From: an uncultured archaeon
GTDB lineage: Archaea > Asgardarchaeota > Thorarchaeia > Thorarchaeales > Thorarchaeaceae
Length of the DNA stretch: 64,000 nt
Direction: 5' to 3'
NCBI GenBank assembly: GCA_964558645.1
Contig: CAZLEV010000008.1
Span: 64,001 to 128,000, forward strand
The position numbers were made by a program, and so were the translations under genes. Positions 1-64,000 of the stretch are shown here, piece by piece. The notes beneath the pieces were generated by a model that worked only from the letters and a program-made list of their open reading frames with translations, was not told where the DNA came from and searched no databases. How positions within the stretch are numbered: position 1 is the stretch's first letter; every line of letters starts with the position of its first letter.

Positions 1-1
1 A

Positions 2-436
2 TTCGCCAAGGAGTTGACAAGGTCTGCCTACGTGAAGATGGTTCGACGCATTGAAGAAAGCATTGATGATGAAGACATTGAAGATCTGACTGAGATTCAC
101 GAGGTATTGATGAGAGACGCAGATTTTCCCAACAGGAGTATGCTGCTTGGCAAAGTATCAGATGCCCTTCACCGTCTAACTCTTTCGCAGTTCAATCTCA
201 CATTCGAAGATTGGCAGGACTTGTGGACGATGATTAGCCTGCAGTACCCGAAGATGACTTCTGTTCTGAAGGAAACACTCAGTCCTCCTAGGAGGAAAGT
301 AATCAGGACAAATCAACTCACATTGGTAGTATATGTGACTGGGGACTCTCCAGATTCATCAGTCTTTCTTGAGGTTTCGGGCGGTTCAAAGGCTGTAGAG
401 CTTCGTCAGATGATTCAGGACACACTCGGTGACTAG
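2..436 (+). CDS. C-terminal part of a protein running in from upstream; possibly a MoxR-type AAA+ ATPase partner of the downstream VWA protein
   Basis: Frame is open from the window edge and ends 11 nt before the VWA gene. The MoxR identity rests only on typical gene pairing; no ATPase motif is visible. Confidence 0.4.
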   Translation, partial: FAKELTRSAYVKMVRRIEESIDDEDIEDLTEIHEVLMRDADFPNRSMLLGKVSDALHRLTLSQFNLTFEDWQDLWTMISLQYPKMTSVLKETLSPPRRKVIRTNQLTLVVYVTGDSPDSSVFLEVSGGSKAVELRQMIQDTLGD

Positions 437-447
437 GATGTGACGCC

Positions 448-2163
448 ATGAGTTCGAAGAAGGCATTGACACCGACAGTACTACTCGAACTGGCAAGCGG
501 TGCCTGGGCTCAAGCAAGTGCAGATTTCTATCACCCACCGCTCCCCGATCCAGTGATTGAGCATAATCAAGATGTAAGCAGCTACTTTTACATCGACTCA
601 TCAACATGGACCGTGCATCTCAATGTGGCCGGAATTCCATCAGAGATGGACTCTGGATCTGCGGTACAGCATCTCAGGTCTCTTAGTCACCACGAGATCG
701 AGCATTATCTCTTGTGTCCCTATGATGGTGTTACCAACGGCATGATGTTCGCAGCGGCTCGGAAGCATGTGAATGATGCAACCGCGATGTTTGCATGCAA
801 CCTCTTTGCTGACTTGGTTGTAGACTCTACGCTTCTGCGTCGATATCCCATGCTCACGCGGCGAAGGATTGCGAAATCAATATCCCATGCCGCAGATCGA
901 GTTTCAGAGCATTCTTCTCTCTGGCTATTGATAATCGCCTGTTACAAAGAGAAATGGCTTTTCGAAATACCCTCACAAGCTGATATTGATGAGGGAACTC
1001 TCACTGCTGCAAAAGAAGTCGTGAGAGTGGCGGACCGATATATCTCAAGAGAGCGGCGTTGGCCTTTCGCTGTTGGGAAGATTGCCAAGATTATCTCGGA
1101 ATGGATGCCTCGAGAAGATGAACAACTCGCAGGGTGTGGTCATCCTGTTGATGGCCAGAAAGACAGCAATGATGGACTGCTACTGCCGTTTGATGTTGAC
1201 ATCATGATGGGCAACCCCTTAGAGGTCAGAAACGGGGATCTGGCTCGCAGATGTATGGACCGAGATGAATCTCCTCAGATAGAGGACGAGATGGAGCGTC
1301 TGGCACTTGAGGTTGTCGAGCGGGATGGCAATCTCAATGACCTTCATATTGTATTCCAACTTGCTGGAATCGGAGTCAAGGGACGTAAGTGGCTTCGATT
1401 CTGGTACCGTGCGAATGTCAGAACGGGGCTCAGGATTGAGGTCTTTGAGAAGAGAAGCTCGGGGCTGACACCTCTGACTCCGCAGGTCTGGCGTCTTGGT
1501 GACCCTGTAGAAGAGCTTGATATTGTCCAGTCATTGCAGGCCTTTCCGGTGCTGATTCCAAATATGTCCACGCGGCGATGGCTGCACTCTGAGGGGCAAG
1601 GCATGGAGGAGTCCATCAAGGTGCCAGATCTGCTGATTGTTATTGATTCGAGCGGTTCCATGACGTGGTCTACCACAAAGAAGAAGGCATCAGGGCCTTA
1701 TCATTCGGCATTGCTGGCTGCATTTGCCGCAATCGACTACATCATGAGGAGAGGTCAACAGATAGCGGTGATCAATTTCTCTGACGATACCCGAAGCTGC
1801 ACTTGGACCCGTGATAGGAGAACTGTGGAAGACATTTTACTGTCATATCAGGGCGGAGGTACTGTTGCACCAATCGGAGATATCGAGTCGCTCTGCGCCG
1901 AGGCTGATAATCCCGTCTTGGTGTTCATGATTACTGACGCCGAGATTGCGAACTGGCAGAATCTCATGGAAATGACCCAAACACTAAGCAAACAGGGGCA
2001 CCATCTCTACTTGTTCCATGTTGGAGCGGGAAGCACTAGGCGTCAGGATCCGGTCAGAGTTGAATTGGAGAAGGCCGGTGCTTCTGTCTTTGCTATCAGT
2101 TCTCCTGACGACCTTGTGGGACTAGTAGTCCGAGAGGTTAGAACTGCCTACGGTGTCGGGTGA
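448..2163 (+). CDS. VWA-domain protein with N-terminal HExxH metallopeptidase-like domain
   Basis: HHEIEH motif; MIDAS elements IDSSGSM, GGGT, MITDAEI. Confidence 0.8.
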   Translation: MSSKKALTPTVLLELASGAWAQASADFYHPPLPDPVIEHNQDVSSYFYIDSSTWTVHLNVAGIPSEMDSGSAVQHLRSLSHHEIEHYLLCPYDGVTNGMMFAAARKHVNDATAMFACNLFADLVVDSTLLRRYPMLTRRRIAKSISHAADRVSEHSSLWLLIIACYKEKWLFEIPSQADIDEGTLTAAKEVVRVADRYISRERRWPFAVGKIAKIISEWMPREDEQLAGCGHPVDGQKDSNDGLLLPFDVDIMMGNPLEVRNGDLARRCMDRDESPQIEDEMERLALEVVERDGNLNDLHIVFQLAGIGVKGRKWLRFWYRANVRTGLRIEVFEKRSSGLTPLTPQVWRLGDPVEELDIVQSLQAFPVLIPNMSTRRWLHSEGQGMEESIKVPDLLIVIDSSGSMTWSTTKKKASGPYHSALLAAFAAIDYIMRRGQQIAVINFSDDTRSCTWTRDRRTVEDILLSYQGGGTVAPIGDIESLCAEADNPVLVFMITDAEIANWQNLMEMTQTLSKQGHHLYLFHVGAGSTRRQDPVRVELEKAGASVFAISSPDDLVGLVVREVRTAYGVG

Positions 2164-2298
2164 CCGGGGAGAAACACATTTGTGTGGGTTATTTTTTGGC
2201 AAGCGAATTACAACCCAAACTCTTATCACTTCCACAAAGACGCTTCGCAAAGAGGACAAGGTTCTCTTCATGGACGCATCTTACGAGGCAGTCACAAA

Positions 2299-3144
2299 AT
2301 GCCCTACCAAATCAAATCCAAACAGGTTCTTAATCCCGTCATAAAGCTCATGGTTATCCACGCCCCGGATATTGCTGCTGTATGCAAGCCTGGCCAGTTT
2401 GTCATCTTGCGGGTGAACGAAACTGGCGAGAGGTTCCCGCTCACCATCGCTGATTTTGACAGAGAAGAGGGAGATATCACCATAGTCTTTCAGGAAGTTG
2501 GTAAGTCAACCAAGTTGCTTGGTTCTCTGGAACCGGGAGATGAGATACTCGACTTCGTTGGTCCTCTCGGCCGGCCTAGTCCTACAGACAAGCATTACGG
2601 AACGGTGGTGGCAATCGGGGGTGGCTGTGGGAGTGCAATCTGCTATCCCGTTGCGCGGGCATTCAAAGAGGCTGGGAACTACCTCATCACAATCAATGGT
2701 GCACGGAGCATGGGCCTCCTCTTGTTCCGAGAGGAGATGGAGGCGATCAGCGACGAATCCTACGAAACAACTGACGATGGGTCGTGTGGAGTACACGGAT
2801 TCGTGACCACGGTTCTAGGGGATCTGATCCAGAAGGGGAGGAAGATCGATTTGGTGTTTGCAGTTGGGCCAGTTCCTATGATGAAGTTTGTCAGCAGGAC
2901 CACCAAACCAGCAGGAATCAAGACTCTGGTTTCATTGAACAGCATAATGGTTGATGGCACCGGGATGTGTGGTGCCTGCCGTGTGACTGTCGACGGCCAG
3001 ATGAAGTTTACTTGTGTTGACGGGCCCGAGTTTGATGGACATGGAGTGGACTATGACGAGCTCATGGGACGCCTCAATGCCTACCTGGATCAAGAGGCTG
3101 TTGCGATGGAACGCCTGAACAAGGAAACAGGAGGAACAGAATAA
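2299..3144 (+). CDS. sudB: NfnA/SudB-type FAD/[2Fe-2S] subunit of electron-bifurcating transhydrogenase / sulfide dehydrogenase
   Basis: PGQFVILR, ERFPLTIAD, GPLG, MVDGTGMCGACRV and CVDGPEFD motifs. Start moved to ATG 2299 (MPYQIKS) behind a GAGG site. Confidence 0.9.
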   Translation: MPYQIKSKQVLNPVIKLMVIHAPDIAAVCKPGQFVILRVNETGERFPLTIADFDREEGDITIVFQEVGKSTKLLGSLEPGDEILDFVGPLGRPSPTDKHYGTVVAIGGGCGSAICYPVARAFKEAGNYLITINGARSMGLLLFREEMEAISDESYETTDDGSCGVHGFVTTVLGDLIQKGRKIDLVFAVGPVPMMKFVSRTTKPAGIKTLVSLNSIMVDGTGMCGACRVTVDGQMKFTCVDGPEFDGHGVDYDELMGRLNAYLDQEAVAMERLNKETGGTE

Positions 3145-4604
3145 TGGCCGACGACAAGAAGAAGCGTGAGCGCAAGCCTCCCACCCGAAAGGTGCCGATG
3201 CCCGAACAGGATCCCAGTGCAAGAGTACAGAACTTCAACGAGGTTGCCCTGGGCTATACTCCTGAACAGGCGATGGAGGAGGCCAAGAAATGTATCCAAT
3301 GTCGTAATCCACGATGCGTCAGCGGCTGCCCTGTTGAAGTCCCTATTCGCGAGTTTGTGAACCTTATCAGAGAGGGCAAATTCATGGAAGCGGCGGCCAA
3401 GATAAAAGAGACCAACAGTCTGCCAGCTGTCTGTGGTCGAGTATGTCCGCAAGAGACTCAGTGCGAACAGAGCTGTATCTACGGTATACGCAATGAACCA
3501 ATAGCCATTGGACGACTCGAACGTTTTGTTTCGGACTATGCCATGGAAAAGGGCGAGCCGATTCCAGACATAACTAAGAAGATAGGGAAGAAGGTTGCAG
3601 TTGTGGGAGCTGGTCCTGCTGGACTAACATGTGCAGGTGACTTGGTGAAACTCGGGTATGATGTCCATGTGTTTGAGGCGTTTCACAAACCTGGTGGAGT
3701 ATTGATGTACGGCATCCCTGAGTTCAGACTTCCGAAGGACACAGTTGAAGCCGAGGTTGAATACCTGGAGAAGATGGGTGTCAAGTTCAGGTACAACTAT
3801 GTTGTTGGTAAGATTCGAACGGTTGATCAACTCATGGAAGAGGACGGATTCGCTGCAGTCTTCATCGGAACAGGTGCAGGGGCACCCAACTTCCTCAGGA
3901 TAGAGGGGATGAACTTCATTGATGTATTCTCTGCAAATGAGATTCTCACACGTGTGAACCTAATGCGTGGCTACAAGTTTCCTGAATACGACACTCCTGT
4001 AAGAGTTGGGAACAAAGTCGCAGTCATCGGGGGTGGCAATGTCGCAATGGACGCTGCTAGAACAGCCCTGAGATTGGGAGCTGGAGAAGTCTACATTGTC
4101 TACCGACGGGCTCGTGAGCAGATGCCGGCTCGAGCTGAAGAAATCCATCATGCCGAGGAGGAAGGAATCCAACTCAAACTCCTCCTGAATCCCACTGAGA
4201 TCCATGGGGATGACCAGAATCATGTAATCGGCATGAGTTGTGTGCGTATGGAGTTGGGGGAGCCCGATGCCTCGGGAAGAAAGCGCCCGGTCCCCATACC
4301 CAATTCAGAGTTCGTTCTTGATGTTGATACCGTGATCGTTGCAATCGGCAACTCTCCCAATCCAATCGTTCCTGAGAGCATTCCGGGCTTAGAACTCACT
4401 AAATGGGGCACAATCGTTGTGGATGAAGAAACTGGGATGTCTAGCCGTGAAGGCATCTTCGCTGGCGGTGATATTGTCACAGGTGCTGCAACAGTCATAA
4501 GTGCTATGGGTGCGGGGAAGAAGGCTGCTCGAGGTATTCACAGATATCTGTCCGGCGATGGGGCTGGGCAAGAAGCAGACGATGGTGTTCTGGTAAAGGA
4601 TTGA
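3144..4604 (+). CDS. sudA: NfnB/SudA (GltD-like) NADPH-dependent flavoprotein subunit
   Basis: CIQCRNPRCVSGCP, CGRVCPQETQCE, GAGPAG, YGIPEFRL, GGGNVAMD, FAGGD; TAATG coupling to sudB. Confidence 0.92.
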   Translation: MADDKKKRERKPPTRKVPMPEQDPSARVQNFNEVALGYTPEQAMEEAKKCIQCRNPRCVSGCPVEVPIREFVNLIREGKFMEAAAKIKETNSLPAVCGRVCPQETQCEQSCIYGIRNEPIAIGRLERFVSDYAMEKGEPIPDITKKIGKKVAVVGAGPAGLTCAGDLVKLGYDVHVFEAFHKPGGVLMYGIPEFRLPKDTVEAEVEYLEKMGVKFRYNYVVGKIRTVDQLMEEDGFAAVFIGTGAGAPNFLRIEGMNFIDVFSANEILTRVNLMRGYKFPEYDTPVRVGNKVAVIGGGNVAMDAARTALRLGAGEVYIVYRRAREQMPARAEEIHHAEEEGIQLKLLLNPTEIHGDDQNHVIGMSCVRMELGEPDASGRKRPVPIPNSEFVLDVDTVIVAIGNSPNPIVPESIPGLELTKWGTIVVDEETGMSSREGIFAGGDIVTGAATVISAMGAGKKAARGIHRYLSGDGAGQEADDGVLVKD

Positions 4605-4748
4605 GTTGATTCGAAAGACGAGAACAGGACTGGAAAGCTCGAGTGGACCTTGACTGGTCTCTCTTGTTCTCTTCAGGAAGGCTTTCCTCTGGCTCAAAAG
4701 AGTTCTTTAGTAACATCTGTTTGTCTGGTTGTGCCGAGGATGATATGG

Positions 4749-6263
4749 ATGCAAAGCAAAGCCATGACCACCGATGAGATGCGTGTGCTCGAACTGAATG
4801 CAGAATACTTGGGGATAAAACTTGGCACACTAATGCAGCAAGCGGGGCGCGAAGTAGCTCACGTTATTGAAACTCGCGAAGACGTAAAAGAAAAGCGAGT
4901 TCTCATACTCGCTGGACTCGGAGGAAATGGTGGCGACGGGATGGTTGCTGCTCGTCACCTGGCTGAGGCCGGAGCCAAAGTTGAGATTTGTCTTATTGGC
5001 GACGAACAACGCATTGCAAGCCCCGACACAGCGGAGAACTGGGCCATCTTGAAGAATCTCCATACCGTTGAATTGAGAATTCTCAACTCCGAGTCCGATA
5101 TCAAAGCGTACAAAGCCATTTCAAAGGCTGACATAATCATCGATGCGATGCTTGGGTTCGGACTGACATCACCTGTGCGCCAGCCCATGTTGACTGCAGT
5201 TAAACGAGTGAACAAGATCTCAGCAAAGAAGTACTCGGTGGACATACCAACCGGTATCAATAGCGATACCGGAGAAGTCCTAGGGGATGCAGTCAAGGCT
5301 GACGTTACGATCACCATGCACGCTCCGAAGACTGGTCTTCTGAACTCAGCAGCATATGCTGGGGAGGTCATTCCTGTTGCCATCGGCATACCTCAAGAAG
5401 CTCACACAATATGTGGACTTGGTGACCTATGGCTGTTCGCTCAGGGTCGAGATTCAAGGTCAAAGAAAGGCGATTTCGGAAGAATACTAGTAGTCGGCGG
5501 CAGCGATGTATACTCCGGAGCCCCTGCTTTATCCGGATTGGCTGCATTGCGGACGGGGGCGGATTTGGTGAGCGTCATCGCACCAGAGCCGGTCGTGGGT
5601 GCCATTCGGTCCTACAGTCCCAATCTCATGGTATTGGGGATGGGCACTTCAGTCTTCTGCATGGAATCTATGCCTGGGACGTTACAGGCGGCACAGAGTA
5701 GTGATGTAGTTGCAATTGGTCCCGGATTGGGACTAGATGAATCTACCAATGCTGCGGTGCGGGGGCTTGTCGAGAATCTGCATGACCAAGGAACCAAGAT
5801 GGTGATTGATGCAGATGGGCTCAAACACTTGGCCCGTTCTGATATCTCTCTTAACCCGCTTGATGATATCCTCACTCCCCACTGGGGCGAGCTCCAGATT
5901 CTGTTGGGCCAGAAGATCGGTGACTCCGGCGATTCCGACAATCGGGTCAAGCGAGCACTTGATGCTGCAACCACGTACAACGCGACAGTCCTACTGAAGG
6001 GACCCACTGATGTGATTGCGTTACCAGATGGATCCTACAAGCTGAATAAGACCGGCGTGCCAGCAATGACAGTCGGAGGCACAGGTGATGTGCTAACAGG
6101 GATATGTGCGACTCTCCTTTCTAGGGGAAAAGGTGCCTTCAATGCGGCAGCTGCAGCAGCATTTGTTTCCGGGAGGTCCGGAGAAATCGCATATGAAGAA
6201 CTCGGCAATCACCTCATGGCAACAGACTGCATTGAAGCGATCCCATCTGCAATGAAACTGTGA
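4749..6263 (+). CDS. nnr: Bifunctional NAD(P)HX epimerase/dehydratase (YjeF/Nnr)
   Basis: GGNGGDG, DIPTG, KGDFG..VVGGS..YSGAP, IGPGLG, VIDADG, LTPH.GE, GGTGDVLTG. Start approximate. Confidence 0.92.
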   Translation: MQSKAMTTDEMRVLELNAEYLGIKLGTLMQQAGREVAHVIETREDVKEKRVLILAGLGGNGGDGMVAARHLAEAGAKVEICLIGDEQRIASPDTAENWAILKNLHTVELRILNSESDIKAYKAISKADIIIDAMLGFGLTSPVRQPMLTAVKRVNKISAKKYSVDIPTGINSDTGEVLGDAVKADVTITMHAPKTGLLNSAAYAGEVIPVAIGIPQEAHTICGLGDLWLFAQGRDSRSKKGDFGRILVVGGSDVYSGAPALSGLAALRTGADLVSVIAPEPVVGAIRSYSPNLMVLGMGTSVFCMESMPGTLQAAQSSDVVAIGPGLGLDESTNAAVRGLVENLHDQGTKMVIDADGLKHLARSDISLNPLDDILTPHWGELQILLGQKIGDSGDSDNRVKRALDAATTYNATVLLKGPTDVIALPDGSYKLNKTGVPAMTVGGTGDVLTGICATLLSRGKGAFNAAAAAAFVSGRSGEIAYEELGNHLMATDCIEAIPSAMKL

Positions 6264-6265
6264 GA

Positions 6266-7273
6266 TCATACGATGACCGGCATCTGTTCTAGTAGCTGAC
6301 GAGCTAGGTTCTGATTCTCTGAGTTAACCGGTACCCAGACGACTCCTTCATTAGGCTGTCCGTATAACACCGCGGCGTCCATGGGTGCCAGCAGAACGGC
6401 TGGAAATCCGAGCAAGTCCTCTTCGCCGTCAACAGTTATTATCGACTTGCGGTCGTCATGTATAGCCGTATCAATGGTAGACCACGCCTCGGGGTATATC
6501 ACTTCCCGAGGATTGTAGATCAGATACTCACGGTCGGAATGAAACTCTCGGTCAAACTGCCCTCGTTTCGTGGCTCCGTCTACTATACAGACATTGGGCT
6601 GATATCCCTCATCGATCAGCGTTGCGCTTGTGACGTCACCAACAGCTATGACAAGCGGGGGGGATTCTTCTTTGATTCGCTTGATAACTGCTTTCTCCGG
6701 TGCTCCTTCGGTTACTCTATAGAGCTGGCCTTTTGGAGTCTTGAGCTGCCTTCTAGAATCATATTCAAGTCGCCTTGGCGGTTCCGAGGTCCCTCTTAGC
6801 TTCCGCCCCTCTCGGTCAACCTCGCCCAGACGGATTCTCGCTGAAGAGAGCTTGTCACCATCATGAGCCCGTACGGGCTTGAGAAATTCGAGATTATCGC
6901 TGATGCCCAGTGTTTCCTTCCTCAGGGTCAGTCCCCTTGCTTCAAGCTCGACACAGCAGGGGCCTTGGTACATCATGAATGTTGTTGGTCCCTCGATCTC
7001 AAGCAACTCTCGGAAGCTGGTCAGGTACTTGACATCTATAGTCTCGTCAAGGTCAATTGACTTGAGATATTCATTCAGTCGTCTTATTCTGAGCTCGGGT
7101 GGCTGGATCAACGGAGCAAGCTCTAGGTCTTCTCCCATAAGCTCTCCACCTGTCACTGCAGCAACTGGCTCAGGCATATCTTGAAGCCGGTCAACCAACA
7201 CCTGGTGCCCTAGATGCATCCTGTCAAATAGATTCAGAGCCCATGTTCCGGCCATAGGATTCCACATCAACAC
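6266..7273 (-). CDS. Fusion of phosphopantetheine adenylyltransferase-like domain and GTP-dependent dephospho-CoA kinase (DUF359)
   Basis: N-terminal FDRMHLGH (HxGH) and KLSSARIRLGEVDREG; C-terminal VGDVTS, DGATKR, DGEEDLL, YGQPNEG. Confidence 0.85.
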   Translation of the reverse strand: MLMWNPMAGTWALNLFDRMHLGHQVLVDRLQDMPEPVAAVTGGELMGEDLELAPLIQPPELRIRRLNEYLKSIDLDETIDVKYLTSFRELLEIEGPTTFMMYQGPCCVELEARGLTLRKETLGISDNLEFLKPVRAHDGDKLSSARIRLGEVDREGRKLRGTSEPPRRLEYDSRRQLKTPKGQLYRVTEGAPEKAVIKRIKEESPPLVIAVGDVTSATLIDEGYQPNVCIVDGATKRGQFDREFHSDREYLIYNPREVIYPEAWSTIDTAIHDDRKSIITVDGEEDLLGFPAVLLAPMDAAVLYGQPNEGVVWVPVNSENQNLARQLLEQMPVIV

Positions 7274-7341
7274 TCTCAGATAGAACTTTTAATACCTGTC
7301 CCCATGCTGTCTTATCCATCATAAGAGAGTGGGCCAGCGAT

Positions 7342-8031
7342 ATGAGGATCCTTGCGGTTGCAGATGTGCATTCTCCTCGGTTTCTGACTGAATTTAGGAC
7401 CTCCTTGGATGAACTGGATTCTCCTGACCTGTTGCTTATGGCCGGCGATATGATAAATCGGGGCGATGCGGAAGAATACACGAATGTGATTGATGCCCTT
7501 GAAGAAACAATTGGAACAGGATTCCCGATAGTTGCGTGCTTTGGCAATGAGGAGTATCCCGAAACACGCGATCGAGTTCTTTCACTGGTCGGTGAGCGCA
7601 TTCTCTTTCTCGACGAGAAATCAATTATTCTTCGAATGGACAAGAAACACATCGGTATAGTTGGGACGCAGGGTTCTCTTGACACTCCAACCAGTTGGCA
7701 GAGGAGGAACATTCCTCGAATAAGGCAGATCTATGAGCGAAGGGCGGAACGTGCTGAGAATCTGCTTCGAAAGGTATCTGAGAAGTCAGACATCCGTATT
7801 CTGCTCATGCACTACAGCCCTTGCATCGAGACCTGTGAGGGCGAGCAGACCCGTTCATTCCGTTGGCTGGGCAGTCGCAAGTTCTACAATGTGATTAGTT
7901 CGGAACAGCCGGATGTAGTGATTCACGGGCACGTACACAATGCCACTGTTCACAAGGCCTTCCTTCGACCGACAACTGTCTGGAATGTAGCTTTTCCTGC
8001 CGTCCGACAAGTTACAGAGATCATCTTGTGA
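7342..8031 (+). CDS. Calcineurin-like metallophosphoesterase (Icc-like)
   Basis: ADVH, AGD, GNEE, MHY, HGHVH motifs. Confidence 0.85.
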   Translation: MRILAVADVHSPRFLTEFRTSLDELDSPDLLLMAGDMINRGDAEEYTNVIDALEETIGTGFPIVACFGNEEYPETRDRVLSLVGERILFLDEKSIILRMDKKHIGIVGTQGSLDTPTSWQRRNIPRIRQIYERRAERAENLLRKVSEKSDIRILLMHYSPCIETCEGEQTRSFRWLGSRKFYNVISSEQPDVVIHGHVHNATVHKAFLRPTTVWNVAFPAVRQVTEIIL

Positions 8032-8037
8032 TTGGTT

Positions 8038-8469
8038 TCAATCGTGACCCGTCACTGACATGGTTGGCTCGAACTTGTAGCCATAGACAATGATTCCGTC
8101 TTCGCCGTATTGTGTTATCTTTCGGAAACAGACGCGGACGCGCATGCCGATCTTGACATCCTCAGGGTCAATATTCACAATTTGTGCTGTCAGCCTCGGT
8201 CCTTCGTCGAGCTCCACCTGTGCAACTGCATATGGCACCTGGCGTTTGAAGTCTTCTGGTGCCTGTCGCACGATTGAGAAAGTATGGATCTTCCCGAGGC
8301 CCTTGTATTTGTACTCCTCAAGCTCCGCCTTTCTTCTACATGTCGGGCAAACAAGTCTTGGTGGGAAATAATATGCATCACAGGTCTTACAGTGTGTCCC
8401 AATAAGATTGTAGATCACTTCAAATCTTCGCCAGGCTTGTGCTACTCCTTTCTCTGCCATTATCTTCAC
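8038..8469 (-). CDS. DUF35 Zn-ribbon/OB-fold scaffold of the thiolase-HMGS complex
   Basis: CKTC..PPR..CPTC zinc ribbon, OB fold, YGYKF end; follows thiolase. Confidence 0.9.
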   Translation of the reverse strand: MKIMAEKGVAQAWRRFEVIYNLIGTHCKTCDAYYFPPRLVCPTCRRKAELEEYKYKGLGKIHTFSIVRQAPEDFKRQVPYAVAQVELDEGPRLTAQIVNIDPEDVKIGMRVRVCFRKITQYGEDGIIVYGYKFEPTMSVTGHD

Positions 8470-9626
8470 CTTCCAAGAATGTGTACTATTGATGTTGCTC
8501 CCGTACCCCCGATATTCACAGCCATAGCTTTCTCTGCTCCCTCTACCTGCCTCTTCTCTGCATCTCCTCTCAGCTGAAGGACGAGCTCAACTATCTGAGC
8601 AACTCCGGTCGCGCCAATGGGATGTCCTCGTGCCTTCAAGCCGCCTGATGTGTTCACTGGAAACTCGCCTTTGAGTTCTGTGACACCATCATCGAGCAGC
8701 TTGCCACCTTCACCCTTCTTGGCCAACCCCACGTCTTCTGTGAGCACTATCTCGCTTATAGTGAAACTGTCATGAAGCTCGAAGACATCTATGTCTTTGA
8801 TGGAGAGGTCTGCTTGCTTTAGAGCGCGTCTACTGGACAGAACAACAGAGGCCATGGTACAGATATCCTCCCTGTCATGGAGGGCTAGGCTGTCAGTTGC
8901 CTGTGTCGACGCTTCAACGAAGACCGGATTATCTGTGAACTCACTGGCTCGTTCCTCACTGCACATCACAAGACCGGCTGCACCATCTGTGATTGGTGAC
9001 GAATGCAGTACTCGAATGGGATCTGCTAGCATTCCGGAGTTCATTACTACCTTGAGGGGCAGAGATCGCTGAAACTGAGCCCAGGGATTGTACTGTGCGT
9101 TGTAATGGTTCTTCACTGCCACCTTCCCAAGTTGTTCGTCAGTTGTTCCGTACTCCATCATATGACGTCTCGCTATGAACCCATAGAGTGCAGGAAATGT
9201 AGCTCCGAACATTCCTTCCCAGTCCATGTCGCTTGCAACGCTGATTGTGTTCATCGCCTCGCTCTGGCTTACATCGCTCATCTTTTCACAACCCAGAACG
9301 AGCATCACATCATGTTCGCCCGATTTGATTGACATGTATGCTTGTCTGACGGCTGCTCCACCGCTTGCACATGCCGCTTCAACACTGTATGCCGGGATGT
9401 TGCCAAGACCTCCCATGTCTACAGCGAGAGCACCTAGATGCTCTTGTCCGGTAAAACGCCCTGCGCTCATATTGCCGATGGCGATTGCTTCAATCTCCTT
9501 TCCCTGAACACCAGCATCGAAGATTGCGTACATTCCACCTTCTAATGTTATCTCTCGCAGGCTTTTGCCCCAGAGCTCTCCAAACTTGCTCATTCCTACT
9601 CCGACTATAGCCACTCTGTTACTCAT
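8466..9626 (-). CDS. Acetoacetyl-CoA thiolase (archaeal mevalonate pathway)
   Basis: VEAACASGG, ELHDSF, GHPIGATG motifs. Confidence 0.93.
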   Translation of the reverse strand: MSNRVAIVGVGMSKFGELWGKSLREITLEGGMYAIFDAGVQGKEIEAIAIGNMSAGRFTGQEHLGALAVDMGGLGNIPAYSVEAACASGGAAVRQAYMSIKSGEHDVMLVLGCEKMSDVSQSEAMNTISVASDMDWEGMFGATFPALYGFIARRHMMEYGTTDEQLGKVAVKNHYNAQYNPWAQFQRSLPLKVVMNSGMLADPIRVLHSSPITDGAAGLVMCSEERASEFTDNPVFVEASTQATDSLALHDREDICTMASVVLSSRRALKQADLSIKDIDVFELHDSFTISEIVLTEDVGLAKKGEGGKLLDDGVTELKGEFPVNTSGGLKARGHPIGATGVAQIVELVLQLRGDAEKRQVEGAEKAMAVNIGGTGATSIVHILGR

Positions 9627-9638
9627 CTTCTCTCCTCC

Positions 9639-10688
9639 TCACCCGAGTGCTTTGATTTTCCGTCTGTACTTCGCGTATATTGAGTAGTTCACGTAGGTCT
9701 TCCTCTCAACGTAGTCATCGACTGTGGGAACTTCTCCCCGTCGGCCTTCAATCTCGTCTTCGACAATAATCGAGAAGGCATCGCTACCTGCCCCTGAACC
9801 ATAGGACACCATGAAAATTCTTGAACCGGGATCTGCAATGTCGAGTATTCGTGCGAGTCCCATCATAGCCGAGGCCGAGTATGTGTTTCCGATTCTCTTC
9901 ACCACAAGGCTATCTTCCAGTTTCTCGGCTGGAACCCCAAGAGTCTTAGCTACAGCCATGGGGAACTTCCCATTGGGCTGATGGAACACAAAGTAGTCGT
10001 AATCATCAATGGTCGTCCCCGTCTTGTTCATCAATGCCTTGGCACCTGCCTCAACGTGCCGGAAATAAGCTGGTTCCCCTGTAAATCTGGCGCCGTGACT
10101 CGGGAAGGGCTGCCCTTCCCTTCGCCAGAAGTCCGGTGTGTCTGTAGTGAATGAGGTTGTCTTTTCGATGGTCGCGACTGGGTTGTCCTTTCCAATCAGG
10201 ATCGCAACTCCACCTGCAGCAGCAGAGTACTCCAGCGCATCACCCGGCCGACTCTGAGCCGTATCTGAACCTATAGCCAGACCGACGTCAATCATATCAG
10301 ATTTTACGAGACCCATGCAGGTCTGTATTGCAGCCGTACCGGCTTTGCATGCAAATTCGAAGTCAGCACATGTCATGTCTGCGGAACAGCCAATTGCCTC
10401 AGACACTATGGTGCCCGTTGGTTTGACCGCATAGGGATGCGATTCCGATCCAACATATACCGCCCCAATTCTCTTGGGATCTATGCCTGCATACTTCACT
10501 GCATTTCTTGCAGCCTCTGTAGATATAGTCACTACGTCCTCGTCGGGACCGGGAACTGATTTCTCGAATACCAGCAGGCCGTGGGCCATGGCTTCGCCAT
10601 CATCGCCCCAGACATCCGCAATGTCCTCAGTCTTTATCCTGTAGCGTGGTATGTATACTCCGTAACCAACTATGCCAACCATGACCAC
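9639..10688 (-). CDS. Hydroxymethylglutaryl-CoA synthase, archaeal type
   Basis: [42 protein letters not shown]. Confidence 0.95.
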
Positions 10689-10699
10689 TTACTCCATGT

Positions 10700-10719
10700 A
10701 ATTCGGTAAATGCCGAATT
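10700..10719. promoter_or_regulatory. Inverted repeat just upstream of the HMGS ribosome-binding site
   Basis: AATTCGG-taaatg-CCGAATT; GGAG (minus strand) at 10692-10695. Confidence 0.4.
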
Positions 10720-10927
10720 GAGTTACGTCACTTGACTGCGTTCGGAAGTTGTCCCTCTTATCAAGGTTGCTGTGTGTCAATCCGTTTCGACCGACTTTCA
10801 CCGAAAGCATAACCCCTTTATCGCAGCATGACGACAGCTCAGAAAATCGTTTCCTGATATATATGACTAGCGAAATGATAATCGTGTCGATATGAAAATA
10901 GCTGCATGAACGAATAGAAGACTGGAA

Positions 10928-12436
10928 CTACAAGCGTTTCTTGAAGTCATGAACTGCTCTCAGATTGATTGTCAGGTTGGTATCGTGTCCTATCGGGTGC
11001 CCTAGCATTCCGATCTGCGCTGCAATCTCACTCAGAACAAGATCAATGCTCTGATATACTTCTCTCTTCGTAGAATGAGCAAGCTCCGCAACATTACATC
11101 TCATCGATTCGGTCAAGAGCTTGGCCGAACCAGAGCTGTACTGTGTGGCCTTCTTTTCTCTGTTTGCAAGCATAGGGTCAAGTCCCATCTCGGCCGCTAA
11201 CTCCCTGAATATCACTTTCCTCTCTGGCGGGTCATCGGGATGGACTTTGTAACTTGCAGGGATCTGCATCGCTAGTTGAATGAAGCTGCTACTGAGATAT
11301 GGGCAGAAGAGGTCACATCCGCCAAAGGCAACGGCAAGTTCGTCGCGTTCTATATTCTTGTCGTGAGTGGATGATATGTCCTTCCATAGTCTCTGCTCCA
11401 AGGCCTTTTCACCCGCTCTTCTGAAGATGTTCACATATCTCGAGTAGCCTGCGAATAGCTCGTCAGGGCCTTGGCCGGAGATGATGAGTTTCAGGCCGTC
11501 CTTCCTCGCCTGCTTTGAAGCCAGGAGAAATGGTGTCGCTATTTCAATATCCATTCTGTTGGCCCTTTCAATCGCATACACCACCTCTGGAAGAGTCTTC
11601 CAGATCAGCTCTTCGTTCATCTCTATGAATGTGATCGGGCATTCCAGAACTTCTGCAGCTTCTTGAGCAGCATTGTGATCCCTCGCTTCCGATGCGCATG
11701 CCGTATAGAGAGTGACCCTTGAGAATCTCTTCTTTGCCAAGAATGCTACCAGTGAGCTGTCAACACCCCCAGAGAAGAGCACTCCCACCTCACTCCCCGT
11801 GATCTTGTTGAATGATTGTGTTAACTCCCTTCTGAGTTGTCCCTTGTATACAACTGGTTCTCTTGAGTGGTCAACAGGTGGTTGTAGGTCAGGGATTCTC
11901 CATGCCAGGGATATTTCTCCCTCCCAGGTCACGTTCAGAAACTGGCCTGGCTGAATGGTCACGGGTTCGGCTACTCCAAGACTCCAGAGGGCTTTTCGTT
12001 CGGTGGAGAAGAGGATGTTGTTACCCTGTAGCTGATAGTGTATCGGCTTGAATGACAGTCTTGACCGAAGGATGTTCAGGCCCAGAGAATCAAACTTCAG
12101 TACAAGGAGGTCACCAATGTCCGCGAGATGCAATGAGAGTCCCTGGACGCTGCGATCATGAACCTGTGATGGATCAAGTCCCTCTCTGAGAATCTTCAGG
12201 CTGCCCTCCATCGTGTCCCAGCCATCTGCTATCCAAAATCCGCTTGTGCTCTCTCTGACCTCTCCTCTGTGATCTTGAAGCATCTGCAGAGCAATAACGG
12301 CAGTCCTGTCGTGCGGTCCATCCACCCGCATCATCTTGGCTGGTCCACGATGTGAGAGGATACTCTCCACGGAGCCAATCGGAATCTCGTCATCTTCATC
12401 TCGCCCGAGAGGAAAGGCTCCAGTGATGCACACCAT
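10928..12436 (-). CDS. Asparagine synthetase B-like protein (divergent glutaminase domain plus synthetase domain)
   Basis: LSHRGP, FSTERKAL, LFSGGVDSS, SGQGPDELFAGY, KATQYSSG. Confidence 0.8.
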   Translation of the reverse strand: MVCITGAFPLGRDEDDEIPIGSVESILSHRGPAKMMRVDGPHDRTAVIALQMLQDHRGEVRESTSGFWIADGWDTMEGSLKILREGLDPSQVHDRSVQGLSLHLADIGDLLVLKFDSLGLNILRSRLSFKPIHYQLQGNNILFSTERKALWSLGVAEPVTIQPGQFLNVTWEGEISLAWRIPDLQPPVDHSREPVVYKGQLRRELTQSFNKITGSEVGVLFSGGVDSSLVAFLAKKRFSRVTLYTACASEARDHNAAQEAAEVLECPITFIEMNEELIWKTLPEVVYAIERANRMDIEIATPFLLASKQARKDGLKLIISGQGPDELFAGYSRYVNIFRRAGEKALEQRLWKDISSTHDKNIERDELAVAFGGCDLFCPYLSSSFIQLAMQIPASYKVHPDDPPERKVIFRELAAEMGLDPMLANREKKATQYSSGSAKLLTESMRCNVAELAHSTKREVYQSIDLVLSEIAAQIGMLGHPIGHDTNLTINLRAVHDFKKRL

Positions 12437-12528
12437 TCTCTGTATCGTCCTCTAGTCCTCATAGAAAGGAACGTATAGATCCTTGCTAGCAGACTGTCAT
12501 TCTTGACAAGCTGATAAATGAATCGGGA

Positions 12529-12948
12529 TTACCCAGAAACAGGCACATCGCGAAGGACAACCTTCTGAACTCCCGTTATCCCTTTCATCTTTTCCCTAAG
12601 CTTCTCAAGATCCATCTCCAGCTGCTGAGGTGTGAAATAGCATTCATAGTAGCACTGACTTGCTGATTGACATATCCCGCTCGTGAAGAGGATGTCCTCG
12701 AGTCCAGCACCTTCGAAAATCAGTGTCAGCTCCTCGAGAAAGCTCTTGCTCAGTTTGTCTATCTCGAGTTTGAGGTAGAGTACCTTGTCACTGTCAACGG
12801 GATATAACTTGACGTTCTTGTCCTTCATGACCAGGATGGCAAGACCGTATGGTTGACCAATCCCCTCTACGAAATCCGCGGGCAGCGTGATTGCGTTTCC
12901 CTTTTCTATTTTCATAACCCTTGCTTGTGTCATATCTGCCTTGGTCAT
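12529..12948 (-). CDS. Hypothetical protein, AbrB-like N-terminus plus ACT-like C-terminus (possible regulator)
   Basis: KIEKGNAITLPADF resembles AbrB/MazE; C-terminal half has ferredoxin-like ACT periodicity ending ITGVQKV. Confidence 0.45.
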   Translation of the reverse strand: MTKADMTQARVMKIEKGNAITLPADFVEGIGQPYGLAILVMKDKNVKLYPVDSDKVLYLKLEIDKLSKSFLEELTLIFEGAGLEDILFTSGICQSASQCYYECYFTPQQLEMDLEKLREKMKGITGVQKVVLRDVPVSG

Positions 12949-13027
12949 CTTGTTCCTTCTCCAGACTGAGGATAAACGTCATTGTCCTGTGATGATTATA
13001 TTTCTTGTGGGCAACTGGTTTGGCTAG

Positions 13028-14572
13028 TTATGACTTCCTTCTGAACCAACCCATTATCTCTCCTATCACGCCCCTATCCGGTTTTCTGAGTGTATGAAGC
13101 CTCCACTTATGTTTGTCAGGTTCGTAATACTCAAGAAAAGCACAGCCATCATCATCCTTCATTCTCTCCATCTCTTGGAGGCGTCCCATCAACCAAGCCT
13201 TTCTTGTTATCGGAACGTTGGAAGTGGTCATGTCGAAGAGATGCGGGTGTAAATCGAATACCAGGGCTCTTTCACTCATATACTCAAGTACACCCTGCGT
13301 GAGTGCCTCACTGATTGTCTCCCGATTTGTGTAGAATGATGCCGCCACTGACATGTTTGGGTGTTTCTCAGGAATATTCAGAGCGAACTTAAAAGAGCGA
13401 TTGAACTTTGAGAGGTGTGTTGCAGCATCGATAAAGAGAATGGTCTCGGGCTTCCCCTCGAATTCATCTTCTAATACTTCTGTTTCTACTCCTGTCAAAC
13501 GATCTTGGTCTTCTCTTTCTAACTCTCCATGGATGTCGCCAATCTCATCGTCCTCGATTACATCATCTCCGCGAGAATCTTTCTTTACTTCTGCTTCAGC
13601 GGCTGTTGGAGCCTTTCTCCTTCTCAGGTGAGGCGGTACATAGCCTACCTCTTCAACAAGATGCTGCAATATTAATGGTAGAAAGAGATCATAGAGTGTC
13701 CCTCTGGTTTCTGTGATCAGTAAGACAGGTTTGAAGGTCTCAACTGCCTCCTGAATTCCGGACTTGTATTTCGAGTCCTCGTCAAAGAATTTTCTCAGGT
13801 TCTCAACAGAGTAGCCCTCCTGTACCCGTGTCTCCCACTCCTCATATACTTCCTTCACTTCTTGCTTTCTTCGGTCCTTGAGGAGTCCCATGAACTTGCC
13901 GAGATACTTGACGCCTCTCGATACGGCAACTGTCGGACTGATGAATACAGTCATGAGGCCTACTGCCTCTCCTGCATATTCGCTGGCCTCAGTGCTTCTT
14001 ATCTTTCCCATGACTTCCTCTGTTAGAGAAGGAGGACCAAGCTTTTCGACCAGAACCTCATGCATTCCCTCAAAGTTCTCAAAGGACGCATCTGCAGGGC
14101 CTATGTCTTCCCCGACCGGGGATGCATCTGACAACACTTCGGCAAACACATTAGGTCGTTTTATCAACCATGCAAGAGGTATCCTGAAAGTCTGGTATCT
14201 GTGCAACCATTCGCGGTCTGAGTCCTTCGGTCCGAAATAGAACTTTTCAGCGTCAGGAAATGAATCGTCAAAGAGCTCCATGAACTGGTGGAATCCTTTT
14301 GGGGTGCTAAGCCCCATCTCAGCACTCTCTAACGAGTCCACCACGAAGACAAGTCCTGATTCTTTCTTCTTTGTGATCGAGGCCATAGTAAGCATGACCT
14401 GTTTGGGTGAGAGGTATAATAGATCGCTCTCTGCATAGGGTGCATCATAGAATGAAAATATCCCCAATCTCTTCCAAGGTCTATCCCGAAGCTTCTCGTG
14501 TGCCAAGTACGAGAACCACTCGTATCCACGCTTGTATCTGGGTATACTCATATCGATTTCAGACTCAGTCAT
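13028..14572 (-). CDS. Hypothetical protein, possibly a degenerate HerA/VirB4-like ATPase fold
   Basis: 514-aa ORF; ILFIDAATHL resembles Walker B hhhhDEAH; no Walker A. Confidence 0.5.
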   Translation of the reverse strand: MTESEIDMSIPRYKRGYEWFSYLAHEKLRDRPWKRLGIFSFYDAPYAESDLLYLSPKQVMLTMASITKKKESGLVFVVDSLESAEMGLSTPKGFHQFMELFDDSFPDAEKFYFGPKDSDREWLHRYQTFRIPLAWLIKRPNVFAEVLSDASPVGEDIGPADASFENFEGMHEVLVEKLGPPSLTEEVMGKIRSTEASEYAGEAVGLMTVFISPTVAVSRGVKYLGKFMGLLKDRRKQEVKEVYEEWETRVQEGYSVENLRKFFDEDSKYKSGIQEAVETFKPVLLITETRGTLYDLFLPLILQHLVEEVGYVPPHLRRRKAPTAAEAEVKKDSRGDDVIEDDEIGDIHGELEREDQDRLTGVETEVLEDEFEGKPETILFIDAATHLSKFNRSFKFALNIPEKHPNMSVAASFYTNRETISEALTQGVLEYMSERALVFDLHPHLFDMTTSNVPITRKAWLMGRLQEMERMKDDDGCAFLEYYEPDKHKWRLHTLRKPDRGVIGEIMGWFRRKS

Positions 14573-14680
14573 CTAATAGCCTCTCAATGTCATACACTTG
14601 GGTAGTGACTCAATCAACGCCACGTTGAGCGATTGTCCATATGAATCTTGGCCACATACTGAGTGGTTCTGAAACGGTCC

Positions 14681-15916
14681 TCAATCCATCTTTACAGACA
14701 GAACGGCAACGACAAGCACCCCAACAATAAGGGCCGCGACTAGCACGACACGCCAGTCTATCAGGACTGGTGCTGGATTGTTTGGGTCTTCAACAGCAAG
14801 CAGCACATTGGGATTCTGTCCGAGCAGTTTCAGAGACCAAATTGCTGGACCGATGTTCACCGTGTTCCCAACTTCCCGTCCGGGAGTGAAACCCCAGCTC
14901 CCGTCGGCCGATTGGCAATCGAGTATGAAATCGACTGCAATGGACTTGTTCACTTGACTGTCTACCGCATCTAGAGCATCAAGGGCAAGCAGTGCATAGT
15001 AGGTGCTCATGATGTTTGTATCGTTCGTGTTGACTCCCTCGGTGAAGCCTCCAATGTACTGGTTGCTTAGAGGCGTCTGTACCTGTAGGTCTCCAATCCA
15101 GTTTACAATATCCTGAATATCGTCTGAAATCTGAGGCAGCGCATTGAGGATCTCCAGAGAAAGAAGGGCTGATGCTGTTGCTGTAACCCCGCTTACCTTG
15201 CTTTCCGGGGTTGGCTTGAACGCGTCGCCTTCTCGGCAGCTCAGAATCCAGTCCACTGTTGCTGTAGCATTCGGCAACCATACATCCCATGTCTGTTCTG
15301 GTGAATCTTCGCTGATTGCTTCAAGAATATCTCTCATTGTTGCAAGAGCGTGATAAGTTGCAAGCATCGTCGAGTCTTCGCCCTCACTTGATCCGAAGCC
15401 GCCATTTTCATTGTGCGTCTTGTTGACATATACTAGTGTAGCTGTCAGATTGAGTGAAACCGCCTTCATCCCTGGAATATCATCGTGTTGACTCAGAATG
15501 AACCATGTCTGAATACCAGTGAATGTCGAATGGATGTCATATGAACCCGCGATGAAGCTTGCCATGCTTCCATACTGGTCATCGGTTTCATCCAGTGCAC
15601 GTATCCACTGAAGCTTCTGTGTGAAGTTCTTCATCCTCACAAGGTCAAATGCTGGGGGCCTTGCGGCAAAGTAGCCCATTTCGTTTAGTGCCAGTGCGGC
15701 TGAATATGTTGGTTCATTGCGGGATAATGTTTCGCCCACTCTTCTGAAAGCCCGCTCACCTTTCTCGTCGTATCTGTCAACGAGGAATGCATAGAGTGAT
15801 TCCAGTCGGGTTCCGGGATTGGCCGCTGCGGGTTGAACTGCCAGCGCCATCACAACCAGAGCTATTGCTACAGTGATGCCTGCTATTCGTGCCTTCTTCA
15901 TATGGACTACCTTCAC
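14681..15916 (-). CDS. Secreted, C-terminally anchored prenyltransferase/squalene-cyclase-repeat protein
   Basis: Signal peptide (KK..hydrophobic..AAA); repeats NGGF, GGF..STYYALLAL, CQSADGSWG; C-terminal TM helix. Confidence 0.75.
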   Translation of the reverse strand: MKVVHMKKARIAGITVAIALVVMALAVQPAAANPGTRLESLYAFLVDRYDEKGERAFRRVGETLSRNEPTYSAALALNEMGYFAARPPAFDLVRMKNFTQKLQWIRALDETDDQYGSMASFIAGSYDIHSTFTGIQTWFILSQHDDIPGMKAVSLNLTATLVYVNKTHNENGGFGSSEGEDSTMLATYHALATMRDILEAISEDSPEQTWDVWLPNATATVDWILSCREGDAFKPTPESKVSGVTATASALLSLEILNALPQISDDIQDIVNWIGDLQVQTPLSNQYIGGFTEGVNTNDTNIMSTYYALLALDALDAVDSQVNKSIAVDFILDCQSADGSWGFTPGREVGNTVNIGPAIWSLKLLGQNPNVLLAVEDPNNPAPVLIDWRVVLVAALIVGVLVVAVLSVKMD

Positions 15917-15988
15917 TCAAAGCTCTACGTTTTCAGCCTCGGACAGGGGCACGGTTATTAACGTTTCCCCAAGAGAAGAAACGTACGA

Positions 15989-16951
15989 CTACGCATAGCC
16001 ACGAGGAGAGTCATCAAGACAGTACCTCTTTATGTATGTATACGCTGAGTCCGCTGCGATTGCACCTGTACCGGTGGCAACAACAATCTGCTTCATGGAT
16101 TCTATGACATCTCCCGCAGCAAAGACACCTGCTATGTTTGTGGCTTGTTTGTCGTCAACTAGGATCTCTCCTCTCTTGTTAGTCTTAACTCCAATATCTC
16201 GTGCAAGCTTGCTCTCAGGATTGGAGCCGAGTGCCACGAATGCACCATCCACCCGCAGTTCTCGTGTTTCCTCGGTCTTTACATTTTGGAGGACAATCGT
16301 GTCAAGAACATCAGCACCCCTGAACTCCTTGGCGATGGTGTCCCAGAGGATTTCAACGTCACTGTTGAAGATAATTTCTTGGAGGGCGGAGTCAGCTCTA
16401 AGCTCATTACGTCTGTGAATGAGATAGGTTGTCTGTGTCAAGTCCGCCAGATAGACTGCCTCGGTCACAGCTGTATTTCCGCCACCAATGACTGCTACAG
16501 TCTTGTCACGGAAGAGTGGGCCATCACAAGTTGCACAATATGATACCCCTCTACCTGTGAGCTCGGCCTCACCAGGGATATTGAGTTTCCGATGTCCTCC
16601 CCCGGTGGCGATGATGATTGCCTTCGCATGGTAGTTCCCTCTGCGAGTCTCAAGAATGAAGTCCTCTCCGACCTCCTCAGGTGCTATTATCTTCTTGACT
16701 TCGGTTATCTCTCTGATTCCGGCGCCGCACTTCTTCACCTGCTCCTTCATTCTGTTGGCCAGTTCTATTCCGGTGATGAAATTGAAACCGGGGTAGTTCT
16801 CGATTCCCGGACTCGTTGCCTGCGCTCCACCAAGTACTTTCTCTTCCACAAGCAGAGTCTTGAGACCGTATCTCGCTCCGTAGATGGCGGATGTCATCCC
16901 TGCTGGTCCACCACCGACAACAATCAATTCCCAATTCAGGTCTTCAGTCAT
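15989..16951 (-). CDS. trxB: Thioredoxin reductase
   Basis: GGGPAG, GRGVSYCATCDG, GGGNTA, FAAGD. Confidence 0.95.
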   Translation of the reverse strand: MTEDLNWELIVVGGGPAGMTSAIYGARYGLKTLLVEEKVLGGAQATSPGIENYPGFNFITGIELANRMKEQVKKCGAGIREITEVKKIIAPEEVGEDFILETRRGNYHAKAIIIATGGGHRKLNIPGEAELTGRGVSYCATCDGPLFRDKTVAVIGGGNTAVTEAVYLADLTQTTYLIHRRNELRADSALQEIIFNSDVEILWDTIAKEFRGADVLDTIVLQNVKTEETRELRVDGAFVALGSNPESKLARDIGVKTNKRGEILVDDKQATNIAGVFAAGDVIESMKQIVVATGTGAIAADSAYTYIKRYCLDDSPRGYA

Positions 16952-17006
16952 GCTTGGTCCTCCGATGCGCTATCCATCTTTAAACTACTCTACTCATTTC
17001 TTTCGG

Positions 17007-17858
17007 TCATGGGGTGAACACTTCTTCAATGTCCGAGTCGGACAGTCCCACTTCGGGTTTAAGTTCGTACCGCTTCTCCGGTAGGAGGAGGTCGGCAATC
17101 CTAGAAAAAGTGACCTCACGAATTGGGGCATTACCACGGTGGGTGAGAAAGGCTGCCTTTCTGATCTTCTCAGGATTATAGATAAACATCTGACCGGGTC
17201 CTACAGCAAATACCTTGTCAACACGGCCCAGTCCCTCCCACGGCCATACTGAATCATTGAAAGACTCGATGACGACCGTGTCCGAAATCTTCTCAATTGC
17301 CGCGAAAGACGCATTGACGGTGTCCTCAAAGAGCTCTCTCTCGATATCTTGTGCTCTCTCGAGACTCGCGACAGGAAGACAGTCCTCGCCATCAACAAGG
17401 TGTTTCGTTTCAGCATGGGTCAGCAGTATAGACTGGTTGTCGATGAGCTGTTTCGCCACCAGGAAGATTGAATCAAGCTCACCATTGTCAGGTCTTGTGA
17501 AGCGTTGGATACCGAAGAAAGCGTCCCATCCTGCCAGGCCGAGCGTACTGAAGTATGTCCTACCGGGTCGTTCGATGTTGGATGGTACCCAGAGGGTATG
17601 GACGGGGTTGGCAACCTGTATTGGGACGCGTGAGTCGATTTCCTGTCTTGTTCTCACAGCGTCGTAAGATACGAGTTGTCTTTCCTGGATGCAGTCTTTG
17701 GTATGCTCATATCGGTACCAGTAATTGTGGCCACTTACCGGTTTGAAGTACTCGACTTCTCGGCCCTTACCTCTCAAAGCCCCGCACAGCTGTATGGCCA
17801 GCTTGGTCTTACCTGAGTCGAATGTGTTGATCCCCAGTATCAGGATTCTTGTTACCAA
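17007..17858 (-). CDS. Archaeal predicted P-loop ATPase/GTPase (dethiobiotin-synthetase-like, COG4028-type)
   Basis: GINTFDSGKT, FKPVSGHNYW, NPV, VIESFND. Confidence 0.7.
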   Translation of the reverse strand: MVTRILILGINTFDSGKTKLAIQLCGALRGKGREVEYFKPVSGHNYWYRYEHTKDCIQERQLVSYDAVRTRQEIDSRVPIQVANPVHTLWVPSNIERPGRTYFSTLGLAGWDAFFGIQRFTRPDNGELDSIFLVAKQLIDNQSILLTHAETKHLVDGEDCLPVASLERAQDIERELFEDTVNASFAAIEKISDTVVIESFNDSVWPWEGLGRVDKVFAVGPGQMFIYNPEKIRKAAFLTHRGNAPIREVTFSRIADLLLPEKRYELKPEVGLSDSDIEEVFTP

Positions 17859-17874
17859 AAGCTATACCTCTGAG

Positions 17875-17910
17875 AAAAAGAAGTGAGTGGGAGCCTAGAG
17901 AGGCTCCGCT
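17875..17910 (-). terminator. Hairpin plus U-tract terminator after the thermosome gene
   Basis: GGAGCCT-agag-AGGCTCC (17890-17907), followed on the minus strand by TTCTTTTT. Confidence 0.6.
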
Positions 17911-17924
17911 GTTTGTATTTGGTA

Positions 17925-19598
17925 TTACATCATGCCGGGCATGCCGCCCATGCCACCCATACCGCCCATACCACCCATGCCACCTGGACCGCCTGCACCT
18001 GGCGGAGGTCCTGAGGTTGCCTTAGCTGCGATGACATCATCAATCCTGAGAATCATCTGTGCGGCCTCAGCAGCTGAGCGAATCGCCTGCTGCTTAACAC
18101 GTGCGGGTTCGATAACGCCCTCTTTCATCATGTCCTTGGTCTTGCCTTGGAGGACTTCGACGCCGTACCAGAGCCCGGTCTCTTTGGCGTGTTCTTTGTT
18201 GAGCTCGGCAATGATGTCGATTGGATCATGCCCGCCATTCTCTGCAAGTGTCTTGGGTACAACACGAAGGGCCTCTGCAAATGCTTCTATGGCCAGCTGT
18301 TCGCGACCTTCGACCTTATCTGCGAATCTCTCCAAACGTCTTGCAATCTCGGCTTCAACAGATCCCCCACCGCCAACGTAAGTGGCATCTTCGACGACAT
18401 TCCGTACAACGCAGAGTGCATCATGGATTGCTCTCTCTGCCTCATCGACGACATGTTCAGTTCCACCACGAATGACTATTGACACCGCTTTCGGGTCTGC
18501 ACATTCTCTCACATAGACAAGCTTATCGTCGCCAATTCTGACCTCTTCAACAATCCCTGCTTCACCGAGGATATCAGCGTCGAGTTCATCGAGGCTTGAG
18601 GCTATCTTGCCGCCTGTGGCCTTTGCTAGCTTCTCAAGTGTGCTCTTCTTGGCTCGTCGGATGGTGAGAACGCCTGCCTTGGCCAAGAAATGCTGGGCAA
18701 CGTCATCAACGCCCTTCTGGCATATGAGAACGTTGGCTCCAATATTGACGATATCGTCAACCATCTTCTTCAGCATTCGCTCTTCTTGGTCAAGGAATGC
18801 CTGAATCTGGTCCGGATTGTCAATCTTGATCTCCGCGTCAAACTCGGTCTTTTCGACCTCAATAGCAGAATTGATCAGAGCAATCTTCGCATCTGCGACC
18901 TTTCTGGGCATTGAGGCATGAACTATCTCTTTGTCAATGACCATTCCATTGACGAGTTCTGTTTCTCGAAGGCTCTTGCCCTGCTTCTTGATGACTTCAA
19001 TCATATCAATATCTGCCTCAGTCCTGCCATCGATTTCTTCAGCAATCTGCAGAACTGCCTCAACAGCGATATCGGCAAAGTGGTCTTTCTCGCCCACAAT
19101 CGACTTGCTGTTCATTGATGTTGACGCTATCTCTTTCAAGATCTTCTTGTCCATGCCTTCCATGGAAACTGAGATTTCGTTGAGAATCCTTGTTGCCTCT
19201 TCAGCAGCTTTCTGGTAGCCACCCACTAGAATTGTGGGATGAATCTTCTTCTCTAACAATGACTGTGCTCTCTTGAGCAGCTCTCCTGCGATTACCACTG
19301 AAGTTGTAGTTCCGTCACCAGTTTCCTGGTCTTGGCTCTTGGCAACTTCAACAAGCATCTTGGCTGCTGGATGCTGAACATCGATCTCCTTCAGTATTGA
19401 CGCACCATCGTTGGTGATTGTGACATCACCGAGTGAGTCAACAAGCATCTTATCCATTCCTCGGGGTCCGAGGGTGGATTTGACAGCATCAGAGATTACT
19501 ATGCCAGCCATTATGTTATTCTCTTGTGCGGACTTTCCGCGGGAACGCTGAGTCCCCTCTTTCAATATTAGAATCGGTTGTCCTGACATTTGTGCCAT
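17925..19598 (-). CDS. ths: Thermosome (group II chaperonin) subunit
   Basis: [30 protein letters not shown]-rich tail. Confidence 0.97.
17930..17995 (-). repeat. 9-nt coding repeats for the chaperonin GGM tail
   Basis: [17 protein letters not shown]. Confidence 0.8.
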
Positions 19599-20007
19599 TT
19601 GTTTTTCCCCTTTTGTTTCTTCAATTCTTTCTGCGACCTCAAGGCCATCTCACGATGGATTAGGCCGCGGGATTTGTGTTAAAACTGTACATGGACTTCG
19701 GTGGTTTCGCACTTAAAGCTTGTCCTAGCTGAACGCGATTCGGTGAGCATAAATAGTTTGTGAACTGACAGTTGACAGATAGGCGGCAGGGACCTCACTC
19801 AGCTTCATAAGCTCATCTAACAAGAACTGAGGATGACGAGACTTGGCTGTGTCGTACGATGAAGAGTAAGACATGAATCATGCGAACCAGCCAGTCTGGT
19901 CACATATCCTTGTATTACTCTCCTCGACTTTTCACACAGAGCCCCTATACTCGAAGAACTTAAAAGATGTGACTGGCATTTACGCTTAGTTGATGGTATG
20001 GAGATGA

Positions 20008-30663: not shown

Positions 30664-31974
30664 CTATTCATTACCGTTCAGACCTCCCCCAGTGACTTTG
30701 TGTCCCTCCCCTCTTGATTCCGGAGGCTCAACCATTCTGTCTAGCTCATCATTCGCCACCATATCGAGGATCGCTTCCAGATCCTTCACTTCATCAGGTA
30801 GACGAAATATGGTTATGAAACGACCTCTGAGCATATCAAAGGGCGACCGCCCGATATCGCCAACAACAACCGCATCGACATTCTCTTCGGAAAGGATTTC
30901 AACAGTCTTCACTCCTCTCCTCCGATCCACCTCGTGTCCCGGGTTATCCACAAAGCGTAGTTTCTTGAGATTCCCATTCTCTAGGTCCGCGACACCAAAT
31001 GCAGGAATCCGGCCGAAGTGCCTCAATACTCTCGAATGCCTCCCTTCATCAGCTTCAACAGGTACCGCCACTCGGAGAGTATGGTTCTCTTCAGGATCCA
31101 TATGGATCGTGACTGTTTCGAGATCGGGTACAACTCGTCTGAGTTCTCTTTCGATCTTGTCTGAGAGCGCGTGCGCTTCTTCTATCGAAAGATTCTTGAC
31201 AACTGTTATGTGTGCCTCCGCGAACACTGCTGGTCCTGCTTGTCGAAGCCGCATGTCGTGTATATCAAGAACGCCAGGAACTTCTTTCGCCACCTCCTTC
31301 ATCTCCTCACTCTTATCAGGATAGGGTGAAGCATCCATCAGTGTTAGTATCGATCCTTTTGCAAGCTCGAGACCTTCTTTGACAACATATGCTCCAACAA
31401 TGACTGCGACACCTACCTCGACAATTCCTACACCAACGAGTGATAGGCCTATGCCTGCAAACACCAGCATGCTAGCATAGACATCGGCTTGTGAGTGCTT
31501 GCTGTCAGCCACAAGGCTTTGACTACCTATACTCGTGCCTACTGCCTCCTTGTAGCGCGAGAGAGCGTAATAGGTGGATGCCGAAATAGCCGCTGCCGCC
31601 AAGGGAAAGATACTAGCTGTCACCTCCATGGGGTGAAACAAGGTTCTGGATGATTCCCAGATGATTTCTGCCCCAGAGAAAATGACCATGAGCGAAACAA
31701 TGAACGACGCCAAGTTCTCAGCGCGGTAGTATCCGTATGGGAATCTGTCACTCGGCTTCTTTGAGGCTAGACGAAGCCCCGACCAGACCAGTGCAGAGGC
31801 AAAGATGTCCGAGAACGAGTTGACCGCATCAGCCCAGAGCGCTATGCTGTTGTAGAACCAACCTGTCAGCCCTTTAATAACTGTGAGGCACAGCATGGCG
31901 ACTACAGAGATTTTCGCCACGGTTTCGCCTTCCTCGAAACGCCTCTCGGAGACATCTTCTTCATTCATTGTCAT
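30664..31974 (-). CDS. Cation diffusion facilitator with C-terminal NifB/NifX-like domain
   Basis: DAVNSFSD, FPYGYYRAE, ADSKHSQAD, dimerisation domain; C-terminal HFGR.P.F...NP...IG. Confidence 0.88.
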   Translation of the reverse strand: MTMNEEDVSERRFEEGETVAKISVVAMLCLTVIKGLTGWFYNSIALWADAVNSFSDIFASALVWSGLRLASKKPSDRFPYGYYRAENLASFIVSLMVIFSGAEIIWESSRTLFHPMEVTASIFPLAAAAISASTYYALSRYKEAVGTSIGSQSLVADSKHSQADVYASMLVFAGIGLSLVGVGIVEVGVAVIVGAYVVKEGLELAKGSILTLMDASPYPDKSEEMKEVAKEVPGVLDIHDMRLRQAGPAVFAEAHITVVKNLSIEEAHALSDKIERELRRVVPDLETVTIHMDPEENHTLRVAVPVEADEGRHSRVLRHFGRIPAFGVADLENGNLKKLRFVDNPGHEVDRRRGVKTVEILSEENVDAVVVGDIGRSPFDMLRGRFITIFRLPDEVKDLEAILDMVANDELDRMVEPPESRGEGHKVTGGGLNGNE

Positions 31975-33040
31975 TCGCCGTGACCCAGTTGTCTATTTCG
32001 AGTACAGTGTATTTGTACTCGCCCTTTTGCTCGCTCTCCATCTCTCTCAGCCTTTTGAGCATCAGCTCTATGGCAACTTCTTGGTTGTCGCACACTATCC
32101 AGCGTCGACCTAGCTGTTCCGCAGCAACGGCGGTAGTACCTGACCCCACAAAGAAATCTGCTACAATATCTCCAGATTGAGTTGCACTCTTGATGATTCG
32201 ACTGATCAGAGACAGTGGCTTTTGTGTTGAGAAGCCCGTGTATTCTGCCGATGCTCCCTGAATGGGAGGTATGTCAAGCCACAAATCTGACACTGGGACG
32301 CCTTTCCGCTCCGCAAGATACTGCTTCTTAGAGTATCGTCCATTTCGGCTTCTATAGATTCTCCCCTGATCCCACCAATTATCTAGTGTTTCCTCGGAAT
32401 ACAAATACGGCGCCTTTCTACCGCGCCACACGAATTGCTTCCTCCCCTCTTTTCGTTGAATTCCGTGAGCTTCTATCTCAATCAGTCGAAAAGCCCCCTT
32501 CTCATCCTCATAGCTATAGGGTTTCAGTGACTTGGCATCATGTTCTCGATAGACGGTCTCTGTCGAAAACTCTCTGTGATCTCTCGCGTAGAGAAGTATC
32601 AGGTCATGCTGATTTCCAAAGCCAGTGCTCTGTGATTTCGGGCTGTTGGTCCTCTTCCATATAATTTGGTTGATGAAATTCTCGTAACCGAATATCTTGT
32701 CAAGCATGACTTTAAGGTAATGAGCAACGTGAAAATCCACATGCACCCATAGGCTACCTGTTGACTTCAAGAGACCATACATCTGGTTGAGACGAGCTTC
32801 CATGAATGATAGATACTCGCTCAACCCTCCCTCCCACTTGTCACTAAAAGCTAAAGTCTCTTTCATACGAGGTGCGGAGGATGCATCTCCTGTGGTCTTC
32901 TCTTTGAGGGTATAGTCTGTACCTGAAAAGAAGGGTGGATCAATGTAGATAAGACTGATCTCCTCTTGGAAACCATTCTGTAAGTGCTTCAACGCATCAA
33001 GGCAATCCCCCAGAATTATCCTGTTTCTCCATTGTTCCAT
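31961..33040 (-). CDS. Orphan beta-class N6A/N4C DNA methyltransferase
   Basis: IYIDPPF (motif IV) precedes TQKP and DFFVGSGTT (motif I). Start moved to ATG 33040. Confidence 0.9.
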   Translation of the reverse strand: MEQWRNRIILGDCLDALKHLQNGFQEEISLIYIDPPFFSGTDYTLKEKTTGDASSAPRMKETLAFSDKWEGGLSEYLSFMEARLNQMYGLLKSTGSLWVHVDFHVAHYLKVMLDKIFGYENFINQIIWKRTNSPKSQSTGFGNQHDLILLYARDHREFSTETVYREHDAKSLKPYSYEDEKGAFRLIEIEAHGIQRKEGRKQFVWRGRKAPYLYSEETLDNWWDQGRIYRSRNGRYSKKQYLAERKGVPVSDLWLDIPPIQGASAEYTGFSTQKPLSLISRIIKSATQSGDIVADFFVGSGTTAVAAEQLGRRWIVCDNQEVAIELMLKRLREMESEQKGEYKYTVLEIDNWVTANDNE

Positions 33041-33167
33041 GGGTGAGATTCCATCTAATACCCTTAAGATTCCTTGCCAAAATGATTTCGTCCTGTTGTG
33101 AAGAGCGCACATGAACAAGTTAATTAACAATTGAACGTTGTTAACTATGATAAAGTAGTGGGCAAAC

Positions 33168-34463
33168 ATGAAAAGAGTGGCAGTATCGGTCTTTGTCTTA
33201 TTCCTATCTTTGTTTCTGGTCAACTCGATGGTCTGGATCTCTGTAAGCGAGGTAGAACCCGCACAGTCTGACATACAACTCAACAATGCATTTCCTAATC
33301 TGACATTCACTCAACCTGTTGACTTACAGTCTCCTGGGGATGGTTCTAATCGTCTCTTTGTAGTTACCAAGCCTGGAGTCATCTATGTCTTTGATAACGA
33401 TCCTGCGGCGGAGTCGGCCGAGGTGTATCTTGACATTACTGGTTTCGTAAACGATGTTGGCGGCGAAGAGGGGCTTCTTGGTTTGGCCTTTCATCCCAAT
33501 TTCACTCACAATGGCTATTTCTTCGTGGACTACACTGCATCGAATCCGAGAAGAACTGTGATTGCCCGATATACTGCCAGCGACACGAATCCTGATGAAG
33601 CGGACACAGAGAGTGCTCTTGTGATACTCGAAATAGAGCAGCCCTATGCGAACCACAATGGAGGGCAAATTGGATTCGGGAATGATGGCCTCCTGTATAT
33701 AGCAATGGGAGATGGTGGGTCGGGAGGTGATCCGCTTGGGCACGGCCAGAATACCTCCACCCTGCTTGGTGCCTTGCTTCGAATTGATGTTGATAATCCA
33801 GACCCTGGTTTCGACTATGGCATACCTGATGACAACCCATTTGCTGACGAATCGGGGCGCGGCGAGATATACGCCTACGGACTGCGCAATCCTTGGAGGT
33901 TCAGCTGGGATCCCGAAACCGACTGGCTCTGGCTAGCCGATGTTGGGCAAGCAGAAGTCGAGGAGATTGATATCATCGAAAAGGGGGGCAACTATGGCTG
34001 GAACATCATGGAGGGGGACCAATGCTACTCTCCCGCTGTCGGATGCAACACCACAGGGCTTGTTAATCCGATATGGACCTACACTCATGATGTCGGAAGC
34101 TCGATAACCGGAGGCTTTGTGTATCGTGGGTCAGAGGTCTCTAGTCTGCTTGGAAAGTATGTCTACGCTGATTACGGAAGCGGCAAGGTCTGGGCTCTGT
34201 CGTACGAACTGAATACCACTCCGACAAATGAGGAGGTTGTGGACACTACGCTGCCGATAGTATCCTTTGGGACGGATGGAAACAACGAACTCTACGTCCT
34301 CGCATTTGACGGCAACATCTACTGGTTTGGCCCGCAGAGATCAGGGCCGACTGGGACCGATAGCACTCCGGAGACCGAACAGGCTATCATTCAACTTGCG
34401 CTCATCGGTGGAGTATTGGTGGGTGTATTGGCTGTCAGTATCGTCATTCTGCGCAGACGATGA
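33168..34463 (+). CDS. PQQ-dependent glucose/sorbosone dehydrogenase family, secreted and C-terminally anchored
   Basis: EEGLLGLAFHP, NHNGG, GDGG, YGLRNPWRFS, GGNYGW; signal peptide and C-terminal TM. Confidence 0.88.
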   Translation: MKRVAVSVFVLFLSLFLVNSMVWISVSEVEPAQSDIQLNNAFPNLTFTQPVDLQSPGDGSNRLFVVTKPGVIYVFDNDPAAESAEVYLDITGFVNDVGGEEGLLGLAFHPNFTHNGYFFVDYTASNPRRTVIARYTASDTNPDEADTESALVILEIEQPYANHNGGQIGFGNDGLLYIAMGDGGSGGDPLGHGQNTSTLLGALLRIDVDNPDPGFDYGIPDDNPFADESGRGEIYAYGLRNPWRFSWDPETDWLWLADVGQAEVEEIDIIEKGGNYGWNIMEGDQCYSPAVGCNTTGLVNPIWTYTHDVGSSITGGFVYRGSEVSSLLGKYVYADYGSGKVWALSYELNTTPTNEEVVDTTLPIVSFGTDGNNELYVLAFDGNIYWFGPQRSGPTGTDSTPETEQAIIQLALIGGVLVGVLAVSIVILRRR

Positions 34464-34561
34464 CTGAGAAACTCGTTCTCTGGTGATCACGAAGGCTAGC
34501 CAACACTGATAAAAGGCAAGAGTTCGTAATACAGTTTTCCCAGAAGGGAGGTTCACGTGCG

Positions 34562-37276
34562 TTGGAGTCACAGAGAATCACCTTGGTCACAATGTTCCTT
34601 GGAATCCTAGTCTTACCCGGCGTTATTCTTGGCATTGTCATTGCCTCACCCACCAGTCCTTCTCAAGTAGAGAACGTGGTGATGGTTGGTGTAGTGGGTT
34701 CAGAGAAAGCCCCAACAGTGCTTACTTCTCTTCGCTTGGATAGCGAATCAGTATCTGTCAGTGAATACGACAGCGTGAGTCAAGCGCTAAATGGTCCCAG
34801 CATCGATGTTCTCGTTCTTCTGGATACTCCCCTCGGCTCGCAAAGCCTGCCTGAGATTGAGAGCTTCGTTTCTGCAGGAGGTGGCCTCATGGTCTTTCTC
34901 GGACCGGCCATGACAGCGAACTCTACGGGCATGTCGGAACTTGGAATTACCACTAACAACAATCTTCAGGAGAGTGTTTTTCGGGAGTCTGCAAATATAG
35001 TCACACGAACAGTCGCGACAGAACACTCATTATTATCGTTCGACTGGTCCTCTGCTCCGCCAGCCGAGAAAATCGCCCTGCTCCCTGCACTGGATAGTGG
35101 TGCTGAAACCCTCTTGGCAAATGATACCGGATTTGGAACCTATGGGGCTCCCCTTCTCGTGCACCGAGAAGTTGGAGATGGTGCAGTACTGGTATACACT
35201 CCTTGGTTGACTCTGAACAGTGCTGAGGGCGAGACTCAAATCAATCGCGAATTGACGCTGTGGCCCTACTACAACTACTTCATGTACAAATCTGCTCGAT
35301 ATCTCGCGGAACAAGATGCGTACACCTATGCCGAGTGGACCTACTCGCCGGTTCCCCATGTGGAACAACAGGTCATCATCGGATTGATTGTCCTTGTCAT
35401 AGGCATCTCAACTGCAGCATCATACAGGACTGTGAAGAAACGGTCTAGGCGAGAGGCCGAGGTGCTTACTGAGATTGAGCGTGCCGAGCTCCTTGTGGAA
35501 GTGGAGGAGGAAGTCAGCGAGTGGGAGGAGATTGGTATGCACAGGCAGCTTGGTGGCTTCCTCATTCAACTATTCATCACTCTTCTCATCGTCCTGCCCC
35601 GCGTGGTTCTCTCCATCATGATTTACCCTCGCTTCATCATGCCCTTCCCGCAGGCGGCCGGTTGGTTCTCTTTCAGCGTGAACCTCTTCCTGGGTCTTTG
35701 GACGCTGTTTGACTTGGGGACAAGTGTTGCACTCGCGAAGTATTTTGCTGAGTATCGTGTTACAAGACCTGAAGAGGCTGTGAAGTACGCCCAGATCTTC
35801 GTCTGGTTCCAGTGCATTACCGGGGTTGTGCAGATCACGGCGGTAGCCTTCTTCGGATCAATACTCTTTCCGCACACCTATCTTGCTCACCTCTCATACG
35901 TCTTCATAGCACACTCTCTCTTTCAGTTCCCTGGGTTCACTCTGCTCTTCATCCATGTCTTTCGAGGAATGAACCGTATCGATATGCAGCAGATCATCAA
36001 CATCCTGTATTATGCAGTGTTTAACATAGTAGGACCCTACTTCATGATCCTTGTCTTCAGATGGCTCGGTAGCCAGAATCCTATCTTTGGGGAAGCCCTC
36101 GGTGGAGCAATAGGGCAAGCAGTCGGTTCATACTTGACCGAATGGATGACCTTCGGGGTGTCCATCTATCTGTTCAAGCGCCTTGGGTTCAGTCCTAGTA
36201 CACTTTTTCGAGTCGACTTTGACAGTGAACAAGTTCGGAAGGCGCTGAGATTCGGAGCGAAGTGGACTGTAGGAGCCGCAGCTGTGCCACTTGTCTGGTT
36301 CTATCAGATGCTGCTCGTAAGCACGAACCTTTTGAACTGGTCGGCGTTGCAGGGACAGTATCAACTCGCCTGGGACCTTGCCATAATGGTCAGTGTGGTC
36401 GGACTCTTCATGGAGGGTATGCTGGGTGGAATATCTGAGTCATTCTCTCATGCAAAGGAGAAACTCACCGAACTCTACACGGCGCAGGGTCTGAAATATG
36501 GAGCCTTCTTTGTGTTCTGGCTCATCTCAGTGTTGGCTGCTATCGGCCCTCGTGCCATACTTGGCGCCGCCGGGCCAAACTGGGCATATGCGGCACACCT
36601 ACTATGGTTCTTCCTGTTGTTCCAGCTCATGGGTTTCTGGAGCTGGCTAGGTGACTGGATGTTTGCAGGGGCAGATCGAACCGGCCTAGCCGCATCTGTC
36701 TGGATTCTTGAACAGGGCGTTCGAGCTATTGCCATGACTTGGTTCGTTATTACTGAACCAGTAGTGCTTGGGATATATCTCGGTGGCATGCCCGGCATCA
36801 TTGTTGGATACTGTATTGGACTCTTCATCAAAGATATTGTTGCCTGGATTCTCATCAGACGTGAGATCTCTGCACCCAAGCTCTATACCTGGCAGAGCTA
36901 TATCGGACCAGCTCTTGCTGCTCTGATTAACTTCGGAATACTCGAGGTCCTCTCACGGCTGATATGGGGCGGAGTGAATGACCTACTCACTTCAGCTCTG
37001 CTGTTCTTCATCGGCACACTGCCCTCATTGTTCGTCTACTCGTTCTTCAGCGGTCTAACAGGGACCTGGGACGATCGAACTCTGAAGGAGTTTCGTCGAG
37101 CATCTGATATGGTGAGAATGCGAGGAATCGGCTGGCTTGCTCGTAGATTCTATGGTTCCATTGCGCTTGGAGCCAAGCTGTCTCCTCTTCACAACAGGTT
37201 CCCCATCGACATATACGATGAAGCTATGGCTGAGGCTGAAGAACTCACGAAGGAGAAGAAGCAACTGGTCATATAG
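34562..37276 (+). CDS. Large membrane protein: extracellular class-I-GATase-like domain plus MOP/flippase-like multi-TM domain
   Basis: FVSAGGGLMVFLG and G.GAVL ectodomain motifs; about 12-14 hydrophobic helices with DLGTSVALAKYFAEY. Confidence 0.6.
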   Translation: MESQRITLVTMFLGILVLPGVILGIVIASPTSPSQVENVVMVGVVGSEKAPTVLTSLRLDSESVSVSEYDSVSQALNGPSIDVLVLLDTPLGSQSLPEIESFVSAGGGLMVFLGPAMTANSTGMSELGITTNNNLQESVFRESANIVTRTVATEHSLLSFDWSSAPPAEKIALLPALDSGAETLLANDTGFGTYGAPLLVHREVGDGAVLVYTPWLTLNSAEGETQINRELTLWPYYNYFMYKSARYLAEQDAYTYAEWTYSPVPHVEQQVIIGLIVLVIGISTAASYRTVKKRSRREAEVLTEIERAELLVEVEEEVSEWEEIGMHRQLGGFLIQLFITLLIVLPRVVLSIMIYPRFIMPFPQAAGWFSFSVNLFLGLWTLFDLGTSVALAKYFAEYRVTRPEEAVKYAQIFVWFQCITGVVQITAVAFFGSILFPHTYLAHLSYVFIAHSLFQFPGFTLLFIHVFRGMNRIDMQQIINILYYAVFNIVGPYFMILVFRWLGSQNPIFGEALGGAIGQAVGSYLTEWMTFGVSIYLFKRLGFSPSTLFRVDFDSEQVRKALRFGAKWTVGAAAVPLVWFYQMLLVSTNLLNWSALQGQYQLAWDLAIMVSVVGLFMEGMLGGISESFSHAKEKLTELYTAQGLKYGAFFVFWLISVLAAIGPRAILGAAGPNWAYAAHLLWFFLLFQLMGFWSWLGDWMFAGADRTGLAASVWILEQGVRAIAMTWFVITEPVVLGIYLGGMPGIIVGYCIGLFIKDIVAWILIRREISAPKLYTWQSYIGPALAALINFGILEVLSRLIWGGVNDLLTSALLFFIGTLPSLFVYSFFSGLTGTWDDRTLKEFRRASDMVRMRGIGWLARRFYGSIALGAKLSPLHNRFPIDIYDEAMAEAEELTKEKKQLVI

Positions 37277-37366
37277 TCCGTCGGAGTTCAGTTGTGTATT
37301 CTGTATCAGCAGGGCTCTGTATCCTCTTTCGTGGATAGGATTAGATGGAGTCTTAGAGCCGCTGGC

Positions 37367-37609
37367 TCACATCTCCATGTCGATGATTTCTTCTGGCTCA
37401 GCAGCTTGTCGAGCTTCTTCAGCAATCTTAATCTTAATGAGAGTGACCAGATATCCGGCAATTCGGTTTCTTACCTTCTTGCTACTGACATCCGTATACT
37501 GCTCCACGAGTCTCTTGTTGGTCTCGAAATCCGTGGTGAACTCGTTGGGATAGTTCCGGAGTAGCTCTCTTGCCGCCGTCTTCACGTACCGTGGTCGTAT
37601 GCTGCCCAC
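37367..37609 (-). CDS. rps17e: 30S ribosomal protein S17e
   Basis: GSIRP..VK, FTTDFETNK, SKKVRNRIAGY. Confidence 0.95.
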   Translation of the reverse strand: MGSIRPRYVKTAARELLRNYPNEFTTDFETNKRLVEQYTDVSSKKVRNRIAGYLVTLIKIKIAEEARQAAEPEEIIDMEM

Positions 37610-37695
37610 TATCAAATCACCGCTATTCTGTGTGTCTTTGACGATGCCCTTGAGCGCGTTTATAAACCATATGGTGGGTCCTATCGTCGAACGGG

Positions 37696-39462
37696 TTGTT
37701 CTTCATGTACTACAGAGACCTTGCAGCAACCTACAATGCAGTCGAGCGAACTTCCGGCACATTGGATAAAATCTCAAGGTTCTCGGAACTCCTAGTTCGT
37801 GCTTCGGCCGATGAAATCGGACATGTGATTGCACTTACAACAGGCAAGCTCCATCCTGATTGGAAGGACAAACCAGAAACTGGAATCGCAGAGAAGGTCG
37901 CTGTTCAGATGGTCGCGGCCGCCGCAGGCGTTTCTGAGTCGGAGGTGATCGACCTTCTCCAACAGGTCGGTGATGTTGGCGAGGTGGCAGAGCAATTGCT
38001 CAGCAAGAGCACGCAGGTAACACTCTTCTCCGAGGATTTGACGGTTATTGACGTATACCAGACACTGGATGAAGTTTCCAACATCGCTGGCCCCGGGAGT
38101 GGCCGGGAGAAAGTCGCAAAGATGGTGGGGCTGCTTTCTGACTCAGAGCCTCTTGAAGCTAAGTACATCCTTCGGACTGCTATGGGCGACCTCCGGCTGG
38201 GGATGGGAGACATGACCATAATCGATGCACTCTCAGTGGCCTTCACGGGGGATCGCGCAGCTCGTTCTGATATCGAGAGGGCTTACAATGTCAGCAGTGA
38301 CCTCCCCTGGGTTGGGCGACTCCTGTTGAGTGGTGGTCTTGATGAGATTAGAGCTGTCCGAGCTCAGGTGGGCAGGCCTATCAGGATGATGGCCGCGAAG
38401 AAGTTGTCTACATCTGCTGAGATACTTGAGAAGGTCGGCGGTCAGGGATTGGCCGAGTACAAGTATGACGGAGAACGCGTACAAATCCATAAGAATGGAG
38501 ACTCGGTTGTGCTCTTCTCAAGAAGACAAGAGAGGATAACATCCCAGTATCCGGACGTCATCGCTATGGTCCTTGAGAGCATCACCTCCGAGATTTGTGT
38601 GTTTGAGGGGGAGATAGTAGCAATCGACCCCGATACTAGTGGGATGCGCCCCTTCCAAGAGCTCATGAGACGAAGGAGAAAGACCGACATTTCGGAAATG
38701 AGTGAGGAGGTGCCTGTGGCATTGTTCTTGTTTGATATACTCTATGTGGACGGTGAAGACGTCATGGATCGTCCTTTACTTGAACGCAGAAGACTACTCG
38801 TAGACACTGTCGCAGACCATACTAGAGTACATCTTACAAAGGCAGAACTGATTGATACGCCAGAACGTCTTGATGAGGTATTTGAAGAAGCGATTCTTTC
38901 TGGTCACGAGGGAATCATAGCTAAGGCAGTTCACGACGAGTCTGTCTATCAAGCAGGATCCCGTTCATGGCTCTGGATTAAGTTGAAGGCGTCCTACAAG
39001 GAGGGAATGACAGACTCCGTAGATCTCGTGGTGGTGGGTGCTTTCCATGGGCGTGGGAAGAGAACAGGCCTCTATGGTGCCATTCTTGCAGCTGTCTACG
39101 ACGAGGCAACAGATACCTATCCCACAGTGTGTAAAATCGGTACAGGATTCACAGATGAGATGCTTGGTGAGCTGAAGCAACATCTGGAAGGACTCAGTAG
39201 AGAGAGTCGACACCCCCGTGTGGAATCCGAACTGGATGCAGATGTCTGGCTTGAACCTGAACTAGTCGTAGAGGTCCTAGGTGATGAAGTCACACTGAGT
39301 CCCATCCATGTTGCAGGTAGAGGGATTCTTTCTGAGGCAGGGCTTGCCATCAGGTTTCCTCGATTCACCGGTCGATGGCGTGATGACAAGTCCCCTACTC
39401 AGGCGTCCACAGTTGCAGACTTAGTGGAGCTCTACAAGAGCCAGCGACCTGAGGATTACTGA
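37696..39462 (+). CDS. lig: ATP-dependent DNA ligase
   Basis: EYKYDGER, EGE, FDILY, EGIIAK, WIKLK, RFPRF..R.DK. Confidence 0.96.
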   Translation: MFFMYYRDLAATYNAVERTSGTLDKISRFSELLVRASADEIGHVIALTTGKLHPDWKDKPETGIAEKVAVQMVAAAAGVSESEVIDLLQQVGDVGEVAEQLLSKSTQVTLFSEDLTVIDVYQTLDEVSNIAGPGSGREKVAKMVGLLSDSEPLEAKYILRTAMGDLRLGMGDMTIIDALSVAFTGDRAARSDIERAYNVSSDLPWVGRLLLSGGLDEIRAVRAQVGRPIRMMAAKKLSTSAEILEKVGGQGLAEYKYDGERVQIHKNGDSVVLFSRRQERITSQYPDVIAMVLESITSEICVFEGEIVAIDPDTSGMRPFQELMRRRRKTDISEMSEEVPVALFLFDILYVDGEDVMDRPLLERRRLLVDTVADHTRVHLTKAELIDTPERLDEVFEEAILSGHEGIIAKAVHDESVYQAGSRSWLWIKLKASYKEGMTDSVDLVVVGAFHGRGKRTGLYGAILAAVYDEATDTYPTVCKIGTGFTDEMLGELKQHLEGLSRESRHPRVESELDADVWLEPELVVEVLGDEVTLSPIHVAGRGILSEAGLAIRFPRFTGRWRDDKSPTQASTVADLVELYKSQRPEDY

Positions 39463-39534
39463 TTCACAGAACCGACGACGGATTCGGCAGTTTTACAAGC
39501 AACGCGATTATGTGGTCTCGAGAGGTAAGTCATC

Positions 39535-39993
39535 TTGTATAGCATTCGAGTGAGTCACAACAGGATGAGCTTTAGCGCAGCTCATTTTGTCCTAGAGGCC
39601 AAGGGGTGCGAACGGCTGCATGGCCACAATTACTTCGTGGAAATATCGATTGAGGGTCCAGTAGATGATTTGGGTATGGTGATGGACTTTCGCGACTTGA
39701 AGCGAGATGCGACCATTATCTGTGAGAAGATGGACCATCGCTTTCTCATTCCGGGCGACTCGGAAATGATACACTTGACTCAGGAAGGTGACTCCTACAA
39801 GATTGCTGTTTCTGGAAAGACGTACGTCTTGCCGATGTCTGATTGTGTGATACTACCAATCAGGGCCACGACTTCAGAGTATCTTGCCGAACATATTGCC
39901 AGAAGTCTAGACCTTCCCCAGGGACTGGCGGTTGATGTATGCGTCCAAGAGAATGTGGGTAGTCGCGGCTGTTATCGAATTCCGAGTACCTGA
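39535..39993 (+). CDS. queD: 6-carboxytetrahydropterin synthase (QueD/PTPS family)
   Basis: FSAAHF, CERLHGHNY, DFRDLK, DHRFL, TSEYLA. Confidence 0.88.
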   Translation: MYSIRVSHNRMSFSAAHFVLEAKGCERLHGHNYFVEISIEGPVDDLGMVMDFRDLKRDATIICEKMDHRFLIPGDSEMIHLTQEGDSYKIAVSGKTYVLPMSDCVILPIRATTSEYLAEHIARSLDLPQGLAVDVCVQENVGSRGCYRIPST

Positions 39994-40133
39994 ACCTCTG
40001 GGCCACGTAAGCTGATAACAGAATGACACTGCTCCATCATAAAGCTAAAAGGTGACTGCAATCCGACAGAACTAGGTCGATGAGCATGTGCTATCTACCG
40101 CTCATCTAGACACGACCAACGAGGCGACAGTTC

Positions 40134-40946
40134 ATGGTCTTTGATACACAGAACGAAACACCCCGGTACAGGATTCACCTCGACAAGGTGGGCGTGAAGA
40201 ATCTGAAGACCTTCGTAATCACAGAGCGCAGTGGTCTCCGCCACCATCTCATTCCAGAAGTGGAGATCACCATCGATCTCCCTGCCGAACTGAAGGGAGT
40301 TCATATGTCTCGTCTGGTCGAGTCTATGACTGAGGTCATCAGCGAGGAGTTCAGCGTGTACAAGTCTGTTGAGGAACTGCAGGTGCATATCCTAGAGGCC
40401 TTGCAGAAGAAGCATAAATTCAAACGGGGAGAAGTGAAGTTCGATTTCGAGCTTGGCTACGCCAGCAGGACCCCTGTGTCGAAGAAAAGGACCTGGGAGA
40501 TCTGCGATGTGACCGCCAGTACTATCATCGAGGATGATGAACCAGTAATGCACACAGCCGAGGTGAGAGTGGTGGGAAACACAACATGCCCTCACTGTCT
40601 GGCAAACAACGAAGGTCTCACTCACATGCAACGGGCAATTGGAACCTTGCGATTGACAGGTGAGATTAGCGAGATTCCGTCTTATGGGTCCATGATTGAC
40701 GTCATCGAACGGTCCTTCTCCAGCAAGACCTACTCACTCTTGAAGCTTGAAGATGAAAAATACGTGACTCGTCAGATGCACGAGAACCCGCAGTTTGTTG
40801 AGGACGTGTGCAGAAACGTCCTCCAGAATGCGAAGGAATCATTCAAGAACCGCAATCTGGAGATGTATGCAGAGGCGACTTCGCTTGAGAGCATCCACAA
40901 ACACGATGTGATTGCCCAGGGACGTATCGTTGTGAACGGTGGGTGA
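40134..40946 (+). CDS. GTP cyclohydrolase FolE2/MptA family
   Basis: DTQ, KGVHMSR, TCP, HMQR, EDE, NPQFVED, ESIHKHD. Confidence 0.88.
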   Translation: MVFDTQNETPRYRIHLDKVGVKNLKTFVITERSGLRHHLIPEVEITIDLPAELKGVHMSRLVESMTEVISEEFSVYKSVEELQVHILEALQKKHKFKRGEVKFDFELGYASRTPVSKKRTWEICDVTASTIIEDDEPVMHTAEVRVVGNTTCPHCLANNEGLTHMQRAIGTLRLTGEISEIPSYGSMIDVIERSFSSKTYSLLKLEDEKYVTRQMHENPQFVEDVCRNVLQNAKESFKNRNLEMYAEATSLESIHKHDVIAQGRIVVNGG

Positions 40947-41042
40947 TTCGAAAAACAGAAAGGATACATCAAAACAACCGATATATTCAGAGTCTGCTGT
41001 CTATGGATTCCTCCTAGAAAGGTATTCGTATATCAGACGGAT

Positions 41043-44000
41043 GTGCAGCACATGAGAGATATGAGGGTAATCCTGTCCTGTATGCTAGTACTAGCATTGT
41101 TGGCAGGCATTGCTCCATATGCCGAGGATACACAATCACCGGGTTCTACGTCGTCGTTTGAGAGGCACACGCCCGTGCCAGATGGGTCACAACCACTCGA
41201 AACCGAATCTCTAGATTCCGTGCTTGCTGAAGAAGCCTTCCTTCAGGGTATTCTAAATCCTGCTGTTGTGGAGCAAAGGGGGCTCGTGCTGTCAGACAAC
41301 ACCAGTGCTAGAACAGATACGACGCCTTCACCGACCGTTAGTCTTCCGCTGGATATTGAAAGCTCGTGGGTCTTCAGTGAAGGCTCTATCGAGATATATG
41401 GTCTGGATCGACTCTACGCGGTGAATGGCTCTTTTGATGAAGGTTACCCTGGCAGCAATATAGATCCTAACGGAACGGTCGCTTACTATCCCTATGGCTG
41501 GACAGCAGACAGCAATAGCAGTTCCGCCGATACGCAGATGGCTTCCTATGTGCAGAGTTCTGAGAACTACATACTCGTGGAGAATCAGGGAGAAAAGAAG
41601 CCAGGCACTGCAAACATATACCGTCACTATGCAGGGAGCGCAGTGTTCTGGGAGCAGGAGATATACAATTCCCCTTATACTGAAGACTTCGAATTGTCCC
41701 TTTCTTTTCTGTATGACAGCGGCCCGTTAGGTCAGAATATCGCAGAGGGATGCTCCCTATACGTTTCTATTGATGATGTTCCTGTGTGGACGATAAATCT
41801 CGTCAATCTTACACAGCGAGATGTGTGGTTTGATAGCGGTATAATCGCAATACACTATCCCGGAGCGCCGCTGTCGTTCAACGTGAGTGTCGGTTTGATT
41901 ATCGACAATTTCCTAGAATTGGATGAAAATGATGACAATGATCTAGACGGCAACCCTGACGGACTTGCCAATGCTAAGTACATCACTGTACACATTGATG
42001 ATTTTGCTCTGACTGGAACTGAACCACCATCTTTCGAGAGTGTTGATCTATCGCTGGAAGCCGGTGGTGAGGTCTGCGTAATAACTGGAACCGACGGTCG
42101 CGGAAACGCTACAGTCTACTTTGATCCCCCCCATGATACTGACCCCCTTGTTGTTTCTGTCCATTCCAACACATCTGTAAGATTCAACTTCATAGCAAGT
42201 GCACTTGCTCATCGATTCATCAATTCCACATTCAGTACTGACATTGATGATGAAGGTGTGATGTATGAAACGTCTGCAAACAAAGGTGTGGACCTACTTC
42301 TCTTCACTTATCTTGGCTTTGTCGGCGATTACAGCAACTTTGCCGTGAGAATATATTATCCTGAAGATTGGGATAACGTCACGGTCTATGATCCATTCTT
42401 GAAGGATGTTACATCCGAATGTGCTATCTCTCCTGGTATGGTTGTGTTATCAGGCTCAATCTTGTCCCGGCTAGGTTGGTGGGAGCTGAATCTCCAGTCT
42501 CCTAATTATGCCCAGAGCATCCAGACACAGAAGTACGATTCTGACGTGGCTTCGTGGCTGGACTCAGAGATTTTTCGGACTGACAACAACACACGGGCTC
42601 AAGTCACTATTGCCACCTCTCTGGAAAGCCCTTACCTCAATGACCCCATAAACTTCACGTGGTATCTTCCCAATGGTTCTCTCTGGGTGGGGTACTCGCT
42701 GACTCCGAATTCTGTTGGTACCGTTAACTCCAGCTCACATACAATTGGCGTTGGTAACTCCAGTGCAGGAGAATGGCGCGTCATTATGGCATGGTCGAAC
42801 GGTACTGAAGTGGCTATTGGTGCAGCTAGGTTCGTAGTCGTGCATTCGAGCTCACTCGAAGTGGCCGTGGCCGAGATTGAGGTGACATCAGGAGAAATCA
42901 TCTCGAATTTCGTGAAATTCAGAGATACGGAAACGGGGGAATACCTTACAGAAGATCACATCTCAGTGACTGCGAACTGGACTATTGGCGAAATCACCTT
43001 CACACAGAATCTCGTGAGAAAACGATACGAGGCCGATTTCGATACTTCGGATCTACAGGAGGGCATAACAAGTGTCAACGTCACCGCTGTATCGTTGTAT
43101 CACGATCCCTCCTCGATTCACTTCGTCATCGTCGTGCCCTATGGAACCACTGCCACTCTGTTCGATGTAGATGACGGGGTTGTGGAGGTTGACGTGTTCG
43201 TCGCAACCCCTGTGAATATGCGATACGAAAAAACGGATGGCTCTGGAATCCAAGATGCTAGCATATCTGTGCATTATTCGGGATCTGCAGGGGGTATGGA
43301 ATGGGTTGAAGTGGCCAATGGAGACTCTGGTAATTACACCATTGAGTTCACAGGTAAGGAATCAGGTATCTACGAAGTTGATATCGTCTTTTCGAAATAC
43401 GCGCATGAAGATGCTCACACATCCTTTCTGTTCATCGTTGGAGGACTTGGTTCAGTACTCACTCTGCTGAATGGAACTTCAAAATCAATCGAATACGGTA
43501 GTGACTTCAATCTGTTTCTTCGCTTTGAGAACACTACTGGCTATGGACTTGAGAACGCCAGTATCTCAGTCCAGTCAACTGGAGAAGACGATGCAATCTT
43601 CATCGGTGCAGTATCGGAACTAGGTGGGGGAGATTACTCAGTGTATCTCTCACCCTATGAGGCAGACACATTCACAATCATAGTGGGCGCCTCGACCCCA
43701 ATCCACGATACACAGTATGCCACCTTCACTCTCACTGTGATAGATATCGATATGTCCCTCACCTACCGGCTATCCGCATCAAGCATTCCCATCGGTCGCA
43801 ACATCACTGTCACTCTCGAGCTCTATGATGCGAATTCAGATCCAGTCACAGGTGCATTACTTGAGTTCATCGACCCTCCATCTTCTGCTATTCTTGATCT
43901 ATCTACTAGCATGTACTCAGACAACGGTCGATACACATTCAATGTTTCCTTTATCGAAACGGGTTCTTTCGTTCTGAGTGTCAGGGCGAGCAAAGAGAAC

Positions 44001-45737
44001 CACCGGAATTCCACGAGTGCCATATCCATTGTTGTGACGAATATACCCACTTCATTATCAACATCAGAAGGTCTCAGTTCGGCGGCCATTGAATATGGCT
44101 CAAGCTTGGAACTAGTTCTCTTCTTTGTTCGGACCGACCTCATGGTAAACGTGTCCGAAGCAGTCATCGAGGTTCAGGCAGATGATCTATCAGGATTGAC
44201 TATCTCTATCGTTGAGAATCAATCTGCATACAGGGTCAGAATACGCTCCAACAGGACTGGCCGCTGGGTCTTTACTTTCACAGGAACCAAGATGGACCAC
44301 GACCCGGATCTAATGCAATTCACGCTTGACGTTCAGCTGATCGGCACAGACCTCAGTGGTATAGGCCCACTGAGTTCCATCTATCTCTTGCGTAGCTATG
44401 AGTTACCTTTCTCTTATGAGATGACAAACGGCACGGGAATACTTGGAGCCTCGATATCCAAGTCGGGACCCGGTTCGGAATATGTATCTGTGAGGGATGA
44501 TGGCGAAGGGCACTATTCTGTTCTACTGACACCTGAAGATGTCGGCACTTACTCTGTACGCCTTACTTTCGGCAAGCTGGGCCACAGGTCTCGTGAGTAC
44601 ACTCTGTCTTTCTCAGTGACACCGGTTCCTCTCGAAGTCACTGTAGAGTCTCTCTCTTGGTCTCAGGGTCTTCCTCTGGTGATTGTTGCCAGAGTTGTTG
44701 AGGCCGACACTGATGTCCCTGTTGATGATGCGACGGTGCGATTCCAGCTGTATACTGATAACGCTGTCATAGCAGAGGGGACTCTCAATTCAGTCGGCAA
44801 CGGTGTCTATCGCTCTCAGGTTGATGAGGATTGGATAAATGACAACACTCTGGAATTATCCCTCTCGGTCACAAAGGAGGGCTATGACCTTGAGGTTCCT
44901 GTTGTACTCAGTGTCATTTCGGTGCCAAATCCAGACATCCAGAACTACCAGAACTTCATGACTTACGGTGTTCCCAGCATTGGTGTCTTCGTGTTTGTGA
45001 CCGTGGGTCTGCTGGTCTATCGATGGAGGGAGAAGCGACTGCAGGAACTCCGCCGGCAGAATGCTCACATCAAGCAACGGTTTTCAGATGCCCAGAATAT
45101 CTTGGGTGTTCTCGTGATGCACAAGAAGAGCGGTCTTCCTATCTATTCGCAGGCCATGAAACCAGGTCTCGATGAGGGTGTACTCTCTGCCTTCATATCG
45201 GCGATATCCCATTTCCGGAGCGAGTTTGGGCTGGAAGAGGTCAATAGCTACTCAGCCATCCCGATATCTGATGTGGTTCGGGTTGTCCCAACCGAGAATC
45301 TACTCTGTGCCACTGTCACTCTCACTCCTCCTTCAGATGAACAGGAGGAGCGAATGATTGAAGGAGCGAAGGCCGTTCATGAGAGATTCGATAACCAATT
45401 TGAGGAAACCCCTGTAGAGTTCCGGGATGAGTTCACGGCAGCCATATTCGATCAGATGTTCGAAGAATACTTGGATGGGTATCTCCTCCGGGAGTACCAG
45501 ATCAACTCTGACATGGATGTTCCCAGGAATCTTCGGTGTGTGAAAGAAGGAGTAGAGGCACTCGAGTCGCGCTATTTCAAACTCTCAGGTCTTGCCCGCG
45601 CTATGTCCTCATGTGGATTCAGTGACACCATGATCTACCGCAAGATATGGGACGCGCTAGAGTTTGGGCTACTCATTCGCACGCCCTCATCAAAGCCCGA
45701 TAGAGGTCTTGACTGGGATACACCTATTGAATCATAG
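41043..45737 (+). CDS. Giant single-pass surface protein A: Ig-like ectodomain, TM, cytoplasmic longin-like and winged-helix-like domains
   Basis: Signal peptide; ~95-aa repeats with G.Y motifs; many N-x-S/T; TM ~44963-45020; LGVLVMHKKSGLPIY...LSAFISAISHF. Confidence 0.8.
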   Translation: MQHMRDMRVILSCMLVLALLAGIAPYAEDTQSPGSTSSFERHTPVPDGSQPLETESLDSVLAEEAFLQGILNPAVVEQRGLVLSDNTSARTDTTPSPTVSLPLDIESSWVFSEGSIEIYGLDRLYAVNGSFDEGYPGSNIDPNGTVAYYPYGWTADSNSSSADTQMASYVQSSENYILVENQGEKKPGTANIYRHYAGSAVFWEQEIYNSPYTEDFELSLSFLYDSGPLGQNIAEGCSLYVSIDDVPVWTINLVNLTQRDVWFDSGIIAIHYPGAPLSFNVSVGLIIDNFLELDENDDNDLDGNPDGLANAKYITVHIDDFALTGTEPPSFESVDLSLEAGGEVCVITGTDGRGNATVYFDPPHDTDPLVVSVHSNTSVRFNFIASALAHRFINSTFSTDIDDEGVMYETSANKGVDLLLFTYLGFVGDYSNFAVRIYYPEDWDNVTVYDPFLKDVTSECAISPGMVVLSGSILSRLGWWELNLQSPNYAQSIQTQKYDSDVASWLDSEIFRTDNNTRAQVTIATSLESPYLNDPINFTWYLPNGSLWVGYSLTPNSVGTVNSSSHTIGVGNSSAGEWRVIMAWSNGTEVAIGAARFVVVHSSSLEVAVAEIEVTSGEIISNFVKFRDTETGEYLTEDHISVTANWTIGEITFTQNLVRKRYEADFDTSDLQEGITSVNVTAVSLYHDPSSIHFVIVVPYGTTATLFDVDDGVVEVDVFVATPVNMRYEKTDGSGIQDASISVHYSGSAGGMEWVEVANGDSGNYTIEFTGKESGIYEVDIVFSKYAHEDAHTSFLFIVGGLGSVLTLLNGTSKSIEYGSDFNLFLRFENTTGYGLENASISVQSTGEDDAIFIGAVSELGGGDYSVYLSPYEADTFTIIVGASTPIHDTQYATFTLTVIDIDMSLTYRLSASSIPIGRNITVTLELYDANSDPVTGALLEFIDPPSSAILDLSTSMYSDNGRYTFNVSFIETGSFVLSVRASKENHRNSTSAISIVVTNIPTSLSTSEGLSSAAIEYGSSLELVLFFVRTDLMVNVSEAVIEVQADDLSGLTISIVENQSAYRVRIRSNRTGRWVFTFTGTKMDHDPDLMQFTLDVQLIGTDLSGIGPLSSIYLLRSYELPFSYEMTNGTGILGASISKSGPGSEYVSVRDDGEGHYSVLLTPEDVGTYSVRLTFGKLGHRSREYTLSFSVTPVPLEVTVESLSWSQGLPLVIVARVVEADTDVPVDDATVRFQLYTDNAVIAEGTLNSVGNGVYRSQVDEDWINDNTLELSLSVTKEGYDLEVPVVLSVISVPNPDIQNYQNFMTYGVPSIGVFVFVTVGLLVYRWREKRLQELRRQNAHIKQRFSDAQNILGVLVMHKKSGLPIYSQAMKPGLDEGVLSAFISAISHFRSEFGLEEVNSYSAIPISDVVRVVPTENLLCATVTLTPPSDEQEERMIEGAKAVHERFDNQFEETPVEFRDEFTAAIFDQMFEEYLDGYLLREYQINSDMDVPRNLRCVKEGVEALESRYFKLSGLARAMSSCGFSDTMIYRKIWDALEFGLLIRTPSSKPDRGLDWDTPIES

Positions 45738-45960
45738 CATCAGCCCGATTCAATTCCCTTTTCGGCTCTGTGTGACATCCAAGAGTATGATTTCGCAGGC
45801 TCAGATAGAGGAACAAGGAGTATCTTGTTCGTGTATGATATGATGCTAATAGTTCCAAATCATACGCCATTATCGCCGTTTCCCGCAGCCATTTTCTTTT
45901 CAAAACCAATATATGATGTTTTGACTTATACACAAGTCTCTGAGAACAGATTTGTGACGG

Positions 45961-48900
45961 ATGTGTTGGCATATGCGCGAAATGAGGGTAATATTAGTCA
46001 GTTTACTGTTGATGGGTCTTTCGGCATCTCTTGCCCCACATGTCGCAAATACGGGTTCGCTTCCGGCCACCCCTGATTTGGGGGGAAGTGTTCTTCATCC
46101 TAAGGCTGAACCAGACTGCGTTCCAGTTGGTGAGTCGTTCTCTTGTGTTTCAGAAGACCAAGTCCATCAAGGGCTCCTTGGTCCCCTTCTCGTAGAACAG
46201 CGAGGTTATGTTGTATCAGGGGGTACAACTGCTAGGACTGATCTCAACCCTAGTCCAACCACGGATATACCACTTGACACAGACAACTCATGGGTATTCA
46301 GTCAGACTTCTGTAGAGGTACACGATCTAGAGCGCATGTATGTTGTTAACGGAACCTTCGACGAGGGATACCCCGGTTCCAACGACAATCCTGATGGCAC
46401 TGTGGAGTTCTATCCCTTGGGGTGGACAGCCATCAGCAATTCCTCTAATGCAGAACAGATACAGGTTGCCTCCTATGAACAGACGGTTGAAGAGTACGTC
46501 ACAGTGGAGAACCAAGGAGAGAAAGAAGGACCTAGTGGCAAGAAGTATAGGCATTATGCTGGAACAAGCGTGTTCTGGAAGCAGACTTACAGCAATATTC
46601 CTCAAGTTGAGGATTTCGTCCTAGGTTTCTCTTATCGCTATCTAAGGGGGCCGCTTGGAGCAGCCACTCCCGGTGCTTGTTCGTTGAGGATTGCTCTCAA
46701 CAATCAGGTCTTTTTCTATAAAGACCTCACAGAGTTGGAATCACGGAACACATGGTATGATGTTGAAGACCTGGCAATCAACTATCCTCTTGCGCCCAGT
46801 CAGATCGACATCACAGTTGGTCTATTCATAGACGATACTATGTTGCTGGAGGCTGATGGAGTCTATGGGGATGACGACAAAGCAAACGGAATTGTGAATA
46901 CTGTATACATAACCGCACATGTTGACGACATCACGCTCACAGGCGCGCAGCCCCCCTCTTTCGATCAAGTCGCCATGCAGTATGAGGCAAACGAGACGAC
47001 GGTTGACATCGAGGGCAGTCAGGGCTCTGGAACCGCCACAATTCAACTGACTCCTGTCTATTCGGCTGACCCTCTCACAGTTCGCGTTCTCTGTAACTCT
47101 TCGGTACGATTCTTCTATGAGGTGAGGGCTCTAGCTCACCGTTTCATAAACTCCACATACACCACTGATAATACAGCAGTTGGTGCAGCGTATGAAGCAG
47201 TTCCAAATGGTTCTGTGAACCTGATAACATTCACCTATCATGGGTCGCAGGGAGATTATGAGAACTTCACCATAAGCGCCTACTATCCGAACGATTGGGA
47301 GAATCTGACGGTCTATGATCCCTTTCTTACTGATGTGACCTCTCACTGCTACCTTCAACCTGGGATGGTAGAGATTTCGGGCTCCATACTATCTCGGTTG
47401 GGCTGGTGGGAATTCATCATTGAAGCCCCAAATTACGCAAGAGATGTCAGCTCTCAAATCTACGATTCAGACACTTCTTCTTGGACTTTCTCCGATAACT
47501 ACAGAGTCGGGAATCTGACAAGAGGCTGGATAGACATAGGAACGTCGGAAGATGATACATATCTCGACACCTTTGTGAACTTCACATGGTATTTGCCAAA
47601 CGGCTCCATCTGGTCAAGCGCCTCATTTGTACCAGACTCCTTTGGCCCCTCCACATCAAATCCTCAAGCAATTGAGGCGGAGAATTCCAGTGCGGGTGAA
47701 TGGGTACTCTTGGTTGAATGGACAAATGGGACCGAGGTGGCAGTAGGCTCAGTCAGTTTTACGGTGACACACTCAGGTTCACTGGAGGTCGCCGTTGCTG
47801 AGATTGAAGTGTCACTTGGCGAAGTGATTTCAAACTTCGTCAGGTTCAGAGATGACACAACCGATAGATATCTAACCGAGGAATATGTTACCATCACCGC
47901 GAACTGGACTTCTTCACCAGTGCAGTTTGACCCGAACCTTGTCAGGAACCGGTATGAGGCAGACTTCGACACCTCAGATTTGCCGTATGGCATTTCCGCG
48001 GTAATCGTGACTGCCACTTCAATGTTCCACGATACCAGTTTCGACCAGTTCAATGTCATCTTGCCCTACCCGACAAATGCATCGATTCTTGGAAATGATG
48101 CGGGCTTTGTCGAAGCCGATCTCCTTGAGGCGACAAGTATTACAGCTAGATATACGCGGATGGACAACTCTGGTGTTGAAGACGCCAATCTCTCCATCTA
48201 CTACTCTGGGCCGACGGATGGTCTTCAGTGGGAAGCGGTGCCAGCGGGAGGAAATGGCAACTACACAATCGAGTTCACCGGCGTGAAATCCGGTATTTAC
48301 AGTATTGATGTTCTATTTTCAAAATACGTCCATGAAGATGCTCAGACTTCCTTCCTGCTGTTAGTTGGGGAGCTTGGTTCGGAGTTGACGCTGCTGAATG
48401 GAACCTCTCAGTCCATCGAATATGGAGAATCCTTCCAACTGTTCCTGTTCTTCGAAAATGCAACAGGATATGGTCTGGAGAACGCCACTGTGACGGCACA
48501 GTCCACTTACGGGGATGATCCAATTACAATTGATGATGTGATAGACCTTCGTGAGGGATACTACTCGGTAAGCATCACCCCCTCCGATACCATGACTTTC
48601 ACAATAGTGATCGAGGCGTTTCTTGTCAATTACGAAACTCAGTTTGCTACATTCACCCTGACAGTGACAGAGATTGAGATGACGCTGACTTATGATATCT
48701 CTGCATCAAGTATTGCAATTGGTCGCAATGTTACCGCAACACTGGAGCTGCTTGATAGAAACTCTGAGCCTGTGAGCGGTGCCCTCTTGGAGTTCATTGA
48801 CCCGCCCTCGTCAGCCGTGCTGGGCTCTGTCATAGTAGGCGAGGCAGGCATCTACGTCTTCAATGTATCCTTTACCGGAACTGGAACCTATGTCATCGCT

Positions 48901-51240
48901 GTACGGGCGAGCAAGAGCGCATACAGGAACACAACTACTTCTCTCACCATAGTTGCCACAAAGATTCCAACATCGTTATCGGTTTCAAGCGGATTGAGTT
49001 CTGCCTCCATCTCATTTGGTTCAAGACTCCAGCTTGACCTTCTATACATCCGAACTGACCTTAATGCGAATGTCTCAGGGGCAGTCATCGAAATTCAGGG
49101 TGAAGGTCTCTCTAGTCTGACACTATCTGTGACGGAAGTAGCCTTGTCTTATAGGTTGGCGATAAGGTCCAATTCTACGGGTAGATGGGTCTTGACCTTC
49201 ACTGCTTCACGAACCGACCATAACTCGGATATGATTCAATTCACGCTTGATGTCTTGCCTGTGTCCACAGAGCTTACCGGATCCACTCCACTTGAGTCAG
49301 TGTACATATCTAGAACCTACGAGCTTCCTTTCTCATATACAATGGATAATGGAACCGGTGTTGCCGGTGCTGACGTCATTGGAACCGGATTTGGCTCAGA
49401 CTTTGTAGTATCGAGAGATGATGGTGAGGGCGCTTATACGTTGTTGTTGACTCCCGAAGAAGTTGGTAGTTACTCGGTCAAAATCATGTTCAGCAAGGTC
49501 GGGTTCAGTAGTCGTGTATATACCCTCAGTTTTGCTGTGACCCTCATTCCTGCCTCATTATCAACTTCTGAAGGTATCAGCTCATCAAATCTAGAATACG
49601 GCGCTGTACTGGATTTGGATCTTCTCTACATACGGACCGACCTCAACATGTCTTTGTCAAGTGCTAACATCTCAGTTCAGGCCGCTGACTTGTCTGATTT
49701 GACATTGAGTGTGATGGAATTACCTTCTTCATATCGGGTTCGGATTATGGCCAATAGTACTGGAACATGGGTGCTCACGTTCACTGCATCGAAGTCTTTC
49801 TACTCCTCTGACTCCATCAAGTTCACACTTACTGTTCAGACAATTGCAACAGAGCTTAGCGGAGCGACACCTCTCCAATCGGTATTCGTTTCTCGGGAGT
49901 ACTCGCTACCGTTCCGCTTCGCCCTCCTTAACGGCTCAGGAATTGCAGATGCTTCAATTTCCAAGTCTGGGTTGGGGTCGGATTTCATTTCTGTGGCGGA
50001 CAAAGGCGGGGGCGATTACTCGGTCTTGCTAGCACCTGGCGAAGAGGGCAGCTTCTCCGTCGTAGTAACCTTCAGTAAGCTGGGGCATAGGTCGCGTGAT
50101 TATGCTGTTTCATTCACCGTGGTGCCGATTCCTGTTGAAGTTGATGTAGAGTTTCTGTCCTGGTCTCAGGGTCTGCCTCTGGTGATTGTTGCCAGAGTTG
50201 TTGAGGCAGACATGGGTGCCCCTGTAGATGGAGCAATCGTTCGATTTCAACTGTACTCTGAAAGCGCCTTGATTGCACAGGGTACATTGAGTGATGTCGG
50301 TAACGGTGTGTATCGTGCTCAGGTGGATGCCGATTGGGTCGACGATAACACTCTGAAAGTATCAATCAGCGTTTCAAAAGATGGCTACGAGCAAGAGTCT
50401 TCCTCAGTTGTCAGCGTGATTCCAATCCCCAATCTAGAAGTCCAAGCCTATCAGAGCTTCGTGGCATATGGTGTTCCTGGGATACTTGTCTTCATTCTCG
50501 CTATCATCGGCTTGCAGATCTATCGTTGGAGAGAGAAGAAACAACAGCAATTGCGCCAAGAAAACGACCGCATCAGACAACGGTTCATGGATGCCCAGAA
50601 CATCATGGGAATCCTAGCTATGCATAAGTCGAGCGGTCTGCCAATCTACTCTCGAGCGATGAAACCTGGAATTGATGAGGCAATCCTCTCTGCATTCATA
50701 TCAGCTGTATCGCACTTCAGAAGCGAGTTTGGTCTCGAAGAGGTCATGAACTACACAGTTGTTCCTATATCAGATGTGGTTCGAGTTGTTCCCACTGAGA
50801 ACCTTCTGTGTGCGATGGTCACAGTGACTCCTCCGTCAGATGAACAGGAGGAGCGACTTGTCCAATGTGCGAGAGCAGCTCATGAACGCTTTGATGAACT
50901 GTACAGCGATGCTCCTGTGGAATTCAGAGATGAGCTCACCGCCCAGATTTTTGACCAGCTGTATGAGCAGCACTTGGACGGCTATCTCCTAGAAGAGTAC
51001 CAGTTCAACTCCGACATGGTAGGTTTCGACGAACTCAAATGCGTGAAAGATGGCGCGGAATCTCTTACAAATCGCTTCTTCAGACTCATACGCCTTGCCA
51101 GATCCATGAAATCATGTGGTTATAGTGAAACGATTGTCTATCGGAAGATTTGGGATGCATTAGAAAGTGGGCTGTTAGAGCGTGTGACCTCTCCACGACA
51201 GATGATGTCCTCTGACTGGAGTGCTCCCCCAGAACCATAG
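45961..51240 (+). CDS. Giant single-pass surface protein B, paralog of A with one extra 194-aa module
   Basis: Collinear with A from signal peptide to tail (e.g. GSILSRLGWWE, RYEADFDTSDL, VVRVVPTENLLCA). Confidence 0.8.
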   Translation: MCWHMREMRVILVSLLLMGLSASLAPHVANTGSLPATPDLGGSVLHPKAEPDCVPVGESFSCVSEDQVHQGLLGPLLVEQRGYVVSGGTTARTDLNPSPTTDIPLDTDNSWVFSQTSVEVHDLERMYVVNGTFDEGYPGSNDNPDGTVEFYPLGWTAISNSSNAEQIQVASYEQTVEEYVTVENQGEKEGPSGKKYRHYAGTSVFWKQTYSNIPQVEDFVLGFSYRYLRGPLGAATPGACSLRIALNNQVFFYKDLTELESRNTWYDVEDLAINYPLAPSQIDITVGLFIDDTMLLEADGVYGDDDKANGIVNTVYITAHVDDITLTGAQPPSFDQVAMQYEANETTVDIEGSQGSGTATIQLTPVYSADPLTVRVLCNSSVRFFYEVRALAHRFINSTYTTDNTAVGAAYEAVPNGSVNLITFTYHGSQGDYENFTISAYYPNDWENLTVYDPFLTDVTSHCYLQPGMVEISGSILSRLGWWEFIIEAPNYARDVSSQIYDSDTSSWTFSDNYRVGNLTRGWIDIGTSEDDTYLDTFVNFTWYLPNGSIWSSASFVPDSFGPSTSNPQAIEAENSSAGEWVLLVEWTNGTEVAVGSVSFTVTHSGSLEVAVAEIEVSLGEVISNFVRFRDDTTDRYLTEEYVTITANWTSSPVQFDPNLVRNRYEADFDTSDLPYGISAVIVTATSMFHDTSFDQFNVILPYPTNASILGNDAGFVEADLLEATSITARYTRMDNSGVEDANLSIYYSGPTDGLQWEAVPAGGNGNYTIEFTGVKSGIYSIDVLFSKYVHEDAQTSFLLLVGELGSELTLLNGTSQSIEYGESFQLFLFFENATGYGLENATVTAQSTYGDDPITIDDVIDLREGYYSVSITPSDTMTFTIVIEAFLVNYETQFATFTLTVTEIEMTLTYDISASSIAIGRNVTATLELLDRNSEPVSGALLEFIDPPSSAVLGSVIVGEAGIYVFNVSFTGTGTYVIAVRASKSAYRNTTTSLTIVATKIPTSLSVSSGLSSASISFGSRLQLDLLYIRTDLNANVSGAVIEIQGEGLSSLTLSVTEVALSYRLAIRSNSTGRWVLTFTASRTDHNSDMIQFTLDVLPVSTELTGSTPLESVYISRTYELPFSYTMDNGTGVAGADVIGTGFGSDFVVSRDDGEGAYTLLLTPEEVGSYSVKIMFSKVGFSSRVYTLSFAVTLIPASLSTSEGISSSNLEYGAVLDLDLLYIRTDLNMSLSSANISVQAADLSDLTLSVMELPSSYRVRIMANSTGTWVLTFTASKSFYSSDSIKFTLTVQTIATELSGATPLQSVFVSREYSLPFRFALLNGSGIADASISKSGLGSDFISVADKGGGDYSVLLAPGEEGSFSVVVTFSKLGHRSRDYAVSFTVVPIPVEVDVEFLSWSQGLPLVIVARVVEADMGAPVDGAIVRFQLYSESALIAQGTLSDVGNGVYRAQVDADWVDDNTLKVSISVSKDGYEQESSSVVSVIPIPNLEVQAYQSFVAYGVPGILVFILAIIGLQIYRWREKKQQQLRQENDRIRQRFMDAQNIMGILAMHKSSGLPIYSRAMKPGIDEAILSAFISAVSHFRSEFGLEEVMNYTVVPISDVVRVVPTENLLCAMVTVTPPSDEQEERLVQCARAAHERFDELYSDAPVEFRDELTAQIFDQLYEQHLDGYLLEEYQFNSDMVGFDELKCVKDGAESLTNRFFRLIRLARSMKSCGYSETIVYRKIWDALESGLLERVTSPRQMMSSDWSAPPEP
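48964..50127 (+). repeat. Tandem 582-nt (194-aa) duplication inside protein B
   Basis: IPTSLSVSSG..LDLLYIRTDLN starts at 48964 and IPASLSTSEG..LDLLYIRTDLN at 49546. Confidence 0.85.
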
Positions 51241-52104
51241 TGATCAATGTGGTCTGCCTGATTGGCGTTGCTGCTTGACCCTAATTGCTTCATGTCGAGG
51301 TACAGAATGCCCCCTCTCCCCCTCTCTTCTTCTGGACATGTAGATTCTGTCTTCACAGACTGACGAGAAACGCATCCTTCGGGGCATTATTTCTGGGTAT
51401 TCCTGATACTATCGCTGGATATAGCTCTCTGTATTACGTAGAGAGTAGCCTGATTGCACGCAACCTTATATGCTCTCCAGACGAAGTAAGGGTGTGTTGT
51501 ATCACAGTAAGTGAATAGAACAAGGAGATGGCGAATGATGGCCGAAGAAACAAAACAGAATCCGCGTCCGAGTTCAACTCTGCAGAAGAATGCCGAGGTT
51601 CTGAACGTCCTCTATGGGTTACTGGACAGCGACAGAGAACCAACAGATGATGACGCCCGGACTCTTCGTTACCTCTACTCCAGTTCTTAGAACATCTTAT
51701 GCTCCTCATGTAACAATGAGGTCTTCATTCGCTGTCTCACATGCACCTCCCGGCAGGCGAGACACAGTGGGGCGGGTCCTCTGATTCGTCCCACACCATC
51801 TCCTGGCACCTCACTTCTGAAAGCAGCAACACTTTCCTCGCAAAGCGAATGGATATGTGTGGAGGGAACCTACCCATCTTGTCAACCATCACGTTTCTCA
51901 TGCTCAGTCTGTTCTGGTTGGAGGAGTATCCCATCTGGTACAACATTCTGCGAACAGTCGTTGTATGGGCAATCATGGCTCTCGGACAGACTCTCACCAT
52001 AAATCTCTCCGCGGGCAAGACCCTAGAGGTCCAAGAAGCGGAGAGTAGCAATGACCAAAGGGGCGCAGGTAAGCCTATCAGGAAGCTCCAAGAGTGGATA
52101 GACT

Positions 52105-52887
52105 ATGCCCAGAGTGCGAGTTGTTTCCACCGAATTTCAGTCCGAGGGTGAGATGGTCTACGGCGACTTGGTGGTCCCTGTGGGCGATGGACCATTCCCT
52201 GGGATCTGCAAGTTCCACGGTCTCCCGGGCGGAGCTGACCAGGTGAGTGGCTTCGCAACAGATCTTGCCGAAGCAGGCTTTGCTGTCCTCACCTTTGACT
52301 TCCGAGGATTCAGACGGAGCGAGGGAATATTCTCATTGCCCGGCGAGGTCAAAGATGCTCGCAATGCGGTCACCCAACTTCTCAGCTCGGAATATACTGT
52401 GGATGACTGGCTGGGTGTCTATGCCGCAAGTTTCGGAGGACCTGTGGCGATCCTATCGGCGGCACAGGATGAGCGCATCAGTGCAGTCTGTCTGAGAGCC
52501 CCGGTCTACGACCTCCTCTGGTTCGTGGGTGACCCGATGGTTCCTGCAGAGATGAAGCGACTCATCGCTGAGGGATCTGATGTGGTACATGGATTGACAG
52601 AGGAGACAATGAGTCAGATGCATGATCAGATGTTGGAGGATGCCGCAGGGTATGATCTGTTGCAACTCATCTCCCAGATCTCGCCTCGCCCGTTAATGAT
52701 CACAACAGGTCTTCTTGACAGAGGGATCGACGCAAGTGGTGTTCGGCGTCTATTCGAGGCTGCGAAAGAACCCAAGGAGATGCATCTCGTGACCGAGGCT
52801 GATCACACCCTTAGCAATCCCAATGCATACAGAGAAACATCTAGACTTGTTGTTGACTGGTTTCTGAAAGTCTGTCCATACGGGTGA
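52105..52887 (+). CDS. Alpha/beta hydrolase
   Basis: HGLPG, FDFRGFRRSEG, AASFGG nucleophile elbow, D and ADH triad positions. Confidence 0.85.
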   Translation: MPRVRVVSTEFQSEGEMVYGDLVVPVGDGPFPGICKFHGLPGGADQVSGFATDLAEAGFAVLTFDFRGFRRSEGIFSLPGEVKDARNAVTQLLSSEYTVDDWLGVYAASFGGPVAILSAAQDERISAVCLRAPVYDLLWFVGDPMVPAEMKRLIAEGSDVVHGLTEETMSQMHDQMLEDAAGYDLLQLISQISPRPLMITTGLLDRGIDASGVRRLFEAAKEPKEMHLVTEADHTLSNPNAYRETSRLVVDWFLKVCPYG

Positions 52888-52995
52888 CTTTGACCAGAGA
52901 GCGTTACAGTTATATCAGCAGAAAAGACGCTAGTTTGTATCATTCTAAGGCGGGAAGAAAGCTTCAAGGTATCAAGACGAACAGACCTGACGAAC

Positions 52996-53100
52996 GGACT
53001 CAAACGGCAGTCCAGTCTAGAGATAGCGCCCCGGTTCTTGATTCACACAGGTATCTGGTGCAGTCGGGACTAGGCGATATCCGCCAGAAATGATAGGAGT
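52996..53100 (+). promoter_or_regulatory. Structured 5' leader of metG
   Basis: Hairpin GGACT/AGTCC, long hairpin 53022-53081, AGGAG before the GTG start. Confidence 0.4.
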
Positions 53101-55149
53101 GTGACAAGATTGGCCAAATACCCAAGCAAGGAACCAGTACTAGTAACATGTGGACTACCATACGCTAGCGGACCTATGCACATCGGTCATCTCCGAACCT
53201 ACGTGCCAGCCGACGTATTTGTCAGACTCCTGAAGAAGATGCAGACCGAGGTGGTCTTTGTCTGTGGTTCGGACACGCACGGGACACCCATCGTAACGGC
53301 TGCTGAGAAGGCAAATGTGAGCCCGGAGGAGCTCTTCCAGAAATACCACAGACACTATCTCGAGATCTTCCCCAAACTCAACATTATCTTTGACAATTAC
53401 GGCACCACAGATGATCCTGAGAATCACCATCGCACGAAGCAGATTGTGCAGGCACTTCAAGACAAGGGGTACATCTATCCAAAAGAGCTTGAGAGTCCGT
53501 ACTGCGAAAAGTGTGGACGGTCACTCCCTGACAGATTCGTGAGGGGCGAGTGCCCCTACTGCGGGGCAGACGCTAGGGGTGACGAATGCGACCAGGGATG
53601 TGGACGCTATCTGGAGCCAGGTGAGATCCTGAATCCCCGTTGTGCCATCTGTGGTTCGCCAACACGTCCTGTCACAAGAACCCACTACTACTTCCGACTC
53701 ACAGACTTCAAGGGATTTCTTGATCAGTTCCTGAACAACGTTGACGGAACGAAGAACGCCCGAAACTATGCCTTGGGCTGGGTGAGGGAGGGGCTGAAGG
53801 ATTGGTGCATCACCCGCGACCTTGATTGGGGTGTTGAGTTTCCCGGCGATGAAGATCTTACCCTCTACGTCTGGGTTGATGCCCCGATTCACTATATATC
53901 CAGCACCGAGCAGTGGGCAAAGAAGAGGGGTGAACCGGAGGAATGGGAGAGATTTTGGAAGCCCGGAGACGCTCGCATTGTTCACTACATCGGTCAGGAT
54001 ATAGTCTACCATCACTGTATATTCTGGCCGGCTATGCTGAAGGGCAGCGACTACAACCTTCCCGATTCCATCGTGGCGTCAGGAATGGTGAAGATCGAGG
54101 GGCACAATTTCTCTCGAAGTCGAGGATATGTGGTCTGGATAGAGGATGACTACCTGGACCAAGGCCTTAATCCTGACTACCTTCGATATTACATCGTATC
54201 CCACAGCTCTCAGACCAAGGATTTGGACTTTGCATGGGACACATTCCGTGACAAAGTGAACAACGAGCTTGTTGGTACCTTCGGGAACTTCGTCTACCGT
54301 GCACTCCATTTCACAAACAAGAACTTCGGGAAGATTCCCAAGGGTGAAATTGAGGAACAGGTGAAAGAGCGAATTGCATCCACCATCGAGGCAGTGAACT
54401 CTGGCGTCAACGAATACGAGCTGAAGAAGGTCACCGACGCCATCTTGACGCTTGCTACATTTGGAAACGAATACTTCCAAGAGAACAAACCTTGGGAGCT
54501 ATCGCGGCATGACTTGGAGAAGTGTGGTGAGGTGCTTCACAATGCAGTCGCGATTGTCAGAGCTCTGGCGATACTCATCGACCCCATGATGCCAAGTATT
54601 GGTGAGCGTATATGGGCGCAACTCGGAGAAGAGACTGATATCCATGCCGTTCAACTCGAGCAAGCGAAGAGTCCCCTTGAAACAGGTCGAAAGATTCCTA
54701 AACCCGTTCCGGTCATCGACAAGATTGACGATGATCTCTTAGATGACTTGCGCTCCTCTATCGAGGGACGTATAAGAGCTGCAGAGGCAGCCGAGCGAGG
54801 TGATAATAAAGTGACAAAGAGCAATATAGAGTTCGAGGACTTTCAGAAGTTGGACCTCCGTGCAGGTAAGATTCTCGAGTGCGAGAAGGTACCAAAGACC
54901 GACAAACTACTTGAACTCAAGGTGGATATCGGAGATCAAACGCGTACGATAGTCACTGGTCTTGCTGATCAGTACAGACCCGAAGAACTCAAAGGCATTA
55001 CAGCTCTGTTCTTGGTCAACCTTGAGCCCAAGAAGCTTGCTGGCATCGAGAGCCAGGGCATGATAATCGCAGTTGAAAAGGCCGACGAGAAAGGGAAATG
55101 GCTTCCTGTGACCATTGAGGGCGTTCCTCCAGGCAGCAAGGCTGCTTAG
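53101..55149 (+). CDS. metG: Methionyl-tRNA synthetase with C-terminal tRNA-binding domain
   Basis: PYASGPMHIGH, Zn knuckles, YVWVDAP, FSRSRG, C-terminal DLRAG..NLEP..SQGM. Confidence 0.96.
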   Translation: MTRLAKYPSKEPVLVTCGLPYASGPMHIGHLRTYVPADVFVRLLKKMQTEVVFVCGSDTHGTPIVTAAEKANVSPEELFQKYHRHYLEIFPKLNIIFDNYGTTDDPENHHRTKQIVQALQDKGYIYPKELESPYCEKCGRSLPDRFVRGECPYCGADARGDECDQGCGRYLEPGEILNPRCAICGSPTRPVTRTHYYFRLTDFKGFLDQFLNNVDGTKNARNYALGWVREGLKDWCITRDLDWGVEFPGDEDLTLYVWVDAPIHYISSTEQWAKKRGEPEEWERFWKPGDARIVHYIGQDIVYHHCIFWPAMLKGSDYNLPDSIVASGMVKIEGHNFSRSRGYVVWIEDDYLDQGLNPDYLRYYIVSHSSQTKDLDFAWDTFRDKVNNELVGTFGNFVYRALHFTNKNFGKIPKGEIEEQVKERIASTIEAVNSGVNEYELKKVTDAILTLATFGNEYFQENKPWELSRHDLEKCGEVLHNAVAIVRALAILIDPMMPSIGERIWAQLGEETDIHAVQLEQAKSPLETGRKIPKPVPVIDKIDDDLLDDLRSSIEGRIRAAEAAERGDNKVTKSNIEFEDFQKLDLRAGKILECEKVPKTDKLLELKVDIGDQTRTIVTGLADQYRPEELKGITALFLVNLEPKKLAGIESQGMIIAVEKADEKGKWLPVTIEGVPPGSKAA

Positions 55150-55219
55150 ATTAAGAAATTGTCAGGTTTGCAAAGACAAAAAAACGATTCGCGTGCATAT
55201 AATGAAGGCAGGTGCTCCT

Positions 55220-55753
55220 ATGCAACGCAAGCGAATACTAGCGGTGACACTCATAGCAATCCTGACATTCATGATATTTTCTGGATTGTCAACAACGCAG
55301 GTCCAAGCACATACTCCATCAGGGATGACCTTGGGATACGATGCTGAAACGAGTGAGCTACTGGTTTCAGTATCACATAGTGTGGCGGATCCAAGTACGC
55401 ACTACATCGAGACAATCACAATTTTCAACAATGATGTGGAAGTTGATTCGAGAAGCTATACAGACCAAGATTCATCATCGGGTATGAGTGACACTTTCAC
55501 TGTGGATGCCGAGGATGGTGATGTGCTGAAAGCGACCGCCGTTTGCAGCATAAGTGGATCCATTACGCGAGAGATCACTGTGTCAACTACTACAACTACT
55601 ACGACGACAACCACTACAACCACCACGAACTCCACGACCACCACGACCAATGATACCACACCGGATGAGCCCTTTCCAGTTCTTCTGATAGCAGCGGGAA
55701 TCGGCGCTATTATCGTGGCAGCTATCGTTGTTGTTCTCTATAGTAGGAAGTAG
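55220..55753 (+). CDS. Surface-anchored protein with superoxide-reductase/desulfoferrodoxin-like domain, Thr linker and C-terminal TM
   Basis: Signal peptide ..VQA|HTP; SH..DP..HYI; CSISG; poly-Thr; TM. Confidence 0.6.
   Translation: MQRKRILAVTLIAILTFMIFSGLSTTQVQAHTPSGMTLGYDAETSELLVSVSHSVADPSTHYIETITIFNNDVEVDSRSYTDQDSSSGMSDTFTVDAEDGDVLKATAVCSISGSITREITVSTTTTTTTTTTTTTTNSTTTTTNDTTPDEPFPVLLIAAGIGAIIVAAIVVVLYSRK
55583..55660 (+). repeat. Low-complexity ACN codon run (poly-Thr linker)
   Basis: STTTTTTTTTTTTTTNSTTTTTNDTT. Confidence 0.85.
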
Positions 55754-55822
55754 TCACTCAAGAAGTCTAATCAGGACGCCTTGTAGCATGCTGATATAGC
55801 GCGCATTGCCGGTGCTGTTTCA

Positions 55823-56392
55823 TTGAGAATTATCTTCCTGCGACATGCAGAAACTCGTGTTCAACCTGAGATTCAGTCTTCAGAGTGGGCTCTATCTGCA
55901 GAGGGTCGGCTTTCTGCAGGGAAACTGACAGCCACTGGAGTGTTTGGTGATGTTGATGTTATTATTGCCTCTGATGAGAGAAAGGCACTGCAGAGCATCG
56001 AACCGCTCTGTAAGACACTTCAGCTCCAGCCAATTGAAGAGCCGCTGTTCCGGGAGCTTGATCGCGGCACATCCAACTTCTCGAACTCAAGCGAGTACTC
56101 GGCTGTAGTGAAGCAGGCACTAACGAATACTGCTGATTCATTTCACGGCTGGGAGACCGCCCGTTCAGCTCTTGATAGATTTCGGCTGGGAGTCCAGCGT
56201 ATAGAGACTGACTTCGCTGAGAACACAGTCCTTGTTGCCAGCCATGGGATTGTCCTGTCACTCTACTTTGCGGACAAGCTAGGCATGATGGACAGAGTCT
56301 ATGACAGATGGTCTGAGCTGGACTTCCTCGACTACGGGGTTGTGACAGATGGAGTGGTCACGAGAGACTTGGCTGGATATGCCATCTCGTAG
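55823..56392 (+). CDS. Histidine phosphatase superfamily protein
   Basis: LRHAET, S...A.QS, FRE, ASHG. Confidence 0.82.
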   Translation: MRIIFLRHAETRVQPEIQSSEWALSAEGRLSAGKLTATGVFGDVDVIIASDERKALQSIEPLCKTLQLQPIEEPLFRELDRGTSNFSNSSEYSAVVKQALTNTADSFHGWETARSALDRFRLGVQRIETDFAENTVLVASHGIVLSLYFADKLGMMDRVYDRWSELDFLDYGVVTDGVVTRDLAGYAIS

Positions 56393-56482
56393 GCTTCTAA
56401 GTCACGACCGCGAATGGTATGATGTACCTGCCCGCAAAACCCTTTTCTCTGCTCACCCCAATCTCGGGACGGTGTTAACTCG

Positions 56483-56998
56483 ATGGCCAAGAAAGTAGTA
56501 AAGTCAATGATCACTGACTTCAAGAAATTCAAAACTGCGTGGGAGAAAGACGCAGGAGACCCCCATGAGAGCATAATGTACTATCTCATAGCTGCTCTGA
56601 ACGTTGAGAAGGACCCCAAGCTTGCTGATGCCATGATGACTCTGGTGGTTTCGAAGAATGATACAGTGAAGGACTCTGCTTCTCCATCCGGAATGAAGCT
56701 CGGTCGAGGTGCTAAGTATTACGTAGGTCAGTTCAGGAAGAACCCGAACATCGCCAAGTCATATGTTGGAGGCACGTCTGAGAACAACTACAAGATCTCT
56801 AAGGGTGCTCTGAGGATGAACGTTGTGAGAGAGCAACCCATGGACGACAGACTCAAGATATTCATCGATTGTGGCGGCGCCGACTCAGCGCGACCGGTGC
56901 AAGTAGCGAAGAACAAGCACGGTCAATGGAAACTCGTGGAATACAGCTCGCTATGTGTGGGAATCAAGAAGCCTGCATCGGAGAAGGGTGACTTCTAG
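56483..56998 (+). CDS. Conserved hypothetical protein (DUF6935-like)
   Basis: IAKSYVGGT.ENNY, GGADSARPV, W...EYSSLCVG; family name recalled, not verified. Confidence 0.5.
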   Translation: MAKKVVKSMITDFKKFKTAWEKDAGDPHESIMYYLIAALNVEKDPKLADAMMTLVVSKNDTVKDSASPSGMKLGRGAKYYVGQFRKNPNIAKSYVGGTSENNYKISKGALRMNVVREQPMDDRLKIFIDCGGADSARPVQVAKNKHGQWKLVEYSSLCVGIKKPASEKGDF

Positions 56999-57122
56999 TA
57001 ACGGCCGAACACTGTTGAAATAGGTGAATGCTGTTCAGTCTGATGACGGACACATTTGGGCAATCCTGCAACAAATGGTGCCGAGTAGTCAGAAAGCCGC
57101 TGACCCCCTCTTGTCCTTCGTC

Positions 57123-58997
57123 CTATGAAGAATGGGGGCTCATCCGTGTCTTTAGAAGGTACACTATCATCCCGGCGGCCACTAGGATGGCTCCTAGGAC
57201 TGCATAAACCTGCACCATATCCGGACCCTGAAAATCTGATAATGATACACACTCCAGTGTATATACGTCACTGGTGGTTTCGATGCCTGCATAGTCTCTC
57301 GCGATAATCTGGAACGTAACACGTCCGGGCGTATCATGTTTGAGGGTATAGCGGAATCTATACCGTCCGCATTCAATCATTTCAAGATATCCTAAGGACT
57401 CACCGTCGATTGCAAGGTTCAGGTAACATTCACTCACACCACTGGTGGGATTGGTCCATTCTGCGAAGATTGTGTAAGTTTCACCTATCTTAGTTTCTTG
57501 GGGATAGACGATGTCGACTAGTTGAGGTTGTTGAGCATCATCGGGAAAGACTCTCAAAGTCACATTGTCCCCCGGTGCTAAGTCAACCCGAAATCTCACA
57601 AGGTATGCATCTGTTCCGTTGATGGTTTCGACGGGAGTGCCTCCCGAAGTCAAATATCGCTGATTCTCTGATGGAATCTGTACCATGATCTCAACCATTT
57701 GGCCCTCCAGGGAGTAGTTCAGGTTATTGGAGATCTGAATGTAACCTCCAGTGTCAATATCACGAAATAGTCTAGGAGTGCGTTTCAGGCTTACCATGTC
57801 CCAAGGCTGAGACCAGTCCTTTTGTAGAGTCCAGTTCCATGAAACGGGTTTGTGATCTTCAAAATCTATGACTCTGAATCCATGCGAGAGATGATCGGGT
57901 TCTGCGGCTATCTTTGAGACTGGCGCACCGATTGCAGTAGTAAGAATCCACAGTGTCCCGTTCACTCTGTCCACTCGATCATTGTGTAAATGTCCTGTGA
58001 GCACCATATCTACGTCATGCTTATCACAAATGTCAATCAGTTCAAATGCTTCATCGTCATCCAGGTAGTAGTTGGGCGGATTGTTGAGATTGTAGAGAGG
58101 ATGATGAATGCAGAGTATCTTGGTTTCAGCTTCATTTTGAGATAAATCTCGCTCTATCCATTGTATCTGAGTATCGTTCAACCTTTTCCCGTGAGAGTTA
58201 CACATGACCAAGATTATGTCTGGACCAATATTCGCCGTGTAATAGTCTGGCCCAAAGAATGAGGAATAGGTGCTGAAACCCCTTCCATCAGAGTCCACAT
58301 CATGATTACCCGGCCCGACGAAGACTGGGACTTGACTCTGCTTCAAGAAATCGACCGCCCTCTCGAAAGAGTCCGCCGTACCGAAGTCTACTATGTCACC
58401 GCTCAAGACCATGAAATCTGCATTGGTCATGCTGGCCTGATATAGCGCTGATAGCAGCCTATCGTCTCGACTTGAGGGAGAGGACTTGAGGTGTGGATCC
58501 GTGATATGGAAGACACGGAAGTCGTCAGGGAAACTATTTCTGACTTGTATGGCATTGTATTCCATGGCTTCAGTTGTTTGGATCCCGTCGGTTGTACTCA
58601 CGACCAAGTCATAGAGTCCCTTGCTTGCCCCTGAGGGAATAGTTGCATTGATGTTCCAGACGCCTGTCGTGTCATTCCTCTCTGCATTTCCACAAGAAAT
58701 GGAATACTTCTCATACTCTCGGTGAATGGTAAGATTCCACTCCATAAGATTTGATGGTCCCTTGATTTGTACAACTAAAGTCGATCCGTTTAGCACGATA
58801 GCCGGACAAGCCAGTCTGGGCCACATGATTCTTGCTGGTATGACAGACAACGTTTCGATGCTCCCGTTCAGAGGCGTTGTCTGTTCGGTCCTTGTCACGG
58901 TGCTCGGTGACCCTGACAGCGTTGCCATTGAAAGGAGAATTACAAGAAATAGGGTCCATAGACCATGCTTCATCTTATGAGGTTCCATCAGGGACAA
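57123..58997 (-). CDS. Surface-anchored metallophosphoesterase with flanking Ig-like domains
   Basis: TDPH, SGDIVD, GNHD, HHP, GHLH; signal peptide and C-terminal TM. Confidence 0.85.
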   Translation of the reverse strand: MSLMEPHKMKHGLWTLFLVILLSMATLSGSPSTVTRTEQTTPLNGSIETLSVIPARIMWPRLACPAIVLNGSTLVVQIKGPSNLMEWNLTIHREYEKYSISCGNAERNDTTGVWNINATIPSGASKGLYDLVVSTTDGIQTTEAMEYNAIQVRNSFPDDFRVFHITDPHLKSSPSSRDDRLLSALYQASMTNADFMVLSGDIVDFGTADSFERAVDFLKQSQVPVFVGPGNHDVDSDGRGFSTYSSFFGPDYYTANIGPDIILVMCNSHGKRLNDTQIQWIERDLSQNEAETKILCIHHPLYNLNNPPNYYLDDDEAFELIDICDKHDVDMVLTGHLHNDRVDRVNGTLWILTTAIGAPVSKIAAEPDHLSHGFRVIDFEDHKPVSWNWTLQKDWSQPWDMVSLKRTPRLFRDIDTGGYIQISNNLNYSLEGQMVEIMVQIPSENQRYLTSGGTPVETINGTDAYLVRFRVDLAPGDNVTLRVFPDDAQQPQLVDIVYPQETKIGETYTIFAEWTNPTSGVSECYLNLAIDGESLGYLEMIECGRYRFRYTLKHDTPGRVTFQIIARDYAGIETTSDVYTLECVSLSDFQGPDMVQVYAVLGAILVAAGMIVYLLKTRMSPHSS

Positions 58998-59360
58998 CCG
59001 AAATTGAGATGAGAAGCTTCCTTATAGCATTGTCCAACCATCAGTATGGGATTGCCTTCTTGCCCAAGCAAAGGTCGACTGGAACACAGTGGTGGAACAG
59101 CACCAAGCCAATCTACTCGACATCTTCCGAGCCGAGAATGGACTTGAGCCTCTCCTCCGGAGATCTGCCACTCCCTTCTGTGAGAAACCCTTCTTTGACC
59201 CAGAAAGCTTCTCCATTTCTCTTGATAGGCATGGATGCTCTCCTCGTCTGAAACACCTAGAGCTTCATCGAGTGGTTCTTTGTCGTTGTAGAGTGTTATC
59301 GTCCGACCACGTGTATTCTCAGAAGGAAGACCGGCTCGCATGCCAGGACTGATGAAATAC

Positions 59361-59543
59361 CTATACAGTCTGGTCATCTCGCGGATTGAGAACCACAGCG
59401 GCAGCTTCGCCGGGGCTCCTAGCCGCATCGAAGTTCCAATCAAGGAGACCTATGTCAATCGGTCTTAGTGCTCTTCGGAAGTCTTCCCATCGCGCTTCCT
59501 CGATTCGCACTGCATCACGAACTGTTCCTGCTGTTGTTCCCAT
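59361..59543 (-). pseudogene. Truncated homolog of the small protein of archaeal PolB2 operons
   Basis: MGTTAGTVRDAVRIEEARWEDFRRALR...FDAAR...A matches the MGRT...W..FRRALR..D...F..AR pattern but stops early. Confidence 0.45.
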
Positions 59544-59724
59544 GAGTTCTACACGCTCCACAGATTGTCGGATGAAGACGGGTTTAGCTCTGACTATCAG
59601 CAGAACCCATGCTATGCTCATCCAAAAATGCCAAATAACTGTCAATGTTGTTGTGTTCCAGAAGACCATCCCAAGCGCTTATCATCTATGTTCACATAGA
59701 AATCGACTTTAGTCCTCTGCTTTC

Positions 59725-60993
59725 TTGTCGTTTTGGTGCTTGAGTTTGCACGTGGAACACCTTGACATTGATTTTGAAATTCGCCCTGATGATTCGTATG
59801 TTCAGGTCGAAGGAGATGTCACCGTCCGGGGCCTCGGAGAAAGCTTCTCCTTTCTCTTGAATCCGTGTCTTGAAATTGATTCCATTCAAGTCTATCGTGG
59901 TGATTCGTTAGAGAGGATTGAAGCTGTGGAACAGAGGCCCCCTCAAGATGTCTTCATTCCCAGTAGCTACTACAGGATTGAACTCCCTGAGGATATGCAG
60001 AACAGCGAAGAGCTAACATTCCGTTTCAAGTATAGAGGGAGAATCTTCAGGTACTCTTTCAATACAAGTCGAATTCAGTCAGACTATGTGGAGCTGGCAA
60101 TCTACTCCATCTGGTACCCCTTTTGCAGTTTCAGAGACCGACCTTCATTCGAGGTACGACTCCGAGGGCCAGCGAATTGGACTTGGATCATGAATGCAGA
60201 CAAGGTCGACGACAATCCTCTGACATGGAGGTCTGATGACAACCGGACTGACCTCACTCTTCACGGCCGGCCAATTAACAGTGCGATTCACCCAGAGGAG
60301 AGCGAGCTCTTCTGGGGATCCCCGACCAATCTTGATCTCTATAAGCCGCTCGAAGCCAAGTTCTCTGAGATTCAGGGCCAACTCATTAATTGGCTTGGCG
60401 AACCTGAAACGAAAGAGCTACAGATCATTCTTGTTCCTAGAGACTTCGGAGGAGGATATGCACGACACGGATTGATTGTGATACAGGAGAACACCGTGAC
60501 GGAGATCGAGAGCGAAGTTTCAATCATGTCGTATTGGGGTCACGAGTTCGCCCATTCTTGGTTCAAACGGACTACTGTTGAAGATTATCACAACTGGGTG
60601 GACGAGGCACTAGCCACGTATGCTTCCCTGCTAGCCATAGAAGAAGTCTATGGTCCCGAGGCAGCTCAAGAGCGCATCGAAAAGATGCGGAAACGGATTG
60701 AGGAACACGAAGAGCTTCCATCAATCAAATCCATTGAACGGAGTCATCCCCACGCGCAACTGGTATACTACGTATACGGCACACTGATCATGCATCAGAT
60801 TCGAGAAGAGATTGGCAAAGACACCATGATTGATGTGCTCCACAACTTCGCCCAGAAGTGCCTGGAAAAGAAACAGATCGTCACTAAGGACTTGATTGGC
60901 TCACTCAATGAAATGACTGGTCGTCACTGGGACCAGCACATGGAGGAACGCCTTACTGCTCCACCATCTGCTCTATCGTCAATCTCAGGTTGA
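59725..60993 (+). CDS. M1-family (gluzincin) aminopeptidase-like protein
   Basis: GHEFAHSWF...WVDEALATY, Y..G motif, WYP. Confidence 0.85.
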   Translation: MSFWCLSLHVEHLDIDFEIRPDDSYVQVEGDVTVRGLGESFSFLLNPCLEIDSIQVYRGDSLERIEAVEQRPPQDVFIPSSYYRIELPEDMQNSEELTFRFKYRGRIFRYSFNTSRIQSDYVELAIYSIWYPFCSFRDRPSFEVRLRGPANWTWIMNADKVDDNPLTWRSDDNRTDLTLHGRPINSAIHPEESELFWGSPTNLDLYKPLEAKFSEIQGQLINWLGEPETKELQIILVPRDFGGGYARHGLIVIQENTVTEIESEVSIMSYWGHEFAHSWFKRTTVEDYHNWVDEALATYASLLAIEEVYGPEAAQERIEKMRKRIEEHEELPSIKSIERSHPHAQLVYYVYGTLIMHQIREEIGKDTMIDVLHNFAQKCLEKKQIVTKDLIGSLNEMTGRHWDQHMEERLTAPPSALSSISG

Positions 60994-61052
60994 ACTCAAG
61001 ATCAGACCGCAGCTTGATAAGCCACAAAGTGTATGTCTGTCCAGTGGGAAGC

Positions 61053-62285
61053 ATGACTGTCCGCGTTGTACCATTCTTCTCTGCGATAACACCTGCGCAA
61101 GTAAAGGAGCAGATGCTCTCTGCTATTCGTGCTACGGGCGTTGACGTATTCAATCCTGAATCGGTGTTCGATGAGGGTGCAAAGAAGATTGGCGTAGGCA
61201 CACACTCCTCGCTTACGTATCTCTTGATAGGTACAGGTGGAACCGAGCAGCTTGTTGCGGAGTACGTTGAAAAGACACACATCACTCCTCCCATTCATCT
61301 CCTTGCTCATGAGGGTAGCAATTCCCTGCCCGCAGCAATGGAGATCCGTGCATATCTTGAGTCCCAGAACACGAATTCGGTCATAATACACGATGAGTTC
61401 GAGCCATTGTGTAAGAGGATGGAAGAGTGGGTAGAATTCGACAGGATTCTCCAGAAGCTGAGGAGTTCACGAATTGGAGTAATAGGGAGTGTTTCAGAAT
61501 GGCTGATTGCATCGAACATCGATGTCAGTGATGTGAAACGAAACTGGGGCATCACGATTGAGCAGATTCCCTTTGAAACTCTGACGAATCAAATGGAAGC
61601 TCAAGATGTGTCTGCTCTTGCTCAGGGGCTTGCGGATGCTGCAGACCTAGTCGCTGTACCGTACAGCGAAGTTGAGAGAGCGGCACAGGTCGCAGCCAAG
61701 ATGCAGCAAATCGTGGCAGATAGCGAACTTGATGCTGTTACGTTGGAATGCTTCAGGCTCGTGGGGACTACTCAGGTGACCGGTTGTTATGCGTTGGCCC
61801 TTCTCAATTCGAGAGGTTTGGTTGCAGGGTGTGAGGGCGACCTTCCGACCACTTTCACCATGTACTTGTCAAGGCTACTGACAGGCAGTTCTTCGTTCAT
61901 GGCAAATGTGATTTCTGTGGATCAGGATCGGGGGACTGTGGATCTGGCCCACTGTACAGTACCTCTCGACTTGGTCTTGTCTTATGACATAATGAGCCAC
62001 TACGAAACTGACAAGAGCGTGGGTATCAGAGGGAGGATGGAGGAGGGACCTGTGACATTGGTGAAGGTTCATGGTCCGGGTCTAGAGCGATACTGGGTAT
62101 CTTCTGGGCGCATGATTGGTAATCTGTCGGACGATAATGCCTGCAGGACCCAGATTCGTGTGAAACTCGATGGCAGTGTTGACTATTTCTTGAATGCATC
62201 TCTGGCTAATCATCATGTGGTTATTCCCGGAGACCATGAACAGAGATTCAGACGATTCTTTGGGTTCAGCGCCGGGGCAACGTGA
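61053..62285 (+). CDS. L-fucose/L-arabinose isomerase-like protein
   Basis: NSLPAAMEI, CEGD, AHCT, CRTQ, NHH. Confidence 0.75.
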   Translation: MTVRVVPFFSAITPAQVKEQMLSAIRATGVDVFNPESVFDEGAKKIGVGTHSSLTYLLIGTGGTEQLVAEYVEKTHITPPIHLLAHEGSNSLPAAMEIRAYLESQNTNSVIIHDEFEPLCKRMEEWVEFDRILQKLRSSRIGVIGSVSEWLIASNIDVSDVKRNWGITIEQIPFETLTNQMEAQDVSALAQGLADAADLVAVPYSEVERAAQVAAKMQQIVADSELDAVTLECFRLVGTTQVTGCYALALLNSRGLVAGCEGDLPTTFTMYLSRLLTGSSSFMANVISVDQDRGTVDLAHCTVPLDLVLSYDIMSHYETDKSVGIRGRMEEGPVTLVKVHGPGLERYWVSSGRMIGNLSDDNACRTQIRVKLDGSVDYFLNASLANHHVVIPGDHEQRFRRFFGFSAGAT

Positions 62286-62588
62286 TTTGCCACCAGCATG
62301 TAAAACGCGCGTAACACTGTCGATTTTTCGAAAACATGATGAGGCAAACGCGACTGGTCAACGCCTCTAAACCCTCATAGTGGCAGGTTCCTCTGCCCAT
62401 AACTCTGCGAATAGCCTATTCAGTGTGGTGGTTCTTCCCTCTGCAGTTTGAAGTTGTTAGAAGTGAGTACTTGTTTGCTCTTGAACATGGAGATATACAC
62501 TCAGACAGTATATTAGGGAAATCTACCGAGATATGTGTACTAGGCCGACCCTGTCGTTCTGGTAGTTGTCCGCCGGGAGGACACTTGC

Positions 62589-63014
62589 TTGCAACGTGAC
62601 CACAGCGATTTCACTCTTGAGGTAGCCAGTTTCAGTCCAATGACGCAATCCAAGACAGTCCTTGAAAGAGACCTCCGGACCAGACTTTGTGCATTCCCAA
62701 ACGATGCCCAATCATGGTATCTTCTCTCTTGTGTCCTAGAGTCCAATGCGGAGTACACTGAGGCTGAGAGTGCCCTCAGAAGGGCAATCGAGTTGAACCC
62801 GCGTCCGCCTCATTTTCACAGGAAACTCGCCAGCGTGCTGGAGGCACAAGGAAGCTACAAGGAATCCCTGAATGTCTTGAGAGATGCAGGACTGCTCTCT
62901 GAAAGTGATTTGAAGCGGTGTCACGTTCAGGACCTGGAAGCAACTGCACATGATAATATGCTCTTCACACAGAGTTTCTCGAATAGCCTCGATGAGAAGC
63001 TAAGACGCAAGTGA
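62589..63014 (+). CDS. Small TPR protein
   Basis: P.DAQSWY.L...AE..LRRAIELNP...LA..L..QG.Y; true start may be 62640. Confidence 0.6.
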   Translation: MQRDHSDFTLEVASFSPMTQSKTVLERDLRTRLCAFPNDAQSWYLLSCVLESNAEYTEAESALRRAIELNPRPPHFHRKLASVLEAQGSYKESLNVLRDAGLLSESDLKRCHVQDLEATAHDNMLFTQSFSNSLDEKLRRK

Positions 63015-63143
63015 CCTCATGTGTGTCAAGGTTGCTGACAGGTCCACTTCTTGGGCCATTCGATTTATTCTATGCTAGTGGGCTACTTCTATCATTGTGT
63101 CAAGTCTCAGACTGAACTAGTCGTGAGTCGCGTATGCCTTGTG

Positions 63144-63536
63144 TTATTCGATCTTTTCTCCTTTGAAGTCTAGGGCTGCTGAGTTGATGCAGTACCGTTG
63201 TCCTGTTGGTTCGGGGCCGTCTTCGAAGACATGCCCGAGATGACCGCCGCATTTCTTGCATAGAACCTCAGTCCGAACCATTCCATGAGTTCGGTCCGTA
63301 TGCGTTTCAACGCTCCCTGAGTTCATGATGTCATAGAAGCTTGGCCATCCGCTACAGGACTCGAATTTCGTTTCAGAAGAGAACAACTCGTTACCGCATG
63401 CCGCACAAACGTACGTGCCCTCCTTCTTATGTTTCACATATTTCCCGCTGAAGGGTCGTTCGGTCCCTTTCTCTCTCAGGACTCGATACTGCTCGGGGGT
63501 CAGAATCTCCTTCCATTCCTTTTCTGTCCTTTCCAT
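63144..63536 (-). CDS. msrB: Peptide-methionine (R)-S-oxide reductase
   Basis: GTERPF, CAAC, GWPSF, GHLGHVF.DGP, RYCINS. Confidence 0.95.
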
Positions 63537-63644
63537 TTCATCCACCTGATAACAATTGTGAATCAATACTAAAGACCTCTTCGTTATGGGAACTTAAGGT
63601 CTATAATCCCCCCTGTCTATGTATTTCTGTACCAGGTGACCCGA

Positions 63645-64000
63645 TTGATTGAATATGAAGACCGAACTGAAGCAGGAATGTATCTACTCAGCGAACTAGA
63701 ATCGATGGAATTCGAGTCCAAGCCACTAGTCATTGCAATTCCAAATGGTGGTCTCCCTGTTGCTGCAGAGATAGCCAAGGGTCTAGGAGCTGATCTTGAT
63801 GTTATCATTGTCAGGAAGCTTCAGATTCCCGGAAACCCCGAGGCTGGGTTCGGTGCACTCACTTCTTTTGGTTCTGTGATTCTCAATGATATCCTTGTCA
63901 GGCAGATGGCACTTGACGACAGTGACATTCAGGCGGCAGTTGACAAGACCGAGAGTCAGATTGAACGTAGGCGACAAGCGTTCGGAGGCCTTGTGGGCAA
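63645..64000 (+). CDS. Phosphoribosyltransferase-like protein (COG1926 type), truncated by window end
   Basis: Read directly from sequence: YEDRTEAG...AIPNGGLPVA...LDVIIVRKLQIPGNPEAGFGA. Confidence 0.8.
   Translation, partial: MIEYEDRTEAGMYLLSELESMEFESKPLVIAIPNGGLPVAAEIAKGLGADLDVIIVRKLQIPGNPEAGFGALTSFGSVILNDILVRQMALDDSDIQAAVDKTESQIERRRQAFGGLVG

What the first reader, a model, noticed from the sequence alone, without database searches (positions are those of the whole stretch)
41043..51240. Tandem giant receptor-like proteins linking an Ig-like ectodomain to a cytoplasmic longin-like and winged-helix-like tail
Seen: both ORFs have a signal peptide, 1300-1500 aa of beta-rich repeats with many N-glycosylation sequons, one TM, a charged coiled segment, a ~125-aa domain (ILGVLVMHKKSGLPIY...DEGVLSAFISAISHF...LLCA.VT...AVHERF; A ~45095-45470, B ~50600-50975) and a ~60-aa helical end. 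Established: hhhhh-K-SG-x-hY followed by an amphipathic helix matches longin domains (TRAPP Bet5/Trs23/sedlin, AP sigma), which bind small GTPases and are an Asgard eukaryotic signature. Inference: these are surface or adhesion receptors wired to GTPase or trafficking-type signalling, possibly acting as an A/B heterodimer since longins pair.
Basis: partly seen in the sequence, partly recalled or inferred. Interest (0 to 1): 0.8.

Follow-up and report, generated by a model that had tools for sequence, protein, structure and literature searches.

The report
Giant surface proteins with longin tails
Two neighbouring genes of a Thorarchaeote (Asgard archaeon) encode huge, sugar-coated cell-surface proteins whose short inner tail folds like the longin domains that eukaryotes use to steer membrane traffic; databases leave the design unannotated, yet it occurs across Asgard archaea.

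Summary
ORF A (41043-45737) and ORF B (45961-51240) are 53% identical paralogs. Each has a signal-like N-terminus, a 1,300-1,500-aa all-beta ectodomain rich in sequons, one TM helix, a basic juxtamembrane helix and a conserved ~240-aa tail.

AlphaFold2 models the tail at pLDDT 90. Tail residues 29-158 have longin topology and match solved longins best (AP-3 sigma Z 11.6, sedlin 11.0, synbindin, VAMP7, Sec22). Roadblocks score lower (Z about 8). The last ~65 residues look like an acidic winged helix, but that is not proven. No Pfam or PDB sequence match exists, so the longin call rests on fold only.

Topology is supported across the family: 2.68 sequons per 100 aa outside against 0.17 inside, and +4.4 net charge after the TM.

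The full tail occurs in 76 of 85 genomes of the window's own family (Thorarchaeota by source labels). A diverged form on 1,300-3,000-aa proteins occurs in other Asgard lineages. All are labelled hypothetical or Ig-like.

GTPase coupling and A/B heterodimerisation remain untested. B is missing from this locus in a sister genome. The scan had noted the same design on other genomes.

Verdict: a real, unannotated Asgard receptor-like or adhesin-like family with a longin-fold cytoplasmic module. Its mechanism is inferred.

The parts
41043..45737 (+). Gene A, giant type-I membrane glycoprotein (1564-aa frame; likely start ATG 41052 or 41061)
   Evidence: dN/dS 0.04-0.22 against the sister ortholog
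40980..40988 (+). TATA-like box GATATATTC upstream of A, with a leader shared with B
   Evidence: read directly; inference only
41052..41123 (+). A: signal-peptide-like hydrophobic N-terminus
   Evidence: hydropathy
41220..43142 (+). A: conserved all-beta head (jelly-roll plus Ig-like domains, acidic Ca-loop-like stretch)
   Evidence: AF2 pLDDT 91.2; Foldseek to RPTPmu, Eph and S-layer ectodomains; alignment A2
43143..44912 (+). A: Ig-like repeat stalk (Filamin / Big_1 / YtkA-like)
   Evidence: Pfam; internal repeats
44958..45020 (+). A: transmembrane helix (residues 1306-1326)
45018..45098 (+). A: basic juxtamembrane helix ending in the conserved RF-D-xx-N motif
   Evidence: AF2 helix 2-28, pLDDT 96-97; net charge +5.3
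45099..45488 (+). A: longin-fold domain (tail residues 29-158)
45492..45689 (+). A: acidic winged-helix-like end (tail residues 160-225)
   Evidence: (row 41)
45908..45916 (+). TATA-like box AATATATGA upstream of B
   Evidence: inference only
45961..51240 (+). Gene B, paralog of A (1759-aa frame; the database version starts at 45973)
49558..50145 (+). B: approximate position of the extra ~195-aa repeat pair absent from A
   Evidence: offset between the two BLAST segments
50467..50523 (+). B: transmembrane helix (residues 1503-1521)
50602..50991 (+). B: longin-fold domain (73.8% identical to A's)
50995..51192 (+). B: winged-helix-like end
51535..51690 (+). Conserved 51-aa ORF downstream; whether it belongs to the system is open

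Best explanation
A and B are members of an Asgard-specific family of giant single-pass (type I) surface glycoproteins.

Shown:
- An N-terminal signal sequence, a conserved beta-sandwich head and a variable stalk of Ig-like repeats lie outside the cell.
- One TM helix continues into a basic juxtamembrane helix.
- That helix leads directly into a cytoplasmic longin-fold domain, followed by a small acidic winged-helix-like domain.

Inferred:
- The ectodomain binds something outside, such as another cell, a polymer or a surface.
- The tail is a membrane-anchored protein-docking platform that turns binding or clustering outside into recruitment of a cytosolic partner inside.
- By analogy with every well-studied longin or roadblock platform, the likeliest partner class is a small Ras-superfamily GTPase or one of its regulators. 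This genome encodes dozens of these.
- The acidic winged-helix-like end would be a second protein-binding surface, not a DNA binder.
For: Architecture and topology:
- Across 59 full-length members, sequons run at 2.68 per 100 aa outside (2.3 times the shuffled expectation) and 0.17 inside (half the expectation).
- Net charge is +4.4 after the TM and -0.9 before it.

Fold:
- AF2 on 50 tails gives pLDDT 90.4 and pTM 0.85. The order of elements is beta-beta-alpha-beta-beta-beta-alpha-alpha, then beta-alpha-alpha-alpha-beta.
- An all-against-representatives structural search puts longins in the top 25 rows: AP-3 sigma Z 11.6 (118 aa, 2.8 A), sedlin 11.0, TRAPPC2L 10.7, synbindin 10.6, VAMP7 10.4, Sec22 10.1, all spanning model residues 28-159.
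- Roadblocks reach only Z 8-8.5 over residues 24-128. Foldseek agrees.

Constraint:
- The longin core (beta1-beta2-alpha1, beta5) is the most conserved part.
- dN/dS is 0.105 for the longin part and 0.039 for the WH-like part.
- The WH-like part is acidic: mean net charge -2.8, third helix -1.4.

Distribution:
- The full module is in 76 of 85 genomes of the window's own family, at 1-6 copies per genome.
- In the 8 genomes inspected from 5 other Asgard families, 7 put the best match in an open frame of 1,300-3,000 aa, and the eighth is cut by a contig end. The four frames read in full that have a second hydrophobic segment (of five fetched) show a hydrophobic N-terminus in three, a sequon-rich ectodomain, one TM and the tail.

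Context for the GTPase idea:
- The genome has 28 Ras-family, 14 Robl_LC7 and 2 TRAPP/Bet3 matches.
- Longin and roadblock dimers are described as GTPase platforms, also in Asgard archaea (PMC10933270).
- Asgard GTPases and their regulators are generally not in operons (same paper), so the lack of a linked gene is expected.
Against: - No sequence-profile link to any longin family: Pfam, NCBIfam and PDB sequence searches on the tail are empty.
- No GTPase, roadblock or Bet3 gene is a conserved neighbour.
- Some longins, such as those of SNAREs and SRX, do other jobs. A shared fold does not show a shared function.
- Ligand binding by the ectodomain is unshown. Its structural matches are generic arrays of beta-sandwiches with low TM-scores.
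- All structures here are predictions.
Confidence: 0.5

Rival explanations
1. The protein is a structural surface coat or adhesin (an S-layer substitute). The ectodomain is the functional part, and the longin-WH tail only anchors, positions or sorts the protein, for example by tying it to the cytoskeleton or ESCRT machinery or into cell protrusions. No signal is passed inward.
For: The head and stalk resemble S-layer and adhesin arrays: Haloferax S-layer 7ptp E 1e-8, Nitrosopumilus S-layer, Bap, PrgB. Genomes carry 1-6 often tandem paralogs with variable repeat number, as is typical of surface-protein families. A cultured Lokiarchaeon lacks an ordered S-layer and shows 'complex surface proteins' protruding from the membrane (PMC9834061).
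Against: A 240-aa folded tail under stronger constraint than the ectodomain is more than a passive anchor would need (longin identity 73.8% between A and B against 51.6% for the head; dN/dS 0.04-0.10). Known archaeal S-layer anchors are a TM or a lipid anchor with a short tail (general knowledge).
Confidence: 0.28
2. The tail's alpha/beta domain is a cytoplasmic small-molecule or peptide sensor, or a plain dimerisation module, that only shares the generic roadblock/longin/profilin-type sandwich. It has no link to GTPases.
For: There is no sequence-family membership. Roadblock, longin and profilin share one core (PMC10933270). The same genome has soluble proteins that begin with a related domain fused to other unknown parts. 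Atlas neighbours include HTH-, V4R- and response-regulator-bearing clusters, as leads only.
Against: The two C-terminal helices specific to longins are present, and longins outscore roadblocks by about 3 Z units. No ligand-binding pocket family appears among the matches.
Confidence: 0.14
3. The protein is a membrane-tethered transcription regulator of the ToxR/CadC kind, or one released by intramembrane proteolysis. The ectodomain senses, the longin domain dimerises, and the C-terminal winged helix binds DNA.
For: The order of elements at the C-terminus fits a winged helix-turn-helix. Atlas neighbours with TrmB or HTH_47 domains in Thorarchaeota are leads only.
Against: The WH-like region is acidic across the family (mean net charge -2.8). 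Its third helix is also acidic (-1.4), and its conserved residues are Glu and Ala rather than basic or polar DNA readers. No Pfam HTH family matches in more than 1 of 50 members.
Confidence: 0.06

Closest known systems
Longin subunits of TRAPP (sedlin/TRAPPC2, TRAPPC2L, synbindin/TRAPPC4, Bet5/TRAPPC1) and sigma/mu-N subunits of AP adaptor and COPI complexes
   Same: They share the beta2-alpha-beta3-alpha2 fold over the whole domain (Z 10.5-11.6, 115-127 residues, rmsd 2.8-3.4 A) and the cytosolic location at a membrane.
   Different: Those are small soluble subunits of multi-protein complexes. Here the domain is covalently joined through a TM helix to a >1,300-aa ectodomain. No sequence-profile match exists, and partners are unknown.
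Longin SNAREs (VAMP7, Sec22b, Ykt6)
   Same: A longin domain and a single membrane anchor sit in one polypeptide (Z 10.1-10.4).
   Different: SNAREs are tail-anchored: the longin is N-terminal, a SNARE motif follows, and there is no ectodomain. Here the order is reversed, there is no SNARE motif, and the ectodomain is giant.
Asgard longin/roadblock proteins and GTPase fusions (Lokiarchaeota Roadblock-Longin 8yqg, LokiRagM 9m28, Roadblock3 9jue; Roadblock/longin asCOGs of Liu et al.)
   Same: Same phylum and same fold superfamily (Z 8.5-9.3). The reference list of PMC10933270 traces the idea of domain shuffling of longins in Asgard archaea to bioRxiv 2020.10.19.343400, which reports 130 Roadblock/longin asCOGs and fusions with two-component domains.
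   Different: The described forms are soluble or fused to GTPase, DENN, TRAPPC3 or two-component domains. I found no description of a fusion to a signal peptide, giant ectodomain and TM. The asCOG tables were not available to me.
Eukaryotic single-pass adhesion receptors (RPTPmu, Eph receptors)
   Same: An N-terminal jelly-roll head plus Ig/FN3-type array, one TM and a folded cytoplasmic output domain. These are the best Foldseek rows for the head (E 3.5e-9 and 9e-8).
   Different: The match is in overall layout only (TM-scores below 0.2). The output domain is a longin fold, not a kinase or phosphatase.
Archaeal S-layer glycoproteins (Haloferax csg, Nitrosopumilus SLP)
   Same: Heavily N-glycosylated arrays of Ig-like domains anchored at the C-terminus.
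   Different: S-layer proteins lack a conserved folded cytoplasmic domain.

Membership tests
Longin-fold domain (structural superfamily) | Topology beta1-beta2-alpha1-beta3-beta4-beta5-alpha2-alpha3 | tested here: met
   DSSP of the AF2 model: E29-36, E42-47, H54-71, short strand about 82-83, E88-92, E96-102, H108-125, H139-152 (pLDDT 90.4).
Longin-fold domain (structural superfamily) | Whole-domain superposition on solved longins, better than on the sister folds | tested here: met
   Top 25 rows are longins, Z 8.9-11.6 over model residues 28-159. Roadblocks reach Z 7.7-8.5 over residues 24-130.
Pfam longin families (Longin PF13774, Sybindin PF04099, Sedlin_N PF04628, Clat_adaptor_s PF01217) | Profile-HMM match at or near the curated cut-off | tested here: not met
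   No family at E<=1 for tail A or B. No longin family in any of 50 tails. PDB sequence and profile searches were empty.
Longin/roadblock GTPase platform (functional class) | Dimerises and binds a small GTPase or acts as a GEF/GAP scaffold | not testable with these tools
   No valid binding test was obtained. This needs biochemistry or a screened multimer prediction.
Roadblock/LC7 (PF03259) | alpha-beta-beta-alpha-beta-beta-beta with an N-terminal helix, and a profile match | tested here: inconclusive
   There is no Pfam match. A helix does precede beta1 (the juxtamembrane helix), and roadblocks align at Z about 8. But two C-terminal helices of longin type are present.
Winged helix(-turn-helix) | Three-helix bundle with a beta wing | tested here: inconclusive
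   H171-182, H190-200, H204-217 and E220-222 plus E160-163 fit. Only one structural row covers it (6ec8_A, Z 7.9, 75 aa, 2.3 A). There is no HTH family in Pfam. The domain was not folded and searched on its own.
Type I single-pass membrane glycoprotein | N-terminal signal, one TM, positive-inside, glycosylation sites confined to the ectodomain | tested here: met
   No dedicated topology predictor was available.
NPRL2-like longin proteins of Asgard archaea (asCOG class of Liu et al.) | Assignment to those asCOG profiles | not tested
   The asCOG profiles and tables were not available. GATOR1 and SEA longin chains align at Z 7.6-8.5, lower than AP and TRAPP longins.

The most novel reading that the evidence does not exclude
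Asgard archaea possess a phylum-wide class of single-pass surface receptors whose built-in cytoplasmic longin platform directly recruits or regulates small GTPases (or a TRAPP/adaptor-like assembly) when the giant ectodomain engages a partner cell or surface. That would be a prokaryotic forerunner of eukaryotic receptor-to-GTPase signalling and cargo-adaptor coupling. It could be the molecular identity of the 'complex surface proteins' seen on cultured Lokiarchaea.
Probability: 0.2. Interest if true: 0.9.

Novelty: new variant of a known kind. Interest (0 to 1): 0.7.

Why it matters
Longin and roadblock domains and small GTPases are among the eukaryotic signature proteins of Asgard archaea, yet what they do in cells without endomembranes is an open question. 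A conserved family that wires a longin fold to the cell surface through one TM helix gives that question a concrete place to start: the plasma membrane, under a giant adhesin-like ectodomain.

The family is also a candidate for the unexplained surface densities of Lokiarchaea, and for the cell-cell contacts invoked in syntrophy-based models of eukaryogenesis.

Diverged members occur in three closed genomes of another Asgard family. Two of these have sizes that match the published genomes of the two cultured Lokiarchaea, but that is a guess from size alone. If it holds, the idea can be tested by pull-downs, tagging and cryo-tomography rather than only in silico.

Tried and rejected
- Complex prediction of tail A with tail B gave no verdict (ipSAE 0.00 in both runs, controls not run). 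It says nothing for or against dimerisation.
- Pfam and NCBIfam on the tails found nothing. Single weak hits in 1 of 50 members (MAPKK1_Int 0.074, Crp 0.035, Mnd1 0.12) are noise.
- PDB sequence and profile searches found nothing meaningful (best E 0.18).
- The search for related loci with alignment A1 failed for lack of a conserved 7-10 column stretch. With the single tail it found only the sister genome.
- Searches of the own genome with Pfam Sybindin, Sedlin_N and Longin found nothing above the cut-offs, and the Sybindin control rang nowhere. No bona fide longin alignment could therefore be built for a profile-profile test.
- Seven literature searches found no paper describing a TM-anchored giant protein with a longin tail. 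The supplement tables of the asCOG paper are not held, so prior cataloguing of the tail domain cannot be excluded.
- The careful ML tree did not finish in 300 s, so the quick IQ-TREE tree was used.
- Rejected idea: that A and B are an anciently conserved heteromeric pair.
- Considered unlikely: that the WH-like end binds DNA, on charge grounds.
Full report
THE GENES. The window holds two same-strand frames, A (41043-45737, 1564 aa) and B (45961-51240, 1759 aa). The protein library carries them as 1561 and 1755 aa, starting at ATG 41052 and 45973. They are paralogs, 53% identical over 1,212 residues, and B has about 195 extra residues of stalk repeat. Each is preceded by a TATA-like box (40980-40988 and 45908-45916) and a similar leader, so each probably has its own promoter. 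The neighbours are housekeeping archaeal genes: ATP-dependent DNA ligase, PTPS and GTP cyclohydrolase FolE2 upstream; an alpha/beta hydrolase and MetRS downstream.

TOPOLOGY. Each protein has a hydrophobic N-terminus and one later hydrophobic segment (A 1306-1326, B 1503-1521), followed by Arg/Lys-rich sequence. Sequons split 29 outside / 0 inside in A and 30 / 1 in B.

The same holds across 59 full-length family members. The ectodomains carry 2.68 sequons per 100 aa, 2.3 times what shuffled ectodomains give. The tails carry 0.17 per 100 aa, half the shuffled expectation. Net charge is +4.4 in the 15 residues after the TM and -0.9 before it. This is the signature of a type I membrane glycoprotein with a cytoplasmic C-terminus. 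No dedicated topology predictor was available.

THE ECTODOMAIN. Pfam finds only Filamin and YtkA-like Ig-type repeats above their cut-offs, plus weaker Big_1, Invasin_D3 and CarboxypepD_reg matches. The first ~640 residues are conserved across the family at 30-40% identity, with many invariant Trp, Gly and Asn. AF2 models them as all-beta at pLDDT 91.2. Foldseek returns multi-domain ectodomains and surface arrays: RPTPmu, Eph receptors, Haloferax and Nitrosopumilus S-layer proteins, Bap and PrgB. E-values reach 3.5e-9, but TM-scores are low. The layout is a jelly-roll head plus Ig-like domains, and no specific family is implied. The number of stalk repeats varies between paralogs, which range from 1,056 to 2,342 aa.

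THE TAIL. A search of 1.84 billion representatives with the 240-aa tail of A found 144 clusters, 81 at E<=1e-30, nearly all at the C-terminus of 1,100-2,300-aa proteins or of their fragments. An alignment of 50 tails (A1) shows invariant D25, G40, F60, A63 and F67. It also shows conserved motifs: RF-D-xx-N at the end of the juxtamembrane helix, SG-L-P-x-Y-S, SAF-I-x-A-I-x-x-F-R-x-E and P-I-S-D.

AF2 on this alignment gave pLDDT 90.4 and pTM 0.85. The model reads as follows:
- a long helix (2-28) continuing from the membrane;
- strands 29-36 and 42-47, then helix 54-71;
- three further strands, ending at residue 102;
- helices 108-125 and 139-152, which complete the longin order of elements;
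- a small unit made of strand 160-163, helices 171-182, 190-200 and 204-217, and strand 220-222.

An exhaustive structural comparison with 48,161 PDB representatives put longins in the top 25 rows:
- AP-3 sigma, Z 11.6 (118 residues, 2.8 A);
- sedlin, Z 11.0;
- TRAPPC2L, Z 10.7;
- synbindin, Z 10.6;
- Trs20, Z 10.5;
- VAMP7, Z 10.4;
- Sec22, Z 10.1;
- mu and delta-COP N-domains and SRX.
All of these span model residues 28-159. Roadblocks (MglB, Asgard Roadblock3, MglC) score Z 7.7-8.5 over residues 24-130 only.

The tool notes that models without a true match typically top out at Z 7-8, so 11.6 with a uniform family of hits is meaningful. Foldseek gives the same families.

The longin call is therefore supported at fold level. 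It is not supported at sequence-family level: Pfam, NCBIfam and PDB sequence and profile searches are all empty.

The C-terminal unit has the element order of a winged helix. Its only structural row is a sub-domain of TbtB (Z 7.9, 75 aa, 2.3 A), and it has no HTH profile match. It is acidic across the family (mean net charge -2.8; third helix -1.4), which argues for protein binding rather than DNA binding. I rate 'winged-helix-like' as plausible but unproven.

CONSTRAINT. Against the ortholog in a sister genome (L006), dN/dS is 0.146 for the head, 0.221 for the stalk, 0.105 for the longin part and 0.039 for the WH-like part. Between A and B the longin domain is the best-conserved region (73.8%, against 51.6% for the head), and synonymous sites are saturated. 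Both genes are thus real, both are under purifying selection, and the tail is the most constrained part.

WHO HAS IT. Source labels on close relatives read Candidatus Thorarchaeota. The genome has 28 Ras-family matches (15 at E<1e-33), 14 Robl_LC7 matches and 2 TRAPP/Bet3 matches.

A profile of A1 run over 400 genomes of the phylum matched 250 at E<=1e-10. The full module (E<1e-60, covering positions 2-231) is present in 76 of 85 genomes of the window's own family. It occurs there at 1-6 copies, in frames of 1,100-2,260 aa.

Other families match at E 1e-11 to 1e-26. In the 8 genomes inspected from 5 such families, 7 put the best match in an open frame of 1,300-3,000 aa, and the eighth is cut by a contig end. 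Of five such frames read in full, four have a giant sequon-rich ectodomain (36-59 sequons), one TM, a basic stop-transfer and a recognisably related tail, and three of these four start with a hydrophobic N-terminus. The fifth showed only the N-terminal segment at the hydropathy threshold used.

Labels on that distant branch include Lokiarchaeota, Harpocratesius, Sigynarchaeota, Hermodarchaeota and Hodarchaeota. Their names are only 'hypothetical protein', 'Ig-like domain-containing protein' or 'carboxypeptidase-like regulatory domain-containing protein'. Several families of the phylum have no match (0/31, 0/22, 0/12).

Three closed genomes of one such family carry members.

TANDEM PAIRS. Same-strand pairs 4-6 kb apart recur in many genera. 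In a quick ML tree of 61 tails, A, its sister-genome ortholog and B form one clade with 100% support. A/B is therefore a duplication within this genus. In another genus the tandem partners belong to different, older paralog clades.

At the syntenic locus (ligase-PTPS-FolE2-[giant]-...-MetRS), two other genera have a single gene. The sister genome has the A ortholog followed directly by the downstream small ORF, with no B. Because A/B synonymous sites are saturated while A and its ortholog differ by dS 0.2-0.4 over most of their length, B predates that split and is missing from the locus in the sister genome.

Nothing here supports an obligate A/B heterodimer, and nothing excludes one. The one complex prediction gave no verdict; it is listed only under Tried and rejected.

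NEIGHBOURHOOD. No GTPase, roadblock or Bet3 gene is a conserved neighbour. This matches the published remark that Asgard GTPases and their regulators are generally not in operons (PMC10933270).

LITERATURE. Asgard longin and roadblock proteins are well known. bioRxiv 2020.10.19.343400 reports 130 Roadblock/longin asCOGs, fusions of longin to GTPases, and fusions of NPRL2-like longins to two-component domains. PMC10933270 gives structures and states that longin and roadblock dimers are GTPase platforms. PMC9834061 reports that a cultured Lokiarchaeon lacks an ordered S-layer and bears 'complex surface proteins'. In seven searches I found no description of a giant ectodomain-TM-longin protein. 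The asCOG tables were not available, so the tail domain may already sit unremarked in an asCOG.

Earlier first-stage notes of this scan saw the same design on this stretch and on three other windows of two other genomes. None had been followed up.

INTERPRETATION. Shown: the architecture, the topology, the longin fold of the tail (as a prediction), purifying selection, and a wide Asgard distribution. Inferred: the function.

I commit to a membrane-anchored docking platform. The ectodomain engages something outside, and the rigid TM-juxtamembrane helix couples it to the longin domain. That domain, probably as a dimer as in other longins, recruits a cytosolic partner, most likely a small GTPase or its regulator. 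The acidic WH-like end is a second protein-binding surface.

I give this 0.5 overall, and about 0.2-0.3 for the GTPase link specifically. The main rival is a structural coat or adhesin whose tail only anchors or sorts it (0.28). Next come a generic sensor or dimerisation domain (0.14) and a membrane-tethered transcription factor (0.06).

VERDICT. This is a real family, unannotated and undescribed as far as I could find, that combines known folds in a new way. It is a new variant of a known kind and of high interest for Asgard cell biology. Its mechanism is still open.

Noticed in passing
window 51535-51690 (+): A 51-aa ORF about 300 bp downstream of B is 80% identical across three genera in which the giant gene is only ~30-35% identical. 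It is single copy in 65 of 86 genomes of the family (22 of 23 high-quality ones). It has no Pfam match and is always labelled hypothetical, nearly always under Thorarchaeota labels. In at least 36 genomes it lies 0.26-3.5 kb downstream, on the same strand, of a giant gene with a longin tail (coordinates). It was not found in 5 genomes of other Asgard families. The whole block is syntenic, so functional coupling is open. It is a candidate partner worth a binding test.
   Followed up: partly
L006 (sister genome contig), 249-8823: The same locus in a genome of the same genus reads: A ortholog (1565 aa, tail 92% identical), the 51-aa ORF, a hydrolase and MetRS. No B gene lies in between.
   Followed up: yes
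own genome contig C9 at 122168-122548, contig C11 at 14152-14532, contig C1 at 257765-258049 (loci L003-L005): Soluble proteins of 299 and 430 aa begin with a related longin-like domain (E 1.4e-9 and 0.004) followed by parts with no Pfam match. The C9 and C11 copies score identically, which suggests a duplicated contig end or contamination (the genome is rated 6.3% contaminated).
   Followed up: partly
window 40980-40988 and 45908-45916: TATA-like boxes preceded by CAAAAC, together with a conserved leader and start region (GACGGATGTG...ATGAGGGTAAT), occur upstream of both A and B. The duplication therefore included the promoter. The true start may be the MRVIL methionine (41061 and 45982).
   Followed up: no
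window 34562-37276 (+) and 51741-52151 (+): Two ORFs have no credible family. The 904-aa ORF has only a weak ABC_transp_aux match (E 0.015). The 136-aa ORF has a weak HlyIII match (E 0.033).
   Followed up: no
A residues about 290-310 (window about 41910-41970): An acidic Asp/Asn-rich loop in the head follows the family consensus D-Y-D-x-D-xxx-D-G. It resembles a calcium-binding loop, as earlier notes on other genomes also remarked.
   Followed up: no
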